Of a DNA stretch of 64,000 bases, positions 1 to 64,000 are shown piece by piece. Within the stretch, counting starts at the first letter, position 1. Every line of letters begins with the position of its first letter. The stretch covers positions 72,354,001 to 72,418,000 of the forward strand of contig OZ076413.1 in assembly GCA_964187785.1 (NCBI GenBank). Reading direction: 5' to 3'. The notes beneath the pieces were generated by a model. That model ran no database searches, had not been told where the DNA came from, and saw nothing but the letters and a program-made list of their open reading frames with translations. A program made the position numbers and the translations under genes. Source of the stretch: Amphiscolops sp. MND2022 (taxonomy: Eukaryota).

Positions 1-717
1 CACTCCTTAATTGTTATTGTTGTTCGGTTTGCTTTCTCGCAAGCACCTTCCTTTTCTTCTGAGATGGTTTCCTTTTTTTTGGGTTTGAAGTTTCTCGATA
101 GGAATCGAAGATCGTTCACGTTATTCAACACAATTTGAAGGGACTTCAGTTCCAATATACTATCTTGATGCAGCTGCGAATATTGTCTCTGGATTAGCGG
201 GGAAGCTTGTTTGCGTTTGGACAATAAATTCTTTCGAACGCTGATGATAACGATTCCAGTGGTTTTTAACAGCGTATAGATATCAGGGGCTCCAAATCGT
301 CTGCAATAAACTATAGCGGAGACTTTATATTTAATTTTTTTCAGGGTTCTAACAAAATTCACAGGGGTTTCTTCTGGTATATTCGTTCTCCAATGTTTCG
401 TTATGGTGTTATTCACCAAGTCATGCCATAAAATGAGGTTATCAATTCGAGATAAACGTCCTTTTTGAAGTAGGTTTACCAAACTTTTGAGGGGGTTTTG
501 AACTCTGGGATTCAACGACAGTCCTGGTATAGCAGTTATATATATGTGCACCTTTTTTCCGTTTTTCGTCGTTCTTCAATGATTGAAGTGCTTTATAAAG
601 GGAACTTGCTCCAATGATGTGCATATGTCTAAGTTTAAAAGGAACTAACTCACCAAAATGTTGACTTCTGTGGGAATAATTTTCACGCTGGGAGTCTGTC
701 GTATATCCAGTGATCAC
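1..717 (-). pseudogene. SGNH/GDSL-esterase-like ORF (transposon ORF1-type), frameshifted, open to the window edge
   Basis: ORF 442..717 (HMHIIGASSL, block I-like) shifts frame near the A-run at ~560. It then continues by manual translation as ITAIPGLSLNP...LILWHDLVNNTI...IVYCRR...YSQLHQ with no stop down to position 1. The motif order resembles SGNH blocks I, II, III and V. Confidence 0.5.
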
Positions 718-1079
718 TTTCTGTGGCAGTTCTTATCTGATTATCCAATCCAGATATCAAACAATAAATCTGAAAAATCACGTGATAAACTTATCAAATA
801 TTTCTATTTAATAAGTTTATCACAACAATTAGGCTAAATCAAGCGAATGAGTGTTAATTATTTCTTCACCGAGAGCTTCGCCTGCATTCAAATGTGAATG
901 CGAAAATTCGTCTACGCTTAGTAGTTATCTTTGCTTTAGTCCGAGATTTAAAGGCGGTGTAAACTGGCACAGTGATTAATAATTGTGCGCTAAATAATGA
1001 TTAAACAGGAGTGTATTGGTATTCCAGATATAATTCTATTATTAATGAAAGATTGAAGCACAAACAATAGTGTTCCCCG

Positions 1080-1900
1080 GAGGGGCCTATTTTGGGAATT
1101 GATGAAAACCATTTAAAACGTAAACAAAAGTTATTGTTTCGTCTTGCCCATTCTGTCCTCTTGGAACGGTTGCAAGAGACGCTGTTTGGAAAATAGTTTT
1201 TCTGACGGCGATCTCTGGCAGGAACGAACTGCAATGCAGGACATAATTCAAAGTGAAATAAAATTCTTTCAACGGCTTTCAGTAGCTCAATTAATTGAAA
1301 ATTTACCGGGTCAATTGAATAGGCATCAAATGGACCCAATAAATTGGCAATCACCAGTTCATCGCAATCAAATCTTCATCGCAACCTGACATTTTTTTCA
1401 AAGTTGCTTGCAAGCAAGATGCTAATTTCAACAACATCAATTTTAGGGTACAGTTATGGTGGTTGCTCAATTCTCTGAATTAAATCCGGATTTCGAAATA
1501 CCGATACTTATAAACAATTTTTTTCCGCTGAATGTCTATTTCGAAATCTATCTCTCGATTAATATTTATGCGTCAGCTGAATTTTTATTGAAGTAATAAA
1601 CTTTTTTAGCTAGTACTTGTGTTGCTCTCAATTCTGAGCTATCGTCTGATGTCTACTTATATAGCTCTCTTAGCATCTCTGCGTTAGGTGTCTGTCATAA
1701 ATGCAAAGCCTGCGAAAGTTCACTTATTCACCGTTCGCTGCCAACTTTGACTGCTTTCAAAAGAGTGAATGCAGAAGGTCATTATCACTAACCCAAAATA
1801 TTCGCTTTTCCCGAGAAACCATGCTTATCGCCAAAGCATAAAAATGATCCTTTTTCAAACAAAAATAACTTCTATTTTACACCATTCCCAAAAATCATGT
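1080..1900 (+). pseudogene. Highly degenerate DNA transposase remnant, possibly P/THAP9-like
   Basis: CLENSFS in ORF 1144..1389 resembles QDxLENxFS. TYIA...CHKCKACESSL near 1655-1730 resembles the P-type C-terminal region. Many stops are present. Confidence 0.3.
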
Positions 1901-3379
1901 TATTTACTGATGACACAAATTTTTTGCCGATAAGCTATCGTTTGTTGTTGACTCACTATTTAATTGTTTCGATGTTTTGCAGAATCAAATGCAGAAGTTC
2001 ATTCTCTAAATATAGCGATATCTTTTATTAAAGTCTAGAGGATTAGTCTTCTCAATTGGATGAAACTGAAGATGAAACTCAATTGGTTTGCATTTCTATT
2101 GTGAATTTCAAACTTTTCGATTGTCTGGAATATAAAGTTTTCTTCGGAAAATTTTTCAAATAAAGTAGACTTGTCCCGAAGAGTCGATTTGGAAATGATG
2201 CATATTTTTCAAGTTTTTGCATTTGCAGAATAATTAGGGAGGCCGAAGTTTCAACTGATTGGACTTTGCCTTTCGGAACCTCAACTTGGATTGATTAACC
2301 TTGTGTTGAACAGGAAAATTTTGGATCCATCCAAATATCGGGTGCTTAAACTTTAAACCGCAATATTTCCTAAACTATTCAAGTCGACAAACGATTTATA
2401 CAGCGTTCGAAAGAGGAGCATCAGGGCTTTCAAATCAATTTTTAAACTGCTTGAAGTTCGCCGCACTGGCTCCGGACTTTGCGGTAAAACTTTGCACGCG
2501 TCGTGTCTCTGTTTGCTTTTCAGCATGTTTCAAAACATGCTGGGGCCGCTTTGACCGAATGTTGATACCAGTGGGATGAAAGGGCCACAAACAAAAACAG
2601 AAAATCTGCACTCGATTTTTTTGATTTTTCGGTCCCAATGTCTGGATTTCGGAGACATCACGTCAATATTCCGTGAAAAGGCACCGAACGCTATGCAATA
2701 TCGTCGGAAAATCCTATTCAAGAGTTTTCTTTACCATACAATCAGCTGGTGCGTTTAGAATTTGCAGAAACTAAATGTGCCGAATTCGGCACAGTTGTCA
2801 AGTTAAGGATAAATCAAGTTTCATATGTCCATATAACAGAGGGTGGAACTTGGTTAAAGTTTCCAGGTTTCAAGACGCTGCAAGTTGCAGAGGCTCCTAA
2901 CAGTCTTAGTAAAATGCAATTTGAAAAATATCAGCAAGTGGGGGTATTCAGAAATCAGGTCGTCAAATTCCTTTCATTGATGATCAGAAATAGTTTGGAT
3001 ACATGATGAATGATGAGCCAGACCCGAAGGGGTTGGTTGTCTGAATCTTTGAGTTGTGCTAGTTCTGTCTTGAGTGAACAATCATCTGTTGCACTTATGG
3101 CCGTGATGGCCGCCTTTTTAATTGTTGAAAATAACATTTTTAAATTGTGAATTGAATTATAGGAACAACAAAATCATTTAGGGCTAAGAGTCAGAATTAT
3201 CAACAGAAATGAAATCAAGCACAGCATCGTCAAGTTTTAGCCTTTTACGTGAAAATAAACCGCTAGTATTTTGAATGTTGAATAGCCTGAGTCACTTCAT
3301 TCTAGTTCGCTTTTTAGACCCGGCAATCAAACCCCCTCCCCCCATGTGGCCCCAACTCAAATTTTAACAAGCCGAGAAC

Positions 3380-3560
3380 GGCCAAAGTCGGCGCTATATC
3401 TAAGGCTCAAAATTGTAAAAGGGGGAAAATGTGTTGCAAAATATCGAAACAAAGGAAAGGGAGACCCTTTGATGCAATCCAAAATTTTTCGAAAGTCTCA
3501 TAGTGCCGAAAAAGATCCGAGTGGAAAACACCCAAGAGCGATCCTTAGTATGTTTTTGAG
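3380..3560. repeat. Host dispersed repeat family (GG(G)ACCCTTT / AGTCTCA(C/T)AGTGCCGAAAAAA modules)
   Basis: The same modules recur at ~5095-5260 and ~6505-6690 (opposite orientation) and at ~43950-44160. Confidence 0.6.
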
Positions 3561-4974
3561 GTTCTGGACGTCGATGTTTTTGTTTTGGACGAGGTTCTGG
3601 TGTTTCGAGTATATTTTGGAGGTAGTTCAAGTTGATGTTGTTGAACAGATGAACAAAAAGTGGACCTTACGCGTCTAAAAAAACTACCCACTGTCCAAGA
3701 GTCTGGCTCATTTTCTACTAGAATGCGTCGACTAAAAATGGGGGGGTGGGGTTGCGTATACGCCGGACATTACGGTACTTTTTTGAATGGAAATTAGAGA
3801 ATTGGTGTCATGCAGATTGTTTGAGCACTAACTGCATCCAGAATGGAATGAATGGTGGGAAGAAGTACTGTTTACACATGCCCTCCTCATGAGTTCACTA
3901 TCCAGGCACGTCCTGTCCTTTGTAATAGTTTCAGATATTTCGCTAATAGTGTCATCTCATCAAAGCTCATTCTAGCCAACATTCATTCATCAGTAGGTTC
4001 ACTTTAATACTGAAGTTTCCATTCAAAAATGTCGCTCATTGAAATTGAACAAATAACATTTCACGGTTGTCTGTATTTGCCAACTGACAGGCAGGGTTTT
4101 AACATTACCAATTTTTGTCCCGATCGCTTAATCGCTAATTTCACTGAAATACTTTGTCTTCAAACTATTAAACGTTTGACTTCAAGTATGTTCTAAAATT
4201 AAATGATAACTTAATTGTTTTTTTTTGCGAGAAAAAGACTAGAAGTTTTCATACTGTGTGGCTCTTACAAGGGTAAGAGTTGGAATTGTTCGAAATTCAT
4301 TCCGAAACTCCGAGTCATTTCCGAGGAATTTCGAATTTGGACTATTTATTGCCGCTAATTTGAGTCGCGGAAAAATCTGTTCGGCCTCTAGTTCGCTAGC
4401 TGGTCGTGCCAATACTTGTCTGCCTGGCATCCCATATTAAAAACTTTCTGGTAGCTGAACTGATAAAACCACTATTACTGATAAAACTTCGTGTGGTGGC
4501 CGGGTGCGTCGTCTATTCTGGAATTATTTGAACAGAGATGAGAATCGCAATGAGCTTTTGGGCGAGTTTTAAGGACCATATAAATCCATTAGCGCTTTGC
4601 TTTTTTATTATTTCTGCGATAGCAGGAATATTATTGAAACCTCAAGATGTCTACTTTTTTTTCAGTAAAATTCTTCGCATGATACTGAATAATTCAGATA
4701 TTGTGTTCGGCAGTGACTATGATCGTGAGAATTAAATTTCTCAAGATGCCGACGACAATTCAATTGGAGACGAATTGCAGCTTTTAATAATTGGGACGAA
4801 TTGTCACCTTTTCAAAATGGGACGAATTGACGCTTAGGTTTTCGATTTTTAAACATGCAACATTTGTCGTTGCCGGTTTTCTGTGCTTTTATAGCAGATG
4901 CTTCCAATACATCGCTTCTCATTTTTAGTCGGCGCTTTAGCGAATTGACAGATTTCTAAAAATTATACCTTGCT

Positions 4975-5070
4975 CACGTACGCCTTAGTACCGCCACGTC
5001 GCCTAGTGAATTATTGAGCGTCTGTAAAACAGGGTACGTGGGTTCGAGTCCCGGCATGGACAATTATTTT
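4975..5070 (+). repeat. tRNA-derived SINE-like head
   Basis: B-box GGGTTCGAGTCCC at ~5040-5052, followed by a T-rich tract and the dispersed repeat. No proper cloverleaf. Confidence 0.45.
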
Positions 5071-6894
5071 CTGATTTTCTCAAATATAAAAAGGATCATA
5101 TGATCCCCCTTTGAAGTTTTTTCGGCTCTGAGACTTCGAAATTTCTTTATTCGATCAAAGGGTACCCCTTGACTTTTTCTGAAGTTTTTGCTTCGGAAAA
5201 AGCGTTTTGTGATCCTAAAGGGTCTCCTTTTGGATTTTTGGCACCATGCAATTTTTCTTTACAAAGAATAAATTTTTAGATTTTTTTCAAATGTTAGGAT
5301 TTTTGATGTATCCGGCAGAGCGAAGTTATAGGCCATTCTTGGCTAATGGAGAAGTTGTAAAAGTTTTGCCATTTCTTTTAGAAGTCGGGAGAAACTTTCG
5401 ACTACTTATGCTATCGTACCTTTTTCTCCCTTCCTTTCAATGAAAATTTAAAATTTCTCAAACTGTTCAAACGATTTTTTATAAAATTTCGCACAGTCAT
5501 TCTACACCCAAAGGTGCTCCTGCGTGCGCAATGGCATCAAAGTTGTATGGGTGGGATTTGAGAAACAAAGCCAAATTTAGTCCGAAAATGCTGCCATTTT
5601 GGAAGTTTTTTCATTTTTTCAAACATTTTACGCTTTGAGAGAACTTTTATGGAGTCTCTCTACACCATATAAGGGCTTAATTTGTGCAATTTTGTCAAAA
5701 TCGTATGACTGGGATTCGAGCGAGTCAAAAGGAGAAAGTCCTATTGCGACTCCTTTACCGCACATGCGACTCTGGTTTGTCTTTACAAAGTTAATGACCT
5801 TTCTTGATTTGACCGTTGATTATGATATTCATTCAGTGGTGAAGTTTTCGTAGCAACCTTGTATCGAGAATGAAAAGTTGAAATTGTTCAATGTTTTGTG
5901 GAATAAATTATTCAAACTCGACATGACATATTGGCTGTTTTTAAACAGAATCGGTGTTTTGTGTTTTGTTGATGTTGAAATTCAGTGATGCCCGATTAGT
6001 TTTTTCAATGGAAAATTTGGTTTTTAATGTGTGTCCTAAGAATTGAAGAGACTGATAATTTTTTGGTCAGAAGTGATGTCCAAAAAACGGTTTTAATTTT
6101 GAGAATTGATAAATTCAATGAATGAAGGTCAATAAAATCATTACTCAGCTATATTTTGAACACATTCTGTGCTCACCAAAAGGTTTCTAGAGGGTTATTG
6201 TTGGAAAAACCACCTTAAATTTTGAAAACGTTGATGTGTTGAATGACAAAAATACACATTAGAATATACATTTAAGAATTCAATGGGTTTCAATCATTCA
6301 TTCAATCAATGGGCAATTTAGCATATAAATGGGTATTAAATTAATCGCTGTGAGACTGTTACAAATTCATATCTATCTCGATGACTACTGAACTTTAATT
6401 CATGTTCTTTAATCTCATTTGTGAAATGTAGTTTTTTCTCCAGAGCACACAAAGAATCTGAATGGTCTATTTTTACAGACATTATACCCAAGATCTGAAG
6501 TGTACTGAAGAGACCGAGGGGTACCCCTTTATTTTAAATTTTTATTTGAATTTCAAAGCCTACCCTCTGGGTTTTTTCGGCACTGTGCAACCTTTTTGAA
6601 AAACTTTTTGGAATTTTTTGTCAGATTGCAAAATTTTTATAAAAACAAAAGACCTTGCACTTTGTGAGCCTTAAGCGGTGCCGGCTTGTCGATGTTTGAA
6701 AGAGAACACGTGCAATGGTACAATACCCTACTTGAAAAAAAACAACTGCGAAATTCCACCCCGCGAAATTGGGAAAGTAAAACTAATGGTGTATTTGCAT
6801 GTATTTGAGCCGCAGAATTGATTTTTTTACTTCTATATTTTTCCGACCGTTTTACGCCAATAACTACTAGATGCTGGCATAACCCAAGAAGTAC

Positions 6895-6985
6895 TCTCCA
6901 CTTGGCCTAGCGGTTAACGCGAGTTGCACTTCAAGGTGATTTAGTTGCTCTGCGTGTACGTGGGTTCGAGTCGCGCTTGGGTTCT
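6895..6985 (+). repeat. tRNA-like (Leu/Ser-type long arm) pseudogene or SINE head
   Basis: A-box TGGCCTAGCGG and B-box GGGTTCGAGTC with a long variable region between them. Acceptor and anticodon stems are imperfect. Confidence 0.5.
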
Positions 6986-7005
6986 CATTCATGTTTTGTT
7001 TGCAG

Positions 7006-7269
7006 ATCTGAGCGAGGCGGCCCAGTCGGGGGGAGATGTCCCCAATGGCAAGACTGCTCACCCCGAGGTCACCCCAACAGCAGGTGGCGGGGGCAATAAC
7101 GGAGGGGGAGGGGGAGTGACGGCGACTGCGGCACCTGGCAAGTTCAAGCTGGGCGGACAGACCCCCGTGGAGTACTTCTTCGCCTCTGACGCGAGTGCGG
7201 TGATCGAGCACACCAACAAGGTCATCTACCTCGAGGACGGAGACATCACTCATGTGGATGGGCTCGGAG
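7006..7269 (+). CDS. GFAT: GFAT exon (end of glutaminase domain, with Gly-rich insertion)
   Basis: Acceptor tttgcag| and donor |gtcagt, both phase 1. Encodes ...[28 protein letters not shown], a GFAT/GlmS hallmark. GC-rich third codon positions. Confidence 0.95.
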
Positions 7270-7849
7270 GTCAGTCTGCATTTCAATCAATTAACAACAT
7301 TCCATCTTTTCAGTTCTCGTATCCATAGCACGTCTATAAGGACCGCGTGTACTGAAACCGGGATATGGTTGTGAAGAGAGATGGGATTTTTTGCCATTAG
7401 TACATTGAGGGCGTGTCAGTGAAAAGAGTTTGGGTGTCAGTACGCTGCAAGCTGCAGAGCCTCCTTACAGTGTCAATAACGGTCCTATAAAGCAAAATAA
7501 ATTTCGAAAACATCGGTACGTGGTGGCTAATTTATAAAATAAGACAATGTGTCTCAAGTTTTATTGATCTTCGGAAGGTATTTGGTTTCATGGGAAGCAA
7601 CCTAGGGATTGTCACATTTATGAACAGCCCTGCCTCGTGAACTATAGCACTGATAAATGACTCTACGATTGCTTGTTGACAGCGTGTCGCTCTGCAGCCT
7701 CTGAGACAATCTTTTCAGTTATAAAATTGCCCTTTTCAATTCTGGGCCATCATTCCCGTGCAGCCCAACACAGTTTTGCTTGACATGGTCCCTTTTATTT
7801 GAGAAAGAAAAAGTTTTAAAAAATCAATTAACATTTTGAATCAATCATA

Positions 7850-8024
7850 AATAGTAATCGAATTCCCGTTCCTAATATATAAAAAAAATTTAAGCTCGTA
7901 AAATCATTAAAAAATTAATTTTCACAAAATTTTTTCACAAAATACCAATCAAACCATCTAAAAATTAGCCTTTTTTCGCAACTAAAAATTTAACAAAATA
8001 AAAATCGATGAACAAGTTTTTCCA
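7850..8024 (+). repeat. Polinton left TIR
   Basis: Reverse complement of 22155-22320, apart from a short internal duplication (ttcacaaaat) and a few substitutions. Confidence 0.92.
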
Positions 8025-8072
8025 ATGGAAAATTCATTGACCAAGATATAATCATGGAAAAATAACTATTAA

Positions 8073-8483
8073 ATGAATTATTTATCATTCAAAGAATTTG
8101 TTGATAAATATAGATTAAAAAATGAAGCAACTTCCAATGTAGAAATAAAAGAAATCTTAAAACTCATGAACACATCTTGTGGAATATATATGAGAGATGA
8201 TAAATTTATAACCACCAGTGGTATAGTTAACTTACATCCAACTAAAGGAACACATTGGGTTATGTTTACAAACCAAAACTATTTCGATTCATATGGCTGT
8301 CCACCACCACTAAATATAACAAAACAAATTAATAATGGTATCTATTCAGAATATCAAATCCAGAAAGACGGCAATTATTGTGCAGCGTATTGTTTGTATG
8401 TGTTGTATCTCACAAAAATTATAGGCTTCAAAAATGCAGTACTAAATTTATACTATCAAAATTTGTATTATCAAACTTTATGA
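8073..8483 (+). CDS. Adenain-like cysteine protease (Polinton PRO)
   Basis: GTHWV (His), YFDSYG (Asp) and QIQ...YCAAYC (Gln, Cys) in the adenovirus protease order. Confidence 0.9.
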   Translation: MNYLSFKEFVDKYRLKNEATSNVEIKEILKLMNTSCGIYMRDDKFITTSGIVNLHPTKGTHWVMFTNQNYFDSYGCPPPLNITKQINNGIYSEYQIQKDGNYCAAYCLYVLYLTKIIGFKNAVLNLYYQNLYYQTL

Positions 8484-8490
8484 ATAATAA

Positions 8491-8685
8491 ATGAAGAAAA
8501 TTAATAATTATTCAGCTCAATTTAAAATTATTCAAAAACCAATGAATACCAATGAGAATCAATTTGATGAGAAAATAATAGAAAAAAATACTCCAAAAAA
8601 TAATCAAAACAAACAATTATCAAAACAAAACCAAGAATTTATAAATAAGATATCCGCAAGTGGATTGAAACAATTTTTCTCTTAA
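8491..8685 (+). CDS. Small hypothetical viral protein (64 aa)
   Basis: Packed between protease and penton with 7-bp and 3-bp gaps, in the same orientation. Confidence 0.55.
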   Translation: MKKINNYSAQFKIIQKPMNTNENQFDEKIIEKNTPKNNQNKQLSKQNQEFINKISASGLKQFFS

Positions 8686-8688
8686 TAA

Positions 8689-9768
8689 ATGGATCTATCA
8701 AATTTTGTAACCTATGATAAAAAAGAATCTCTTTTGTTGAGTATTGCAAAATGTAATCAAGAAATTGTTGAAAATACACATTCTAAACCACAAGAAACTT
8801 TGGAATTTAAAATGAATAAACAAAAAGAATCTTTTTCATTTGATGTTCCCTTGGAGCTGCCAGAACAATGGATGATGGGAGTAACAAGTTTAGAAGTATA
8901 TAACAGTGTATATAATATTACCAGCAAAAATAACTCATTCCAGATACAACTAACAGACGAACAACTTAATGGGATTGATACAAAACTTGTAATGAATATT
9001 GAATACCTTCATAGAACCAAACAATCAAATTTTGTTAAAACAGTTTATAATTTAATGGATACCTCATTTAAAAATAAAAAGAAGCTTCTAAAAAATGATC
9101 TTGATAAAATCAAGTATATAATTAGTCAATATAAAAATGAAGAATGGCTGAACATTGACGAGAATACCAAATCCCTTGTGAATACAATACAAATCCCATA
9201 TTTCGAAACTATTGATCTCCCCATTATGAATGAGAAAATAGAAATAAAACTCCAACCTGGAATATATGAACTAACTGATCTGAACACAGCAATAGAACAA
9301 AAATTACGATATTACAACCAAGCAAATGGAGAATTTAAAATAAATGGTTTAAGTATTAACATTGAAGCAGATACAATATCAATGAAATCAGTTTTAACAA
9401 CTTCTAACCCCATTTATTTTAATTCAAAATTAAATGAACTTCTAGGATTCACAGATACAAACTATATAGAAGGAACTCATATATCAGAAAAACCAGTTAT
9501 GATAACAACGACAGACAAAGTTCATCTTAAATGTGATTGTGTAGATGGTTCAATTGTTAATGGTATACGAGAGCAAATTTTATTTTCATTTAATCTTAGT
9601 GCTCCTCCCGGATATAAAATAATAAAAGAACCTAACATTATTTTATACAAAAAGATAAACAAAACAAGGTTAGATAGTATTCAATTTTTCCTTGAGGATA
9701 TCAATCATAACCCAGTTGATTTCAACTCCGAAACATTAACCTTTACAATTCAAATCATCAAGATTTAA
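8689..9768 (+). CDS. Minor capsid protein (penton, single jelly-roll)
   Basis: N-terminal FSFDVPLEL..WMMGVTSLEVYNS and C-terminal HLKCDCVDGSIVNG.REQILFSF..PPGYKI..EP...PVDFNSETLTF, as typical of Polinton/adintovirus pentons. Confidence 0.8.
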   Translation: MDLSNFVTYDKKESLLLSIAKCNQEIVENTHSKPQETLEFKMNKQKESFSFDVPLELPEQWMMGVTSLEVYNSVYNITSKNNSFQIQLTDEQLNGIDTKLVMNIEYLHRTKQSNFVKTVYNLMDTSFKNKKKLLKNDLDKIKYIISQYKNEEWLNIDENTKSLVNTIQIPYFETIDLPIMNEKIEIKLQPGIYELTDLNTAIEQKLRYYNQANGEFKINGLSINIEADTISMKSVLTTSNPIYFNSKLNELLGFTDTNYIEGTHISEKPVMITTTDKVHLKCDCVDGSIVNGIREQILFSFNLSAPPGYKIIKEPNIILYKKINKTRLDSIQFFLEDINHNPVDFNSETLTFTIQIIKI

Positions 9769-9777
9769 TTCTATTAA

Positions 9778-10179
9778 ATGAGCTTTAATAAATTTAAAAA
9801 TAATTCATATTGTGTTGGTGGAAAACATTATTCCGCTACCACAAATATTCGTGGAGATATTACTCAAAATAAAAAAACTGGAGCAGCTGTTAAATTATTA
9901 AGAGGTACTTGTTCAAATTGTAAAAGAAATAAATCACTTATAGTATCTGATCAAACTATACAAGCAGAAGGATTAGGTGACTTTTTCCGAGGTATAGGAA
10001 AAGCCGCCAAGAATGTCGGAAAGAAAATTTTAAACAATCCTGGAAGAGCATTAGAACTCGCAGCTAATAACGGTACTGCAGCAGCAAGTAAAAATCCTCG
10101 AATGATAGCCGCAACTGCTCCTGATATTATAAAATTTGTTCATCAAGGAAAAGGTCTGTACTTGGGTAAAATTCATTGA
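9778..10179 (+). CDS. Putative virion core/maturation protein (Cys-containing N-terminus, EGLG|DFF amphipathic helix)
   Basis: C-x...CxxC N-terminal region, then AEGLGDFFRGIGKAAKNVGKKIL, a basic amphipathic segment after a Gly-x-Gly site. Confidence 0.6.
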   Translation: MSFNKFKNNSYCVGGKHYSATTNIRGDITQNKKTGAAVKLLRGTCSNCKRNKSLIVSDQTIQAEGLGDFFRGIGKAAKNVGKKILNNPGRALELAANNGTAAASKNPRMIAATAPDIIKFVHQGKGLYLGKIH

Positions 10180-10225
10180 TTTACAGCCGATCTGTAAATT
10201 AAATATTTTTTATGAATAATAAATT

Positions 10226-11206
10226 ATGTATTCAATTCATAATCGAGATGATTTAGAAAAATTAAAAAAATTGCAAGAATCAAAATCTTTAATAAAAGCT
10301 GAAAGATTAAAAGAGAAATTAGGGAAGCAAGACTTTCATTACGATATGGAAGAAGTTTTTGAACCTGTTACGGAAAATCAGAAAAAAAGTCAAAACCAAA
10401 CCAAGCTAGAATCTGAAAAGCAGATTCAAGCGTTACGTGATTCTACTCAAACTACAACACAAGCAATACGAGAATCGAGTAACGCTTTGAATAAAAATTT
10501 ACAAAAATCGATTAAAGAATATGATGAAATTACTTACCGTAATAATCAACTTGTTACAGATCTTGTGAATTCCAACCAAGTTGATTCTACTATAATCAAG
10601 ACAGTTTCTAATTTACTTAATGACAAAAACAAAAGTCAATTTAGTTTAGAACCTGTTACGCAAAGCGCCTTCGGTGAAGGTAATCCAAATTTATTCATAA
10701 TTAACCCTATTAATCCTCAACAAGTACTAATTAAAAATAATACACTAACCTTCTTGAGTAGTGGTAACAAATACAATTTAAATGATCCCGATCTTCAATA
10801 TTTTATAACTAATGCACAGCTAGACACGCAACCACAAAACGTGAATCTAATTTATTCTTTTTTGAATGATATGAAATATAATATAAATTATGGAGATAAA
10901 AAATCAAAGAGATATTATTTCATTAAAGATTTAATTAATCAATACATATATCAACATATTCCTTATCAACTATCCCAATTAGGAAGTGGATTTAATCAGT
11001 ATGTCTTCCTTCCATCGGATCCTGATGAGCTTGTAGATCAATTAAAACTACTCTATTTTGAAAAAGTAGGAGGAAATGTTAATCCTATGCTTAGTGAACA
11101 AATCATAGCAATTGCAGATAAACTTTTACAATACCAATGTATTACAACAAATCAACATCAAAACCTAGTAAGCACTTTTACTAAAAAGGATCAGTTTGTG
11201 GATTAA
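10226..11206 (+). CDS. Conserved Polinton coiled-coil protein with C-terminal LPSDP motif
   Basis: Coiled-coil N-terminus. GSG...LPSDPDELVDQLKLL...GGN...IIAIADKLLQY is a motif I recall from Polinton/adintovirus ORFs. Confidence 0.65.
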   Translation: MYSIHNRDDLEKLKKLQESKSLIKAERLKEKLGKQDFHYDMEEVFEPVTENQKKSQNQTKLESEKQIQALRDSTQTTTQAIRESSNALNKNLQKSIKEYDEITYRNNQLVTDLVNSNQVDSTIIKTVSNLLNDKNKSQFSLEPVTQSAFGEGNPNLFIINPINPQQVLIKNNTLTFLSSGNKYNLNDPDLQYFITNAQLDTQPQNVNLIYSFLNDMKYNINYGDKKSKRYYFIKDLINQYIYQHIPYQLSQLGSGFNQYVFLPSDPDELVDQLKLLYFEKVGGNVNPMLSEQIIAIADKLLQYQCITTNQHQNLVSTFTKKDQFVD

Positions 11207-12128
11207 ATATCTGGTATTGCAGATTGGATTCATTACATATCATATACTTACTCCCATTTTTATCTTCTAACCTATTTATTAAATAATTATAATTATCCCG
11301 CCATGCTTCTCTGCATAAACTTTTGAATTCATCATTAGACATATCAAAACCTGCTATGTCTCTATAAATGTGTTCAACATCTTTCAATGTTTGTTGAAAT
11401 AAAATTATAATATTACTATTGTTTCTAATTGTTCTTTTAGGTAAATCAAAATATGACTGTGATAAATAATAAACATCCAGATCATTATGTCTTCCCCTAG
11501 TAAAAAATGGATCTATTAATTTCTGATTGGAGTCTAACATATCATCAAATACAATACAACAATTTTGAAAATCTTGTATTGTTCTATCTTCTAGATCTTC
11601 GTCCACTGAAACATCTATTTCAATTTTATTGTATTGTTCCGGACTCCTCGTAATGATACATATCTTTTGTTCAGGATTATCTAAACGAATTAATTGTAAT
11701 TTGTTTAATAACAAATGGGTCTTACCACAAAATGATGGACCAACTATCAATGTTCGATTACAGCTTTGCTGGCCTCCGGTGAACATAATATTATCATTAT
11801 TATCAGTATCATCATTTGTAATAATATTATTTGTATAATTATTATTATCATGATTTTCATTATGATTTATAATTTCATTATTTGTATTATCATGATTGAT
11901 ATTACATCTTTTTAAATGTTTTGATAAATAAGTTTTATTTAATTCTTTATTACAGAATTCACATTTTACTTTTTTATTGAAACATTCTATACATGTACTA
12001 TACAATTTACCATTTCTATATTTGTAAAAATCTGTTTTCAGTATATTACACACTTTACATCTTTTTTTATTCTCACAATCGGAACAGACAGATTTTTCAT
12101 TACTTTTTCCACAAATTAAACACTTCAT
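11181..12128 (-). CDS. A32-like (FtsK/HerA) packaging ATPase 1 with N-terminal Cys-rich zinc-binding region
   Basis: Walker A GPSFCGKT, Walker B IVFDD, and TRGRH...YLSQ. The N-terminus has multiple CxxC pairs followed by an Asn-rich linker. Confidence 0.9.
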   Translation of the reverse strand: MKCLICGKSNEKSVCSDCENKKRCKVCNILKTDFYKYRNGKLYSTCIECFNKKVKCEFCNKELNKTYLSKHLKRCNINHDNTNNEIINHNENHDNNNYTNNIITNDDTDNNDNIMFTGGQQSCNRTLIVGPSFCGKTHLLLNKLQLIRLDNPEQKICIITRSPEQYNKIEIDVSVDEDLEDRTIQDFQNCCIVFDDMLDSNQKLIDPFFTRGRHNDLDVYYLSQSYFDLPKRTIRNNSNIIILFQQTLKDVEHIYRDIAGFDMSNDEFKSLCREAWRDNYNYLINRLEDKNGSKYMICNESNLQYQIFNPQTDPF

Positions 12129-12271
12129 TCATTTAGTAAAAAATCACTAAATCACTAAGCAAATTCACTAAGAGCATGATGTTTTAAGTGTAACCTTATT
12201 TGCTTAGTGAAAAATATATGCTCTTAGTGAATTTGCTTAGTGATTTTTTACTAAGAAATCAGACCCATTTT

Positions 12272-13279
12272 TTAATTACTTTTACTAAACCTGATTGCTT
12301 GATCAATTATAATTTTCTTAAATTCCTCTTTAAGTTGATCTGAAATTAGTGGTTGTTGCATGCGTTCAACGTAGTTGTCTATTTTAGATTCATTTACTTT
12401 GATTTTATTTTGTTTACAATAATATACATAATAAAAAGCTACATTAAAAGGTGTTATTTCAATTGTTTGATCTGACATATCTTCTAGGAATATTTTAAGT
12501 TTATTATATTCTTCACCTGTAAAGAAATAACTTTCATATTTTACATAATCTTCAGGACTCCATTTATGTTTAGTTGTATCATATACTACTTGATACTTTT
12601 GATTGAGTATTTTATACTTTTGTGATCTAGTATCAAATTCAATTACACCAAATTCTAACTGACTACGATATTGTTTCCATTTGAGATCTTCTTTGATTGA
12701 ATAAGTTTGTATTATGGTTTCAAAGAAACTATCTGGATTATTTGTGATATATAATTTAAAACAATTCTCTCTCACTATTGGGAGAACATCCTTTGCATAG
12801 TGAGCAAGGTATATAACTTGTATATTATTGTGTCTACCAAACCGAAATAAGTCTTCTACTTTAGTTCTGAGTTGTTTGAATGCTCCTGCATCATCTAAAA
12901 TTATAGTTCTATTAGCAAGTTTCTCTATTTCAATATTTTCTAACTGTAACAAAGGTATATAATTATCTTTAAACTCAGTCTCATCTCTACCGAATACTAT
13001 AAAATTTGTTTTAGTTTGATCTAAATAATACTTAAGGAAACTAGTCTTACCTGATCCACTAGTACCATACACCAAAAAATGACTATTTGTACTTGTGTTT
13101 GGTGGAGTAAGTTCTTGTTCTTCTTCTTTGTTAGTTAAATGAGAATATTTAAATCCCTTGAATTGTTTTAGTTTTTGGTATAATTTTTTATAATAATTAG
13201 GTTTAATATAATACCAATACACCCACAAAATTATAATAAAAATTACACATAATAAACCTATATTTAATTTTTTATTCAT
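12272..13279 (-). CDS. A32-like ATPase 2 with N-terminal transmembrane helix
   Basis: Walker A GTSGSGKT, Walker B IILDD, and RFGRH...YLAH. Hydrophobic N-terminal stretch IGLLCVIFIIILWVYWYYI. Confidence 0.85.
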   Translation of the reverse strand: MNKKLNIGLLCVIFIIILWVYWYYIKPNYYKKLYQKLKQFKGFKYSHLTNKEEEQELTPPNTSTNSHFLVYGTSGSGKTSFLKYYLDQTKTNFIVFGRDETEFKDNYIPLLQLENIEIEKLANRTIILDDAGAFKQLRTKVEDLFRFGRHNNIQVIYLAHYAKDVLPIVRENCFKLYITNNPDSFFETIIQTYSIKEDLKWKQYRSQLEFGVIEFDTRSQKYKILNQKYQVVYDTTKHKWSPEDYVKYESYFFTGEEYNKLKIFLEDMSDQTIEITPFNVAFYYVYYCKQNKIKVNESKIDNYVERMQQPLISDQLKEEFKKIIIDQAIRFSKSN

Positions 13280-13293
13280 TTATTAGGAAATAA

Positions 13294-14145
13294 ATGAATG
13301 AAAAGAAAGAAATTGTTAAAGAAATATTCTCTCCTATAATCAAGAAGTTTCAAAGAATTCAAATACAAACTCACTATAAAGATGAGTGTTGGAGTATTGA
13401 TCTGATAGACAGATCTAGCTTATCAAAATATAATAAAAACTACAAGTTCATTTTCACAATAATTGACAATCATACTAAGTATGCATGGGCCATTCCTCTT
13501 AAAGATAAGTCAGGAAAAAGTACAACAACTGCATTAAAAAGTCTTATCGAAAAAACAAAAAGAAAACCTGATAAAATATGGAGTGATAGAGGTAAAGAGT
13601 TTTATAATAAAACATTTTGGGATTTTCTTAAACAAAATGAAATTCAAATTTATTCAACTAATTCAGATTTAAAAGCTGTTTTTGTTGAACGATTCAATAG
13701 AACCTTATTAGATCTAATAAAAAAACCAATGTATATTGAAGGTAAAGCTTGTTGGTTGAATCATCTAGATACTGCTATGGAAAAATATAATAATCGTGTG
13801 CATGGAACTACTAAGATGACACCTTTTGAAGCTAATAATCAACCAATAGATCCACCTACTTTTGTTAATAAACCGAAACAACCCGAACTCCAAGTGGGAG
13901 ACTATGTAAGAGTTCCTGATAAACGCAATTTATATAGTAAAGGTTATACAACAAATTGGAATAGAGAACTTTTTAAAATACATGAAATTAATCCAACTAA
14001 CCCAGTTACGTATGGTTTAGTAGATGAAAACAACGAACAAATAGAAGGAAAATATTATGAACAAGAACTTTTAAGAAGTGTATTCAATTTTGAATCTAAC
14101 AACAAAACGTTAGAAAGTATGAATATTTTCCATCGTTATGAGTAA
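13294..14145 (+). CDS. Retroviral-like (rve) DDE integrase of Polinton type
   Basis: WSIDLID, WSDRGKEF and VERFNRT provide D, D and E. C-terminal VGDYVR...KGYTTNW...GKYYEQEL. The ORF is intact. Confidence 0.93.
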   Translation: MNEKKEIVKEIFSPIIKKFQRIQIQTHYKDECWSIDLIDRSSLSKYNKNYKFIFTIIDNHTKYAWAIPLKDKSGKSTTTALKSLIEKTKRKPDKIWSDRGKEFYNKTFWDFLKQNEIQIYSTNSDLKAVFVERFNRTLLDLIKKPMYIEGKACWLNHLDTAMEKYNNRVHGTTKMTPFEANNQPIDPPTFVNKPKQPELQVGDYVRVPDKRNLYSKGYTTNWNRELFKIHEINPTNPVTYGLVDENNEQIEGKYYEQELLRSVFNFESNNKTLESMNIFHRYE

Positions 14146-14162
14146 TTATATTTAAATAAATA

Positions 14163-14906
14163 ATGTCAATTCATAAATTTGGTTATAGTGCCGAAAGCCT
14201 ACAAAAAGATAAGATTGAGAATCTTGAAAAAGAATTCGAATCACAAACCAAATTATTTGATATAAAACTTAATGATGTTTCTGATAAATTAGAAACATAT
14301 ACAGCAAAGCTGGCTTCGTATATTAATGAATTTAAAGAACAAAATACCGAAATGCGTGTAGAAGAAATTCAATTTAAAAACGATGAAACACAAATCGTAG
14401 TCAATGCAAAGTTATTCTTAGACATTAACAAGAGTAAAGAAGATATAAAAATTAATTTAAAGTATTTAGAACAAGATATTAAAAATAAAATTTTAGAAAA
14501 GAAAAAAGAAATAATTTTGGATGCTGCCAAGTTAGTGGAAGAACAACAAACCATTTTACGTAATCATTTTGAGAGAAACCTTATTTCAGAATTGGAAAAA
14601 TGTAAAAATCAAACAGTCAAAGATGTTATACAACTATTGTACAACAAAGGATTGTTTGACTCATTTGAAAATAAAGACCAAATCTTTAATGAGTACTTAT
14701 ATTTTAGTGATGAATACTTGTTGGAAAAATACGGAACAGAAATAAAGACATCAGATGGTGTATATTATTTATCAGACTTGGACTATTCAACGAGAGAAGA
14801 TATTTTGAAGTGCTTAAAAATAGATGAATACAAAGATATAGTTGACCTTAAATATAGAATGAAACTAACCGATACTGAGATTAATTTTATACTTTTTGAA
14901 GAGTGA
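14163..14906 (+). CDS. Hypothetical coiled-coil viral protein (247 aa)
   Basis: Intact ORF packed directly after the integrase, rich in E, K and L. Confidence 0.65.
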   Translation: MSIHKFGYSAESLQKDKIENLEKEFESQTKLFDIKLNDVSDKLETYTAKLASYINEFKEQNTEMRVEEIQFKNDETQIVVNAKLFLDINKSKEDIKINLKYLEQDIKNKILEKKKEIILDAAKLVEEQQTILRNHFERNLISELEKCKNQTVKDVIQLLYNKGLFDSFENKDQIFNEYLYFSDEYLLEKYGTEIKTSDGVYYLSDLDYSTREDILKCLKIDEYKDIVDLKYRMKLTDTEINFILFEE

Positions 14907-14963
14907 ATACTTGTAAAATTTGAACTAAATACTTTATAAAATTAAGTTTTTATTTAAAGTTAA

Positions 14964-15486
14964 ATGAGTGAAAAATTGTACCCATGTTTACAACAAGATC
15001 AGAATCTTGATCTTAGATTAAAAGAAATAAATAGTTTTTTAATAGTTCAATTCAAAATATAAATGATATTCAAAATTTTTATAATCATGAAGCTAAAAAG
15101 TATAAAAAGAAATCTAAAACATACAAGCTTATAAATTGTTTAATTCAATCTATTGATGGAGTTTCAGTACTAGCAGTATCATCAACATGTGTCACGTTGA
15201 GTGTCACAGGAGTTGGACTTGTTGTTGTACCTATAGCAAGTGTTATAGGTCAGGTTTATGTATAATCAGTAAAATTGCTGGAGAGTACCTGAAAAGAAAA
15301 GAACAACACAATATTAAAAAATATACTCTTGCTGGTAGAACACTACACGACTACCAAAAACTACATTCAAAATGTTTAGAAGACAATAAAATTGATCTGA
15401 ATGAATACAACAAATTAAAACAAACTTACGATGTGTATAAAAACAATAAAACTGAACTAAATTCTGAGTTTACTTTTTTAGGATAA
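14964..15486 (+). pseudogene. Putative membrane-associated viral protein, split by two 1-nt frameshifts
   Basis: Manual joining gives MSEKLYP...KEINSF / NSSIQN...YKLINCLIQSIDGVSVLAVSSTCVTLSVTGVGLVVVPIASVIG / SGLCIISKIAGEYL..., which contains a long Gly/Val hydrophobic hairpin. Confidence 0.65.
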
Positions 15487-15547
15487 ATTTATTCAGTAAA
15501 AATAAAATCAGTATAAAACTTAAATCCTAATTTTTATTCCTATTTAA

Positions 15548-16778
15548 ATGGAATTATTCTCATTGAAAAATAAATATGCTATGGATAAACCCTATTCATA
15601 AAATTGATTTTATTAAATACTCACCTAGTAGTTTAGCTACAATCAACCATAATAATTCAAATATTTCCATCATCTTCCCAAGAGAAGATGCATATATTTG
15701 TTTACAAAACTCATACGTATCATTAGAATTTGAAGTTCTTAAAAATGATGATACAAGATATGCAGATGGTGATCAAATAAGTTTGGTTAATTTTGGACCC
15801 GTTGCTTTATTTAGTGAAGCTAAGTTAACTACTAGTTCAGGTAAACATTTAGAAAAAGTTGATAATCTACACCCAATTTCATTGATGTATAAACTTTTAA
15901 CATCTAATCAACAAACAAGTCAATTGATGTACGGATTTGAAGAATCACAAGCAACTAGAAGACGAGAACTAACAACAAACAAAACAGAAAAAGGAACCTT
16001 TTTTGTTAGAATTAGGTTGAGTGATATATTTGGATTTGCTGATCAAGAAAAAACAACTTATGGATTGGGTTATACTCTTACTTTAAAACGAAATAATAAT
16101 AACGACCCCATTATAAGGGACAATGGTGTAGATGCTGCAAAAATAAATATAAAAGACATCTCCTGGCATATTCCACACTACACACCATCAATGGAAAACC
16201 AACAACTTGTGATGGATCAAATATTAGACAAAGATCCAACTGAACTGTATTATATTGAACGAGTTGTTTTTAGAAAAGATGTTAACACCAATAACAATTG
16301 GACATTTGAATTAGGTAATAGTGGCGAATCAACACCAACTTTTGTAATTGTTGGCTTTCAAGCTAGAAATGAAATTGATTCACAAACACATGATAATGCA
16401 ATATTTGATCGTTTACCTGTTTCAAATGCTGTTTGTAAAATAGGATCAGAGAAATATCCCGATGATGGAATAGAATGTGATTATGATAGAGACAAATATG
16501 ATCAAGCATACAGTGAAATTGAAAACTTCTATTTGTTAAAAAGTGAAACTAACCTACTCAATCCGTTTATTGATTTGCATAAATTCAGGACAAATTATAA
16601 TTTCTATGTATTTGATTTATCCAAACAAAAAGACCCCATCGGGAGTCAACCTATTAGATTAGAATTCAAATTTAATGCTGCCATTGATGTAGCAGACTAT
16701 ATAGCTTATGCCCTAGTCCTAACACCTAAATTGATAAGTATCAGTAGTGATGGACAAAGGCATTTTGATTTATTATGA
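15548..16778 (+). CDS. Major capsid protein (double jelly-roll, hexon-like)
   Basis: ~410 aa. The likely start ATG 15548 (MELFSLKNKYAMDK) is shifted by an extra C in aaaccct into IHKIDFIKYSP. C-terminus FYVFDLSKQKD...PIRLEFKF...YALVL. Confidence 0.82.
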
Positions 16779-16873
16779 ATAAATATAATTTAAATATATA
16801 ATAATACAGCTTTGCTGATATGATAAATAAATTTATTTTTATAAATAATAATTATAAAATAATATATTTATTT

Positions 16874-19800
16874 TTATAAAACATGTGCTCGATCACTTAT
16901 CAACTTCACAAGTTGTTGATGGGTGAGTGCTTGTTTCCAATACCAAACACTGAAATAAATTTCTTCATCTGTTTTCTTGCTACCGTCAACATTTATAGTT
17001 AAATCTTTATAATACAAACCAATTAATTTCAAACAATATATACAAGGGCAATCACCTTTTTGTGTGTGTTTATCCCATGGTAAACTTTGTATTGGATTTA
17101 TATACAAACGTTTATCGTCAAAAGGATTCAAACACAACTTAGGTTGTTTTTCAACTGTGAGGTTGTGTAAATTAGATCTAATTGATATATTTGTAGAACT
17201 TGATGTTTCTGAATTAAACAATGAATTTTGATATTCTTCACATTTGGGAGCTTTTTGTATTCCTTTTTGTTTCGCTTTTTGAATGTTATTATTAATATTA
17301 TTATAACTAAAAGAATATGACTTTGATCGCAATGCTGTGAAAGTATCTAACACCAAAACTGGACTTGTTTCATTTTTCATTTTTCCTATAACTTTTTTGT
17401 TAATAGGATCATATAATTCATCACTTGGGTGTAATTCACTGAAATCAAATTCATCTTTGTTTTCTTGTAAAAAGTTTATTAGTTCTTGGTGGTTTGTATC
17501 AAAACTCAGAATAAAACTATCAGTATCCATGTAGTGTAGTTGTATGGATTGTTTCCAATATGGTTGTAATTTGTTATAATAAAATTCATACATTAATAGT
17601 TTTGATAGTTCTAAAACTGTAAAACCCAAATAAATTGGTTTATCAAAGACTGTTTTTTCTTTATCAAACTTACACACTAAACTTAGAATAATGATCCATG
17701 ATTCCTTTGAAACTTAACTTGGATTGTCTTTTTATTATTTGATCTATTTGAGAATGATCAATGAATTCTAGATTGGTTCTATCTCTTACATTTTCCATAG
17801 TCTTCCCAAAGAAAGCATTATTCATTAATTTATAAAGATCCTTTTCAAAGTTTGTTTTCGCTACTGTGCGTTTCTGAGTATTATGATCGATATATTTACC
17901 TAACCATGGACTTTGTTTAAACTTATAGATAGTATGTATCTTCGTTACTTTCATCCCTTGGTTAAGATAAAACTTAAACATCCTATAATGTATCATATAT
18001 TTCGATTTATTGGTTACATCACACATAAGTTTTGATGTTGGTTTGTAATTAGGTTGATTTATATTATTCATATAACCTGAGAAAAAGTTTGGATCTGCTT
18101 TTGTTTGATACGGACAAAAAGGAAAGTTTTTTGTTTTTTCTTTAATTTCAGCTGGATATTCTAAATCACATTCTATAAAGAATCCATATTCATTATCATC
18201 AGGTATTTGTAATAACTCTTCTACTAATTGCTCTAGATTGTAATTATCTGTGTAATTACACGGATTAAGAGGTAATATTTCGAATTCGCCAGTAGGAAGA
18301 TATTGACTCATTGCCCATCCATATAGATTATTTGCATCGATATATAAGATTTGTTTATTTTCATCAGATTGCACGTGACGATCTCCCATTACACTTGAAA
18401 TTCCTCCACGGATATTATTTTCAAGTAGTAGTAATAATTCTTCACCGGAGGGCAGCTTCGCTGTATCTTTTATAAAGTCTAACTTTATATTAGTCAACTT
18501 CAATCCTGCTTTCCATGTATAACCAGGTAGACTATAAGAGTACAAAGGATTAATTTTATATTCTCGTGTAGAACTTTCCACAAAGTTTTCAAATACATCA
18601 GCTAATTGAAGAACATCCATTTTTAAGTATAACATTGTTAATTCTCTTCCACTTTCAATTTTATTTTTATCAAATAATTCTTGGGTTCTTTTTATATCAT
18701 CATCTGATGGATAAGATTGTGTTAATGTTGACCAATAATCTTCTTTAGTTAAATTTAATGGTTCCTGAAAGTTATCAAGATTTAAGCATTCATAAGGATA
18801 AGCCAATTTCTTTTTAAATATTTTGTCTTTAAATCCATTTTCATCCATTATTGGGAAACTGTCTAAACTCTTAACTAATTTATCTAAACTACTACTTAGA
18901 AAACGATATGAATCTAAGAATATTAAGCAACCTACTTGAATTGATACATAATTTTCCATTGACTTTGGGATTATTTTTGGTTCATACCCCTTTTCGAAAG
19001 CTTGTATTAAGAGTTCTTGAAATATAAGATGACAATCATACCCAGAAAAGTTATGGAAAAATATAGGAACAAAACTTGATGACTTTTGTTTTACATTTAT
19101 GTTACATATATTATGAGCTGCTCCTCTGTATTTTCCTGTTAGATGATCATGATCTCTAACCTTATCCTCTGTAAAAGGCTCTTCACAAAGCCAACACTCT
19201 TCTGCAAGTTTGAATGATTCTTCTTCTTCAGGAGTTATTTGTAATTCTAACTTTGTTTTAAAATATTCATTTGCTTCTAGTTCTAATTTTAACATTTCCT
19301 TCACAAACCATTCGTTACAATCTGTTCCAAAGTGTGAACTATACTTGTTTCCAAATGTTGAAATTACATAAAAGCCTACTGCAATTGGAATTTGTTTAAA
19401 TAATACTTTGGCATCATTTCCAGGTTGATTAATACATTCAAAATCTGCATATACTCTTATTGGTACAGGAACTTCCATATAATAATCTTCAAACTTTAAC
19501 TGATTCTTCCAACTGAATGTGATATTAGTTGGTTGTTGATTTATACATCTTTCCATATGATCAAGTAGAACCGGTTCTGAACTGAATGCTGTTAAACATC
19601 TTCTACACACCCATCGCATGTGTGAATCTTTATTTATTAAACAATGCAACTTTCTTATTAGACAATAGTGATTTTCATACAATAACAAATCTATTTGTGG
19701 TTGGAAGTAATTTTTGTTAATATGAATTGGTGTTAAAACTGCTCCGGTGAGTTCAAAAACATTTACGTTCAAGTTATTAAGTTTTTCGAACTTGGGAATG

Positions 19801-20696
19801 TCTTTAACTTTCATAGGGAATTCCAATCCTTTCAGGTTAAGTTTATTCATATGAATAACATATTTTGATGTTATATTTTTATTATCCTCAACTGGAAATA
19901 AATATGCTAATATACACCATACAAAACAAAATTGATCATTATTTTTTATATTTATAATTGACTGATTCGTTTTATATTTTGGTGGTAACTCAATATATGA
20001 AGATGCTCGAATATCATTAACTTTATATATTTCTAATATAACTTCTTCTATTTCTTGAAATTGAAAACCTGATCCTTCTAATTGTTCATCATCTAATTTC
20101 TGTATTAATGTGTTATGAGTATCTTGTTGTGTACCGAAGGTGCTTTGCATGTGATTATATATTAAATCTGATTTTATCCATCTTTTAAATACTTCTTCTT
20201 CTCCATTGATTATTTTTGAAAATTTAGCTAGATAACTCAATTGATATTTATATCGGGGAAAATAATTTTTACTAAGTAAGTCATTTATGTTATGTTTAAG
20301 ATTTTCAGTTGGATTTATTTTCAGTTTAATGTATGTGTTTTCATTCACAATTATATTTACTCCATTACCGGAGGGCAGCAAAGCTGTACCGAAATCTGTA
20401 ATACAGCTTCGCTGGCTTTGTATACTGTTTTGTTGACGGTTTTGTAAATGAATTTCACTTTGGAAATGTCTTGTTGTATCAGATATATATTTACTACAAT
20501 CTTCACATCATATTTTATTGATGCGGTTTTTATGTTCATCTGAATTTAAATGAGAACTTTTATCTGAGATAGGCATATATAAATTACATTTTTTACAATA
20601 ATATTGATTTAATTTTTCAAGATGTTTTACTGATTTTAGATGATCAGACTTGAAAGCTTTTTTATAATTTAAATTACAAATACTACAATTCTCCAT
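16874..20696 (-). CDS. polB: Protein-primed family B DNA polymerase (frameshifted), with N-terminal zinc fingers and an endonuclease-VII-like insert
   Basis: YADFEC (Exo I), FHNFSGYD (Exo II), YIDANNLYG (Pol A), KLMNNAFFGKT (Pol B), YMDTDS (Pol C). The CWLC...VRDHDHLTGKYRGAAHNICN insert is present. Frameshift at ~17675 and further shifts at 20380-20510. Confidence 0.93.
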
Positions 20697-20879
20697 TTCT
20701 ATTTATTAAAGAAAAAATAGTTTAATTAAAAATTTTTCAATTATAATTTTTATAAAAAATTGGTGAAAAATATTTTAATTTTGTGGTGGTAAGGTATTAA
20801 AGCTTGCCACAGATTTGTATGATAAATACAGCTTTGCTGGCATCGCATATTTCATTTAAGAAAATTTTTATAATCTGTA

Positions 20880-21290
20880 ATCAGAAACTCAAGACCTTTC
20901 CAATGATGTATCACACATGGCAATATCTTAAACTTTTATAATCTCTACATGTTTAAGGGTTTCAGGTTTGAGATGGTATAGTTTCAGTTGTGGGTACCCA
21001 ATCATGAAAATATTCAAAATCTGTGATCTCCAACTCAAGACCTTTCCAATGATGTATCATACACTGTGATATGTTGAACTTTTATAATCTCTACATGTTC
21101 AAGGGTTTCAGGTTTTTCGAAGTTTCAGATAGTATACATTTGTACTAGGTTTTCGAATTGTATCTAGATAGATAGCCCTTGTCGAGACCTTTTCAATGGT
21201 ATATTATACTTTGTTGTAACTCAAATATTCGTTGAGTTATGGCTTTTTTCCTGACCTATTAGTAATCTCTACATGTTTAAGAGTGAAAGT
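20880..21290 (+). repeat. Three degenerate ~150-bp direct repeats in the Polinton right subterminal region
   Basis: AAGACCTTTCCAATGATGTATCA and TAATCTCTACATGTT recur near 20890, 21037 and 21185. Confidence 0.75.
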
Positions 21291-21464
21291 CCGAATGGAA
21301 AAAGTCTCTTTGCCAGTTTCATTTCTTCGGCCATGCTGTTTGCTGTGACTGTAGAGAGAAAAGTGAAAAATGAAATTTTGGTGCATTCCGAATGCACCTC
21401 AAGCATTAGAGTGCACAGGCAAGCCTTATTTGCTCAAAGCGCAAGATAGTGCTTTCAATATCTC

Positions 21465-21812
21465 GGATTCCACGACCATACCTTTAACCGTGCAAAATTG
21501 GCAAATTACGTCATTTGTCCCGGATTCCACGGATTTAGTCGTGGATTCCAGTAACAAATGCTTAGCTGTACGAACTGTCGGCATGCAGCGGTGTCCCGGA
21601 TTCCACAAAAACGTAAGTTTTGCGAAATGAACCAATCAGATTGCAGAAATCATAAATTTCCTGGATTCCACGACCTTATGCTTGACGCGATACGCGGCAT
21701 CTCTTCTTGAATTAAATTCAACTGTCGTGGAATCCAAGACACGCTTAACATCAAAGAGAAGTTTTGTCCTGGATTCCACGACTTTTCTCAATTTTCGTGT
21801 CCCGGATTCCAC
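21465..21812. repeat. Array of eight GGATTCCA(C) motifs
   Basis: Copies at ~21465, 21522, 21543, 21598, 21663, 21727 (inverted), 21771 and 21804. Confidence 0.8.
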
Positions 21813-22154
21813 GAAAACAGCAAAATAGCTTGCCTGTGCACTGTAATGAGGTCAGACGACCATCTGGTGCGTGAAATTTTGTTTGAAATTTATATGGTGG
21901 TAATTTTTCCAACAGTTGTGGTGTCCACTTGTGCACACCATTGAATTTATCAATAATGAAAAATGTGTTCATCATTTTTATATGTAATTTTTCAATGGGT
22001 AAAAATGAAGAAAAAAACTCGTTTTCAATTTGGACACTTGTGTTTTCTACTTGAACGCATTTGGTAAGTATTCATTTTTTCTTCACGATGTGGTAATAAT
22101 TCTATTATACGTCGATGGAGGTTAGTTCAATTTTGGTTTGTGACAAATACTTCT

Positions 22155-22320
22155 TTGGAAAATTTGTGCATCGATTTTTATTTTGTTAAATTTTTAGTTG
22201 CGAAAAAAGGCTAGTTTTTAGATGGTTTGATTGGTATTTTGTGAAAAAAGATTAATTTTTTAATGATTTTACGAGCTTAAATTTTTTTTATATATTAGGA
22301 ACGGGAATTCGATTACTACT
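22155..22320 (-). repeat. Polinton right TIR
   Basis: Ends in GATTACTACT, followed immediately by the TSD ATCATA. Confidence 0.92.
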
Positions 22321-22399
22321 ATCATAGAAAGCATAATAATCGGAGAACCATTCCAGAATCAGTTTCTCTAACCCCTCGAGGAAGTGGGAATTCCTCAGT

Positions 22400-23900
22400 A
22401 AAACCCAAATCGAACGAATACTTTTTTTGGAAATACCCTTTCTAGACGGGATCGTAGGCAGATGTATCCCACATACACGGCTAACATAGTATTTCTCTTA
22501 GATTCAATTGATAGTGCCGCCTTTTATTGATGTATTTTTATGCTGATTCTCAATTCAATATTTTTCATTTACGATCAATTGCTGTAGGTCATTTCATGTG
22601 AAGCAGCACAAGATTCATCTCTCAATCGCGTTTTTTTCCACAAATGCAGAGTTCTTTCCACTAAATTCCCCGACGAAAAAATATAGTTTCGCCAGATAAT
22701 GGTCACGCTGCTCTTATTTCCACAACTGTGCCTTCAATGCAGCAACTGTATGGGGCGCATTTAATTGAAAGGTGTCATTGGAAACCATTGACCCTGGTTT
22801 AGCCTCAAAGTGAGACGTTGTCGCAACGATTTTGCTAGAGTGGTCCTATTTGGCTTGTCTTGGAAGTTTTTTTTAAGAATCGCCATTTTTCACGGTATGG
22901 CTCAGAATTATAAGCGGATGAAAATTACGGCTAGGAAAGAAAAGTAATGATTTTCATACCCAAATTTGAAATGATGCAACTCTCATCTGTGCTGGGTATA
23001 AGGTGGTTTTTGGAAACTGGATGCAAATTTTTCCATATTTCGGAACAGTCAAACCCTTTTTCAAGAAGTGCACGAATCCAACCCAGCTTTGTTACGCTCC
23101 ATGTATACCCAAGCAGAACCAAGTTTGCACTTTCGTCATTAGCACGTCGCCTTTTTTCCCCTGAATGAACTTCAGCAAAGTTACAGTTCCTGAATCCTCG
23201 TGGCTCAATTTTTGATCGATCAGCCCATGTAGTAAAATGTGGCCGGCAATTACAATGACTCGTTTTTTTCCAGACCAGAGTTCACTCTGAAAGGTCCTTT
23301 TTAGCCCATTTCTAGCTGGATTATTGGTTAGAGGACAAGGATTGTGGACAGAGGTCAAGTGTTCAATATCGGTCAGTTTTTTAAAAACGGGATGTAGTAA
23401 GAGCGGGACGTTTGTAGGATATATTCTAGGACTCAAACCTAACCAATTGTGAAATTGACCTATAATACTATACATTTACTTTTCTGGTATAAATTTCAAC
23501 CTTTAAATTTTTCGAGCCTGAAGCGGGGTGCCGACTTATGCGGATCTCGCCTTGTTTTCTTCCCTGCCAATGGAAGATCACCTTGATCAGAATATGGTGA
23601 CCATATACCATATTCTGATTGGTGTATCCCATCTGGGCATGAAACACCACACACCTGCGGCCCACTTCTGGAATCGCTTTCCATTAAGATCTTACTATTT
23701 GTGATGTTAACTTGTTAACAAGAACACTCCTTTCAAACTTTGGTATAAAAACAAGATGATAAAAACGAAGGTCTCATAATTTGATGAATTTGCGTTTTAT
23801 TCTTCTTTCAATTAGAGCACGCGTAGACGGATTTAGCTAGCAATGGGCTTCGTTTAATTTGCTTCCCATAAATTTTCGATTCACCTCTAAAATCCCTAAT
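22400..23900 (-). pseudogene. Degenerate DNA transposase remnant (possibly EnSpm/CACTA-like)
   Basis: Fragmented minus-strand ORFs (23092..23684). GHILLH...EDSG..LLKFIQG weakly resembles the EnSpm H.LLH...ES.NG.L region. Confidence 0.25.
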
Positions 23901-25752
23901 TTTTTTCTGCAACTGGAGTGTGCTTACTTTACTAGCAGCAAGCAGTGTTAACGAACCCTCAGCTTGAAATTTCAGAGCTGTTCATCTTTGGAAACGGTGA
24001 GCTATTCAGCCTGATCTTAGTCTCATTCTTTTCTCAATTTCAACAACAACTTGATCGACCGGAACCACCAAATTTCTCTCTTTTTGGAGACCACTCTTCT
24101 GAACAACACTTTTGGGCAGTTTCCGATTAACATTTCATTGAATGTCTCCATTAGTGTTGCGGTTCCTCGTCAAAAAATTTTGTCCAATAATTAGATCGCC
24201 AATCATCGCCTAAGGGCGGCTTTTCTCAAGACTGGGGTTGAATTGTGAACTTCTGATCTGAAACGACTGCTCCGGTTTCTCTTGCTAACAAATTTTTTCT
24301 TCGATGTACTCAATTAGTTTGAACACAAATTTTCAAAGACTGTGAATTTTCAAACAGTGACATGGAAATGATCATGCTATAGTTATATTTAAAATAGTTG
24401 AATACCAATTGAAGGCTTTTATTGTTTGTTGCTGATTTTTTGTGTAGATATTGATAAATGTTTACAGCTCAACATTGCCGAGCTCATCGTTTTTCATGAT
24501 ATTTTGTTAGTAAACACTAGTCTCGGGGTAGAGAGTCTCATAAATGAGAGCCTCGGAAAATGGTGAAAACGCCATGCAGCCAATTGCCTTTTAGTCTCGT
24601 TTTTCGGATCAGTCTCAAATTGTAAAGCAGTGACTATGGTGGGAATTTCTATCAAATGTATGCACGCCAATTAATTGCACAGGGGATGATATTCTTTGGC
24701 CTACCAACGTACCAATAAAATAGTGAAAGTATTCATTCGACTGTTAAGCTTACTGTAAGTATATTTCAATAAAAGCAAAACCCATGAAAGGTCGCATCGA
24801 GTCAAAAATGGCCGGCCGTGTACAGACAAAAGCGCCCGAATGCAAAACGTCTCAATACTTTTTGATTTGATTTCACAACCTCTAATTAATCGTAATTGAA
24901 GGTGTTCCAATACAAGATTAACTCACTGGTAATTCCAGATTTCACATTCTCGCACCTAACAAATGTCAATTGAAAATTACTTAAACTGCTAATTTTGGCA
25001 TTTCTGAACAAACTATATCAATTTTTTAATAAATAAATTTGTCAATAAACTGGTTTGAGATGAAATACTGATAATTATTTTATTGGAGCGAGGAACTTGA
25101 AATTGGTTTTGAAGAAGAGTCAACAAATCTTTTGTAGTCTTTGATTGGGGCGCTTTTGACTGCGTATTTTGGGCGCGTTTGTGTGGGGCGCCTTCGGACA
25201 GGGATAACAAATTCACGAAGATTACTACTGTAACAGTCGTCTTTTTAATATGTTCAATTTGTATCTCTTCGAATGCTAGGAGCGACTGTTAGGGAGTTAT
25301 TTGGTGCTACGTAATATTTTGAATATTTACTTTTTGGTCACTGTGTGGTACACCTTGAGTAAAGAAAAACTTTATTGCTTTTAGAAAAGAACTTTAATTA
25401 TTATATTTATCTTGATAGCAGATAGAATGAAAAACAACAAATAAATACAGTATAAATTACTAACATATTTTTGGGCAAAATGATGGATGAAAATCAGCAA
25501 CTGATCTGTATTAGAGAAAATTTGCTTACTGAGCAAATTAGGTAAGTTCTCGTTTATTGTAAAAAAAAACGAGACGAGGAGGGAAATGATGATTAATGTC
25601 TAGGTACCAGATGACAAAGACGTTTGGGAAATATGTTGAGTAATATCTCGGTTAACTGTTGAATCACTATGAGCGATTAAATGTATAAATGTATATACTA
25701 GAAGAAACAAACTAAAATGAAAACTGCAGGCATAAATTTAACAGCGCAGCTT

Positions 25753-25920
25753 AGCAACGGTGCATTGATGAAGCAAGATTGAGCAAAAATTTTACAACAT
25801 AGCAACGGCGCCTTGATAAAGCAAAAATGAGCAAAAATTTTAGAACATAGCAACAGCGCCTTGATAAAGCAAAAATGAGCAAAAATTTTACAACATAGCA
25901 ACGGCGCCTTGATAAAATAA
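25753..25920. repeat. 48-bp minisatellite (~3.5 copies)
   Basis: AGCAACGGCGCCTTGATAAAGCAAAAATGAGCAAAAATTTTACAACAT in tandem, with no spacers. Confidence 0.9.
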
Positions 25921-25954
25921 TACACAATCCTTTTTAAAGAGATGATTCATTGAA

Positions 25955-26199
25955 TAAGCTGTTTTGCAAAAGTGCCTAGTCATTTCCTGTCTTGTACGAG
26001 GAATGCTTTGTCATATTACTCCCGGAAATGTACGTTTGCGTCCCGCAAATGAGGATCACAGGTCCATGAGCTCATGGAGAGACTTCAGAAGGGGGTCGCA
26101 CCTGCGACACGTTCGTAGTCCTTGCTCTCGTCGGTGTACGCCGGCCAGGTCACAACAGCGATAGACTTCTAGTAGTTCGTGGGTAAGAAGAATACGTTT
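25955..26199 (-). repeat. 3' LTR (the part shared with the 5' copy)
   Basis: Matches 40377-40621 with 8 substitutions in 245 bp by manual comparison. Confidence 0.85.
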
Positions 26200-26411
26200 C
26201 GTTGGGTTACCAGGGGCAGGTATTTACTAAGTGCTTGTGGGACTGAGGGGTTTTTGTCAGGGTGTAGCAAGTGTAACAAGGACTTCACGTGGTCATTGAT
26301 GGTATCACTGGAAGCTGTAGGGAGACAATGAATGACGTCAAACAGTAGCTGCTTCGGGGCCATGAATTCATCAAGAATCAAGGGCATTTTCTTAAAATGG
26401 TAAAAAACCAT
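26056..26411 (-). CDS. J-domain (DnaJ/Hsp40-like) accessory protein with Cys-rich C-terminus, one frameshift near 26200
   Basis: LFDVIHCLPTASSDTINDHVKSLLHLLHPDKNPSVPQALSKYLPLVTQ / KRILLTHELLEVYRCCDLAG...TCRRCDPLL*. It has the HPD motif and J-domain helix spacing. Confidence 0.75.
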
Positions 26412-26416
26412 ATTCT

Positions 26417-26812
26417 TTAATGCGGGACAAATCGTTGTGTGGACGTAATATTTGTGAGGGCCGTTACGTCCTCAGACCATGAAAACGTTCGTTTTAAAAG
26501 TTCCTCGTTTACTTCATTGAGTGTATTGACACGGGCGCGAAGCGACTGTATTTGGTCTTTCAGGTCAGCGTTGAGCTGCTCGAGTGACTTGACGTCTTGT
26601 TGGCGAGAAGCGAGTTGTTCCTCCACGTCTTCCAGACGTTGACATAACTGGCGTGCAGATGTCATTTCGGCATGGACAACGTGAACATAATGGTCACCAT
26701 CTATTTGGCACTGGATCTCGAAGTCCTCAGTATCGGGGTGCACTCTAGAGGGCACGGGTTCACACAGGCAATTTTCGGTAGGTTTGTCCACTTGCGCCAC
26801 AGCATCAATCAT
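26417..26812 (-). CDS. Accessory ORF with leucine-zipper-like coiled coil (131 aa), intact only in unit 1
   Basis: Heptads LEDVEEQLASRQQDVKSLEQLNADLKDQIQSLRARVNTLNEVNEELL. Its start overlaps the upstream ORF stop (ATGA). Copies 2 and 3 carry a 5-nt deletion. Confidence 0.65.
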   Translation of the reverse strand: MIDAVAQVDKPTENCLCEPVPSRVHPDTEDFEIQCQIDGDHYVHVVHAEMTSARQLCQRLEDVEEQLASRQQDVKSLEQLNADLKDQIQSLRARVNTLNEVNEELLKRTFSWSEDVTALTNITSTQRFVPH

Positions 26813-27120
26813 GGCGGGCGCTGTTTGGGTGGGATTTTCATGGGTGGAAGGGGGCGGTAAGTGAATATCGGTGGTAGGCCTTGTGAAATTACGGCGGGAC
26901 GAATCCGCGTCCAGACGCTGAAGTACAGCGGTCCCGCTATGCGAGTTGACTCGCAGGACCCGGTAGTCGTCATCGTGGAGAATGCGGACCGTATCAAACC
27001 TGGTAATCTTGGATACACGGCCAGAACTCGTGTATACGGGAACTCCGGCAGGGCGCTTTGCAGGGAACCTGAAAAAAAATGGGCGTTATAACGTTCAAAG
27101 ATATAAAAATATAGAAACAT
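26809..27120 (-). CDS. Accessory ORF of unknown function (103 aa, Pro-rich C-terminus)
   Basis: Intact in unit 1, coupled to the next ORF by an ATGA overlap. A possible acceptor TTTTTTTCAG lies near its start. Confidence 0.5.
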   Translation of the reverse strand: MFLYFYIFERYNAHFFSGSLQSALPEFPYTRVLAVYPRLPGLIRSAFSTMTTTGSCESTRIAGPLYFSVWTRIRPAVISQGLPPIFTYRPLPPMKIPPKQRPP

Positions 27121-30100
27121 CCAGAATACCTTTACAATTTGAACTTAGGGCACGTAGTTACATTATTCTCAGGTGAAGTGCGATTTTCAATTGTTTTTTT
27201 TAAAATTACAATGGTGAGATGATGATCATTGAGGGGACACGCTAACGTGTACAAGTACAGGGTTCCAAAAAGGAACAGGTACAGTGATGTACCAGTGGGG
27301 GAACACGGAAACGTGCTAAAAGGGGTCCACTATTAAGCGGAACTAGTACGAAACGTACGTTAGAGAGGGGCACATAACATGCACTTGATGGGGCACAAAA
27401 ATGCGTTGATTATACAATGTAAGTAGAGGGCAAACACTTTGCAGTCTATGTAGTAGACTCTGTGTATAAGGGAGCGGTGATATCTGGATGAACACGTAGG
27501 GGGACAGGTGGTTGAGATCAAGAGGCATATTTTGAACGTCCGGATTGGTTTCATGGTTTTAGAGGCCAAAGGCTTAAGTGCCGTAAATTCACTGAGGTTC
27601 AGTTCGAGAAATGCTGACGCGTCGTCAGTGGCCGTTGATGTGGAAAGATTATGTGAAGAAAACGTCCTGTCGAGGTTTTGAAGAATTTGTGGGGGTGTAA
27701 AAACAACGTTTTCCATTGACGACGGAAAAGAGTGAAACTGATAGTAAAAGTCAACAACGAAAGGGTTATGGACACAGTAGAGAAAAGTACGGCTCTACGG
27801 AAGGGCAAGTAAGAAGCAAGAGCTTTCGAAGTTGCTGGTGGGACGGAGGAATAATATTCGGCAATCGGTCGTGTCAACTTGTCAACGGATTCCGTGGACA
27901 TCCGTTGCACATCGGGTAATTTCGCCAACTCCATGCGGACGCTGTTTAAAATGGACTGGCGGGCTTCACCAACTGAGTAAACCGGGAATAAATGATTGAC
28001 AGTAGGCACACGACGGAAAATTTGTTCTAACGATGGCGTTAGGGCAACAGTAGCATAACAGGGGTCTGGATTGGATTCGCAGAAATCCATGTCAGGGGCT
28101 AGAACCAGGTCGCCTTGATTCAGCGAGAGAACGCTGGAACAGCTCGGACGAATAACACAAGCCTGACAGTGAATGGTGGAAACAGACACGCCGTGCTGAC
28201 GGCTGTCATTCTTGATCCTTAAAAAGGGGTCGCGCGATATGACATGGTAGAGGCCATCTGCCAGGTAGAAGGCTTGAGGGGCTTGAGGGAAGTAACACAG
28301 ACTTCACCAGACAGTTTGGCAAAGCAGGGATGTCATGATTATATAGGAGGGAGCCCAAACACAGGAGTGTTTCATCGGTCGTTGTTGAGAACCCTTTGAG
28401 ACACAATTTGATCCGGTTATTGTGTATGTAACAATGACTTCACGTGGTCATTGATGGTATCACTGGAAGCTGTAGGGAGACAATGAATGACGTCAAACAG
28501 TAGCTGCTTCGGGGCCATGAATTCATCAAGAATCAAGGGCATTTTCTCGAAATGGTAAAAAACCATATTCTTTAATGCGGGACAAATCGTTGTGTGGACG
28601 TAATATTTGTGAGGGCCGTTACGTCCTCAGACCATGAAAACGTTCGTTTTAAAAGTTCCTCGTTTACTTCATTGAGTGTATTGAGACGGGCGCGAAGCGA
28701 CTGTATTTGGTCTTTCAGGTCAGCGTTGAGCTGCTCGAGTGACTTGACGTCTTGTTGGCGAGAAGCGAGTTGTTCCTCCACGTCTTCCAGACGTTGACAT
28801 AACTGGCGTGCAGATGTCATTTCGGACAACGTGAACATAATGGTCACCATCTATTTGGCACTGGATCTCGAAGTCCTCAGTATCGGGGTGCACTCTAGGG
28901 GGCACGGGTTCACACAGGCAATTTTCGGTAGGTTCGTCCACTTGCGCCACAGCATCAATCATGGCGGGCGCTGTTTGGGTGGGATTTTCATGGGTGGAAG
29001 GGGGCGGTAAGTGGATATCGGTGGTAGGCCTTGTGAAATTACGGCGGGACGAATCCGCGTCCAGACGCTGAAGTACAGCGGTCCCGCTAGGCGAGTTGAC
29101 TCGCAGGACCCAGTAGTCGTCATCGTGGAGAATGCGGACCGTATCAAACCTGGTAATCTTGGATACACGGCCAGAACTCGTGTATACGGGAACTCCGGCA
29201 GGGCGCTTTGCAGGAAACCTGAAAAAAATGGGCGTTATAACGTTCAAAGATATAAAAATATAGAAACATCCAGAATACCTTTACAATTTGAACTTAGGGC
29301 ACGTAGTTACATTATTCTCAAGTGAAGTGCGATTTTCAATTTTTTAAATTACAATGGTGAGATGATGATCATTGAGGGGACACGCCAACGTGTACAAGTA
29401 CAGGGTTCCAAAAAGGAACAGGTACAGTGATGTACCAGTGGGGGAACACGGAAACGTGCTAAAAGGGGTCCACTATTAAGCGGAACTAGTACGAAACGTA
29501 CGTTAGAGAGGGGCACATAACATGCACTTGATGGGGCACAAAAATGCGTTGATTATACAATGTAAGTAGAGGGCAAACACTTTGCAGTCTATGTAGTAGA
29601 CTCTGTGTATAAGGGAGCGGTGATATCTGGATAAACACGTAGGGGGACAGGTGGTTGAGATCAAGAGGCATATTTTGAACGTCCGGATTGATGTTTCATG
29701 GTTTTAGAGGCCAAAGGCTTAAGTGCCGTAAATTCACTGAGGTTCAGTTCGAGAAATGCTGACGCGTCGTCAGTGGCCGTTGATGTGGAAAGATTATGTG
29801 AAGAAAACGTCCTGTCGAGGTTTTGAAGAATTTGTGGGGGTGTAAAAACAACGTTTTCCATTGACGACGGAAAAGAGTGAAACTGATAGTAAAAGTCAAC
29901 AACGAAAGGGTTATGGACACAGTAGAGAAAAGTACGGCTCTACGGAAGGGCAAGTAAGAAGCAAGAGCTTTCGAAGTTGCTGGTGGGATGGAGGAATAAT
30001 ATTCGGCAATCGGTCGTGTCAACTTGTCAACGGATTCGGTGGACATCCGTTGCACATCGGGTAATTTCGCCAACTCCATGCGGACGCTGTTTAAAATGGA

Positions 30101-31789
30101 CTGGCGGGCTTCACCAACTGAGTAAACCGGGAATAAATGATTGACAGTAGGCACACGACGGAAAATTTGTTCTAACGATGGCGTTAGGGCAACAGTAGCA
30201 TAACAGGGGTCTGGATTGGATTCGCAGAAATCCATGTCAGGGGCTAGAACCAGGTCGCCTTGATTCAGCGAGAGAACGCTGGAACAGCTCGGACGAATAA
30301 CACAAGCCTGACAGTGAATGGTGGAAACAGACACGCCGTGCTGACGGCTGTCATTCTTGATCCTTAAAAAGGGGTCGCGCGATATGACATGGTAGAGGCC
30401 ATCTGCCAGGTAGAAGGCTTGAGGGGCTTGAGGGAAGTAACACAGACTTCACCAGACAGTTTGGCAAAGCAGGGATGTCATGATTATATAGGAGGGAGCC
30501 CAAACACAGGAGTGTTTCATCGGTCGTTGTTGAGAACCCTTTGAGACACAATTTGATCCGGTTATTGTGTATGTAACAAGGACTTCACGTGGTCATTGAT
30601 GGTATCACTGGAAGCTGTAGGGAGACAATGAATGACGTCAAACAGTAGCTGCTTCGGGGCCATGAATTCATCAAGAATCAAGGGCATTTTCTTGAAATGG
30701 TAAAAAACCATATTCTTTAATGCGGGACAAATCGTTGTGTGGACGTAATATTTGTGAGGGCCGTTACGTCCTCAGACCATGAAAACGTTCGTTTTAAAAG
30801 TTCCTCGTTTACTTCATTGAGTGTATTGAGACGGGCGCGAAGCGACTGTATTTGGTCTTTCAGGTCAGCGTTGAGCTGCTCGAGTGACTTGACGTCTTGT
30901 TGGCGAGAAGCGAGTTGTTCCTCCACGTCTTCCAGACGTTGACATAACTGGCGTGCAGATGTCATTTCGGACAACGTGAACATAATGGTCACCATCTATT
31001 TGGCACTGGATCTCGAAGTCCTCAGTATCGGGGTGCACTCTAGAGGGCACGGGTTCACACAGGCAATTTTCGGTAGGTTCGTCCACTTGCGCCACAGCAT
31101 CAATCATGGCGGGCGCTGTTTGGGTGGGATTTTCATGGGTGGAAGGGGGCGGTAAGTGGATATCGGTGGTAGGCCTTGTGAAATTACGGCGGGACGAATC
31201 CGCGTCCAGACGCTGAAGTACAGCGGTCCCGCTAGGCGAGTTGACTCGCAGGACCCGGTAGTCGTCATCGTGGAGAATGCGGACCGTATCAAACCTGGTA
31301 ATCTTGGATACACGGCCAGAACTCCGGCAGGGCGCTTTGCAGGAAGCCTGAAAAAAATGGGCGTTATAACGTTCAAAGATATAAAAATATAGAAACATCC
31401 AGAATACCTTTACAATTTGAACTTAGGGCACGTAGTTACATTATTCTCAAGTGAAGTGCGATTTTCAATTTTTTTAATTACAATGGTGAGATGATGATCA
31501 TTGAGGGGACACGCTAACGTGTACAAGTACAGGGTTCCAAAAAGGAACAGGTACAGTGATGTACCAGTGGGGGAACACGGAAACGTGCTAAAAGGGGTCC
31601 ACTATTAAGCGGAACTAGTACGAAACGTACGTTAGAGAGGGGCACATAACATGCACTTGATGGGGCACAAAAATGCGTTGATTATACAATGTAAGTAGAG
31701 GGCAAACACTTTGCAGTCTATGTAGTAGACTCTGTGTATAAGGGAGCGGTGATATCTGGATAAACACGTAGGGGGACAGGTGGTTGAGA

Positions 31790-34021
31790 TCAAGAGGCAT
31801 ATTTTGAACGTCCGGATTGATGTTTCATGGTTTTAGAGGCCAAAGGCTTAAGTGCCGTAAATTCACTGAGGTTCAGTTCGAGAAATGCTGACGCGTCGTC
31901 AGTGGCCGTTGATGTGGAAAGATTATGTGAAGAAAACGTCCTGTCGAGGTTTTGAAGAATTTGTGGGGGTGTAAAAACAACGTTTTCCATTGACGACGGA
32001 AAAGAGTGAAACTGATAGTAAAAGTCAACAACGAAAGGGTTATGGACACAGTAGAGAAAAGTACGGCTCTACGGAAGGGCAAGTAAGAAGCAAGAGCTTT
32101 CGAAGTTGCTGGTGGGATGGAGGAATAATATTCGGCAATCGGTCGTGTCAACTTGTCAACGGATTCGGTGGACATCCGTTGCACATCGGGTAATTTCGCC
32201 AACTCCATGCGGACGCTGTTTAAAATGGACTGGCGGGCTTCACCAACTGAGTAAACCGGGAATAAATGATTGACAGTAGGCACACGACGGAAAATTTGTT
32301 CTAACGATGGCGTTAGGGCAACAGTAGCATAACAGGGGTCTGGATTGGATTCGCAGAAATCCATGTCAGGGGCTAGAACCAGGTCGCCTTGATTCAGCGA
32401 GAGAACGCTGGAACAGCTCGGACGAATAACACAAGCCTGACAGTGAATGGTGGAAACAGACACGCCGTGCTGACGGCTGTCATTCTTGATCCTTAAAAAG
32501 GGGTCGCGCGATATGACATGGTAGAGGCCATCTGCCAGGTAGAAGGCTTGAGGGGCTTGAGGGAAGTAACACAGACTTCACCAGACAGTTTCGCAAAGCA
32601 GGGATTTCATGATTCTATAGGGGGGAGCCCAAACACAGGAGTGTTTCATCGGTCGTTGTTGAGAACCCTTTGAGACACAATTTGATCCGGTTATTACCTG
32701 AACATTGTTGGAGGGTGGAACTGTCCAGTTCAGCATAGCGTGTGTTATCAGTGGAAACAGCGAGGAACGGCTTCGAAAAGGTAAAGATGGAAGCAGTTTT
32801 GTTATCTCCGTTTGGTTGGTACAATGGTATTGCCTTGTAGATAGCGAATGTGGACGATCGAGAGTTCATTGGAATTCCCAAGACTACTGAAATACCACTC
32901 GGGATTAGGGCAATCTCTAAAACCAACTGAATTTCATAGTAGATAGCTTCAGGTCCAGGCTGTATAGCCGGTGACAGTTTGGTGCCGCGGCGGACTTCAT
33001 CCTCGGATAAATCTTTTACAATGGCAGCTATTTCGGCGGGGAGGAGGAATTGCGGCGTGATGTGACCACCGGCGAGAGAAGAAATTGTCGAGAATAAGTT
33101 GATTTTGTACGCGTAAAAAGCAGCACGGTATGCCTTGATGTTGGTATACAGCGATCCCAAGTCCGATACGAGGCTTCTTATGTCCTGATGGAACATAAAA
33201 TGTTGCGCCGGTGTCATAAGACATGCTTTGTACTGAATCAGTTGTCCTTTTATATGGTTGATCCGATCGGTTAAATTGTGAAGATGCTTGCTCACCGCAT
33301 CTCGAATTGTTTTCTTGTGTTTTCTTCACTTCATTTCCCAGCAGAAAGAAGTTCTCATCGTTGCGTGATTGCACACGACGTAGTGTTTCGATCGTGGCCT
33401 TTTTGTGTGCCAAAAGGTGTTCCACATCCCTAGCGGGGGCACTTATCATCACAGAGACTGAAAATTGATAGGGCCGTACATGCGGCATCCTTCACGGGGT
33501 CACCAAGATTTAGACCCGCACCTGCTGCAACAGCGCCAACAAAACGCCGATTCCGTGTCATGTGTTCCGGGCCCCTTTGATAAAATTTAGGGAGGAACGA
33601 TTGGGTTATATCGGACAATTCTAATTGTTCCTTCGTAGCTTCTCTAATTTACGTTTGTATAACAGTGATCCGCTTAGACAACTGTTCCAATAACAGACCA
33701 TAAATCTCGTTTATATTCGAGAATTTACACTACTTTTGTTGGTACATACCGCCAATACCAACAACACGATGCCTTGCTGCCAGTAACAGCTGTTTGGCAT
33801 CCGTGAGATTCACTTCTGGGAGCTTTGGGAAAGGTATAAAGACGCGAACTTTACTCTCACTCTCTGAGGTCACTGCCTGGTGTTTGAAGAGAAAGGATGC
33901 ACCTTTCTTGAAGACAGGGATTGGGGGTGCATCATTGACGTGGGTCGAGAAGTGGGTTACGGGGGTGCAGGCTGGAAGGTCGTAGAGCAGAAAGAAGGAT
34001 AGCAACGCTCGAAAGTCGATC
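31790..34021 (-). pseudogene. env: Envelope class I fusion glycoprotein (baculovirus F/errantivirus type), frameshifted
   Basis: Signal-like LLSFFLLY, furin site RNRR|FVGAVAAGAGL (33544/33543), heptad region, SL..GHITPQFLLP, Cys-rich domain, and C-terminal TM AVLFSTVSITLSLLTFTISFTLF. Confidence 0.85.
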
Positions 34022-34258
34022 CTAAAAGAAGACTACAGTGAAAATTCGGGACGCAGATGGAATTAGAGTATAGATAGCATTTAATATGACTGGCTTTGTT
34101 TGCTATCAGGGGAATTAAACTGCGTCAAATCCGGTGGTAGTTTAGCTTGTCATAAGGGTTGTGCCTTCCGCTGCGCAGCAGTGTTATCTCTGAGTTGACG
34201 ACGAGGTTGAACAGACGTGCCCGGGGGTGTGAGTGAGCGGGAAGCGCGTTCAACTTCT

Positions 34259-37200
34259 TCACGGAACCAAGCTTGTGATCGGGCCGGGGATAGTGATATG
34301 ACTCCGGGGAGGACACTGGGATTCTTCCGGAGACTCCATGGGTCGAGGTCCACTAGGGGGTGTTAGTGAACAACGATGCAGTGGTCCCATTGGCGTGCCG
34401 TTGTTCGAGGGTACTGGTCGTGTCGACGACGGGGTGAGTGGTGATGAGCTTGAGGGAGCGGAGAAGGGTAAGGTAGGAGTTGATGCTACACCGGAACTGG
34501 GTCCACCTGACGACGGATAGCTGGCCGCCGGATGGTGCAACGAGGCAGTGTAGTGTTCACAGCCTTGATCGTGGTCTATTGTAGGCGGATTCTGAGTCGG
34601 AGGGGATTCCGCCCCGAGAAATGGTGTGTTTAGGTGACTTACGTTGCGTGTTGGAACGTTAGAGGTAGGTGGAGGTTCACGGAATAGTTTGAGGCGATCA
34701 TAATGAACGACAAGTCCTTTCATGGTTTTCAACTCCTGTATTTTGAATGTGATGTCGTCAATACGCTTCAAAATGTTATATGGGCCTCGCCAAGGACTGA
34801 AGGTTTTCGGAGATTTCCCTGGAAGGACAACAGGATTGTGCAGTGGAACTTTTTGACCTTCATTGTACAGAGGACTGTGCACCTTCCGGTTATAAATGGC
34901 ATTTCGACGTTTTTGATTGGAATTTAATGCGGTACGAGCTAGATCGTAAACTTTCAGGAAGGCTTGCTGTCTTTCATAGACGTAATTGTGATGGCTATCG
35001 GATCGATTGATGGCTATCGTTGGTTTTTCGATAAAGGTAGAGGTCCCATGAAATCGATACCGATGTGATGGAAGGGATAGCTGGCATGCCATTCGATCAA
35101 GGAATGTCGATGGTGTTTCGGAGGGTGATTACGTTTTTGACATTGTTCACATCGACTAACGAACAAACGAACGTCATCTTGGAATCCTGGCCAATAAAAG
35201 CGTTGACGAACTTTTTCAGTGACTTTAAAGCTACCCAGATGACCTCCGGTTGAAGAAGAGTGTAACGAAGTGAGAAGTGATTGGACCATAGAGACATGTA
35301 TCAATTGTTGCAAGACGTGCATGTTGGTTTTGAGTGTGAATTGACGACACAAAATGTTATTAGAAAGCACCAAACTTTCAAACCCATTCGCCAACTGCCA
35401 GAGCTTCCGCGGTTGTCCCTGGAGTTCGGAATTGCCAGGGGGCTTCCCGCGCGATACACAAGTTATCAAAAGCTTCAAATGCGGGTCTTCGCGCTGAGCT
35501 CGTTCTAAGTCAGTCAAGGAATGTTGCTCGTTCAACATCTTTTTTCCCTTGAGTGTTGTATCTGAATTATCAGAAGTGCCCGTCACATTTGAAGCTTGAG
35601 TTTGCATTTCGTTCTGTTGGGAGTCCAGCAAGAAAACAATGATCTGGATTGTTGAGGATCGAAAAACATCGTTGATGATGGCCTTCAGTTTGTTCCAATC
35701 AAGCCTGTCTAACCCACAACCTACACGGGGAAGACTAATATTTGTTATCCCATTTGTCTCTGCATGACTTCTCAATGCTTCGAGTGAAGTCCGTAGAGCT
35801 GTGTAGGTCGGTTTATGGTAGTAGCGAGCTTTTGTGATCAAATGGTAAACGAAACGACCGGGATCAGAGACCCATTGAGGCTATAAGACCATTTTGTCTA
35901 TTGCTTCTTTGTCAGGATACGTTGAAGGAAACGTTTGAAGTCAGCGGAGATACAGTGGGCTATTGAGTCCTTGCTTTGCAGGATGTCACCATAAACCTCA
36001 TTGTACTCGCAACTCCGTGCTGCTTTCGGCTGTGGTCGGTTAGGCCACTCTGAGTCGTTGTCGACTTCCACTGAACACTTTTTGAGCTTGAGGAGATGGC
36101 TTTTAGGCCTCTAAGAGGAGTCCTTGAAAGACCGTCCGCATGGCCAATTGTGTTTCCGCGGCGATGAATTACCTCATAGTTGAATGCTGCCAACTTTTCG
36201 AGCCAACGAGCTGTGAGAGAATCAGGGTCTTTAAAGTTATGGAGCCACTGTAAGGCTCGATGGTCAGTCACAATGAGAAAGTTTTGTCCCAGAAGATAGT
36301 GTTAAGTGGCGGGTAAAATGAACAACTGCCAAAAGTTCCCTTTTTGTGGCTGAGTATCTGGTTTGGGCCTTCGTGAGGGCTTTCGATGCGTAACAGATGG
36401 CCCGTTCTAGACCGTTCTGAACTAGGGCCAATACAGCTCCCATAGCTGTCAAACTCGCGTCCGTATACAGAATAAAGGGCTCCTTCATCGGAGGAAAAAC
36501 CAATATAGGTGTTGAAGTGAGTTTGTGTTTTGAAGCGTCAAAAGACTCTTGAGCTTCAGGAGTCCACTGGAATTCGGTCGCTGAGTCACTTCCTGCGTGA
36601 ATTGGTCTGGCAATCGCGGCGAAGTCCTTCTCGTACCGTCTATAGTAGGAGCAAAGTCCCAAGAAGGACTTGACTTTTGTGGGGTTATTAGGAACTGGAA
36701 AGGCTTTGACTGCTCTCACCTTGACCGGGTCAGCCTCGAGGCCATCTTTGCTGATGATGTGTCCGAGGAACGGAACACGAGTTCGGAAAAACTCACATTT
36801 GGTGGGGTTAATCTTTAAATTAGCGTTGCGAAACCGTTCCAAGACTGCTCTGAGGCGTTCAAGGTGCTCTTCAGCAGTTCGGGCAAAAATGATGCAGTCA
36901 TCTAAATAAGGGACTGTAATCTTCCAGGTGAGACCAATAAGGACACATTCCAATAAACTCTGGAATGTATTGGGGCTGCCGGTAAGTCCCATCGGCATCC
37001 GAAGCCATTTGTAGGATCCGAACGGTGTGCTGAAAGCAGTTAAATCTTGGCTTTGGACATCCATCGGTAACTGGTAGAAACCCCACGAAATGTCAATCGT
37101 CGTGAATAAACTACTTCCTTCTAAGGTATCGAAGATTTCTTCGATCGAAGGAATCGGCCAACAGGACTTGATTGTCTGATTATTTAGTTGTCGGTAGTCA

Positions 37201-38350
37201 ATCACCAGCCGGAGCTTGCCATTTTTCTTTGGAACAAGCATGGCGGGAGCGCTGTACGGGCTATGGCACGGGGTGATGAGCTCCTTTTCTAGGAAAGCGT
37301 CGATTTTTTTCGTAAGTCCTGTTTCAAATGAAGCGGCATTCTGCGATTTGGAAGTTTAATCGGACGAGACCCAGGATAGACATCTATTTTATGTGACGTA
37401 ACATCACACTTGCCAATATCCCCTTCGTTCTTTGAGAAAACATCCGAAAGTTCATCGATCAGTGCGCTGAATTGTGACTTGATTGGGGCATAAAGTTCGT
37501 GATCAATGGATCCCTTCACTAAATTTAGGTCGTATTTTTCATCAACCATATCCGTCATTTTCGTGTCATTTGCGAATCCCGTTTGGGCAGTTCCAATGTT
37601 CTGTATACGCTCCCTGGAAATAACTTCTGAACTTCCAAGTGTTGTATGTTTATGAACTGTAATAGGCGAGTCCCCAGAATTCTCGATAACAAGCGGGATA
37701 GTATCCTCCGTTAGTGTGAACAACATGTCCGGTGCTGTTAAATCTTTGCCATTGAACTTCTGATGAGGTTCAAACGATCCTACTAGCTCAACTGGGGATC
37801 GCTTCCAGTCAGGGATACAATCTGGGACGATCATTGAATGTCCTGCCGGAATACTGACTGTATGCCGTGCGATTACGCGGAATACTTGATCAAATGGGAT
37901 TTTGAATGTTTTGTGGTATAATGGTACCGATGAACCATGGGCAATCTGGAGCGTTTTCTTCGAGAACAAGGGATCACATTTATGATCTTCTAAAAAGTCC
38001 AGTCCAATTAGTCAATCTGCTTCCGATTTTGCCAAACCGTGAATTTGGTGATGGAAAATCTTTGAACCTATTTGGACAGGTAGGATTACGGTGCCACGGG
38101 TGTCTATAGGTAGTTGGTTAGCGGTTTTCAGGTGTGTGGTCGACGGGGTTAGTTGAAGTGCTCTTTGGGTCTGTAGGATGTCGAAAGTTTCGCTGCTAAG
38201 ACAAGAGACACTTGCTTCACTATCGCACACTGCTTCTATGGGGTGATCGAAAATGTGTAATTTCACAAAAACACTTCGATGGTCGACCACAGAGTTTAAC
38301 GTTTGCGTTGGTGGGTCTTTTGAAGTACCGTTGTCTGCTCGTCGACCCAT
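34259..38350 (-). pseudogene. pol: pol: protease, RT, RNase H, macrodomain, integrase (catalytic core deleted)
   Basis: PR VCDSEAS; RT LVIDYR, TAFST, MPMGL, YLDD; RH LYTDAS, RELLAV, TDHRAL; IN H..GHLG..RFYWPG..C..C and IDFMGPL. Several frameshifts. Confidence 0.92.
35630..36000 (-). CDS. TARG1/OARD1-like macrodomain inside pol
   Basis: GDIL..KDSIAHCISADFK...YHLITKARYYHKPTY..L..SLEAL.SH...NGITNISLPRVGCGLDRLDW closely follows TARG1 motifs (SLAHCIS, LITK, PRIGCGLDRL). Confidence 0.88.
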
Positions 38351-39590
38351 GGGCGTAGACGATTTCAGTTGAAAATTTCGGCGTTTTGACTACAGTCACT
38401 CGGCCACATTTGAAGCATGCTTTACATTTCTTTGAGTCATGGTTCGTTCTTTTACAGTGTTTGCATGGGGCTCTGGTGTCAACATTTCGGCCATTCGAGC
38501 GGTTTCCCGCACCATTCTGAGTGTGTCGTTTGTGATTTTGGTTTTTATGGTAGTTGTTAGTCTTCTTGTTCTCAAATCGACAAGCTCGACCTCTTTGGGA
38601 GTCAGTACTGCTCGCGCGCGACGCCGACTCGTGATTGGGAGTAGCACTTCGCTGCCGATTGTTTCTCTGCTCCGGTTTTGGCAATGCATTTCGAATGCCT
38701 TCAGTCAGGGTGCTGACCAAATCCTCCATGATTTGATGATTGGGCTGTTCAGGATGCTCACGGGAAATCCTGTTTACACTGCTTCAGCCGTAGTGTGACT
38801 AGAGGAGGGAGCGCATTTCTCGATTTCGAGAAACGAATTCAGCTCCATGGCTAAGGCCAAAGCATCGTCTGCAGTGACTGGTTTCGACTTGCGCAGCTCC
38901 CAGCGAAGGGTGGAATCACTCGAACCTTCGATGAAGCTGGTCAAAACAATTTGTTCGATTAGGTGGGGAAAGGCGCGATAAGCGCGACGCGCTAGAGTGC
39001 GAATGTCGCAAAGGAAGGCCGAAATATCTTGATTCGGTTGCTGGCGGGCTGCTTTCAATCGAGCTTTAAGGATATCGACGTTGGTAGTGTAATTTTACCG
39101 GAAGGCATCAACCAGCATAGTGAAATCAGTTTGTTGCGCGGCTGACACCGTAGTGTAAAAGTGCAACGCGTTGGCACGCAGACGAAGAGCAAAATAGTGA
39201 GGCCGATTATCGTGGGTAGTCGAATACCACCCAGAGAGTAATGCGGCTGTATTGAATTGCTGTAAATAGTCTTCAAGTCGCCTAAACCTGTGAAGCTTTC
39301 CGGCATCAAGCAAGAATGAAGGGGAGTTACGTAGGGCGTGCCACCCTGACCTAACGGGGTCGGGAAGGGTGTAACCGGTGTCACTCCCGGCGCTGTAGAC
39401 GAAGTGCTCGCAGTTGAAGAGGATGCCGTAGTCATAACAGGGGTGCTAGCTGAGCTAGAGGTAGTTGTTCACGTAGCAGGAGTGCTGGGGGTGGCTGCGG
39501 TTGGGCCACTGGCAGTAGCTGTGGTCGTAGTGGCCGCTGTTGGGCTGGTTGACAAGTTTTATTCGATTTTTTTTTCTGAAATTATGCACT
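38351..39590 (-). pseudogene. gag: gag (Thr/Ser-rich N-terminus, capsid domain, two zinc knuckles)
   Basis: PESFTG..D.EDYLQQF..AALLSGW, F..LR..AL..Y, F.EG...LRWEL and CKHCKRTNHDSKKCKACFKCGR. Frameshifted. Confidence 0.85.
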
Positions 39591-39593
39591 ATA

Positions 39594-40286
39594 TCAATGG
39601 TGGGGCTGAGTAAGCGTATTGGCATTCATTAGCATTAGCGGATCAGGTATGTAGTTTGCCAGGAATTCCATGTACGCTTTCCAAAGTTGAGCCAAAAGGG
39701 GGTACAAAATACGTTCGATTAACGGGACGTGGGTGAAAATCAGTTGAACGTTTTTGAAATTTCGCGGAACTGAGCCGATTTGTTGGTGGAAATGCTGTTG
39801 GAAATGTAAAGTTTCAAGGCGGTAGTGTAAGACTAGTTGGCTCGGTGTTAGCAAGGGTTCGGGGCGAAAAAGACGTGGAATTTTATGAAAACGTGCTTGA
39901 CAAAAATAACAGGGAATTAAAAGCTCTTGGGGTGCTGTGCGAGGTGAAGATGATAGCGGGAAACTGAAAAGATACATTGCGCAAAGCTATTTCGTTGACA
40001 ATTTTTCGATGGCCTGTGAGCAAATTGTTCGAGTAAGATGGACTTCAAAATCTACTCCGACTAATGCAATTATCACAAACAGTAGCGCGAGTACGACCAT
40101 GAAAAGAAATGTAGCAAATAAACAGGAGGTCGAAGGTGTTTGCGGAAAAAAATCGTTGTAGTCTCTACGAGGGTGGGGGTGATCTTGGGGGACGCGGAAC
40201 AACGTAAACGGGTGGGTTTCTAGAAGCGGAATAGCGTGCCGACATAATAAAACAATATGGAGCAATCTTCTAGTTAATATATTCAT
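39594..40286 (-). CDS. Two extra ORFs upstream of gag (99 aa with a TM helix; 127 aa with CxxC/His)
   Basis: ORFs 39987..40286 (LFATFLFMVVLALLFVIIALVGV) and 39594..39977 (CYFCQARFH...LHYRLETLH) lie between the PBS and gag on the element strand. Confidence 0.5.
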
Positions 40287-40356
40287 ATATTCAAATAAAA
40301 TTATAATAAGTATTTTTTTCTATGTACTCACGATTTGATAAAAAAAACTTAGGGGT

Positions 40357-40374
40357 ATCCTACAGGGTCAGCCA
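40357..40374 (-). promoter_or_regulatory. Putative primer-binding site
   Basis: TGGCTGACCCTGTAGGAT lies 2 nt inside the 5' repeat. It has the TGG + discriminator + 7 + 5 + AT layout of a tRNA 3'-end complement. Confidence 0.6.
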
Positions 40375-40376
40375 GG

Positions 40377-40621
40377 TAAGCTGTTTTGCAAAAGTGCCTA
40401 GTCATTTCCTGTCTTGTACGAGGATTGCTTTGTCATATTACTCCCGGAAATGTAGGTTTGCGTCCCGCAAATGAGGATCACAGGTCGATGAGCTCATGGA
40501 GAGACTTCAGAAGGGGGTCGCACCTGCGACACGTTCGTAGTCCTTGCTCTCGTCGGTGTACTCCGGCCAAGTCACAACAGCGATAGACTTCCAGTAGTTC
40601 GTGGTTAAGTAGAATACGTTT
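40377..40621 (-). repeat. 5' LTR (apparently truncated at its outer end)
   Basis: Direct repeat of 25955-26199. No TG start, and flanked by scrambled filler sequence. Confidence 0.8.
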
Positions 40622-41016
40622 TTTTTAATTAGAGAGTTTTTTAATACGTTAAGTAGAATAGTATTTTTTTTTAATTAAAGAGTTCTTTGAATGGATTCAT
40701 TGAGAACTGCTTGTAGACGGAAGGAAATTGAACGCGAATCTAAGTTTCCGGAAATCAGAGCTTCCGGTTGGTGTGAAAAAAGCTGAAGTTCAGTCACTTG
40801 TTGTTCATAAAAAACATGGAAAAATGTTGTCAATTTTGCCGTAACAGACTAAGCCAAATGGCACAATCGGCCAGTTAGGACGTCGGCGGCCGCTTGACCT
40901 AGGCTAGCACTTGTGAGTCAAGTAGTACATGTACCTCATGAAGTGAAGAGTGTTTGTGTTGTCTTGTGTTGTGTCTACTGATGAATGTTGTCTACCGCCG
41001 TGTTGTGCTTTGACAG

Positions 41017-41112
41017 GTCTGCACATTTCGCGATCCAAGAAGAAGCACGAGAACGAGAAGGACTTCCGCTCAGTGCACACGCTTCACATGGAACTGCAGC
41101 AGATCATGAAAG
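41017..41112 (+). CDS. GFAT: GFAT exon (96 nt)
   Basis: tgacag| ... |gtacag. Encodes GLHISRSKKKHENEKDFRSVHTLHMELQQIMKG, matching the GFAT linker (TLQMELQQIMKG). Confidence 0.92.
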
Positions 41113-42777
41113 GTACAGCCACCCATCAGTTCAATCTTAACCCAACCCCCCACCCTCAATCGGTTACTAGACATTTCGTCCAATGCATTTTCAACCGTTG
41201 ACAACTTCAACCTTATGCACTGTCGTCTTAAACTAATTTTGGCTAATTAGTCCTAATGCTGTTGAGTTTTTATTCAATTTTAACAATTGTTAGTATTGAA
41301 CACAACATGCTAAAATAATGATAATCATTCACGAGGAAGCCAAATGGAATCAAAAGTGGCCTAAAAGTTAGCATGATTGGTTTTAGAAATATATGAAGTG
41401 AAAGCAACCTAAAATGACTATATAACTAATTAGGATGAATTAGCCAAAATTAGTATAGGTTGAAATTGCAGAATGTCAGGTAGCTAGAAATGCAAAAGGT
41501 TGAATGTGCGAGCGGTTGAAATTGCATAGGATGAAATGTCCTGGCAACCCTCAAATATGTAATTCTCTGGTGTCCCCTGTCCCCGTAAGAAATGAATGCG
41601 AAGCAACGGTATAGAACAAACAGCAAACATCGGGGTTTTTGCGGCGTTTCATTGGGTTGGTTGGTTGGTTGTAAGTAAAGACCCAAAAAGTAATGTCCCA
41701 GTTTTCCTCCGCAATCTACTTTTCGGAGTAGTTTGAAAACCTCTGCTTTTTCTATTCTTGATGATTTTGCTGCTGTTCAACCAACCCCTTTGAAAAGAAT
41801 GCTGCCTCAGTATTTCGTCCGCGTGACCAAGTTGTTTCGATTCGATTCTTTTCAACATCGTTTCAGACATGCAGGCAGAATAGCTTGGATTTTGGAAGCT
41901 GCTGCTGTTGCCACGTTTGTTTGAATACTAGGCTGCTTACGTTACACCAGTCGAGTATTGCTACCAGCAGAATTGCTCTCGCGGTCATTGAGCCATGTAA
42001 TTACAGCAGTTGTTCTTCATAGATCATTCAAGTGAAATTTTTTACTTTGTCGCCAAGTGGCACGCCATTAAAAGACAGACTTGTTTGTATTTGATTTGGT
42101 TTGAGGAGTGAGTGAGTGGTTGGTTTATTGAGTTGGTTTGTTGTACAATACTTTGATTAAGAAATTGTCCCCTTCCCCTATGCGCTGAGCATCGTTATCA
42201 ACCAATTAGAATTGCGTATTTGCTCTCACTTTCAATTCTGATTGGCGCATCAAGTGAAATCTCCGGCGCAGAAAGAACACTTCTTCCAGTTTTGGGCAGG
42301 TTTTTGAAATATTTTTGTGAAAGTTTTAAATTCATCGAATTCTGCAGATTGTATAGAATTCAATGATATATTTTTTGTTTCAAAAACATTCTAAATGGAA
42401 AAATAATCGCAGTTTTCCGCCGCGAAACATTCATTTCCTATCTTAATACATGTAAATCGACGAAATTTTACCTTTCGAGCATGATATTTCAGAAACGGTT
42501 CATAATTTTTGAAATCGAAAAATATCCATAGATTCAGTAGATTTGTGCGAGTTAATTGAGCAGAAAACTTACCAAAAAAACTGTGGATAAAACTGTCAAA
42601 AATTGGTAAAACGGCAAAAAGCCCCAAATTTGCTCCAAATCAGCTAATTGTAACTTTCTCAATTTTTGTCCCAGAAAAGGTTAAAAAACACTAATGTAAA
42701 CTAGATGAAATTCTAAGAAAGTTTTATTTGTTATGTTTTTCAAAATTCTCAACAGATTTCGAGAAAATCGAGCCTAA

Positions 42778-43149
<372 letters not shown>

Positions 43150-43769
43150 TAAACACTTTAAAAAACAGTTTTTCCTGTTTTTTTTTCAGAAACTTCTTTG
43201 CAGTTGAATGAGGTCTAGTTTCTGACGGTTGCATTTGTTTGGTACTTTCTATCTTTTCCAGATCCGAATATCTCTGTGAAAGATGATATTTGGAAAAAAT
43301 TCAATGAAATGAAGATTTTCATGCTTTATGTTCCTTTGTTACATTTTTTACAATGGAATATTTGGCAATGAATGAAAAACCGTTGTTCATAACACGTTTT
43401 ACACGGTAGCTTTCCCCAAGAGGAAAAACAATAAAATACAAAAAAACAGTATATTTCGTTTAAAAACCTGTTCAAATCATTTTTCGTAAACAAAAACTGT
43501 ATAATTAACAACCTTGGTGAGTTCCCTTCAAACTTTTGCAACATTTCATAACTACTGCTCTTCGAAATAGGATTTTAAAGGTCTACAGTTTCAACCATTC
43601 ATAATACTAGCATTCAGTTATGGTGCAGCTGTTTTGATACGGTTGACTTTAAAAAGTACTTTGCAGCACAAGTTGGTCTAAAATCTGAATTGTGCTTTTT
43701 TAATTACAGAATTTTGAAACATAATTGTAAACAAGACACCGCTAAGCACCGGGGTGTTTTCCGCCACGT

Positions 43770-43850
43770 TAATTTTGGGCCCCAGCCCGGGTTCGAACCC
43801 ACGACCTATTTGCCAGGCTGACGCACTACTGACTGAGCCACGAGGTGACT
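43770..43850 (-). repeat. tRNA-derived SINE-like head
   Basis: Minus strand TGGCTCAGTCAG (A-box) ... GGTTCGAACCC (B-box). Confidence 0.55.
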
Positions 43851-44343
43851 ATAATGTCCACAGATTTAATTGGAGTAATAAAGTGGAGATTTCGCAGATT
43901 TCGCTAAATCTAATGCTCAGAAAGCGCAGTTTTTAAAATATGCGTGGGACGTTTCCGTGAAAAAAGTATTGGTTAATTGGGGACCCTTTTATGAAAAAAA
44001 AATTGAAAGTCTCACAGTGCCGAAAAAACTGGAAGGGGGACCCTTTGGGATTTTTCAACATCCATTCTGTCGGAAAATATCAAAAAAAAATGAAGGGGGA
44101 CCCTTTGGTGATTTTTTTTCGAAAAAAAAGTCTCACAGAGCCTTACAGAGTCTTACAGTTGTAAAAAAATGTAAGATTGTAAGAAAAGTGGACCATTCAG
44201 AGTGAGATTGTAGGCTGAAAAAAACTACGCACTGTAATAGTCGGGCTTTTTTCCTTAAGGGAAAAGGCGGCGACTAAAAACGCTACACAGATGGTAATTT
44301 TTCTCCCCCTACACAATAAATGGTGAGCACGGAAAATAACTAG

Positions 44344-44655
<312 letters not shown>

Positions 44656-44853
44656 TAATATAACCTAATATGATATAATATAATGTATAATATAATATAA
44701 TCTAACAATTTAATATAACATAATATAATATATTATAAAATACTATAATATAAATAATGTAACATAATATAATATAACAATACAATATAGTATAAAATAA
44801 TATTATATATAATATAATATAGAATAATATGATATAATATAATTTAATATAAT
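44656..44853. repeat. (TAATA/ATATA)n low-complexity microsatellite
   Basis: Directly visible degenerate AT pentamer repeats. Confidence 0.9.
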
Positions 44854-45116
44854 TGGGGGAGAGGGGGTACTAGGCACTACACTACTTGTACATGTATATA
44901 CATGTATTGGTACTACATTCACTTAGTATACTTGTATCAATCGGGCGAGTGAGTGGTTATCAGGGCTGTTCAAAAATTAACTGGAGATGTAAAAATCAAT
45001 TATCAAATTGAAAAACAATTAATTGAATGTTTCAGAATTAATTGGCAGTCATTTATCAGAGTCTGTTATTTTAATATTGTATGATAGTATGATCGTCCCA
45101 GAGTCGATGATTGACC

Positions 45117-45314
45117 TTAAGGAACAGTTGCGTCTCGAGGCCTGATGTTGACCCTCCCTCCATTGCGGAAAACACCGGTGTTGGAAACCTGAAAGGCCTG
45201 TCTTCCCAGTCTTCTAATATGACTGTCACCGATTATCAATGTTCTCTCATCCAATGAAGAAAATGTAATGGAGTGATCTCGTAAATAACAAGTGCTGAAA
45301 CGTTTGACACCCAC
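45117..45314 (-). pseudogene. SGNH-like ORF fragment
   Basis: TLIIGDSHIRRL is a GDS block-I motif, followed by GGR. Confidence 0.4.
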
Positions 45315-45770
45315 GTTTGAGCAAACAAATTAATTGCTTGAAACAGACCTGGAAAACAACACAATCAATAAATGAAGCTTCCAACCCAACCAGGATATTA
45401 ACGTTTCCACCATGAAACGCAAATTCTCATTATGAGGGAATGACATGACATGTGCGTGATCATGGAATGTTAAAACTGTACCATTTTCCAACAGTACATA
45501 TAATTGTTTAATAACTACATTAACTACTTCTTTTACTGGTAAAGAAATTGGAATTTCCTACTGTAGAGAAATAAGTGAAGGGAAATTAAAGAACCATTAC
45601 CAAGGGGTGAAGGATAAAAGTGCACAATGTTTATCCAAATATTTTCAATGAATCAAAATGTAAACATTTATGTAGGTGAAAGGGAAGTCACTTACTCTCA
45701 AATATTACTCACAAAAAAGCTGTTATTGCAATTGTGCAGCATGAATTGATTGATTCTCTGATTGATTGAG

Positions 45771-48700
45771 TTAACCCTAAGTGGTCCAGCGGTACGAAAA
45801 CGTACCGAACTGCAGTGAAGGCTGCGACCAAAGTCACGTGACTTCAATTCTTTTGCAAAACTCATTTTCTGAAATCTGTCGTCCAATCAAAATTAGGAAC
45901 GCTAAATACAGATCGGAATGAAAATGCCGCTGCTCGCAGCGCTCGCTAGTACCTTGAATTCTACTTCATACAAGGTGTAGATCAGGCCTGTTCGTTTTTC
46001 ACGGAAAATTTCCTCGATTTTCACGCCACATTTCACGGCAATTTTAACGTAATTTCACGCTCTATTTCACGCGCAACAACAGAATACACGCTCATTTCAC
46101 GCTATTTTTACGTTTTTTTTTAAAAAAAAAAACAAAATTGATACATCCAAAGATGTAAATCAGAGTTACATTTCATTGGTCGAGAGCGATTTCCAAAACA
46201 TCAATTTTTAGTTTTTTGAAATTTTGACCCACTTACAATTTTTTGATTTCAAAATAATTTTGACAGAAAAATTCTCCCAACTATTTCGAATCTGACAATA
46301 TAATTTTTTTTCAAAAATATTGTAAATTGTACTAGAACGAGCTTGTTTTAAGTGGCTATATTTCAAAATCGTATCTTAATACATGTATTTTTGAAAATCT
46401 TAATTTTACAGCGTATTTTCTTTGCGATTTTAGAATGATTTTTTAATCAAAACATATCAGGGGCTTCAGTTAAATCAGGGGTGCCAATTGAACATAAAAT
46501 TTTTCAAAAATTCTAAGTAAAAGTATATCAAAAGTGAGAAAAACCTCAATTTTGGCCTAAATTTGGCTAAAAATGGCCTATCGTAACTTCTACAGTTTTC
46601 ATCGCATAATTTTCAAACAAACATATTTGTAAACTAGATAAAAATCTAAGAAACCTTCACTTTTATCATTTTTCAAAATTCGCTGCTCTTTCAGAGATAT
46701 TCGATTTTGAGATTTGCCTTTTGTTGCTTTTAATAATATCACTACTGTAGATTTTCTGAGAGTTTACATTTCTCACAAATATAAGGCCGATTTCACGCTC
46801 ATTTATACGCCATTGCACGCAAAAATCCAATCGGCCAATTACACGCTATTTTACACGCGATTCACGCCGTGACATACGCACAAGCCTGGTGTAGATTCAG
46901 AAGTAAAATTATAATTGCATAGAAAATTGACGGACGTCATTCATCTGAAAGCTACCAATTAATTCTTGGAATATCCAAATTTCACGCTGAACACAATAAA
47001 ACAAAATTTAACTAATAAAACTCCTGTTTACGCTAGACTCAAATTACAGTTAGGTACTTATTCGTATCAAATGTCCACAATTAACATTTTCAATTGATTT
47101 TCCAGATGTTTAAATGGCCTAAAATTTCGAAGTATTGGTCGATTGGTATCACGGAGAGCAAGATCGCGTGCTGATTACTGATTTATTGGTTGATATTCCG
47201 ATTTCTGTGGCATGGAAATATGATATTTCATGGACTGGGAATATAGAAACTATTATCGAATGCTTTGATGTGGAAGTCTCATGGTTCAATAATGGAACTA
47301 CCAATATTGTTTCTATCAGGGAGCTTCAATTTCTGAACCTTGAGGATTTTATCAATGCAGAGGCGTCCTGGAGAGAAGATACTGCCTTCAGAGGGAAAAT
47401 TGTGCGGGTATACCCGCCACGAAAAAAGCCGTCCAAGCCCGAAAAAAATTGAGAATGTGTTACAGGAATCAACAAATACATCGATGAACCTGCTCGATCT
47501 TTCTGGAATTTCGTCTGGACCTTCAATAATGTCAACACCAAGACATATCAGGAGACACTCTGAAGATGACTGGACCAGCGAAGACTCCAGTGAAGCCGAA
47601 GAACTGTCATTTTCTGAAGAAACGACCGATTGTTCAAGCACTGCAGAGAACGAGAAGGAAAACAATGTTAAAGAGAACGAGGCCTTACCGACATTGGAAA
47701 AAAGCAACGGTGCAAGAATAGAATGGCATGTTGAGCTATCTAATGAGATTCCTAATTTACCTTTCCTGATGGAAATGAGAAACGAATTCTGTTTGCCGAA
47801 ATCTATGGAATATTTCAAGCAATATTTCTCGAAAACGTTCCTCGGAGAAATTTGCAATCTCTCGAACTCTTATGCAGTTCTGAAGAATCCGAACACCACA
47901 TTTGTCTCACCCCGCTCTTTTTGCAACATTATTTGGGAATCCACATTTACATGACCCTAATCAAGCTCGGAGCCTCCAGGAGGTACTGGGGATCTTTCAC
48001 AAGAGTACCACAGGTAGCTGACAATGAGTTGTAAACTGTTTGAACAAATCACCAAATTTCTCCATTTTGAGGACCAAAAAGCAGATTCAAAGTCACGAAC
48101 ACGTAAATTTCAGCGCGTTCTTAATATGATCAATGAGATTGCAGGAGCATTGGCAGTGGGCTGCGAGCACTTGAGTATCGACGAGCAAGTTATCGCGTAT
48201 GAAGGAAAAAAGTCATCGCTGCGACAGTATAATCCCAAAAAACCGAAGAAATGGGGCTTCAAAATATTTGTCCTCAGCGGAAGATCGGGTCTAATTCATA
48301 AAATGGGGAACCAGTGGAAGGATTTGAGGCAGAATGAGTGGGAAAAAGCGGTGAAGTAGTGTTGCGACTAGCAGAAAAGATTCCAAAGCATGTCAACCAT
48401 AAACTTTATTTCGATAACTGGTTCAACTCGTCGGCAACTCAAATTGAGCTATCCAAAAATCGTATACAGAGTGTTGGAACTCTCCCAGTCAACCGAGCAA
48501 ATCTTCTGAAGTTCGATTTTGACCATCCTCGCAGAGTTAATTACCTGGTCAAGGTCGTGGACAATCACAAATTGTATGCCACCCAGTGGTATGACAATAA
48601 ACCTGTAACATTCCTGAGTACATTTATCGCGTCGGAGCCAGAAATAGCGATGAAGCGTTTTGATCGAAAAACAAAAACATACATCGAGGTTCCTGCCCCA

Positions 48701-49265
48701 GCAGTATTAGATGTGTACAACAGACATATGGGATACGCGGACGAAATAAATTCATATCTTGGACAGTTACGCATGACAGACAACTCACTGCTTTTCAAGA
48801 TTCTATCCATTTTGCATAATTGCAACAAACTGCTGGGCGCAATATAGACGTGACTGTGAGTCCACTGGTGATACGGTCAAGTCTATGTATGAATTTAAAG
48901 CACAGCTGGCAAATACATTAACGAAATGTGGTGTCCACTTTCCGAAAAAAGAAAAGGGACGCCCAAGGGTAAAAAAACTTCATGATGAAAAATCCAAACG
49001 TGGAGGTCCAAAAACTTTCAAAGAAGTTCGTATCCAGGATTTCGGCCATATACCAATTACTGCAAACAGAGGACCTCTGTGCAAGTATCCTGGTTGCGAT
49101 GCCCGACCCGTTACAATGTGCAAGAAATGCAATGTGTACCTTTGTGGTAGTAAAAAACATTGTTTCCAAGATTTTCATTGCAATTATTTTCTGGACTGCA
49201 AAACATCTGTGGTTGATGCAAGTAATTTCCATGGACCACGTTTGTGTAGTCTATCTATCATCTAA
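45771..49265 (+). mobile_element. piggyBac DNA transposon (PGBD3-like), frameshifted, right end not identified
   Basis: Left end TTAA|CCCT at 45771. Transposase pieces 47340-49265 contain LSIDEQ, PKKWG.K, LYFDNWF, YNRHMGYAD and the C-terminal CKYPGC...CKKCNVYLC...CFQDFH. Confidence 0.85.
45983..46888. mobile_element. Non-autonomous hAT element (906 bp)
   Basis: Termini CAGGCCTGTTCGT / reverse complement CAGGCTTGTGCGT. 8-bp TSD GTGTAGAT at 45975-45982 and 46889-46896. Subterminal TTCACGC repeats. Confidence 0.88.
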
Positions 49266-49299
49266 TTGAAATTGAAAACTGTTCCGGTATTGGTTTTGT

Positions 49300-49600
49300 A
49301 TCGTGGATGATGCAAGCTTTAAATGCAGCTAATGCTTTAGTCGCATTCGGTCACTTTACAAGGTGATGTTCCCAGATAGCTCCTTTGCTGCGATAATTTG
49401 TTAACGAGAACGGAAACGGGATACATCATAACAAAACCGATAGCCCCATTTGTAAAAGGCCAAGTCACCAATAAATTCATTTCTTGTGACCGTGTTGGTA
49501 TTCCTATGGATGAATCGAGCTACCATAAGAAATATCGCGTCGAATCGCTGCAACTTGTTTAGAACGCAACGTCTAAGTACAAAGAAGAATGCGAAGTTCT
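49300..49600 (+). pseudogene. hAT-like transposase fragment
   Basis: Manual translation across shifts gives KVMFPDS...TETGYII..PIAPFV...GIPMDES. Confidence 0.45.
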
Positions 49601-50249
49601 GAAAGCGAGAAATTAACGCGTGGAGTCTGAAGCTATAGTTTTTTGTGACGAATTCAATTTATACTAGCGGCGCACACCATAGTTTCATCTTTAAGTTTAT
49701 TTTTTCTGACATTTAGTACCTAACACATGCACGATACATAACGAAAACAGAAGTCGGTTGTAACATTTTAATTTTCACATGACAACTGACAGTTTTGTTT
49801 TCACGAACAGCAAGAATTCAATTGCCTGTAAACCAGTAACGAAAAAACGACTTAAGAAAATATACAAGAGGTTAAATGAATGGGTTTACATCCCATAACA
49901 TTTCTAGTTATATGAACATCAAAAAATAGTTGGTTAGGAAATGCTTAACTTAATACGTATTGATGCATTATGGCCATTGCGTGAAGGGGGCGTTTTCGCA
50001 AAAGACATGTCCTGACAGGTCCTGATTTTTCAATTAGTAAGCGACCAGCAGGTAAGTCGAATCCGATTAACTAAATCGTCAATGGGCATTCAAAATCGAG
50101 CCACATACGCTGATCTTTTGGCGGCTTAGCATGAATCCCACTGAACTCTGTTGTTTACTTGGAAATGCAATCAGTATTGGGGAGGCCTTCGATACTTCAA
50201 CTGAAGAATTTCATGTGGCATCCTCTTCTGGATGTACTCGATCTAAGTT

Positions 50250-53200
50250 ACGCGAAATTCGTGGATGACGATTGAATCGTCATCGTTGTTCTTTGATGGC
50301 TTAACCCACCCCATGACTTTAAATCCAGGCTCTGTTTCCGCTTCGTTTTACGCTTCGATAAGTTCCCGAACGTTTTTCTTAGCGCCATGATGCCCAAGTT
50401 GTTACCATCGCAAGTCCGATGGTGTTTGTGATTTATTGTACAAAATCTGGCAAAATTCACCGAACGAAGGTTGGATTTTTGGTGGGTTGTTGTTTCCATC
50501 TTCAGTTCTTCTGAACGGACTAGTCCCTCAAACGCCCAGGTTGTATTTCCCGTTCTTTTCCACACCTATACATGTTGAAGGGAGTGGCCCGTCACTTAAG
50601 TCACCAGGGTTAACATTCGGGTGACCTTTGGGAACTTTATCTCCAGAGACATAGTCCGCAATAGAAACAATTTCACTTTTGGTTCATTTAGCACGTCGAA
50701 AGTTGGAAGCTCGTTGAAAGATGGAGGTCCATCTGTACGTGGACGGGTAATAGGACGTTATCTGCGCGTAGAGAGCCTTTCACGCGTGGCTCTATGACTG
50801 CGACAAGCATTCCAGCTTCTAACTTGTCGTGGTAGCGTAGTAGCACAGTACTTTCCATTTCGTTGCCTGTGACGGTGGCAGCAATGTTGTTGGGATCTCC
50901 GAACAGGAAAAACTTGCAGGTTGCATTTTGAAAGCGACTTTATAAAAGGTATATCGCTCCCTCGTGAGTATTCTTGAAACGAATATTCGGTTCAGCGCTC
51001 ATTTTTCCATACAGATAAATCATTTTATGTCTTCGTGTAAGTCCTTTCATGTCGGAAACGTCTTCTTCAAAGAAATCGACAAACAACCATGATTCGTACT
51101 GTCAAGACAGTACATGAGCAGCCGCGTTGTCAGGGATTGAGGAAACGACGAAATCATGTTTGCAGATTCTGAAAAGCTTGCGTGAGCAATTAAGAAAAGG
51201 TTCCATTTTGCTCTTACTGGATGCGTTTGAAAAAAAAGTAGCGCTTTCATTCCTACGTCTCAACGAAATCTAACTAAACATAGTAAATTGAACTCAGTTC
51301 AACTAAATGAAACCAAACAAAGTTAACATAAGCTGGCATTCTTTTGTTGGTACCTGACTACAAACTGACTGTTGAACAACAGTATCAATATGCAGTAAAT
51401 CACGCGTAGCATTTTCTCACTTATAAAGTAGACTCTTGAGTCAACTAAGCTGACAGTTTGCTAGCCATTCAAAATGATTTCACAAATGCGGAGCATTTGG
51501 TGACTCATCATAACGAACGTTGATTTCTGGAAGTGGCCAATTGACATGGTGAGATAACTTTATCTCTTAGGTACTTCGTCTTCCATGTGCTGAGACCCTC
51601 CCTGGGTAAAAGGGAATTACGAGAAGTTTGACAAAAATGAGGGAAAGAACCAGTTGTGTATATCCGGACGTTTCATTCAAGAATGCTTTTTTCTAACAAA
51701 AATTAGCGAAAAAATTGATAATTTTCACCTTTTGTACCTGGCCGAGTTGGATGTTGAAATTTCATGTTTGCTAGGTACAAAAAATTTCAAACAGAATTCA
51801 ATATTAATGTTTTGTTGTCTTACGGGAGACAATGCTCATTATAGGCACCAGGATGAATCAAATTTCCGTCTGTATCAACTACGCTACTTTTTGGTTAGAT
51901 CCATGTTGCGAAGATATGTCCAGCCTGGATGATAGAACTCTGGTGACTACTGGTAAGAGAGGGCCCGAGCGATTCTGGCTAACGCCAGGTGCAGGCAGAG
52001 ATTTTGTGATGTTCAAGATATCTACTGTTAAAACATGATCATGGTATGCAGTAGACTTATTATTCACTTTATAATAGACGTTGACTCCGATGAATGAAAG
52101 AAGTATCAGAATGAAGGAACACACGCGTAGCATTTGGTTCCCCCTGAGGACTTTGATTTGTTGCTGTCACTCGGCCTGTTATAATGGCCCGTAACGCTGA
52201 AGTTGACTTTCTCGTCTTCGACAATTTTGACAAACGTATCAAGAACTACAGCAGTGGCATGTCTTGAGAAATACAGTGAAATTTAGGAAGATAGCTCCAT
52301 GAAGTTTCTGTTCAATTCGGATCATTTGTTGCTTGTTCAACTCAGCGTCTTCGTCGAAACCGGAGGTTAAGCATAGTACCGCTTAAGGGATGAGATATTT
52401 TTGACAAGTTTTGTTTGCACCGTTTCTTGAATTGTGCTCTATTATGCGCCGTCGTATGTTCTGGGTTTGACCAACATATATAACCGGAATTTCTCTAGCA
52501 CTAATCAACAAATACACAAAATCAGCATGACCACTTGGTATGGCATTTTTTTGGTCTGAAAGGTGATAGTTCTACGAGGTTGAATTAGCTTTGTCTGGTT
52601 GGATGAGGAGCTCAATCAAAAGATTTTCTGTGTATAAATCCCATTGGCTTCGTTTGCTTTTAATGCGGCTAACAAGTACGTATTTGCTTTTAATGCGGCT
52701 AACAAGTACGTAAGGTTGTTCTTTCTCCCGAAGGCTGTAGTTTCTGTCGTTCAAGTCAATCTGTGTTACAACTTTTCCAATAGTTTCTGTCATTGCAGCG
52801 GTGAATGAAGCGGATTGTTGCTCCAAATCCTAATTTTTCCAGTAACGTTTTAATAGTGTCGACAATCCGGTTATAAATGCTCTTCGAAATGTGGTCGAAG
52901 TTGCCTCGAAAGAACTTTTGTAAAACTCTTGATTTTCTTCCTCCAGTGCAGTGTATCGGACAGATGGTGTTTGTAAATTCACACTATCGTCAGTGAGTGA
53001 TTTCAACGGGGCATTGGCGTCGACCATATGACGATTTTGGGAGACGTGGGAACCAGGAAAGACACACAACGTTTAAAAATTGAATTCAAGTTATCATTTG
53101 TTATGTTGTTGGCACCAGGAACAAGCTTTCCTTTTTCAAGGGCTTTTTTGATGCATCCACTATGGTGGCGATCGAACTCTGATTCGTATTCACCGAATAT

Positions 53201-55612
53201 GATCAATAAATATACAATTTTTGAATTTTTTAGAAGGAACGTTAGGGAAAGCCACAACTCCGGATCACCGTCCCTCTTCACTATCGTCTATCAGTTGTAA
53301 CGGAATGTTTCTCAACGAATTGAAATACTCAGCGGCAAAAAATTTGTGATCAATATTGTCGTAACCTATGACTCGATTATGCAAAAACTAACAGTTTTAT
53401 ACAGGGCACGACGTCTCAGTCTGACTTTATTTCCTCTTGCCTCAAGTCAGCAAGATGTAGTTAAATCTTGTTGAAGCGCGCACTGTATTTCTGAAGGTTT
53501 TATTTTTCCAAACGAGAACTGACAGTTTTAAAATTCGATGTTAGTAATAAAGAGTAACTCCGGTGGTTTTAGCGCAAACTGTGAAACTGTTTATACTCGT
53601 CATACAATCTTCATACTCCTTCAGTGTCTTCACTTCATTTTAAGGGAATTGTCTGATTGTAGGTAAATTCATCGCTTTTCGGCAGTTAACAAAAATTACG
53701 ATTTTCACCCGAATTGTCAACTCTTCGCCTTTGTAAACGCTTTTCGACGTTACTGCCTCTCTGTTCCAAGGAGACTGTGCTGACATGTATTCTGTCGTAT
53801 GTGGGTATGACGTAGTCGGGCCCAATCATAGCCCGCACGCACTCGGTCGGAAACAATAATCGGCATTGTTCAGATTTGGATTTGTCTTTGCGGCTGGAAT
53901 CCGCCAGCGTAGCTCCTGCAGTTTCTTTAATGCCCTTGACGGAAATATTAAGAGTTTGTTCGCGCTGTTCAGTTTTTTTCACTTGAGCATGTTCCTCAAT
54001 TCCAGCTGCGTATTTGGTCAAGTACGTTGCCGACATCCTTTTGTCGCAAATCAATTTATGCTAGCCCGTGAAATTGAAAACAACCGCGTGACAACATCGG
54101 ACAAGGTTTCACCGTCATCTGCATCGAATTTGTACTTTCCTCCTTGCAACTCCTTGCTGATTCAGTATGCTTCTTCAAATCCTTCTTTACGAGTAGCCAT
54201 ATTGAGATTTCCCAAAATATTCCATGCCTCCGTTGTATGAAATTTTTTCACATAGTCGGAAAACGTTTCGTAACACGGTTGATGAATTTTGAATCGACAC
54301 TGATGTGCCTGTATTGTCGCACTTCTTGTGACATCTAAAGTTGGCCTTTTCATAATTGTGGGTTGGGATTGTTTTCGACGACCCTAGCAATTCATCTCTA
54401 TTTTCTTCCGTTCCAACTAAAATGTTGCTTGGATCCGCCAACTCGATGTTTAACTCACACATCAGCTGTCGAAAAGTCCCAACTACCTTCCGGTCCACAA
54501 GATGATTTACAGATATGGTGCATTCCCTTCGTTGTTTGAAAGTCGAAACGGGTGAAAATGTCAAATCGTTCCAAGTGGTTTGTCTTCAGAAGTATTAATA
54601 TACTTTATCAATTTTGGAGCTGGAGCAACGGTGCCACATTCTCATGTAAAGGGGCATGCAAGCTTCTTTAATTATTCGTCGTTCGGCATCAGTCATATAG
54701 TTAATGTATTCTTTTATAATGTAGTGTATGGCTTCACGCCAAAAAGTCTACTTTGGTTGAGCGTTATCGTCAAGAAGAATGACGGTTCCTTCGTTTCAAA
54801 GGCAGCAGCTAGTTACTTGACAATACTCCGACTATCTTAGTCCGTTTTCAATTCAACGTTGTCATCACGGGGGTGTCTCTTGCAGTCCACGATCGAGAAT
54901 GAAACGAGCATCTTGCTGGTTAACATTGTAGGTCGCGAAGCAATCGAAATAAAACTATCATTTTTGGGTCACACGATATAAGCAGCGATGAATCTTTCAG
55001 TCGACTTTGAATGTGTTGGACAACGTCGGCAAAGTTGTCTTTTACAGTCGTCCTTGGAATATTAAGTGCTTGGCAACGCTCCACGTATAGCACTATGAAC
55101 GGCAGAAATGTAGATAGAGGGGTTTAACATAGCTTCAGGATGAGATAAAGGAACTTATTTTCCCGGACATCCTGTAAAAATTTCTTTCCTGGAATGCGTT
55201 GGGTTCCTGGAATGCGATTCAGCAAGAACCAACTTGCATTAAATAAACCATTGCTTATAAACCAACGTAGCTGAGATCAGATTGTTCATCAAATTCGAGA
55301 GCATCACAACCAGATCTGTAGCTAAAACATCAGAATCAACGTGTCGAGCGTTAGTGTAGGCCTCATAAATAATTCTGGAGAACTATTGACATCGAAATCT
55401 TCTTAGATGGTATTCATGGGTTCATTATCGTTCTCTTCATTTACTGGCTGTTCACTACAATGAGGATTTCTTTTGTTCGGAAATTCATGTACTTCAGTGT
55501 TGTTATCAACATTTATGTGATTTCGGCATACAGCTGTCTTGCAATCGTTGACAGAGCAACGCCACGCAGATATTCGTTGACAATAAGTGAATAATACTCC
55601 AAATGAAAGCAA
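50250..55612 (-). mobile_element. Degenerate Helitron-like Rep-helicase element
   Basis: Across frameshifts: Rep motif I PSFFLTITLNQ (~54760), motif II RFDFQTTKGMHHI (~54520), H/C cluster (~54330), motif III YLTKYAAG (~54020). PIF1-like remnants GHIFAT-MD (~51910) and IAATV..(H)R...LVAV...RV (~50780-50900). N-terminal Cys/His finger in 55403..55612. Confidence 0.72.
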
Positions 55613-56034
55613 AGCAGACGAGGGGAGTTATAACACAATTATAACGACTCCTTAGAATGAGTTGATATATAGTAGATACAACAAAGCACAGTAAGGTATA
55701 CGGACAACAGATGTCTTTATTTTACTCAAAATCACAACGCATCATAGTAATAAAGCAGCATGTATTGAATAGTAGCTTTGAGAGGACACAATATGTACTA
55801 ACAGAAGTGAGCAATGATGCAGTCAAGTTACATCAAAATATCAAGATAACGGATTGATCTGCAATATCCAGGCACACCGAGTTGGCCTGGATATTGCAGA
55901 AGGAAAGCAAAACAAGAGTCTTTCATCAACGTTCTTCCTCGTTTCCTCTAGCTTCATCAGTACCAATCGTGTTAGCGGCTGTCGCATCTGGACCATGTTG
56001 CTCATCTTTATCAGTAGCGTTGTCGTCGGCAGCA

Positions 56035-56830
56035 TCATAAGTCAGATTGGCCTGCGACTGTGTCTGAGACTGGGATGGAGGCAGATTCAGCTCTACGCGT
56101 GTTAAATGGAGCTGTTACAGTAGATGCAACTTGCGAACCGAAAAATGCAGCTGATAGATCATGGGCGTCTTTACGGACAGCTCTGTACATCATGGAGCGT
56201 TGCTCAGGGATAACTCGGAGACTGGCAGAAACGCGACTGATGTGATACGAAAAGGCTCCCGAACAGACGTTATTATCATCGTCGTTGGCAGGCTTGAACC
56301 AGTCAACAAGTCGAAATCCTTGATAGGCATCAATTCAAGCAGCCAGCTCTATTACAGCTTCTTCCATATCGTATGTATTCATATCCCCAGAGCTCATCCC
56401 TTGGCAGCCACAGTTGGGCCCATCCCTTTGTCCGTCGCATAGCCTTCCTCTACAAATATTTTCCTTTGGCATTGCATGGCAAACCTCCAGACTACGAGCC
56501 TTGAAATCAAAGAACACATAGCTCGCTGTGTTGACGTCACTTGGAGGATCGCGGAAGTTTGACAGTCTGGCACACAGCACCAGCGGATCTCCTGTTGAGA
56601 CTAACAAATTTTGAGTTCCTTTCAGAACTCCCACTATTTTCGGCGTTAATAACCATACAGGCATTCTTGCCTCCTTTGCTGCGGCGCTTGTGGAAACAAT
56701 CCATAATGTAAGTCGTATGTGATTTCTTTGGAAGATCAAATTGAATATTATTCATGAAAAGTTGTTCATAAATTCTTCCGATCAGATCAACTAACCAGCA
56801 CACGCGGAGCATTTGGCCAGTCAATCAGTT
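56035..56830 (-). pseudogene. Unknown Cys-motif gene upstream of the Rep-helicase (passenger or second element gene)
   Basis: ORF 56335..56739 (CRGRLCDGQ...CGC) continues in frame past one stop as IDAYQGFRLVDWFKP...YHISRV. Confidence 0.45.
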
Positions 56831-57179
56831 CAGAACATTTTCGAAGATCGCAAATGAAATAAATGACCAAAGATAAAAATAGCTAGTTTCCAAGTACAAA
56901 ATTAACTTTTAGCGGAAGCCTTCAAAAATTATTCACCTAGGAGTAAAAGTTCGTATTTTTACCTTGAGTTTTGTAACTCATCTATAAATACTCAACAAAA
57001 TCCTGTAAAAACAACAAGCATCAATTGATCCAAAATTTCAATAAACAATATAATCATAAACAATAGAAAACAATTCCAAGTGACAAAGACATCGAGGTAA
57101 CAAAACCACGAATATGTTATTTCTTTATTTGAAAACTGACTATTTGTCACCAAAAGTACACTTGACATTTTTCTGCATT

Positions 57180-57956
57180 TTTTTCATGGATCACAGGCAT
57201 AAACCTTCTTTCATTGAAATGGATTCTGTCATCGTTAAGCAAAAGTTTGGTGTTGCCACTGAAGTAGTTGTCGATTCCGACATATGTAACCTTTTGTTAC
57301 AGGCAACCTAATTCCTCCACTTTTTGGTTGAAAGTCCGAATATTCTCTAAAAACTGTTAGCTTTCGTCGGGTTTATCCGTTTTTTATCATCTCCGAGGTT
57401 TGCCAACAACAGATAATACAATGGCGTACTTTTCAGTCAAATCTAGGCAGTTCATCAACACGATTGATAACCTAAACAAAGTCTTGTTTAAGAAATGACC
57501 TTCGTGGAAGCATTCCATAACAAAAGACAAATGTGGTTCAATTACATTTAACGTCATTCATTATTATTGCATGTGTCTAAGTATATTTAGCATAAAAATC
57601 AACCAGCTCTTTTAGCTATGAAGACCTGAGGACAGTCACTTTTCAAAAGTGTTATCGTCATTATGGACTCTCCGATTTCTTTTTTTCCAATCATGAAGAT
57701 TGTTTCCTCCGAGGAGAAGACTTTTTTTGAGGTACCTATCATTTTTGTCGTTCATCGATTTTATGTATTTGGCAATGTCTTGTACACGAGCCCCTGCAAT
57801 TGACACACACTCATACTTGTCGTTTTTGAAGCCCTTGAGGAGACTGCTCCCAACAACCAACGTCCCATTGGATTTGTTTTTATTCATACATTCACGCACA
57901 CGGAAAGACTTGAAGCCTGTTTGGCCGTAGGCGATGGATTTAATCATATCAGACAT
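57180..57956 (-). pseudogene. SGNH esterase-like ORF (LINE ORF1-type), interrupted by a ~230-bp repeat
   Basis: TLVVGSSLL (block I), SIAGARVQD (block II), LLGGNNL (block III), and after the insert NDDRIHFN (block V). Confidence 0.65.
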
Positions 57957-58315
57957 CTAATAATGTTGAAATCAGATAAATATTTGAATCCATGCAACTA
58001 GAAACTTTTGGTCATGTTAATGATTAAAACAGGTAACAAAATAACTTTTTTCAAATTCAGGGTTGAAGTGAATTAGTCAGCTCATCAACACGATTGCCAA
58101 CCTTAACAAAGTCTTGTGTTTAAGAAATGACCTATACGGGAAGCATTCCATTACAAAACACAAAAGGAACGATGCACAGGGTGGATCATTTACATTTAAT
58201 GCCATTCATTATTATTGCATGTGTCTGAGTATATTTAGCATAAAAATCAACCAGCTCTTTTAGCTCTGAAGACCTGAGGACAGTCACTTTTCAAAAGTCT
58301 TATCGTCATTATGGC
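57435..58315. repeat. Two diverged ~230-240 bp direct repeats (57435-57665 and 58075-58315)
   Basis: Shared CATCAACACGATTG...CATTCATTATTATTGCATGTGTCT...GAAGACCTGAGGACAGTCACTTTTCAAAAGT. Confidence 0.85.
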
Positions 58316-59049
58316 TCCAATGTCAAATTCCAGGTGCCATCATTCAGTCATTTCTCCTTCAATTGACTTCAAACTTACCACATACCTTCTACACAATGTA
58401 GGCAACAATTTTGCGTACCTGTTAAAGAACTCTCCAGCGCTCGAAAAATAGATCGAAAAATAGACCGTAGTTGTGGGGTCCAATTTGGTGACGCCAGAAA
58501 CTAATTTTATCACAAAGTTCAGCAAGATCAAAATTTATCCAACTAAATCACTACTATCGGCCATACCTATAACAGTAGAAAAATGCCACTTTACATTTTT
58601 TCACAAAAAAATAAACACCACTTTTTTGGGTTTAATTCAATCATATCTTTTTTCAACGTTTTCCGACTGAAAATGTTGCTTCTGCTCCTTTGTTGTACTT
58701 CTAACGGGCAACAAAAACTTTCATATAAGTGAACCTGCTCAGGTTACTCTGTATGAAAAGTGTCGGGGTAATCTTCATTACCCAAAACTTCATAATCTTT
58801 TTCAAAGCCGTCCGAGAGCAATGTATGAGGCAGTTGGGTCTCAAGATAAAGGCAGACGCTGTGAAGCTGCGCTATTTTTCGTATACTGCTACAAGACCTC
58901 TTTAGAAAACTCGTGCATTTTCAAACATAAATTGTTCGGAAAAGTAGCGAAATCATCTCAACTAAAATTCTGTCTGACTAAAACGTCTACAAATCTGAAA
59001 CCTGCAACTTCGTCAGAATGAGTGTTTCCAGCGCCTTCTTGCCGAAACC

Positions 59050-59400
59050 TAATTGAGAAAAGGAAAACCCAAACAAGACAGGAAGGCGAAAAAATTTGGA
59101 AAAAAGTCGCACATTGCCGAAAAAAATTGCTCGAAAAAGTTTCTGGCTAAGGCAAGGACTCGAACCCGTGATCGCTGGGTTCACTGTAAACCGAGTAAAG
59201 ACTGTCCTGACGAGTACACGTGAACGAGTGAAGTCTGTAAAAAGTGGTACATACACGATGAGGTCTGTGGTCTGACGAAAAAAAAGAAAAATTAGTCACT
59301 GTAATAGTCGGGCTCTTTTCACTAGAAAAGCGCCGACTAAAAAAGAACTAGCCACTGTAATAGTCGGGCACTTTTCACTAGAAAAGCGCCGACTAAAAAC
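59050..59400 (-). repeat. SINE-like composite repeat (B-box head plus duplicated CACTGTAATAGTCGGGC...CGACTAAAAA module)
   Basis: Minus-strand GGGTTCGAGTCC at ~59155-59166. The module is duplicated at ~59297-59400 and also present at ~44230-44280. Confidence 0.6.
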
Positions 59401-59739
59401 ATGGTGTGAATGTTATGAGGTGTCATGTCATGGGTGTAGTAGTAGTAGTTGTACAATCTAAACATGCATAATTTGACTTAAATTTGATTCATAATCTTCT
59501 CTCACTTTTGCTTGCCGCGCTTGTGAAGAAAGTTGGATGAATTTGTAGAATTTATTCACACTTGTTCACATTTATTCATCATATCACTCTTTTGTTAATA
59601 AAAGTTAAAAGACAGTCAGCTTTGTCAGCTCAGCCAGCTTTGTTTGTTTAGTAAACAAACAAATTCTCAAGTACCTTTCAAGGATCGTAGCATCATTTTG
59701 GTGGCCATTGAGATTCATACACTGCTCTAACTCATAAAG

Positions 59740-60527
59740 ATGACAGACATCGCTCGTCAATACAGACTTCAAAAACGTCATTTGCAACAGCAATTGAAAG
59801 AATGGAACGACATGAAAACAGATTCAACTACAGTGCATTCACTCAAGGAACTACGAATTCGTTCAGACTTGTTAATTCGTCTGCAAAAGGAACAGAAAGA
59901 ACTAAGTGAAAAATTGTTGAAAGAAACTACTGAAGAAAACTACGATGCCGTTGGCGATGAAATGTTCACATTGGATTGTGCATACAGCGAATAATAACAG
60001 AAATCAATTGGGAATATAATCAACTAAGTTCAGCTAACCAATCGAATGTTGTGACAAGCAGTACTCATCCAACTTCAACAATCAACACAGAGAATTCCGT
60101 TGCTAAATTACCACAAATTGAATTACCTAAATTTAATGGCAATTATTCTGATTGGCTCGCTTTTTACGATCAATTCAGCAGCTCTGTTGATAAAAATCCA
60201 AAGTTATCAAACGTTCAAAAATTGATTTATCTTAAACGTTGTTTAACTGGACCAGCTGAGCGATTAATAAAAAATCTTGAAACAACAGAAGATAATTATG
60301 ACAACGCAGTCAAAATATTGACTGATCGATATCATAACGAAAGAATTATTGTTCGTAATTTGCTAACTCGAATTATTGAATTCCGACCTGTACGAACAGA
60401 AAATGCTTTCCAATTACGATTACTTCATAACACTTTCCACGAAACAGCTCTTGCCTTAGAGTCAATGAATCAACTGGTCGACAACATCATGTGGTATCAA
60501 TTGGTGTTCTCCAAAAATGGATCCTGA
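59740..60527 (+). CDS. gag: BEL gag N-terminal part (two frameshifts, near 59980 and 60513)
   Basis: Coiled-coil N-terminus, then KLPQIELPKFNGNYSDWLAFYDQF...KLIYLK..L.G.A...Y..A...L..RY. Confidence 0.85.
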
Positions 60528-63500
60528 ATCACAGAAGGCATGGGAACTAGCAAATCCTGGAACAAAGTGTCTGGAATACACAAACTTGATGAAATTCCTG
60601 GACTTGAGAACCCGCTCCATGGAAACTTGTCAACCAAAAGAGAATTCAATGAAGATGAAGGAAACCAAGCAACTATTCACAACTGAAACAGAGAGAGCTT
60701 CAACACAGCACTGTCCCGTTCCAACTTGCAAAGCTAAACATGCTATTTGGAAATGCCCCGTATTTCAAGCTCAATCACCTACTGAACGGAAAGAAACTGT
60801 CATACAAGGTAAACTTTGCTTCAATTGTCTCAGATCAGGCCATGTCCTAGCAAAATGCACTTCACAGTCAAAATGCAAGACTTGTCAGTCCAAGCATCAT
60901 TCCTTTTTGCATGAGAGTAGCAGCAAACCAGTCAATAATTCTGCCGAAATTCATAGTACGTTAGCTATCGAATCGAATCATGAAAAGTCAGGAAAAATCT
61001 CACTTTTACCAACTGCTCAAGTCGAAGTTCTAGATAAAAGAGGTAATAAGGTGAAACTTAGAGCTCTTCTAGATACTTGTGCTCACATTAGCGCCATTAC
61101 AACAACTGCTTGTAAAAAGTTAGGCCTACAAGTTGAAAATTCCGATGAAAGAATTATCGGAGTGAATCAGACATCTTCGCAACCAGTTGAAGGAAATGTC
61201 AAAATTTCTGTTAAACCTAAGCATGGAAAAATGTTCAACATAAAATGTGTCGTGTTGAATAATATAACAAAAAGTGAGAATCCGAAATGCAAAATTGCCA
61301 ACGAAGATGTTGAGCATGCCAAACACTATGATTTAGCAGACCCGACTTTTGATTCTCCAGGTCACGTTGATCTATTACTTGGAATCACTGTATACACACA
61401 CATACTTCGAGACAAAGCTATCAAAATAGGCACACTTGCCTTAGTCGAAACAGCATTAGGCTGGGCAGTTTCAGGAATAGCTACTCAAGAATCGCCAAAT
61501 TTTTATCAGGACTCTTATAGTATTAATTTTGTGGAAAATGATGACAGTAAGTTTGAGAATTTTTGGAAAATAGAAGATGTCCCAACTTTCCCGGAATCTA
61601 AGATGAATTCAGAGGAAATTTCTTGTTCGCAACACTATGAGCAAACCACTACATATGGTCACGATGGTAGAGTCATAGTTCGACTTCCTTTCAAGGAATC
61701 TCACTTAACAATTGCATCAAATGGGTCAGATTTGGTGCCCAATATTGGACATTCAGCAAAAAATGCTCTCAGACAATTTATTCGCAACGAAAATAAACTC
61801 AAAAATAATGTTATTGCAAAACAGCAATATCATGAAGTTTTCCAAGAAATGATTGACACAGGTCATATTGAACGCGTTCCACCGGATGAGCAGCATCTGG
61901 AACCAGGCAAGTACTTCGTGATGCCTCATCACGCTGTTTGGAAAGAATCCACAACCACAAAGTGTCGTGCAGTGTTCAATGCATCGGCTAAAACATCAAA
62001 TGGTAAAAGTTCGAATGATTGTATCATGGTAGGATCCAAGCAACAACCAGATTTGATTGAAATTCTGATTAGATTACGTTTTTATCCAGTAGTTTTATCA
62101 GGAGATGTAACGAAAATGTACAGACAATTGATTTTGAATGAATTGGACAGAAATTTGCATCAGTTATATTGGAGATCACATCCTAACGAACCAATAACAA
62201 AATGGCGATTAACACGAGTAATTTACGGAGTAGCATCAAGTTCATATCATGCAATACGGGCTTTGCGTGAATCAGTTGATAAAGCACCAAATCAAACTTG
62301 CAGAGACGCAATTTTGAATTCATTTTATGTCGATGATTTTCTTGGTGGTGCATCATCCCCTGATGAAGCAGTATCACTTTATAAGGACATAACCACCACA
62401 TTAGCTAGTCGTGGAATGCCTATTCGCAAATGGGCAAGTAATTCAAAACAAGTTATGAATGAAATTCCAGTTGAACTACACGAAAACAAAGATTTTTTAC
62501 TTCTCAAAGATGACCATAGCATCAAGACTCTTGGTCTCAATTGGACACCTCAAACGGACACTTTCTTTTTTCGTGCATTCGAAAAAACCGATTCAGAGCA
62601 CTCCACAGCCTTGCCCCATGCTGTCAAGACAGAAAATTCCACTAAATTCGATGAAAAACACAAGTTTCACGATTTCAGTATTTCAGCACAAGTTGATCCA
62701 ATGGTCAACTTTCAGGATGAAAATGACCTAGTTAAAATTGGCGCTGAAGGTCAAAAACGGTTTCGTTCGCATCTCCAGGCTTGCCCCTTGCAAACTGGAC
62801 AACAGAAAAAGCAAAAATACAAAAAATGTAATTTTTCACCAATCACGAAAAATGGACCTATGGTCAACATTCCCATCACTTTTGACAAAGAAAAATTGAA
62901 ATTACACACCCAAACCTTCGATAAACCACACGAAAATGGTTGCCCCATTGATTTGCGACCAAAACAAGCATCATACAGTGACTTAACACAAAATTATGAC
63001 ACGTCCGAAAATCACTCCGATGGTCATCTTCGCACTAACTTTTCTAACACAAATCAGCAAAATATCGTTGCAAACGATACCCCCACCGCTTCTCCACTTG
63101 TGCCCCATGCAAAAACGTCAAAAATAACACGCAGGATCATTTCCAGTTCCCTTGGAAAGGTCTTTGATCCTCTAGGTTTGATCACACCAGTGACATTACT
63201 TCCGAAAATTTTATTTCAAAAAACATGGGATGGTACTTTAAATTGGGATGATGACGTTGGGGCAACTATAACGAGTCAGTTTTTATACTGGATGGAATCG
63301 TTGAAGGATTTGAGTCAATTCCACATTCCTCGTTTAGTGACCTCTGTGGTCACATTCAAGCCAAAAAATTTCAAACTTCATTTATTCGTAGATGCTTCTG
63401 AAAAGGCCTACGGAGCAGCCATATATGCCCCATCAATTTGGGACTCTACTAGGGGTGGTGGCTTGCTCATAGCAAAAAGTAGACTGGCTCCAAAACGCTC

Positions 63501-64000
63501 AGTCAGTCTCCCCAGATTAGAATTATGTGCATTGGTTCTTGGTATCAAACTCGTTGAATACGTACTTCAATCCCTAGAACCCTTCAATTTGAACATAAGC
63601 ATTTCAGCATGGAGTGATTCCACCGTAGCGTTAGCTTGGATACAATCCACACCTAGCAGATTCCAGATATTTATAGCAAATCGAATAGCAAAGGTTCAAA
63701 GAGCTTTTCCAGTTGAGAACTGGAAATATGTACCTACTTCCGAAAACCCAGCAGACTATTGTACTCGTCCAGTAGCTCCCAATGATCTTTTGTCATTGGA
63801 CATCTGGTGGCATGGACCCAATTGGATCCATGAAGAACCAGTCACACTACCGAAACAACCTCAAATTTTAGAGAATACAGAGTTTCAAAGAGAGATCCGT
63901 AAGAAGGAAATTTTAGCCTTAGATTGTTCGGGCACACTTGCTCGTCAGACCGGGGGGGGGGGGGACCCGACCGCGTTCGCTGACACTAGTACTGAAAAAG
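60517..64000 (+). CDS. pol: BEL gag C-terminus-PR-RT-RNase H polyprotein, open to the window end
   Basis: I found no stop in frame 1 in the segments I translated. Its absence from the ORF track fits an ORF that runs off the edge. Motifs: LRALLDTC, PHHAVW, VFNAS, GDVTKMYRQ, FYVDDFL, VFDPLG, FVDASEKAYG, PRLEL, WSDSTVAL. Confidence 0.9.
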   Translation, partial: MDPESQKAWELANPGTKCLEYTNLMKFLDLRTRSMETCQPKENSMKMKETKQLFTTETERASTQHCPVPTCKAKHAIWKCPVFQAQSPTERKETVIQGKLCFNCLRSGHVLAKCTSQSKCKTCQSKHHSFLHESSSKPVNNSAEIHSTLAIESNHEKSGKISLLPTAQVEVLDKRGNKVKLRALLDTCAHISAITTTACKKLGLQVENSDERIIGVNQTSSQPVEGNVKISVKPKHGKMFNIKCVVLNNITKSENPKCKIANEDVEHAKHYDLADPTFDSPGHVDLLLGITVYTHILRDKAIKIGTLALVETALGWAVSGIATQESPNFYQDSYSINFVENDDSKFENFWKIEDVPTFPESKMNSEEISCSQHYEQTTTYGHDGRVIVRLPFKESHLTIASNGSDLVPNIGHSAKNALRQFIRNENKLKNNVIAKQQYHEVFQEMIDTGHIERVPPDEQHLEPGKYFVMPHHAVWKESTTTKCRAVFNASAKTSNGKSSNDCIMVGSKQQPDLIEILIRLRFYPVVLSGDVTKMYRQLILNELDRNLHQLYWRSHPNEPITKWRLTRVIYGVASSSYHAIRALRESVDKAPNQTCRDAILNSFYVDDFLGGASSPDEAVSLYKDITTTLASRGMPIRKWASNSKQVMNEIPVELHENKDFLLLKDDHSIKTLGLNWTPQTDTFFFRAFEKTDSEHSTALPHAVKTENSTKFDEKHKFHDFSISAQVDPMVNFQDENDLVKIGAEGQKRFRSHLQACPLQTGQQKKQKYKKCNFSPITKNGPMVNIPITFDKEKLKLHTQTFDKPHENGCPIDLRPKQASYSDLTQNYDTSENHSDGHLRTNFSNTNQQNIVANDTPTASPLVPHAKTSKITRRIISSSLGKVFDPLGLITPVTLLPKILFQKTWDGTLNWDDDVGATITSQFLYWMESLKDLSQFHIPRLVTSVVTFKPKNFKLHLFVDASEKAYGAAIYAPSIWDSTRGGGLLIAKSRLAPKRSVSLPRLELCALVLGIKLVEYVLQSLEPFNLNISISAWSDSTVALAWIQSTPSRFQIFIANRIAKVQRAFPVENWKYVPTSENPADYCTRPVAPNDLLSLDIWWHGPNWIHEEPVTLPKQPQILENTEFQREIRKKEILALDCSGTLARQTGGGGDPTAFADTSTEK

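Follow-up and report, generated by a model that had tools for sequence, protein, structure and literature searches.

The window, a stretch of 64,000 nucleotides of contig OZ076413.1 of Amphiscolops sp. MND2022, contains a 14.5-kb Polinton (7850-22320) bounded by a 6-bp target duplication (Table 1). Its terminal inverted repeats, about 170 bp long, pair over two arms, 7852-7922 with 22248-22318 (99%) and 7930-8025 with 22154-22249 (95%). Three of the gene names are our assumption: the maturation cysteine protease is called so from its motif, the minor capsid (penton) protein from its motif and position, and the protein-primed DNA polymerase B from its motifs. A Pfam search gave no match for the first two, nor any polymerase match in the region of the third, where the gene is broken; an Endonuclease_7 match in that region (E 1e-4) falls just under the cut-off. 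The conserved 326-aa frame has a homologue in a sister Polinton family, directly after that family's single ATPase. The integrase gene and the gene for an ATPase with a predicted transmembrane helix (TM-ATPase) stand head-to-head, 14 bp apart.

Table 1. Features of the Polinton, in window coordinates.
Feature	Position	Strand	Remarks
Left target-site duplication, 6 bp	7844..7849	.	Identical hexamer outside each terminus; right copy 22321-22326
Left terminal inverted repeat	7850..8025	.	Partner: right terminal inverted repeat
Likely maturation cysteine protease	8073..8483	+	His/Asp/Gln/Cys motif by eye; sister-family homologue 37-40%
Likely minor capsid (penton) protein	8689..9768	+	Motif and position; sister-family homologue 33-36%
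Small basic conserved protein	9778..10179	+	Homologues: subfamily B 77%, sister family 31-47%
Conserved 326-aa ORF	10226..11206	+	Convergent with zinc-finger ATPase gene, overlapping its end
Zinc-finger A32-type ATPase, 315 aa	11181..12128	-	
TM-ATPase, 335 aa	12272..13279	-	
Predicted transmembrane helix, residues 7-25	13205..13261	-	Basic stretch (net +5) after it
Retrovirus-like integrase	13294..14145	+	Pfam rve E 4e-14
Major capsid (double jelly-roll)	15576..16778	+	Pfam PF21738 E 5.7e-20
Likely protein-primed DNA polymerase B	16874..20696	-	Several pieces in window copy; polymerase motifs by eye
Right terminal inverted repeat	22154..22320	.	

The element resembles Polintons/Mavericks (adintoviruses, Polintoviricetes) in its terminal repeats and 6-bp target duplication, in its integrase, major capsid and A32-type ATPase, and in its likely polymerase, penton and protease; the gene set given in excerpts of PMC4028283, PMC8502044 and PMC11161782 matches its own. 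It differs in carrying two ATPases, where one is usual both in those parts of the literature and in six other families of the same genome. The first-pass annotation had described the two as adjacent, intact, A32-like and encoded on the minus strand. Adjacency, strand and coordinates proved exact; "intact", however, holds for the open frames only. Compared with sister copies, the window copy lacks a single codon, without loss of frame, at about residue 180 of the TM-ATPase and again at about residue 282 of the zinc-finger ATPase, and it has a fragmented polymerase gene.

In the zinc-finger ATPase, residues 3-75 (11904-12122) hold three predicted zinc sites, followed by an Asn-rich linker and an ATPase core at residues 124-315. 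Five CxxC pairs and an HxxxC can be read in its N-terminus, in agreement with the multi-CxxC region noticed earlier, and residues 54-75 give a weak zf-C2HC match below the cut-off. The core carries a Walker A motif (GPSFCGKT), a Walker B ending in DD, a GRH motif and a Gln sensor. The window protein alone gave no Pfam A32 match; by profile it aligns with A32 families at 98% probability, and its Atlas features place it with A32 clusters (0.93-0.94). Both its motif set and its family profile are those of the A32/FtsK-HerA packaging ATPases. There is no support for regarding the fusion itself as unusual, since Atlas clusters also join Pox_A32 with zinc fingers. A search of viral_contigs with an alignment of this ATPase gave no match, and one with a core alignment returned five lone A32s. 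The protein shares 36-40% identity and the gene position with the sister family's lone ATPase; because it holds that place, it is likely to be the ordinary packaging motor.

The TM-ATPase is laid out as a predicted membrane helix, a linker, an A32/FtsK-HerA core (residues 68-234) and a helical C-terminal domain (residues 242-333). The helix, predicted from hydropathy and a model, scores 2.42 on the Kyte-Doolittle scale (0.63 for the next best segment), consistent with the initial reading of this protein as one that starts with a transmembrane segment; no other open frame of at least 90 aa in the window copy has a strong membrane helix. Here too the Walker A (GTSGSGKT), Walker B (ending in DD) and GRH motifs are present as first described, with His160 at the sensor position. 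The protein's match to Pox_A32 in Pfam exceeds the cut-off (E 1e-5), whereas TrwB_AAD_bind (15.8 bits) and FtsK_SpoIIIE (14.6 bits) score under theirs and far below Pox_A32. Its structure was predicted with a pLDDT of 82; the closest solved fold, found with an earlier model of pLDDT 64, is that of STIV2 B204 (Z 12.9, rmsd 3.1, 160 aligned), followed by VirB4, HerA, TcpA, EssC, Zot and FtsK (Z 9.9-11.8). The A32s of medusavirus, virophage and adintovirus also match (E 3e-10 to 1e-7), and the fold matches do not extend into the C-terminal domain. Searching solved structures by sequence yielded no informative match. Upstream of the ATG, the start context resembles those of the genes for capsid and integrase. 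Judged by sequence and model, the TM-ATPase has a predicted RecA-like FtsK-HerA fold with Walker A, Walker B, arginine finger and polar sensor, as do the A32/FtsK-HerA packaging ATPases (PF04665; STIV2 B204, vaccinia A32, Sputnik V3), from which it differs by the additional N-terminal membrane helix and the 90-residue helical C-terminal domain.

Sequence comparison assigns the TM-ATPase to a deep A32 clade, with identities down to 25-33%, that keeps the predicted helix, Walker A/B, the arginine finger and the helical C-terminal domain. The helix is predicted in 34 of the 37 homologues that could be assessed and in none of the 19 rows of the other alignment; it is a conserved trait of the clade. 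Asp129, Arg149, His160, Arg170 and Asn172 are invariant in 44 homologues. The C-flank of the helix is basic in the dual-ATPase Polinton family and the flanking charge is mixed in distant homologues, so that one topology need not hold for all of them; a cleavable signal peptide is unlikely, since homologues have up to about 130 residues before the helix. The histidine in place of the conserved glutamine was correctly observed but is not a special feature: it occupies the sensor position in 11 of 14 lone A32s checked (6/8 from the genome, 5/6 from IMG/VR), and we rejected the idea that it marks an enzyme of changed or lost activity. It also fits the definition of the sensor as a polar residue, mostly glutamine, in the excerpts of PMC11703096. 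In trees, the TM-ATPase of the dual-ATPase Polinton branches from within a group of environmental sequences that come from short contigs. Scans of viral_contigs for distant TM-ATPases found no true member, one of them giving two weak partial matches; two metagenome scans and a phage tblastn gave no match, and in genome_contigs two weak P-loop matches came up, of which the one checked was a small GTPase-like gene. Searches of the host's own genome with distant homologues revealed no further TM-ATPase family among scored candidates.

The dual-ATPase family exceeds 100 copies in this genome (at least 120 scored matches; 2256 candidates) and falls into two subfamilies, 65% identical. The pair, which we describe from one host genome, is conserved across both. 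A zinc-finger ATPase adjoins the TM-ATPase in 65 of 65 loci picked by the latter (30/30, window included; 20/20, one with the finger part only; and 15/15); conversely, loci picked by the zinc-finger ATPase have the TM-ATPase in 18 of 20 cases and part of it in the other two. Both frames are whole in 13 of 30 loci of one set and 15 of 20 of another, and the integrase gene is broken about as often as the ATPase genes. Between subfamilies, the median dN/dS of the TM-ATPase is 0.18 at a dS of 1.26 (helix and linker 0.17, core 0.16, C-terminal domain 0.19), as compared with 0.32 for the zinc-finger ATPase and 0.19 for the integrase. Both ATPase genes are under purifying selection. The two proteins are 27% identical to each other over 100 residues. 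In our trees (40-row and 24-row, built without reference A32s of named viruses), origin by local duplication was rejected (AU p=8e-11), but ancient duplication was not (AU p=0.12); the zinc-finger ATPase and the sister-family ATPases grouped with support of 94/95 in the 40-row tree, a grouping left unresolved by the 24-row tree.

The sister family, with a capsid 41% identical, has a single ATPase from terminus to terminus, in the place of the zinc-finger ATPase, and keeps capsid, penton and protease. Packaging in this group thus does not need the TM-ATPase. Apart from the dual-ATPase family, six A32-bearing families were examined in the genome; each has one ATPase and lacks the TM-ATPase, in accord with the original statement that Polintons normally encode one. 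A glycine-rich hydrophobic protein occurs in dual-ATPase and single-ATPase families alike, and the presence of a second ATPase is therefore no clean marker of membrane contact.

The reading we favor, at somewhat less than an even chance, is that two anciently diverged, conserved A32-type ATPases share the work, the TM-ATPase being a membrane-tethered second motor in virion assembly. The sequences suggest that one step of particle building likely occurs on a membrane. The zinc-finger protein would likely be the ordinary, genome-selecting motor. The TM-ATPase, held on the membrane by its one predicted N-terminal helix, would act there as a second ring motor. With homologues carrying so many residues before it, the helix would be an uncleaved signal anchor, and the basic C-flank suggests that the motor faces the cytosol or nucleoplasm. 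One could envision the TM-ATPase hydrolyzing ATP as a ring, building or docking the packaging vertex on a lipid membrane enclosed in or wrapping the capsid, and receiving DNA from, or working beside, the zinc-finger motor. Excerpts of PMC11703096 describe DNA passage through lipid membranes in viruses served by A32-type ATPases. In PRD1 and STIV2, the vertex pore is proposed to consist of small membrane proteins (PMC4124505, in excerpt); there the vertex-on-membrane job falls to separate proteins, whereas here it would fall to the TM-ATPase itself.

The TM-ATPase might instead work apart from packaging, as a DNA-export or coupling pump of the inovirus gp1/Zot, TrwB or FtsK type, carrying the element's DNA, or particles already filled, through the nuclear envelope or from cell to cell. 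Such pumps are described in the excerpts of PMC11703096 as FtsK-HerA motors with one membrane helix, several of them rank next after B204 in the fold search, the gene lies head-to-head with the integrase, and the family is very numerous. Yet in sequence and fold the protein is nearest to virion packaging ATPases, it is the only sizable frame with a strong membrane helix, and no relaxase or channel gene was recognized among the element's open frames, several of which lack a known family; we give this reading a modest chance. Somewhat less probable is a single mixed ring, with the choice of genome left to the zinc-finger subunits and the tethering to the TM subunits. Strict same-strand adjacency, co-retention and complementary accessory domains would suit it, as would the three A32s of medusavirus, two of them in virions (PMC6450098, in excerpt). 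Against it stand the low identity of the pair and the ability of the zinc-finger type to work alone in the sister family. Mixed rings often lose the motifs of one side, but both proteins here keep the full cis and trans set; since each has its cis motifs and arginine finger, nothing in either sequence favors an obligate heteromer.

We regard as less probable again an ancient capture from another virus group for a host-facing job, such as membrane remodeling, defense or counter-defense, without DNA transport. The nesting among environmental sequences, the absence from the six other families and a C-terminal domain beyond the fold matches are compatible with it; however, no motor motif varies within the clade, not even the trans-acting arginine, selection matches that on the integrase in strength, and the trees do not reject ancient duplication either. 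It is scarcely credible that the TM-ATPase arose by recent duplication or is carried along dead, without any role. Many copies are indeed broken, but the integrase breaks about as often, and the dN/dS value and the rejection of local duplication tell against it; with the pair fixed in the family, neither a recent duplicate nor an eroding capture fits, as the annotation had implied.

Among viral FtsK-HerA members, membrane domains are reported for filamentous phages only in the excerpts of PMC11703096. Inovirus gp1/Zot, FtsK and TrwB/TcpA likewise bear a membrane helix on the same motor fold; the TM-ATPase differs from them in being A32-like in sequence, in having no recognized partner channel or relaxase, and in belonging to an element that also encodes a capsid module and another ATPase. 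Medusavirus, with its several A32s, offers a partial parallel, except that here the second A32 is kept in a genome of 14.5 kb. No description of a Polinton with two ATPases was found in the paper listings and open-access excerpts searched. One may speculate, with a probability well short of even, that an ancient, undescribed clade of membrane-anchored A32 motors points to a lipid-containing particle or a genome pump across a membrane, and to a two-motor system in which the zinc-finger motor reads a scattered hairpin signal and the membrane motor completes transfer.

Polinton particles have never been observed, according to the part of 10.1101/2023.08.22.554363 consulted. How Polintons select their genomes, package them and pass them from cell to cell can be approached through a small genome that retains, under selection, a second and predicted membrane-anchored motor, with a single protein to localize. 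That protein is predicted either to occur together with lipid in particles or to act as a nuclear-envelope pump, and the same host genome supplies a natural control in the single-ATPase sister family. The clade may also have a bearing on the way in which larger viruses tether their A32 motors to the inner membrane.

The frames of two adjoining A32-type ATPases, reported here by the first-pass annotation, are present exactly as claimed. A low-GC island flanked by inverted repeats houses both genes, in a Polinton of 14,471 bp whose limits are set by its termini and a 6-bp target duplication. Its genes include those for an rve integrase and a double jelly-roll capsid protein, together with others that, from motifs and position, we take to specify a protease, a penton and a protein-primed polymerase, the last being fragmented in this copy. 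TM-ATPase (335 aa) has a single hydrophobic helix at residues 7-25 and carries Walker A, a DD Walker B, GRH and His160. The zinc-finger ATPase (315 aa) opens with five CxxC pairs and an HxxxC followed by an Asn-rich linker, and has the same motif set but Gln at the sensor. The two share 27% identity over 100 residues, and their profiles match with 98% probability over 118 columns. Both had been called intact; the frames are indeed open, but the window copy is unproven as active because each gene lacks one in-frame codon, at one place, relative to sister copies. PMC11703096 gives Walker A/B, an arginine finger and a polar sensor that is "mostly glutamine" as the hallmarks of the family, and the annotation had noted His in TM-ATPase in place of the conserved Gln. 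This residue, invariant across the TM clade, also occurs in 6 of 8 lone A32 rows from the genome, sister family included, and in 5 of 6 IMG/VR A32 rows; being common among lone A32s, it is ruled out as a mark of special function. Zinc-finger fusions are likewise not unique, as Atlas clusters join Pox_A32 with zf-met (12% of members) and with zf-C2H2 (39% of members, score under 0.9).

Coordinates of features in the window and, for one protein, at two other loci (L111, L124) of the host genome
Feature	Position	Strand	Remark
Polinton	7850-22320		
326-aa gene	10226-11206	+	conserved ORF
Zinc-finger ATPase	11181-12128	-	
TM-ATPase	12272-13279	-	
Integrase	13294-14145		
247-aa gene	14163-14906	+	
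Glycine-rich hydrophobic protein	about 14950-15486	+	frameshifted in window
Same protein	L111:8687-9400; L124:7619-8236		
11-bp hairpin	11761, 14302, 16807, 18453, 20376, 20404, 20829		inside Polinton
117-bp direct repeat	20853-21115		gene-poor right arm of Polinton
48-bp tandem repeat	25752-25916		outside Polinton
LTR retroelement	25955-40621	-	broken
AT-rich 10-bp repeat	44673-44852		outside Polinton

The pair is fixed in this Polinton family. The 1.07-Gb host genome, probably that of an animal, holds at least 120 scored TM-ATPase matches (88-100%, from 2256 candidates) and at least 150 scored zinc-finger ATPase matches (from 2886). The zinc-finger ATPase lies directly downstream of TM-ATPase in 30/30 loci of subfamily A (window counted) and in 20/20 of subfamily B (one with the finger part only), where TM-ATPase is 65% identical to that of A; it is likewise directly downstream at all 15 further loci. 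Conversely, at 20 of the 150 zinc-finger ATPase matches, mostly those without a listed TM-ATPase match alongside, at least half of TM-ATPase was found at 18 and a piece at the other two. The pair is demonstrated within one host genome. Frames are whole in subfamilies A and B, respectively, for TM-ATPase at 25/30 and 19/20 loci, for the zinc-finger ATPase at 17/30 and 16/20 and for the integrase at 22/30 and 18/20, counts biased towards TM-ATPase, by whose score the loci were picked. Median pairwise dN/dS between the window copy and subfamily B, from pairs not mutually independent, is 0.18 for TM-ATPase at dS 1.26 (helix and linker 0.17, core 0.16, C-terminal part 0.19), 0.32 for the zinc-finger ATPase (fingers 0.30, core 0.21) and 0.19 for the integrase. 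The subfamilies differ in gene order, since the 247-aa gene follows the integrase in A and lies beyond the polymerase in B. Among subfamily A copies, the median dS of the integrase is 0.22 versus 0.05 for the adjacent ATPases, suggesting that copies have recombined there.

The annotation took one packaging ATPase as the rule in Polintons. In this genome, six or more other Polinton-type families with an A32 gene (L068-L127) are present, some in many near-identical copies; nine loci from six of them, read about 9-10 kb each way and mostly without a completeness check, have one ATPase apiece, against two in a subfamily B control. The sister family, the nearest, with a 41% identical capsid protein and the same neighboring genes, has one, and TM-ATPase was not found in four of its copies (two read between inverted repeats, about 17 kb, and two scanned). 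Its lone ATPase is without zinc fingers, shows 36-40% identity to the core of the zinc-finger ATPase and, like the latter, adjoins the 326-aa gene or its homologue. A 40-row tree joins zinc-finger ATPases to these lone ATPases (support 94/95); a 24-row tree, with 16 near-copies and long branches removed, leaves this fork open. On these grounds, the zinc-finger ATPase is likely the inherited packaging motor. Both families also have a protein of 200-240 aa with a glycine-rich hydrophobic stretch, possibly a membrane-active virion protein.

TM-ATPase belongs to a wider clade. Searching 1.84 billion representatives with a profile gave 306 matches at E 0.001 or better, and among the 150 listed, many of them fragments, full-length homologues (25-53% identity) retain the complete layout; a second search added eight. 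Those looked up lie on contigs of 1-8 kb (25-45% identity) or, for one at 53%, 28 kb. Asp129, Arg149, His160, Arg170 and Asn172 are invariant in the 44-row alignment, and a membrane helix (score at least 1.6) precedes Walker A by 47-71 residues in 34 of the 37 assessable rows (seven were not assessable, and two of the three misses appear to be truncated at the N terminus); the 19 rows of the other alignment all stay below 1.6. Support for the clade is 88/86 with a long-branch neighbor and 100/100 without. The annotation had proposed a phylogeny of both ATPases as a check. AU tests reject a clade made up solely of the two ATPases of this family, as local duplication would give (p=8e-11), but not a sister relationship between the zinc-finger ATPases and the entire TM clade (p=0.12). 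The model (pLDDT 82, pTM 0.57) predicts a long helix at the N terminus, then a loose linker, a core (68-234) and a helical domain (242-333). For an earlier model (pLDDT 64), the closest solved fold was STIV2 B204 (Z 12.9, rmsd 3.1, 160 aligned), then VirB4, HerA and TcpA (Z 11-11.8); viral A32s were the first matches of both models, covering the core only.

An 11-bp hairpin (CAGC-3 bases-GCTG) occurs seven times within the Polinton (Markov expectation 0.01) and is absent from the remaining 49.5 kb of the window. It varies among copies, gained or lost as short, often in-frame inserts. Four 10-kb stretches of the sister family, whose ATPase has no fingers, lack it. The core of the hairpin has one base changed from one subfamily to the other, matching a change in the helix of the third finger (48 vs 19 loci), a single contrast between two related groups and not evidence of co-evolution. 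The hairpin is a candidate packaging or binding signal, and its pattern weakly supports a split of labor between the ATPases. Outside the element, the LTR retroelement has 245-bp direct repeats (97% identity), a block of about 2.1 kb present three times, and reverse transcriptase, integrase and Baculo_F envelope-like genes.

As to function, we tentatively favor, a little short of an even chance, a membrane-tethered motor that would act at a membrane step of particle assembly, with the zinc-finger motor alongside picking the genome. Most probably the helix is an anchor that stays uncleaved and would leave the motor outside the lumen; the charge after it is net +5 in this Polinton family and mixed among distant homologues. 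This reading is favored because of that anchor, because the context before the TM-ATPase start codon is that of the capsid and integrase genes, and because in related viruses the DNA is driven through a lipid layer (PMC11703096) and small membrane proteins are proposed to serve as packaging-vertex pore in PRD1 and STIV2 (PMC4124505). Against it count the sister family, which manages without TM-ATPase, and the presence of the glycine-rich protein in both families. That the anchored protein is instead an export pump seems unlikely. A mixed ring of the two ATPases is rather improbable: each keeps its within-subunit motifs and the neighbor-acting arginine and so could form an active ring on its own, and nothing calls for a mixed ring. 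We doubt still more that TM-ATPase is a host-facing capture, and a dead passenger is highly improbable.

One ATPase gene per Polinton is what the accessible portions of earlier accounts describe (PMC8502044, 10.64898/2026.10.13.758929, PMC11161782, 10.1101/2023.08.22.554363, PMC11703096, PMC4124505, PMC4028283, PMC8328091, PMC6450098, 10.64898/2026.06.19.733378, PMC11131425, PMC9952930). Giant viruses with more than one A32 gene are known; medusavirus has three, two of them represented in virions (PMC6450098), and its likeness to the present Polinton lies in having more than one A32 in the genome. Our literature search, whose scope excluded subscription papers, Repbase and supplements, found no description of a dual-ATPase Polinton or of the TM clade. 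The anatomy of the module is well supported and its function is what we infer; the ATPase pair is a real and selected form of the Polinton packaging module, apparently not described before.

Follow-up and report, generated by a model that had tools for sequence, protein, structure and literature searches.

The element in the window, as we call the whole stretch of 64,000 nucleotides that was analysed, is a dead, partly triplicated copy of a Ty3/gypsy family with an F-type env. Members of this family carry two leader genes in front of gag and, between env and the LTR, a single gene for a J-domain protein. The favoured reading, to which we assign a probability of roughly 0.55, is that the family runs an expression programme of the complex-retrovirus type, in which the J protein would be made from a spliced message and would bring host Hsp70 to whatever target its N-terminal barrel binds.

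Results

Structure of the window copy

The element extends over positions 25229–40621 on the minus strand, on which all features described below are located. Comparison with unbroken relatives by tblastn revealed that sORF1, gag, pol, env and the J gene are each interrupted by stops or frameshifts, and about 460 bp of the integrase core are gone with respect to the C4 copy. Screening of 23 window ORFs against Pfam returned RVT_1, RNase H, Integrase_H2C2 and Baculo_F, which bear out on this strand the gag, pol and env genes of the original prediction, as well as the integrase C-terminus and weak macrodomain and DnaJ matches.

The true 3′ LTR (25229–26015) is 787 bp long and matches the C3 and C4 copies, its ends being set by comparison with the C4 LTR. 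It contains a 48-bp tandem repeat (25752–25916) and the donor motif AT|GTTAGT at 25464. Self-comparison further revealed three tandem units of about 2.14 kb within 26272–32695, each composed of the 3′ half of env, a spacer and the 5′ part of the J gene. The units are 97.9–98.7% identical, and their J acceptors are situated at 31347, 29218 and 27068. Similar tandem arrays are also present in other decayed copies in the same genome.

The 5′ end of the copy is rearranged. Here, a copy of the J-gene end and the first ~60 nt of the LTR (40377–40621) are joined to the leader, and the copy lacks the 5′ LTR, the PBS and 210 nt of leader. The resulting 245-bp repeat (25955–26199 and 40377–40621), which encodes the final ~47 codons of the J gene and includes the ~60 nt of LTR start, had been taken for the LTR, with element limits at 25955 and 40621. 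This assignment was rejected, since the repeat encodes the J-gene end and the real LTRs measure 650–870 bp; the true 3′ LTR reaches beyond the lower limit. Likewise, the sequence read as a PBS at the 5′ end turned out to be leader sequence from a point 210 nt past the genuine tRNA-Leu PBS.

A family with a shared layout in the same genome

Five subfamilies in the same genome share the order LTR, sORF1, sORF2, gag, pol with a TARG1-type macrodomain, env, single J gene and LTR. Searches of this genome gave 44 matches at the DNA level, at least 142 with an unbroken J protein (121 of 281 candidates scored) and 64 with sORF2. Twenty-nine stretches were fetched, of which 27 were annotated (C12a and C1a were left out), 20 of these chosen by a J match and seven by the DNA search. 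The order gag-pol-env-J is found in 20 of the 27, the other seven being truncated or deleted. An unbiased test of the J linkage is provided by the five stretches that were chosen solely by an env DNA match, all of which have a J ORF behind env. Judged by eye, a J match lies within 11 kb downstream of 7/8 sORF2 matches of the C12b type and 16/18 of the C8a type; of the remaining three, two have J at about 40 kb and one has no listed J match.

LTR pairs are present in 20 of the 27 stretches, with a length of ~650–870 bp where complete and an identity of 98–100% in several cases, and the family has been active recently. Target-site duplications of 4 bp were observed in 11 of 12 checked copies (in some after a boundary shift of 1–2 nt), and the PBS matches tRNA-Leu(CAG) (2/6 loci called).

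Outside this genome, a profile search returned 139 clusters at E < 1e-10, and the top external matches are 35–84% identical to the own-genome proteins. One of 121 candidates from JGI metagenomes was a relative, and none of 26 candidates among viral contigs was.

The J-protein gene

Pro-rich, coiled-coil and J-domain coding sequence is present after env, as had been predicted. However, these are parts of one gene and not separate ORFs, since a single frame of 300–420 aa with an HPD motif is found in 15 of the 27 stretches. In the window, the full-length unit of the gene lies at 26056–27068, with its acceptor at 27068 and frame breaks near 26425 and 26190; it was delineated by tblastn with an unbroken relative, Pfam DnaJ, and a structural model combined with fold searches. 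The gene is located between env and the LTR, occupies the same place in all five subfamilies and codes for 330–380 aa, arranged as a KOW/SH3-like barrel, a Pro/Cys linker, a coiled coil, a J domain with HPD and a Cys tail.

With a cut-off of 27.8 bits, Pfam DnaJ scores 21.9 bits in the broken window piece and 31–35 bits in unbroken relatives. In an alignment of 13 rows with 27–55% identity to the first row, HPDK, a CxC in the linker and a terminal CxxC are invariant, the HPD being kept in 13/13 rows; neither a conserved Met nor an LxCxE motif is seen in this alignment. Database relatives of the J protein include some without an intact HPD, mostly fragments or decayed copies.

The model of the J protein (pLDDT 75, pTM 0.38) displays an N-terminal β barrel, a disordered linker, a long coiled coil and the J domain. 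Superposition by VIA-align retrieved J domains up to a Z of 9.6 (rmsd 2.3, 74 residues), and the position of HPD within the J fold, between helices II and III, agrees with J-domain class C. The barrel is closest to Spt5 KOW4 (Z 7.8, rmsd 2.1, 62 residues), followed by a NusG KOW and a Tudor domain, and Foldseek agrees with VIA-align on the protein (best E 1e-3). In these model comparisons the barrel shows a common fold, as KOW, Tudor and SH3 domains all match, and a Z of 7.8 does not name the client. An ESM Atlas search with the N-terminus gave no usable match, and profile comparison of sORF2 with J gave none.

The leader ORFs

The original prediction placed two ORFs before gag, one with a TM helix, and three behind env. 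The former two were recovered, with the TM helix in the first, whereas the latter three are fragments of the J gene, so that the window copy carries three accessory genes instead of at least five. Five are found only in the C13_8 sister subfamily, which has a second sORF2 (sORF2b) and a 100-aa ORF (sORF3) in addition.

In the window, sORF1 (39987–40245, assigned by alignment and hydropathy) spans ~85 aa and is frameshifted near 40165. Across the family the protein is 75–89 aa long and Pro-rich, with an invariant Cys and one TM helix in 10/10 rows. A strict PPxY motif is found in five of ten rows and is missing from four, while one row has only LPxY. The basic residues are mostly N-terminal of the TM helix, and not C-terminal of it as in the basic patch of the MDG1 type. 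Tentatively, sORF1 may be regarded as a type II membrane protein that acts as adaptor for ubiquitin ligases with WW domains, a role for which the odds are somewhat less than even. A FAST-type reading was rejected, as Gly2 is lacking in 8/8 rows.

The second leader ORF, sORF2, is open in the window and comprises 127 aa (39594–39977, from the alignment). Its relatives are 118–139 aa long and share invariant PC..CQ (CxxC) and HxxxH motifs, from which a small zinc-binding protein is predicted. The sORF2 model reached a pLDDT of 71; searches of Pfam, BFVD, PDB representatives (best Z 3.5) and the ESM Atlas (best value 0.80) found no match.

Gag, Pol and Env

The broken gag gene (38365–39555) encodes two CCHC knuckles and overlaps pol in the −1 frame; a TTTAAAC heptamer is found at the gag stop in 8/11 cases. 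The pol gene (34100–38389, lower end approximate) encodes PR, RT, RNase H, macrodomain, integrase and a Pro-rich tail. It contains several breaks, and the integrase catalytic core is missing between 35001 and 35026. The order PR-RT-RH-IN is that of Ty3/gypsy elements. Compared with PDB entries by profile scores, without a reference tree, RT matches Ty3 RT with an E of 8e-75, followed by MLV (1e-31), foamy virus (2e-29) and HIV (6e-8). RNase H is single and of the gypsy type, without the retroviral tether and second RNase H. The element resembles a complex retrovirus in layout only.

The macrodomain that had been noticed within pol is situated between RNase H and integrase (35629–36008), belongs to the TARG1/OARD1 type and is frameshifted near 35934. 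The macrodomain of a relative matches human C6orf130 with an E of 2e-34. It is present in 23 of 28 stretches, the other five lacking that part of pol. An aligned Lys and Asp, which we take to be the TARG1 catalytic pair, are recovered by a strict pattern in 12 of the 28, including the window. The domain would remove ADP-ribose marks.

The env gene (31720–34021, acceptor at 34021), predicted as an F-type env behind pol, was confirmed as such. It encodes a class I F-type protein with furin site, fusion peptide, TM and tail, is interrupted by stops and frameshifts, and its window piece matches Baculo_F with 26.8 bits, above the cut-off. Among 25 family members, five match Baculo_F and one Fusion_gly, and the whole env protein has no Pfam match in 20. 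RxRR with a hydrophobic peptide and a TM segment are present in all five env proteins examined. A PDB profile search with env produced a weak 'fusion protein' row (E 0.84) and no convincing match. A Pfam Tax match on the 3′ piece of env (E 0.005, below cut-off) was rejected, the stretch being env.

Predicted splice-made start codons

The motif ATGT(A/T)AGT occurs in 14 of 16 5′ LTRs, which represent about five independent lineages, at a distance of 193–241 nt from the LTR end; shuffled LTRs contain 0.016–0.044 such motifs per LTR. In 19 of 27 stretches, according to a pattern that was written from sites already seen, the J frame is preceded by an in-phase, pyrimidine-rich AG|G, which is also found in C12b and in an independent metagenome contig that is 31% identical. 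In the C8a, C1b and C4/window lineages env has an acceptor in the same phase and no ATG before the signal peptide. Three subfamilies have an env ATG of their own, and one env acceptor reads AG|A.

These sites suggest that AT comes from the donor in the 5′ LTR and G from the acceptor of J, in several subfamilies also from that of env, and it is very probable that the AUG of J and of some env genes is built by splicing in this manner. The J protein is likely to be translated from a spliced message. Unspliced RNA would give rise to sORF1, sORF2 and Gag, and to Gag-Pol by a −1 frameshift at TTTAAAC. A mini-exon from the leader ATG to the donor, considered as a shared first exon, was rejected, because the phases differ between subfamilies. 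The same AU|G device has been described for env of the Drosophila springer clade (PMC12992720). There, the AU is provided by an upstream exon, whereas the donor of the present family is part of the LTR and is predicted to be used with the acceptors of both env and J.

Selection and descent

Selection was tested on unbroken natural ORFs in unsaturated pairs. The dN/dS ratio was 0.11 for J (P 5e-15), 0.21 and 0.12 for sORF1, 0.23 for sORF2b and 0.09–0.42 for sORF3, with P < 0.05 in five of six pairs. Between subfamilies synonymous sites are saturated, and pN (0.26–0.57) lies far below pS. A selection signal is absent from the closest pairs, such as J of C3_39/C2_8 (0.49, P 0.17); for sORF2 of C8a/C1c the ratio was 0.79, with one synonymous versus four non-synonymous codons. 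Judged by codon substitution, the accessory genes are under purifying selection.

The RT tree (11 rows) and the J tree (15 rows) recover the same groups, with the window lineage beside C1b/C2a; the split of C13_8 and C3_39 from the rest in the RT tree is weak (74/75). Between subfamilies J is 30–50% and RT 75–86% identical. Co-descent with RT and purifying selection uphold the proposal of a metavirus lineage with conserved accessory genes. It had been envisaged that other copies might lack the ORFs or selection on them, or that the 3′ ORFs might stem from an unrelated inserted element; instead, the ORFs recur in other copies and evolve under purifying selection, and RT and J yield concordant trees.

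Discussion

A proposed targeted co-chaperone

In the favoured reading the J protein acts as a targeted co-chaperone, in which the barrel would dock to the target, the coiled coil would oligomerise and the J domain would trigger host Hsp70. Stimulation of Hsp70 by the J domain is probable. As client, a host nucleoprotein complex controlling transcription, silencing or RNA handling of the element is the leading candidate, with about even odds; it is favoured because J is a separate, presumably spliced gene between env and the LTR, evolves fast and carries a KOW-like barrel. A precedent is the polyomavirus T antigen, whose J domain acts on a complex of the host (PMC7356129). A far wider proposal can be made only with reserve and is rather unlikely: that an entire clade of invertebrate metaviruses arrived independently at the genome plan of complex retroviruses. 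Its members would carry as many as five accessory genes, build start codons by splicing from a donor in the LTR and erase ADP-ribose through a domain of Pol, and their J protein, in the style of T antigen, would direct host Hsp70 to a complex for transcription or silencing and thereby activate the provirus.

The best-surviving alternative, unlikely though it is, regards the J protein as a private co-chaperone for the element's own Gag, Pol or RNA, which would serve RT folding, particle assembly or uncoating and not act on host complexes. KOW-like barrels are able to bind RNA, in keeping with such a function. Moreover, J domains in RNA-virus polyproteins have been proposed to aid folding and assembly (10.1101/2022.02.15.480533), and hepadnaviral RT is reported to be activated by Hsc70/Hsp40 (works cited in PMC7356129). 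However, J diverges far faster (30% identity) than the Gag-Pol it would serve (RT 75–86%). It is also a separate gene and not part of a polyprotein, located in the env-to-LTR interval, which is the place of retroviral regulators.

It is improbable that the J gene was captured from the host as a fragment and retained for an Hsp70-independent role, for example as a scaffold or decoy, or that the leader ORFs are mainly translational control elements. Barrel, linker and coiled coil indeed make up most of the protein, and some database relatives lack an intact HPD, but HPDK is invariant among subfamilies that are only 27–36% identical. Similarly, sORF2 has four invariant Cys/His residues and is duplicated in one subfamily, which is at odds with mere translational control.

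An unrelated element inserted between env and the LTR as the source of the 3′ gene is very improbable, because the J and RT trees agree and the gene holds its place in five subfamilies. An assembly error as the source of the triplication is just as improbable, given that the three units differ by 1.3–2.1% with indels and that other decayed copies have similar arrays. Such an error would leave the family-level claim untouched. Practically untenable, finally, is the original version of five separate accessory ORFs between 245-bp LTRs in this copy: the Pro-rich, coiled-coil and J parts do sit in different frames in the window, and a sister subfamily does have five accessory ORFs, but the former form one frame in 15 of 27 stretches, the LTRs are 650–870 bp long and the repeat codes for the J-gene end.

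Relation to known elements

Among the complex retroviruses, walleye dermal sarcoma virus, foamy viruses and HTLV have genes both ahead of gag and behind env, and the possession of accessory regulators is regarded as a hallmark of the complex retroviruses of vertebrates. The family described here likewise has leader ORFs and, in the interval from env to the 3′ LTR, a regulator-like gene that is predicted from its splice sites to be spliced, whereas its RT is Ty3-like and not retroviral. A gypsy lineage with env and three to five selected accessory genes shows that the same design has arisen in Metaviridae.

Earlier reports describe, each by itself, an F-type env in gypsy elements outside insects, leader sORFs, and macrodomains in retroelements; the J gene is the component for which no published description was found. 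Predicted to be a dedicated Hsp70 co-chaperone gene, it has no counterpart described for a reverse-transcribing element in the literature searched. No LTR element with a J-protein gene was found there, transposon databases (Repbase, Dfam, GyDB) and subscription journals lying outside the scope of this search; the available parts of PMC12440569, PMC2774666 and 10.1101/2021.11.30.470311 contain nothing on a J gene in LTR elements.

F-type env is widespread in invertebrate gypsy elements (PMC13524379). The Env_F 'ancient errantiviruses' of Chary & Hayashi (PMC13524379) share the gag-pol-env order, the F-type env, a tRNA PBS and young multi-copy families, whereas the present family has, in addition, a TARG1 macrodomain in the bridge region and three extra genes. 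The main text of that report yields no match for accessory, macro, J-domain or DnaJ genes and its supplements none for DnaJ, although its table gives coordinates only and such elements could be contained there unannotated.

Polyomavirus T antigens and the J domains of RNA-virus polyproteins also join an HPD J domain to a targeting module (PMC7356129, 10.1101/2022.02.15.480533). In contrast, the J domain is C-terminal here, behind barrel and coiled coil, and belongs to a separate gene of a reverse-transcribing element. The macrodomain is of the same class as human TARG1/OARD1 (C6orf130; PDB 2EEE, 4J5Q) and as the macrodomain ORFs described in fish epsilon-like ERVs (PMC4977317), but is fused into the Pol of a gypsy element, where it separates RNase H from integrase. 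LTR elements of bdelloid rotifers (PMC5408684) likewise have extra ORFs downstream of pol that are often spliced, as do plant elements with their additional ORFs (PMC7264820). These are of the GDSL, DEDDy, CC or TM types and stand in place of env, with DnaJ unmentioned in the available text of both reports, whereas here the extra gene lies beside env.

The small proteins of the family can be assayed singly, and the partners they bind would indicate which host defences these elements meet, such as silencing, ubiquitin or ADP-ribosylation. With respect to the leader, Drosophila MDG1/412 elements similarly place two conserved short ORFs ahead of gag on their unspliced RNA, and one of the two encodes a single TM helix (PMC11952523). 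According to the same source, MDG1 elements are without env, and it is the second ORF that encodes the TM protein, which is FAST-like, N-myristoylated and N-out, while the other ORF encodes an HTH protein. In the present family, by contrast, the TM protein comes first, lacks Gly2 and has a Pro-rich N-terminus with PPxY, and the soluble ORF carries CxxC and HxxxH.

Leader and LTR organization of the Ty3/gypsy family

One subfamily of the env-bearing Ty3/gypsy elements, represented by L041 on contig C13 (L041:3645-5100; G000:C13:8.72 Mb) and its sisters L059, L045, L066 and L069/L070, carries four leader ORFs. These comprise sORF1, two paralogues of sORF2 and an unrelated ORF of 100 aa, which has no match in Pfam and displays dN/dS values of 0.09-0.42.

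In 5' LTRs of the family, e.g. those of L028 and L030, a polypyrimidine-AG site is situated about 100 nt after the predicted splice donor and still within the LTR, which suggests a small optional intron.

Env and the J protein share a PP(R/K)V(Y/H/W)PD-like motif at several loci: in env it stands where the cytoplasmic tail ends, in the J protein it lies within the linker.

Tandem arrays

At G000:C12:54715000-54736000 (L013-L015), about 16 units of approximately 1.28 kb are arranged in tandem, each composed of the end of the J gene, an LTR and a piece of the leader; tandem J arrays can also be observed in further decayed copies of the family. The tRNA-Leu 3' motif has 922 exact matches across the whole genome, and a long tandem array at G000:C8:35.59-35.64 Mb contains it.

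Other features of the window

A short exon on the plus strand (window ~42850-42930) resembles, by its motif, glutamine:fructose-6-phosphate amidotransferase, and gave no match in Pfam. An AT-rich Polinton/Maverick of 14.4 kb (window 7852-22318) combines terminal inverted repeats and long open frames with an rve integrase, a double-jelly-roll capsid and an A32-like ATPase. On the plus strand, a BEL/Pao pol of 1177 aa (window 60469-63999) stays open up to the end of the window.

Follow-up and report, generated by a model that had tools for sequence, protein, structure and literature searches.

A J-domain gene between env and the 3' LTR of Ty3/Gypsy elements in Amphiscolops sp., with a broken copy in a 64-kb window

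Retroviruses and retrotransposons rely on host chaperones, and HIV nef and MMTV sag are each the last gene before the element's 3' end and are expressed by splicing. Viral J proteins that use host Hsp70, namely those of polyomaviruses (the T antigens), molluscum contagiosum virus and phage RB43, are described in passages of PMC3486835. Metazoan env-carrying Ty3/Gypsy elements, the errantiviruses, are surveyed in PMC13524379, and additional lineage-specific genes, often spliced, are described for CERV of Cer1 (PMC10309623), the rotifer ORF3s (PMC5408684) and sORF1/sORF2 of the MDG1 group (PMC11952523).

We analyzed a window of 64,000 nucleotides from Amphiscolops sp. MND2022, in which an HPDKN motif and a group of cysteines make up the C-terminal third, now broken, of a fourth gene of about 330-370 codons (here ORF-J) in an env-bearing Ty3/Gypsy element. 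As far as the available parts of PMC13524379 go, the carrier element fits the env-bearing Gypsy elements surveyed there, sharing the order LTR-PBS-gag-pol-env, an F-type or class III env and recent multi-copy insertions. What sets it apart from them is the J-domain gene downstream of env, a pair of leader ORFs and a pol gene that includes a Macro-like domain; the term 'DnaJ' was absent from the searched text and seven supplements of that source. ORF-J resembles CERV, the rotifer ORF3s and the MDG1-group sORFs as an additional lineage-specific gene, but it adds to env and does not replace it, and no J-domain is described for these genes in the passages and term searches covered. 'DnaJ' was also not found by term search in the available text of PMC5408684, PMC11071296, PMC11952523 and PMC6338049, nor 'retrotranspos' in that of PMC10410713, nor a splicing passage in that of PMC3383448. 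A retroelement-encoded J-domain was not found in the literature searched; subscription journals largely, and Repbase, lay outside its scope, and an earlier mention is possible.

To judge from its sequence, the element in the window is a decayed Ty3/Gypsy element. Reading downward from 40.6 to 25.2 kb, one meets gag, then protease, RT and RNase H, next a Macro-like domain, the integrase and finally an env-like gene, each of them fragmented (Table 1); the pol order is PR-RT-RH-IN, that of Ty3/Gypsy. Paired LTRs (650-800 nt), primer site and purine tract are present in sister copies, while the window copy lacks the 5' LTR and primer site. In the C4 sister copy the paired LTRs are 92.6% identical over 651 aligned nt, a primer-site-like TGG motif follows the 5' LTR, a purine tract precedes the 3' LTR, and the 5' LTR maps onto the window at 26013-25229. 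From the tRNA assignment, we take the primer site to be of the Leu type, as in errantiviruses.

Table 1. Positions in the window of the features of the decayed element and of ORF-J.
Feature	Position	Strand	Remarks
3' LTR, true, about 790 nt	25229..26015	-	three 48-nt tandem units at 25752-25916
Spacer between ORF-J stop and LTR, 40 nt, purine-rich tract	26016..26055	-	
ORF-J last piece, other frame: helix III-IV, CC-x14-CxxC tail	26056..26223	-	stop codon 26058-26056
ORF-J middle piece: J helices I-II, HPD (26264-26256), helix III start	26169..26471	-	Met 26411 internal
Tandem triplication, about 2.14-kb unit (3' env + 5' ORF-J to just ahead of HPD)	26272..32695	-	units 98-99% identical
ORF-J 5' part: predicted SH3-like barrel, CxC linker, coiled coil	26417..27068	-	frame breaks before J-domain
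Splice-acceptor-like site (T run, AG, then G), predicted; conserved 5' edge of ORF-J	27068..27085	-	
env-like gene, fragmented	31873..34032	-	piece 32618-33325 matches Baculo_F, 26.8 vs cut-off 24.1 bits
pol, fragmented: protease, RT, RNase H, Macro-like domain (E 0.007), integrase	34259..38389	-	
gag, fragmented	38220..39468	-	
Two small leader ORFs upstream of gag (membrane-helix ORF; CxxC ORF)	39594..40319	-	sister subfamilies too
245-nt duplicate: ORF-J 3' end, purine tract, about 60 nt of LTR, joined to leader	40377..40621	-	not 5' LTR

The first-pass annotation had placed the C-terminal half of the J protein inside a terminal repeat, with a U3 overlap of the nef/sag type. The 245-nt 'terminal repeat' is in fact a rearrangement that runs directly into the leader, the genuine 5' LTR and primer site having been lost, and the real 3' LTR starts 40 nt beyond the stop codon; the observation that KRILLNHELLEVYRCC is open also in the copy at 40377-40621 was correct. 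Among 20 loci taken from the genome matches described below, 17 have mappable paired LTRs, and the stop codon lies at least 32 nt ahead of the LTR in all of them (32-53 nt in 14; 83, 129 and 269 nt in three). Two of the 20 loci have no paired repeat, and at the decayed locus L082 a read-through tail enters a 92-nt repeat by 5 nt. ORF-J is thus like nef and sag as the last gene ahead of the 3' end and in its predicted expression by splicing, but unlike them it has no U3 overlap, and no sequence or fold likeness to them was seen. Duplications of the ORF-J end also occur elsewhere: on C12, a tandem array of about 17 units with a 1.28-kb period (54.715-54.736 Mb) contains the ORF-J 3' end, LTR pieces and some leader, and three tandem ORF copies represent another such duplication.

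Although Baculo_F exceeded its cut-off in the env piece of the window, it did so in just one of four whole envs. A furin-type site, a hydrophobic peptide and a membrane helix are visible in env, for which no PDB match was found; a Pfam Tax match on its C-terminal piece (E = 0.005) was rejected, as this piece belongs to env. The two leader ORFs upstream of gag occur in all subfamilies examined (L085:3024-3702 and equivalents): one of about 76-90 aa has a PPxY-like motif preceding a membrane helix, and the other, of about 120-140 aa, has a CxxC motif and is duplicated in two subfamilies. Neither has a Pfam match. In being small, upstream of gag and in one case equipped with a membrane helix, they recall the MDG1-group sORFs as described in passages of PMC11952523. 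The Macro-like domain (Pfam E = 0.007) occupies 35014-35880 of the window, with RNase H on one side and integrase on the other; a similar region was seen in sister loci and is absent from the second J-carrying lineage described below.

The HPDKN motif and the cysteine cluster (RCC...CRRC) reported by the first-pass annotation are both present, on the minus strand in two different frames separated by a frameshift: the frame 26169-26471 reads ...TINDHVKSLLHLLHPDKNP..., and the frame 26056-26223 reads ...LLEVYRCC...CRRCDP.... The J-domain recognized there is real, and the anatomy drawn around it is wrong. The proposed size of about 118 aa relied on the Met at 26411, but this Met lies within a longer ORF that opens with a 222-codon frame (26417-27085). 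On C3 there is a natural copy (93% identity to the window) in which a single unbroken frame of 334 codons unites the 222-codon frame with the J and Cys pieces. The window copy is accordingly broken at two places, ahead of the J-domain and within helix III.

In a genome search with the last 120 residues of ORF-J, 150 candidates were scored and 117 of them matched, many with frames that stay open for 332-397 codons and identities of 28-47%; the motifs, recurring in 117 matches and under purifying selection, are beyond chance. The 20 loci were spread over identity bands, with long open frames favored, and env is followed directly by ORF-J in all of them (ORF-J identity 28-45%). Four of the 20 have stop-free gag, pol, env and ORF-J frames together with LTRs 99.7-99.9% identical, which indicates recent insertion of the clade. 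Starting instead from RT (hits at 70% identity or more, n = 44), an ORF-J match was found within 12 kb downstream in 36 hits and within 45 kb in 39; four of the five RT hits without ORF-J were fetched, and in these the likeness to the element ends within pol or env. Relatives in public collections numbered 9, 80 and 35, nearly all from ENA. Some are identical to copies here, and others, only 25-70% identical to the nearest fetched locus, are likely from other hosts. A far-diverged ORF-J (23-25% identity), seen at C3:399997 (L162) and in the protein P0075, shares the Cys tail but has a helix II nearer the canonical form; it adjoins a weak env C-terminal match and forms the deepest branch in the clade.

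The 5' edge of ORF-J carries a splice-acceptor-like site, a T run followed by AG and G and always within an Arg codon, in the window, in the C3 copy and in 18 of 19 loci examined (14 by scan, L071 and L073 separately, L072 by near identity; L064 is frameshifted there). No conserved Met was found at the start of ORF-J among the loci compared, and two subfamilies in the alignment do not share the Met at 26411. The motif AAT/GTAAGT occurs 194-242 nt upstream of the primer site in four mutually unalignable LTR types (shuffle chance 0.02-0.04 each, for a motif chosen after the data were seen), and this AT/GT donor-like motif is absent from the window's subfamily. Splicing from AAT/GTAAGT would add AU to the G of the acceptor, creating a start codon. 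A comparable arrangement, in which env is spliced from an AU dinucleotide, is described for the Drosophila springer subclade in a passage of PMC12992720. On these sequence features, the ORF-J product is likely made from spliced RNA, and a short isoform may arise from the internal Met.

The three-part fold of the ORF-J product is predicted from an AlphaFold model (26 sequences; mean pLDDT 76.5, whole-model pTM only 0.37), with a beta barrel at residues 16-76, a disordered linker with CxC, a single helix at 131-233 and a J-domain at 248-322. The J helices lie at 248-253, 261-275, 285-302 and 304-322 (pLDDT 82-92), and the four-helix fold of J-domain proteins (PF00226) is seen both in the predicted model and in profile matches. 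J-domains ranked first in Foldseek (2ctp, rmsd 1.3 A over 67 columns, with E-values of only 2e-3) and in VIA-align (ERdj5, Z 8.2, rmsd 2.7 A, 74 aligned), and the ORF-J profile placed J-domains on top of the PDB sequences (DNAJC5, E = 1.6e-10). Pfam DnaJ was matched at E <= 0.01 by 19 of the 26 ORF-J sequences (best 5e-16). The 72-aa piece of the window matches it as well (E = 9.6e-5), but its 22.9 bits fall below the cut-off of 27.8; its subfamily scored 25.0-27.1 bits, just below, and sister copies 33.6-46.6 in the genome scan.

The HPD, with helices II and III on either side, is kept in the window and in 21 of the 26 aligned sequences; the five without it are two decayed genomic copies and three database proteins of unstated condition. 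In the 12 residues before HPD, 25 of the 26 ORF-J sequences have 1-3 Lys/Arg (one in the window's subfamily, three in some other subfamilies), as against 2-5 in 13 host J-domains. Behind the J-domain, tail position 1 is C in 16 and H in nine of the 26 sequences, the next position is C in 23, and the CxxC cysteines are kept in 26 and 22. This [C/H]C-x14-CxxC tail is a predicted metal site, as the C/H exchange is compatible with metal binding. Its CC occupies the place of the YD-x-Y-G end of helix IV in host J-domains, on which a metal-type tail was not found. These results support the first-pass proposal that the retroelement encodes a J-domain accessory protein in which HPD is conserved and a Cys tail follows.

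Searched alone, the barrel matched Spt5/NusG KOW best (Z 7.8, rmsd 2.5, 57 aligned), with BAH, Tudor and SH3 within 1-1.5 Z units. As modeled, it is a common small barrel that names no client, and in the alignment it is missing from the divergent P0075. A likeness to HTLV capsid was rejected, being found only in weak PDB profile rows (E >= 0.08); the HTLV capsid domain is helical and the barrel model all beta. In the ESM Atlas the best scores (0.76 and 0.80) were to unnamed clusters and are leads only. Assignment to type I DnaJ/DNAJA was also rejected, since the J-domain is C-terminal, there is no G/F region, and a single [C/H]C-x14-CxxC is present, not CxxCxGxG repeats.

Selection was estimated by Nei-Gojobori dN/dS for 14 ORF-J pairs. 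In the eight pairs with dS 0.18-2.8, dN/dS was 0.11-0.19, comparable to env (0.09-0.17), with constraint on both the barrel and the J part. Four near-identical pairs gave 0.40-0.97 on just 13-20 changes each, and two pairs were saturated. In one pair the barrel is identical and the J part has dS 1.8, which suggests that 3' ends have been exchanged between subfamilies. The position, length, conservation, purifying selection and HPD of ORF-J are all observed.

A genome scan with PF00226, in which 150 of 248 candidates were scored, revealed another repeated J family. All six loci fetched (C5:54.003-54.014 Mb, L133-L134, and five more) are Ty3/Gypsy elements with LTRs of about 530 nt, paired in five of the six stretches. 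The RT of this second lineage is 49% identical to that of the window, and its env matches Monjiviricetes_fusion (class III-type), unlike the env class of the window. Between env and LTR it carries two tandem genes of about 240 aa, each with a coiled coil and a C-terminal J-domain (the second partly masked in one locus), a Met shortly after an acceptor-like site, and an N-terminus different from and shorter than that of ORF-J. These paralogues are 28-31% identical to each other, score 46.7-64.2 bits against Pfam DnaJ (cut-off 27.8) and keep 2-4 helix II basics. In a J-domain tree with 13 host J-domains, each lineage is supported (100/97 and 96/86), their union only at 57/38, and the coiled-coil similarity between their J genes (E 1e-5 to 1e-10) may be generic; the J genes may have had one origin or two. 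The ORF-J clade sits on a long branch in this tree, and no close donor was found among the 13 host J genes compared. One J gene seen in the genome is of the cysteine-string type, which makes an animal host likely. A third Gypsy family at a similar RT distance, env-less and very high-copy (C10:8.248-8.263 Mb, L154-L155; a 1,610-aa pol and 3.2-kb LTRs 99.5% identical), gave no match to either env or J gene in four of four loci.

As far as passages of PMC3486835 and PMC4836724 describe them, viral type III J proteins (polyomavirus T antigens, molluscum contagiosum, phage RB43 Rki) resemble ORF-J in joining an HPD J-domain to virus-specific domains; giant-virus DnaJ proteins are grouped with them. 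Use of host Hsp70 is a further likely resemblance, and ORF-J probably functions as they do. Unlike them, it carries its J-domain C-terminally after a barrel and coiled coil and resides in a reverse-transcribing element. The small-t analogy drawn earlier fails on domain order and Cys pattern, since polyomavirus small t has an N-terminal J-domain with HPDKGG and CxCxxC motifs, whereas ORF-J has HPDKN/HPDKT and the [C/H]C-x14-CxxC tail.

With moderate confidence, we read the window as holding a broken copy of a conserved gene between env and LTR whose product is likely a dedicated co-chaperone bringing host Hsc70 to one client. The non-J part would select the client and the J-domain would trigger Hsp70 on it, a division of labor extrapolated from the type III J proteins described in passages of PMC3486835. 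The barrel would bind the client, the coiled coil would give self-association, and the J-domain would stimulate host Hsp70; Hsp70 hijacking is plausible on this analysis. Our best guess for the client would be the element's own capsid or RNA-protein particle, at assembly or uncoating, because env is present in both J-carrying lineages, and the single lineage examined that lacks env also lacks a J gene (two lineages with, one without). The low number of basic residues in helix II speaks against a strong co-chaperone, and the scores of the window's subfamily, just under the Pfam cut-off, weigh against this reading.

ORF-J could instead be a nuclear regulator of element RNA (transcription or export of unspliced RNA), CERV- or Rev/Tas-like, with the barrel binding RNA or polymerase and Hsp70 merely remodeling the complex. 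This would suit the KOW proteins at the top of the barrel matches and the spliced-type 3' position, CERV being a spliced accessory protein required for export (PMC10309623). We regard it as unlikely, as Tudor, BAH and SH3 match the barrel within about 1 Z unit, the N-terminus in the second lineage is different and shorter, and P0075 aligns without a barrel. Somewhat more doubtful is a decoy J-domain, whose HPD would dock Hsp70 or compete with host J proteins, stimulate poorly and damp a stress, defence or silencing pathway. The loss of helix II basics while HPD is kept, the long branch and the additional metal-type tail all agree with a decoy, but some subfamilies retain three basics and the second-lineage J-domains keep 2-4 and score high. 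A captured host DnaJ fragment without a role, which the twice broken and partly triplicated window copy might suggest, is refuted by selection (dN/dS 0.11-0.19) and is contradicted by the long open frames at 28-45% identity and the missing donor among the 13 host genes. Hardly credible, too, is the first-pass version of a small-t-like protein of about 118 aa overlapping U3: the Met at 26411 and the inclusion of the 3' half in the 245-nt repeat would allow it, but at every one of the 17 mappable loci the ORF ends ahead of the LTR, that Met is not conserved in two subfamilies and the upstream barrel is under selection.

Within a single genome, then, two Gypsy lineages that carry env maintain a J-domain gene of their own under selection. 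A wider reading, which we put forward only tentatively, is that infectious invertebrate retroelements share an accessory module, a coiled-coil and J gene placed after env, which was gained once or twice and moved between Gypsy lineages with unrelated env classes; it would act as a dedicated Hsp70 co-chaperone for particle assembly or entry and would be the first case of a chaperone gene carried by a reverse-transcribing element. A dedicated J protein would point to a step of the element that requires Hsp70, and the isolated domains suit standard chaperone assays. The J gene beside leader ORFs and a Macro-like domain suggests that invertebrate Gypsy elements can match complex retroviruses in gene richness.

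The window also contains a Polinton/Maverick-like element at 7852-22318, with terminal inverted repeats of about 170 nt (92%), GC 26-29%, an A32-type ATPase, an rve integrase and a double jelly-roll capsid; from motif labels, one long ORF is presumably polymerase-like and another protease-like. Just before it, at 6945-7328 (+), lies what we take to be a probable host exon, glucosamine-fructose-6-phosphate aminotransferase-like, and the insertions in the window may sit within introns.

Follow-up and report, generated by a model that had tools for sequence, protein, structure and literature searches.

A macrodomain inside the polymerase gene of a retroelement raises the question of what an enzyme that removes ADP-ribose could be doing there. 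Such a domain was found on the minus strand (35632-36005) of the window, the whole stretch of 64,000 nucleotides of Amphiscolops sp. MND2022 DNA analysed here, where it is flanked by the RNase H and the integrase of a Ty3/Gypsy element that has an env. An initial annotation had described it as a TARG1/OARD1-like ADP-ribose eraser in exactly this position, and that description is borne out by sequence comparison, by the fold predicted for a relative, and by the place of the domain in Pol.

The macrodomain and the element that carries it

Three motifs had been singled out in the initial annotation. All are present on the minus strand, divided over two frames: SIAHCISAD (35940-35966) has a frame of its own while LITKARYYHKPTY (35803-35841) and LPRVGCGLDRLDW (35695-35733) share the other. 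The N-terminal piece of the domain (35934..36005) contains the first strand, a GD motif, and the AHC-S loop 1, and terminates at a deletion with a frameshift. The C-terminal piece (35632..35931) is interrupted by an in-frame stop at 35881-35883. When its stop-free part, the C-terminal half of the domain (35620-35880, 87 aa), was compared with five human TARG1/OARD1 chains, an E value of 5.9e-26 was obtained, with 41 out of 78 residues identical as counted by eye on the match line. The best match to a macrodomain other than TARG1 reached E 0.011 only. According to the part of the literature on TARG1 that was accessible, K84 is the nucleophile and D125 the resolving residue of the human enzyme (PMC6397177). 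The LITK lysine and the GLD aspartate, claimed earlier to be retained catalytic residues, align with K84 and D125, and the spacing is 41 residues in both proteins. In the same accessible text, a TARG1 pattern is given, TKx(30,35)Px[IL]GxGxD (PMC6397177); the window copy has a Val at the [IL] position and falls outside its strict form. The score of the Pfam Macro profile, 16.7 bits, does not reach the cut-off of 22, so that routine Pfam annotation overlooks the domain. Membership of the DarG family was rejected, as NCBIfam model NF048014 yields 40 bits (E 2.8e-10) on the 87-aa half against a curated cut-off of 250.

The glycine-rich loop that follows loop 1 is deleted from the window copy. It had been noted before that a MGAGIA segment was lost after SADFK; this loss is real, but the damage is worse than described, as approximately 11 residues are absent relative to the closest relative, P0001, the frame changes at 35934/35931, and the above-mentioned stop lies inside the macrodomain. 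Compared with its natural relatives, the Pol of the window copy falls apart into six blocks; the frame changes five times, and in-frame stops occur at two places. Approximately 160 residues of the catalytic core of the integrase are absent (residues 695 to 855 of P0163 are skipped). The window copy is a decayed pseudogene, unable to make the enzyme, a point that the initial annotation did not mention. Sequencing error as the source of the breaks was rejected in view of the large deletions and the long open frames in neighbouring elements (1177 aa, 60469-63999). An adaptive loss of the loop was rejected as well, the copy being dead throughout and the loop loss being one among many lesions.

The element is approximately 14.7 kb long and carries, in this order, a gag-like region, protease, reverse transcriptase (RT), RNase H, the macrodomain, integrase, and an F-type env. 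Its Pol order of protease, RT, RNase H, and integrase between LTRs is that of Ty3/Gypsy. Both LTRs and all genes lie on the minus strand. The 5′ LTR (40377..40621) is a matched block of 245 nt of which the ends are not sharp, and a TGG-initiated, primer-binding-site-like tract comes next in the sense of the element. It is matched to the 3′ LTR (25955..26199), with 8 differences over the 245 nt. A 48-nt tandem unit, present in three copies (25752-25916), adjoins the 3′ LTR. The gag-like region (38396..39445) has several broken frames and was assigned by position; Cys/His knuckle-like motifs were seen by eye, and a Pfam scan of three pieces gave no match. The aspartic protease (38012..38272) was recognized by Pfam (gag-asp_proteas, E 0.0091) and by tblastn to P0159. 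RT and RNase H (36122..37328) match RVT_1 (E 8.3e-32) and RT_RNaseH_2 (E 1.3e-25), with a frame change near 36302. RNase H, with its ADGLSR sequence at 36122-36139, lies upstream of the macrodomain. The N-terminal helical region of the integrase and its H2C2 zinc finger (35029..35523; Integrase_H2C2, E 3.4e-19) lie downstream, in the frame of the C-terminal half of the macrodomain. The C-terminal part of the integrase (34550..34990; Integrase_p58_C, E 4e-9) comes next, the missing core belonging between 35029 and 34990.

The F-type env (31873..33985) also has broken frames. Its Baculo_F match (E 2.6e-6, on 32618-33325) is above the cut-off, and an ORF within it (33430-33648) has, by eye, a basic cleavage site and a fusion-peptide-like stretch. 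In the operational sense of a Gypsy element with env, here an F- or gB-type env after pol, the element is an errantivirus, an assignment that refers to the window copy only. Three tandem copies, approximately 98 % alike, of a 2.14-kb 3′ segment occupy 26272..32695 (unstranded) and comprise the C-terminus of env and downstream ORFs. The downstream ORFs in this triplicated segment are unassigned, and one of them has a coiled-coil-like stretch.

Other elements are present in the window. A Maverick/Polinton-like element of approximately 14.5 kb (7852-22318; approximately 27 % GC) is bordered by terminal inverted repeats of 174 nt that are 92 % identical. It specifies a double-jelly-roll capsid (E 5.8e-20), an rve integrase (E 4e-14), an A32-like ATPase (E 1e-5), and a long ORF (16874-20507) that is polymerase-like by eye. 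A BEL/Pao element on the plus strand (59961-63999) has a DUF1759 gag piece and an open Pol frame, the one of 1177 aa referred to above, with a Peptidase_A17 match (E 2.1e-38). BEL/Pao elements are not known outside animals, and an animal host is deduced from this element.

Relatives of the element and the fold of the domain

Protein searches revealed seven Pol proteins of the family with the macrodomain, 57-90 % identical to their queries, two of which represent clusters of 83 and 19 members. In P0163, RT, RNase H, the macrodomain, and a whole integrase are contained in one ORF. The stretch from the end of RNase H to the start of the integrase is spanned by 13 of the 38 family proteins examined, and an in-frame macrodomain is present in all 13; 12 of these were flagged by the pattern while the thirteenth, P0006, was missed by it yet has the domain. 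As the initial matches had been chosen by the domain, a fairer count is that of cluster members. Among the 29 listed, both markers are spanned by 6, and the domain is present in 6 of 6.

The similarity to human TARG1 extends to these relatives (E 3.7e-29 for P0014). Of 27 family domains, 25 have the catalytic Lys and likewise 25 the catalytic Asp, the other two being truncated before the latter residue. The glycine-rich loop is present in relatives, with the second Gly found in 22 and the next Ala in 25 of the 27 domains. The strict published pattern is matched by 13 of the 27, or by 16 when Val is allowed, many of these domains being from decayed copies. Most family members scanned are, like the window copy, under the Pfam Macro cut-off. 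The segment between the two halves of the active site aligns with gaps to human TARG1, from which it has diverged, and this could alter the substrate.

Between subfamilies, the macrodomain is well retained, being 63 % (P0001) and 54 % (P0006) identical to that of P0163, whereas the values for the linkers flanking it are 33 % and 19 %, and 28 % and 13 %. RT, RNase H, and the integrase core are 63-82 % identical to those of P0163 where covered, and the N-terminal region of the integrase is 55 % identical in P0006. In six diverged members of the clade, identity per column follows how conserved that column is in 93 other TARG1-like domains (138 columns, Spearman 0.61, p 3e-15); mean identity is 0.71 at 35 conserved columns versus 0.28 at 54 variable ones. 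On these protein-level comparisons, the domain almost certainly belongs to the TARG1 class and has been kept by selection.

In an AlphaFold2 model of P0003, a natural relative, residues 211-350 form a domain of high confidence (block pLDDT 82-98) with disordered, low-confidence linkers on either side. In a Foldseek comparison of this model with the PDB, the top eight matches were all TARG1 (best E 5.2e-13, target TM 0.86-0.87), and DarG (0.76), the VEEV macrodomain (0.70), and Poa1p (0.62) ranked lower. The model confirms the assignment but is not independent evidence, since TARG1-like rows were part of its alignment and structures of TARG1 are publicly available. Both by sequence and by fold, TARG1 is a better match than DarG, Poa1p, or MacroD. 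A profile or structure search for a macrodomain and a check of other copies of the family had been set beforehand as tests that could overturn the assignment; TARG1 came out of the searches by sequence and with Foldseek, and the domain was found in the relatives.

The element domain resembles human TARG1/OARD1 (C6orf130; PDB 4J5R/4J5S/2L8R) in its fold, loop motifs, and K84 and D125 equivalents. The human protein is free-standing and cellular, whereas the element domain is fused inside Pol, has a diverged mid-domain and, in the window copy, is broken. The macrodomain of bacterial DarG is described, in the part of the source that was accessible, as a related one of the ALC1 type with an equivalent catalytic Lys (PMC8501950). 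It differs in being only 18 % identical and in ranking below TARG1 in the fold comparison with the P0003 model; moreover, no DarT partner was seen in the element.

TARG1-like domains in other lineages

At E<=0.001, a search for TARG1-like domains gave 2528 representatives. In the top-ranking 150, four have LTR-type Pol domains according to Pfam (P0014, P0041, P0070, and P0096) and one has a non-LTR endonuclease. P0096, P0188, and P0189 are of a Gypsy lineage of which the RT is 45-46 % identical to that of the family. They carry the TARG1-like domain after the integrase and, in the case of P0188, two such domains in tandem, both fitting the TARG1 pattern. The domain follows a retro-type protease in P0041, of which P0016 is a close relative, and in P0008. 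It is located after RNase H, at the end of the protein, in P0070 and after a stretch that by eye is integrase-tail-like in P0097. Repositioning of the domain within Pol has taken place repeatedly. Quick trees, for which a set of 30 rows was picked by hand, group the family with P0016 and P0041 in one clade (SH-aLRT 99), with P0070 and P0096 falling elsewhere. The presence of P0016 and P0041 inside the family clade suggests that the domain moved within elements. Repeated capture of a TARG1-like domain by Gypsy lineages is suggested; a single origin was not rejected when tested (p-AU 0.135).

Scans of metagenome and viral contigs gave six and four loci, respectively. Upon tblastn with two Pol proteins of the family, nine of the ten distinct identifiers matched only around the macrodomain and L010 did not match; as the matches are confined to the macrodomain region, none of those loci is a copy of the element. 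A search of the ESM Atlas gave two low-score integrase clusters only (0.75). On a metagenome contig of 30 % GC, two kinds of ADP-ribose eraser lie next to each other, possibly in a viral context: a free-standing TARG1-like gene (L002:2354-3665) adjoins an NADAR gene (E 1.5e-46), with Thg1 nearby. Another free-standing TARG1-like gene, of 145 aa (L008:5794-6231), is located amid small phage-like ORFs on an IMG/VR contig.

Possible role of the domain in Pol

The explanation preferred here, at a probability of about 0.5, is that the domain is a predicted ADP-ribosyl hydrolase that is delivered with Pol and acts on proteins or DNA of the element. The initial annotation had inferred a virion-packaged counter-defence against host ADP-ribosylation of retroelement proteins or cDNA, an interpretation supported in part, namely as to the TARG1 class, the retained catalytic residues, the position in Pol, and the presence in other family copies. 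An ancestor of the Ty3/Gypsy family captured a complete TARG1-class macrodomain, and this became an in-frame, fixed part of Pol, with RNase H on one side and integrase on the other. Gypsy Pol domains are packaged and are cut by the protease of the element; in intact members, the macrodomain would be made with Pol and would enter the particle together with RT and integrase. It may stay on the N-terminus of the integrase, as a protease-site-like hydrophobic stretch follows RNase H in the relatives while, by eye, no conserved counterpart precedes the integrase. If the domain acts as TARG1 does, the K84 equivalent would attack and the D125 equivalent would resolve, taking ADP-ribose off acidic residues or DNA. 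Host ADP-ribosyl transferases could then not block reverse transcription or integration. A TARG1 K84A mutant is reported to fail to rescue DarT toxicity (PMC8501950). Intact copies probably encode an active hydrolase, as predicted from their sequences; the chances that its putative role is to undo host ADP-ribosylation of element proteins or DNA are roughly even. Most Gypsy elements are not known to have a macrodomain, so the domain is not essential.

An identical anatomy would be expected of an active hydrolase that assists repair, clearing cDNA ends or integration gaps of the ADP-ribose attached there by the usual DNA-damage PARPs, so that integration is completed. TARG1 has a part in DNA repair and can act on ADP-ribose linked to DNA, as stated in the accessible portions of three papers (PMC4695847, PMC8501950, PMC11102865). 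A host copy could serve this purpose, since the host-type enzyme is widespread (the 2528 representatives at E<=0.001), and the patchy, repeated presence of the domain across lineages looks more like gain driven by conflict; assistance in repair is considered fairly unlikely. The domain might instead mainly bind ADP-ribosylated chromatin and steer the integrase like the chromodomains of chromoviruses, catalysis being incidental. Gypsy elements with C-terminal chromodomains have been described, in the part of that source that was covered (10.1101/2021.11.30.470311), and the macrodomain occupies that very position, at the C-terminus of the integrase, in P0096, P0188 (twice), and P0189, and adjoins the integrase in the family studied here. 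It also occurs away from the integrase, after the protease in P0041 and P0008 or after RNase H at the protein end in P0070, and its catalytic Lys and Asp are near-invariant. As these residues also line the binding pocket, conservation cannot separate an enzyme from a reader; steering of the integrase is nonetheless regarded as unlikely.

Retroelements often capture host sequence, and the loss of the loop from the window copy would suit a neutral passenger, a fragment of host mRNA acquired by recombination and tolerated in the linker between RT and integrase. That loss is one lesion among many in a dead copy, however, and the whole-domain boundaries, the open frame in all spanning relatives, the identity far above that of the linkers, and the TARG1-shaped constraint make a passenger very improbable. 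An assembly error, or a single element copy with a host TARG1 gene inside it, might be thought of because breaks abound in the window copy and a segment of it is triplicated. The fusion is present on many separate contigs, with RT, RNase H, macrodomain, and integrase in one ORF in P0163, and the long open frames in neighbouring elements, such as that of the BEL/Pao element, show that sequence error is not high; an artefact can practically be dismissed. The Pol-delivered hydrolase is favoured over a repair helper, a chromatin reader, and a passenger.

Element-borne macrodomains have precedent, but the literature searched appears to contain no description of this enzyme class, of its in-frame placement, or of its recurrence. 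Teleost epsilon-like endogenous retroviruses, also retro-transcribing elements, sometimes carry additional ORFs for macro domain proteins, according to the accessible text of a paper citing Basta et al. 2009 (PMC4977317). These are extra ORFs of Retroviridae, unlike the in-frame Pol domain of Ty3/Gypsy described here. Errantiviruses with an F-type env (PMC13524379) share with the element the gag-pol-env order between LTRs, the type of env, and an extra module in the bridge between RNase H and integrase. As far as the source was accessible, their bridge modules are 'mini' and 'pseudo-RNase H' domains, next to unnamed 'outlier' bridge domains; the main text has 0 matches for 'macro' and the searchable cells of the supplement contain no macrodomain, the full Pol sequences being only partly searchable. 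No such fusion is present in the parts covered of four further sources (PMC9040795, PMC2774666, 10.1101/2021.11.30.470311, and 10.64898/2026.07.25.740670). In a full-text literature search, with most subscription papers and the repeat databases outside its scope, no description of a TARG1-class domain in Gypsy Pol was found. Databases such as Repbase, Dfam, and GyDB, as well as CDD, may already mark some Gypsy-type ORFs as having macro/A1pp domains, in which case the fusion would be less novel.

In the literature consulted, the nearest link between ADP-ribosylation by the host and retroelements is the SIRT6-mediated modification of KAP1 in L1 silencing (PMC4695847). A functional analogy exists with the macrodomains of RNA viruses (alphavirus nsP3 and coronavirus Mac1), which are ADP-ribose erasers embedded in polyproteins. 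They are of another subclass: in the comparison with the P0003 model, the macrodomain of VEEV comes in 42nd place, with an identity of 15 %. The nsP3 and Mac1 macrodomains counter host PARPs, and viral ADP-ribose erasers are a mark of host ADP-ribosylation defences.

In conclusion, the TARG1-class macrodomain of this Gypsy Pol is, judged at the level of sequence, a real capture that is shared across the family and kept by selection, seen here in a dead copy. Surveys of elements can miss the domain because, in most family members scanned, it stays below the Pfam Macro threshold, a blind spot in annotation. As a small and soluble domain, it offers a handle for finding the substrate, be it protein or DNA. 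It is conceivable, though doubtful, that ADP-ribosylation forms an unrecognised layer of restriction against LTR retroelements in invertebrates, answered several times independently by Ty3/Gypsy elements through capture of TARG1 at different points of Pol (after the protease, after RNase H, before or after the integrase, and in duplicate). This would be the retroelement counterpart of the macrodomains of RNA viruses, drawn from a different enzyme class. The recurrence in distant lineages of a TARG1-class domain under selection in Gypsy Pol hints that, in invertebrates, ADP-ribosylation puts reverse transcription or integration under pressure.
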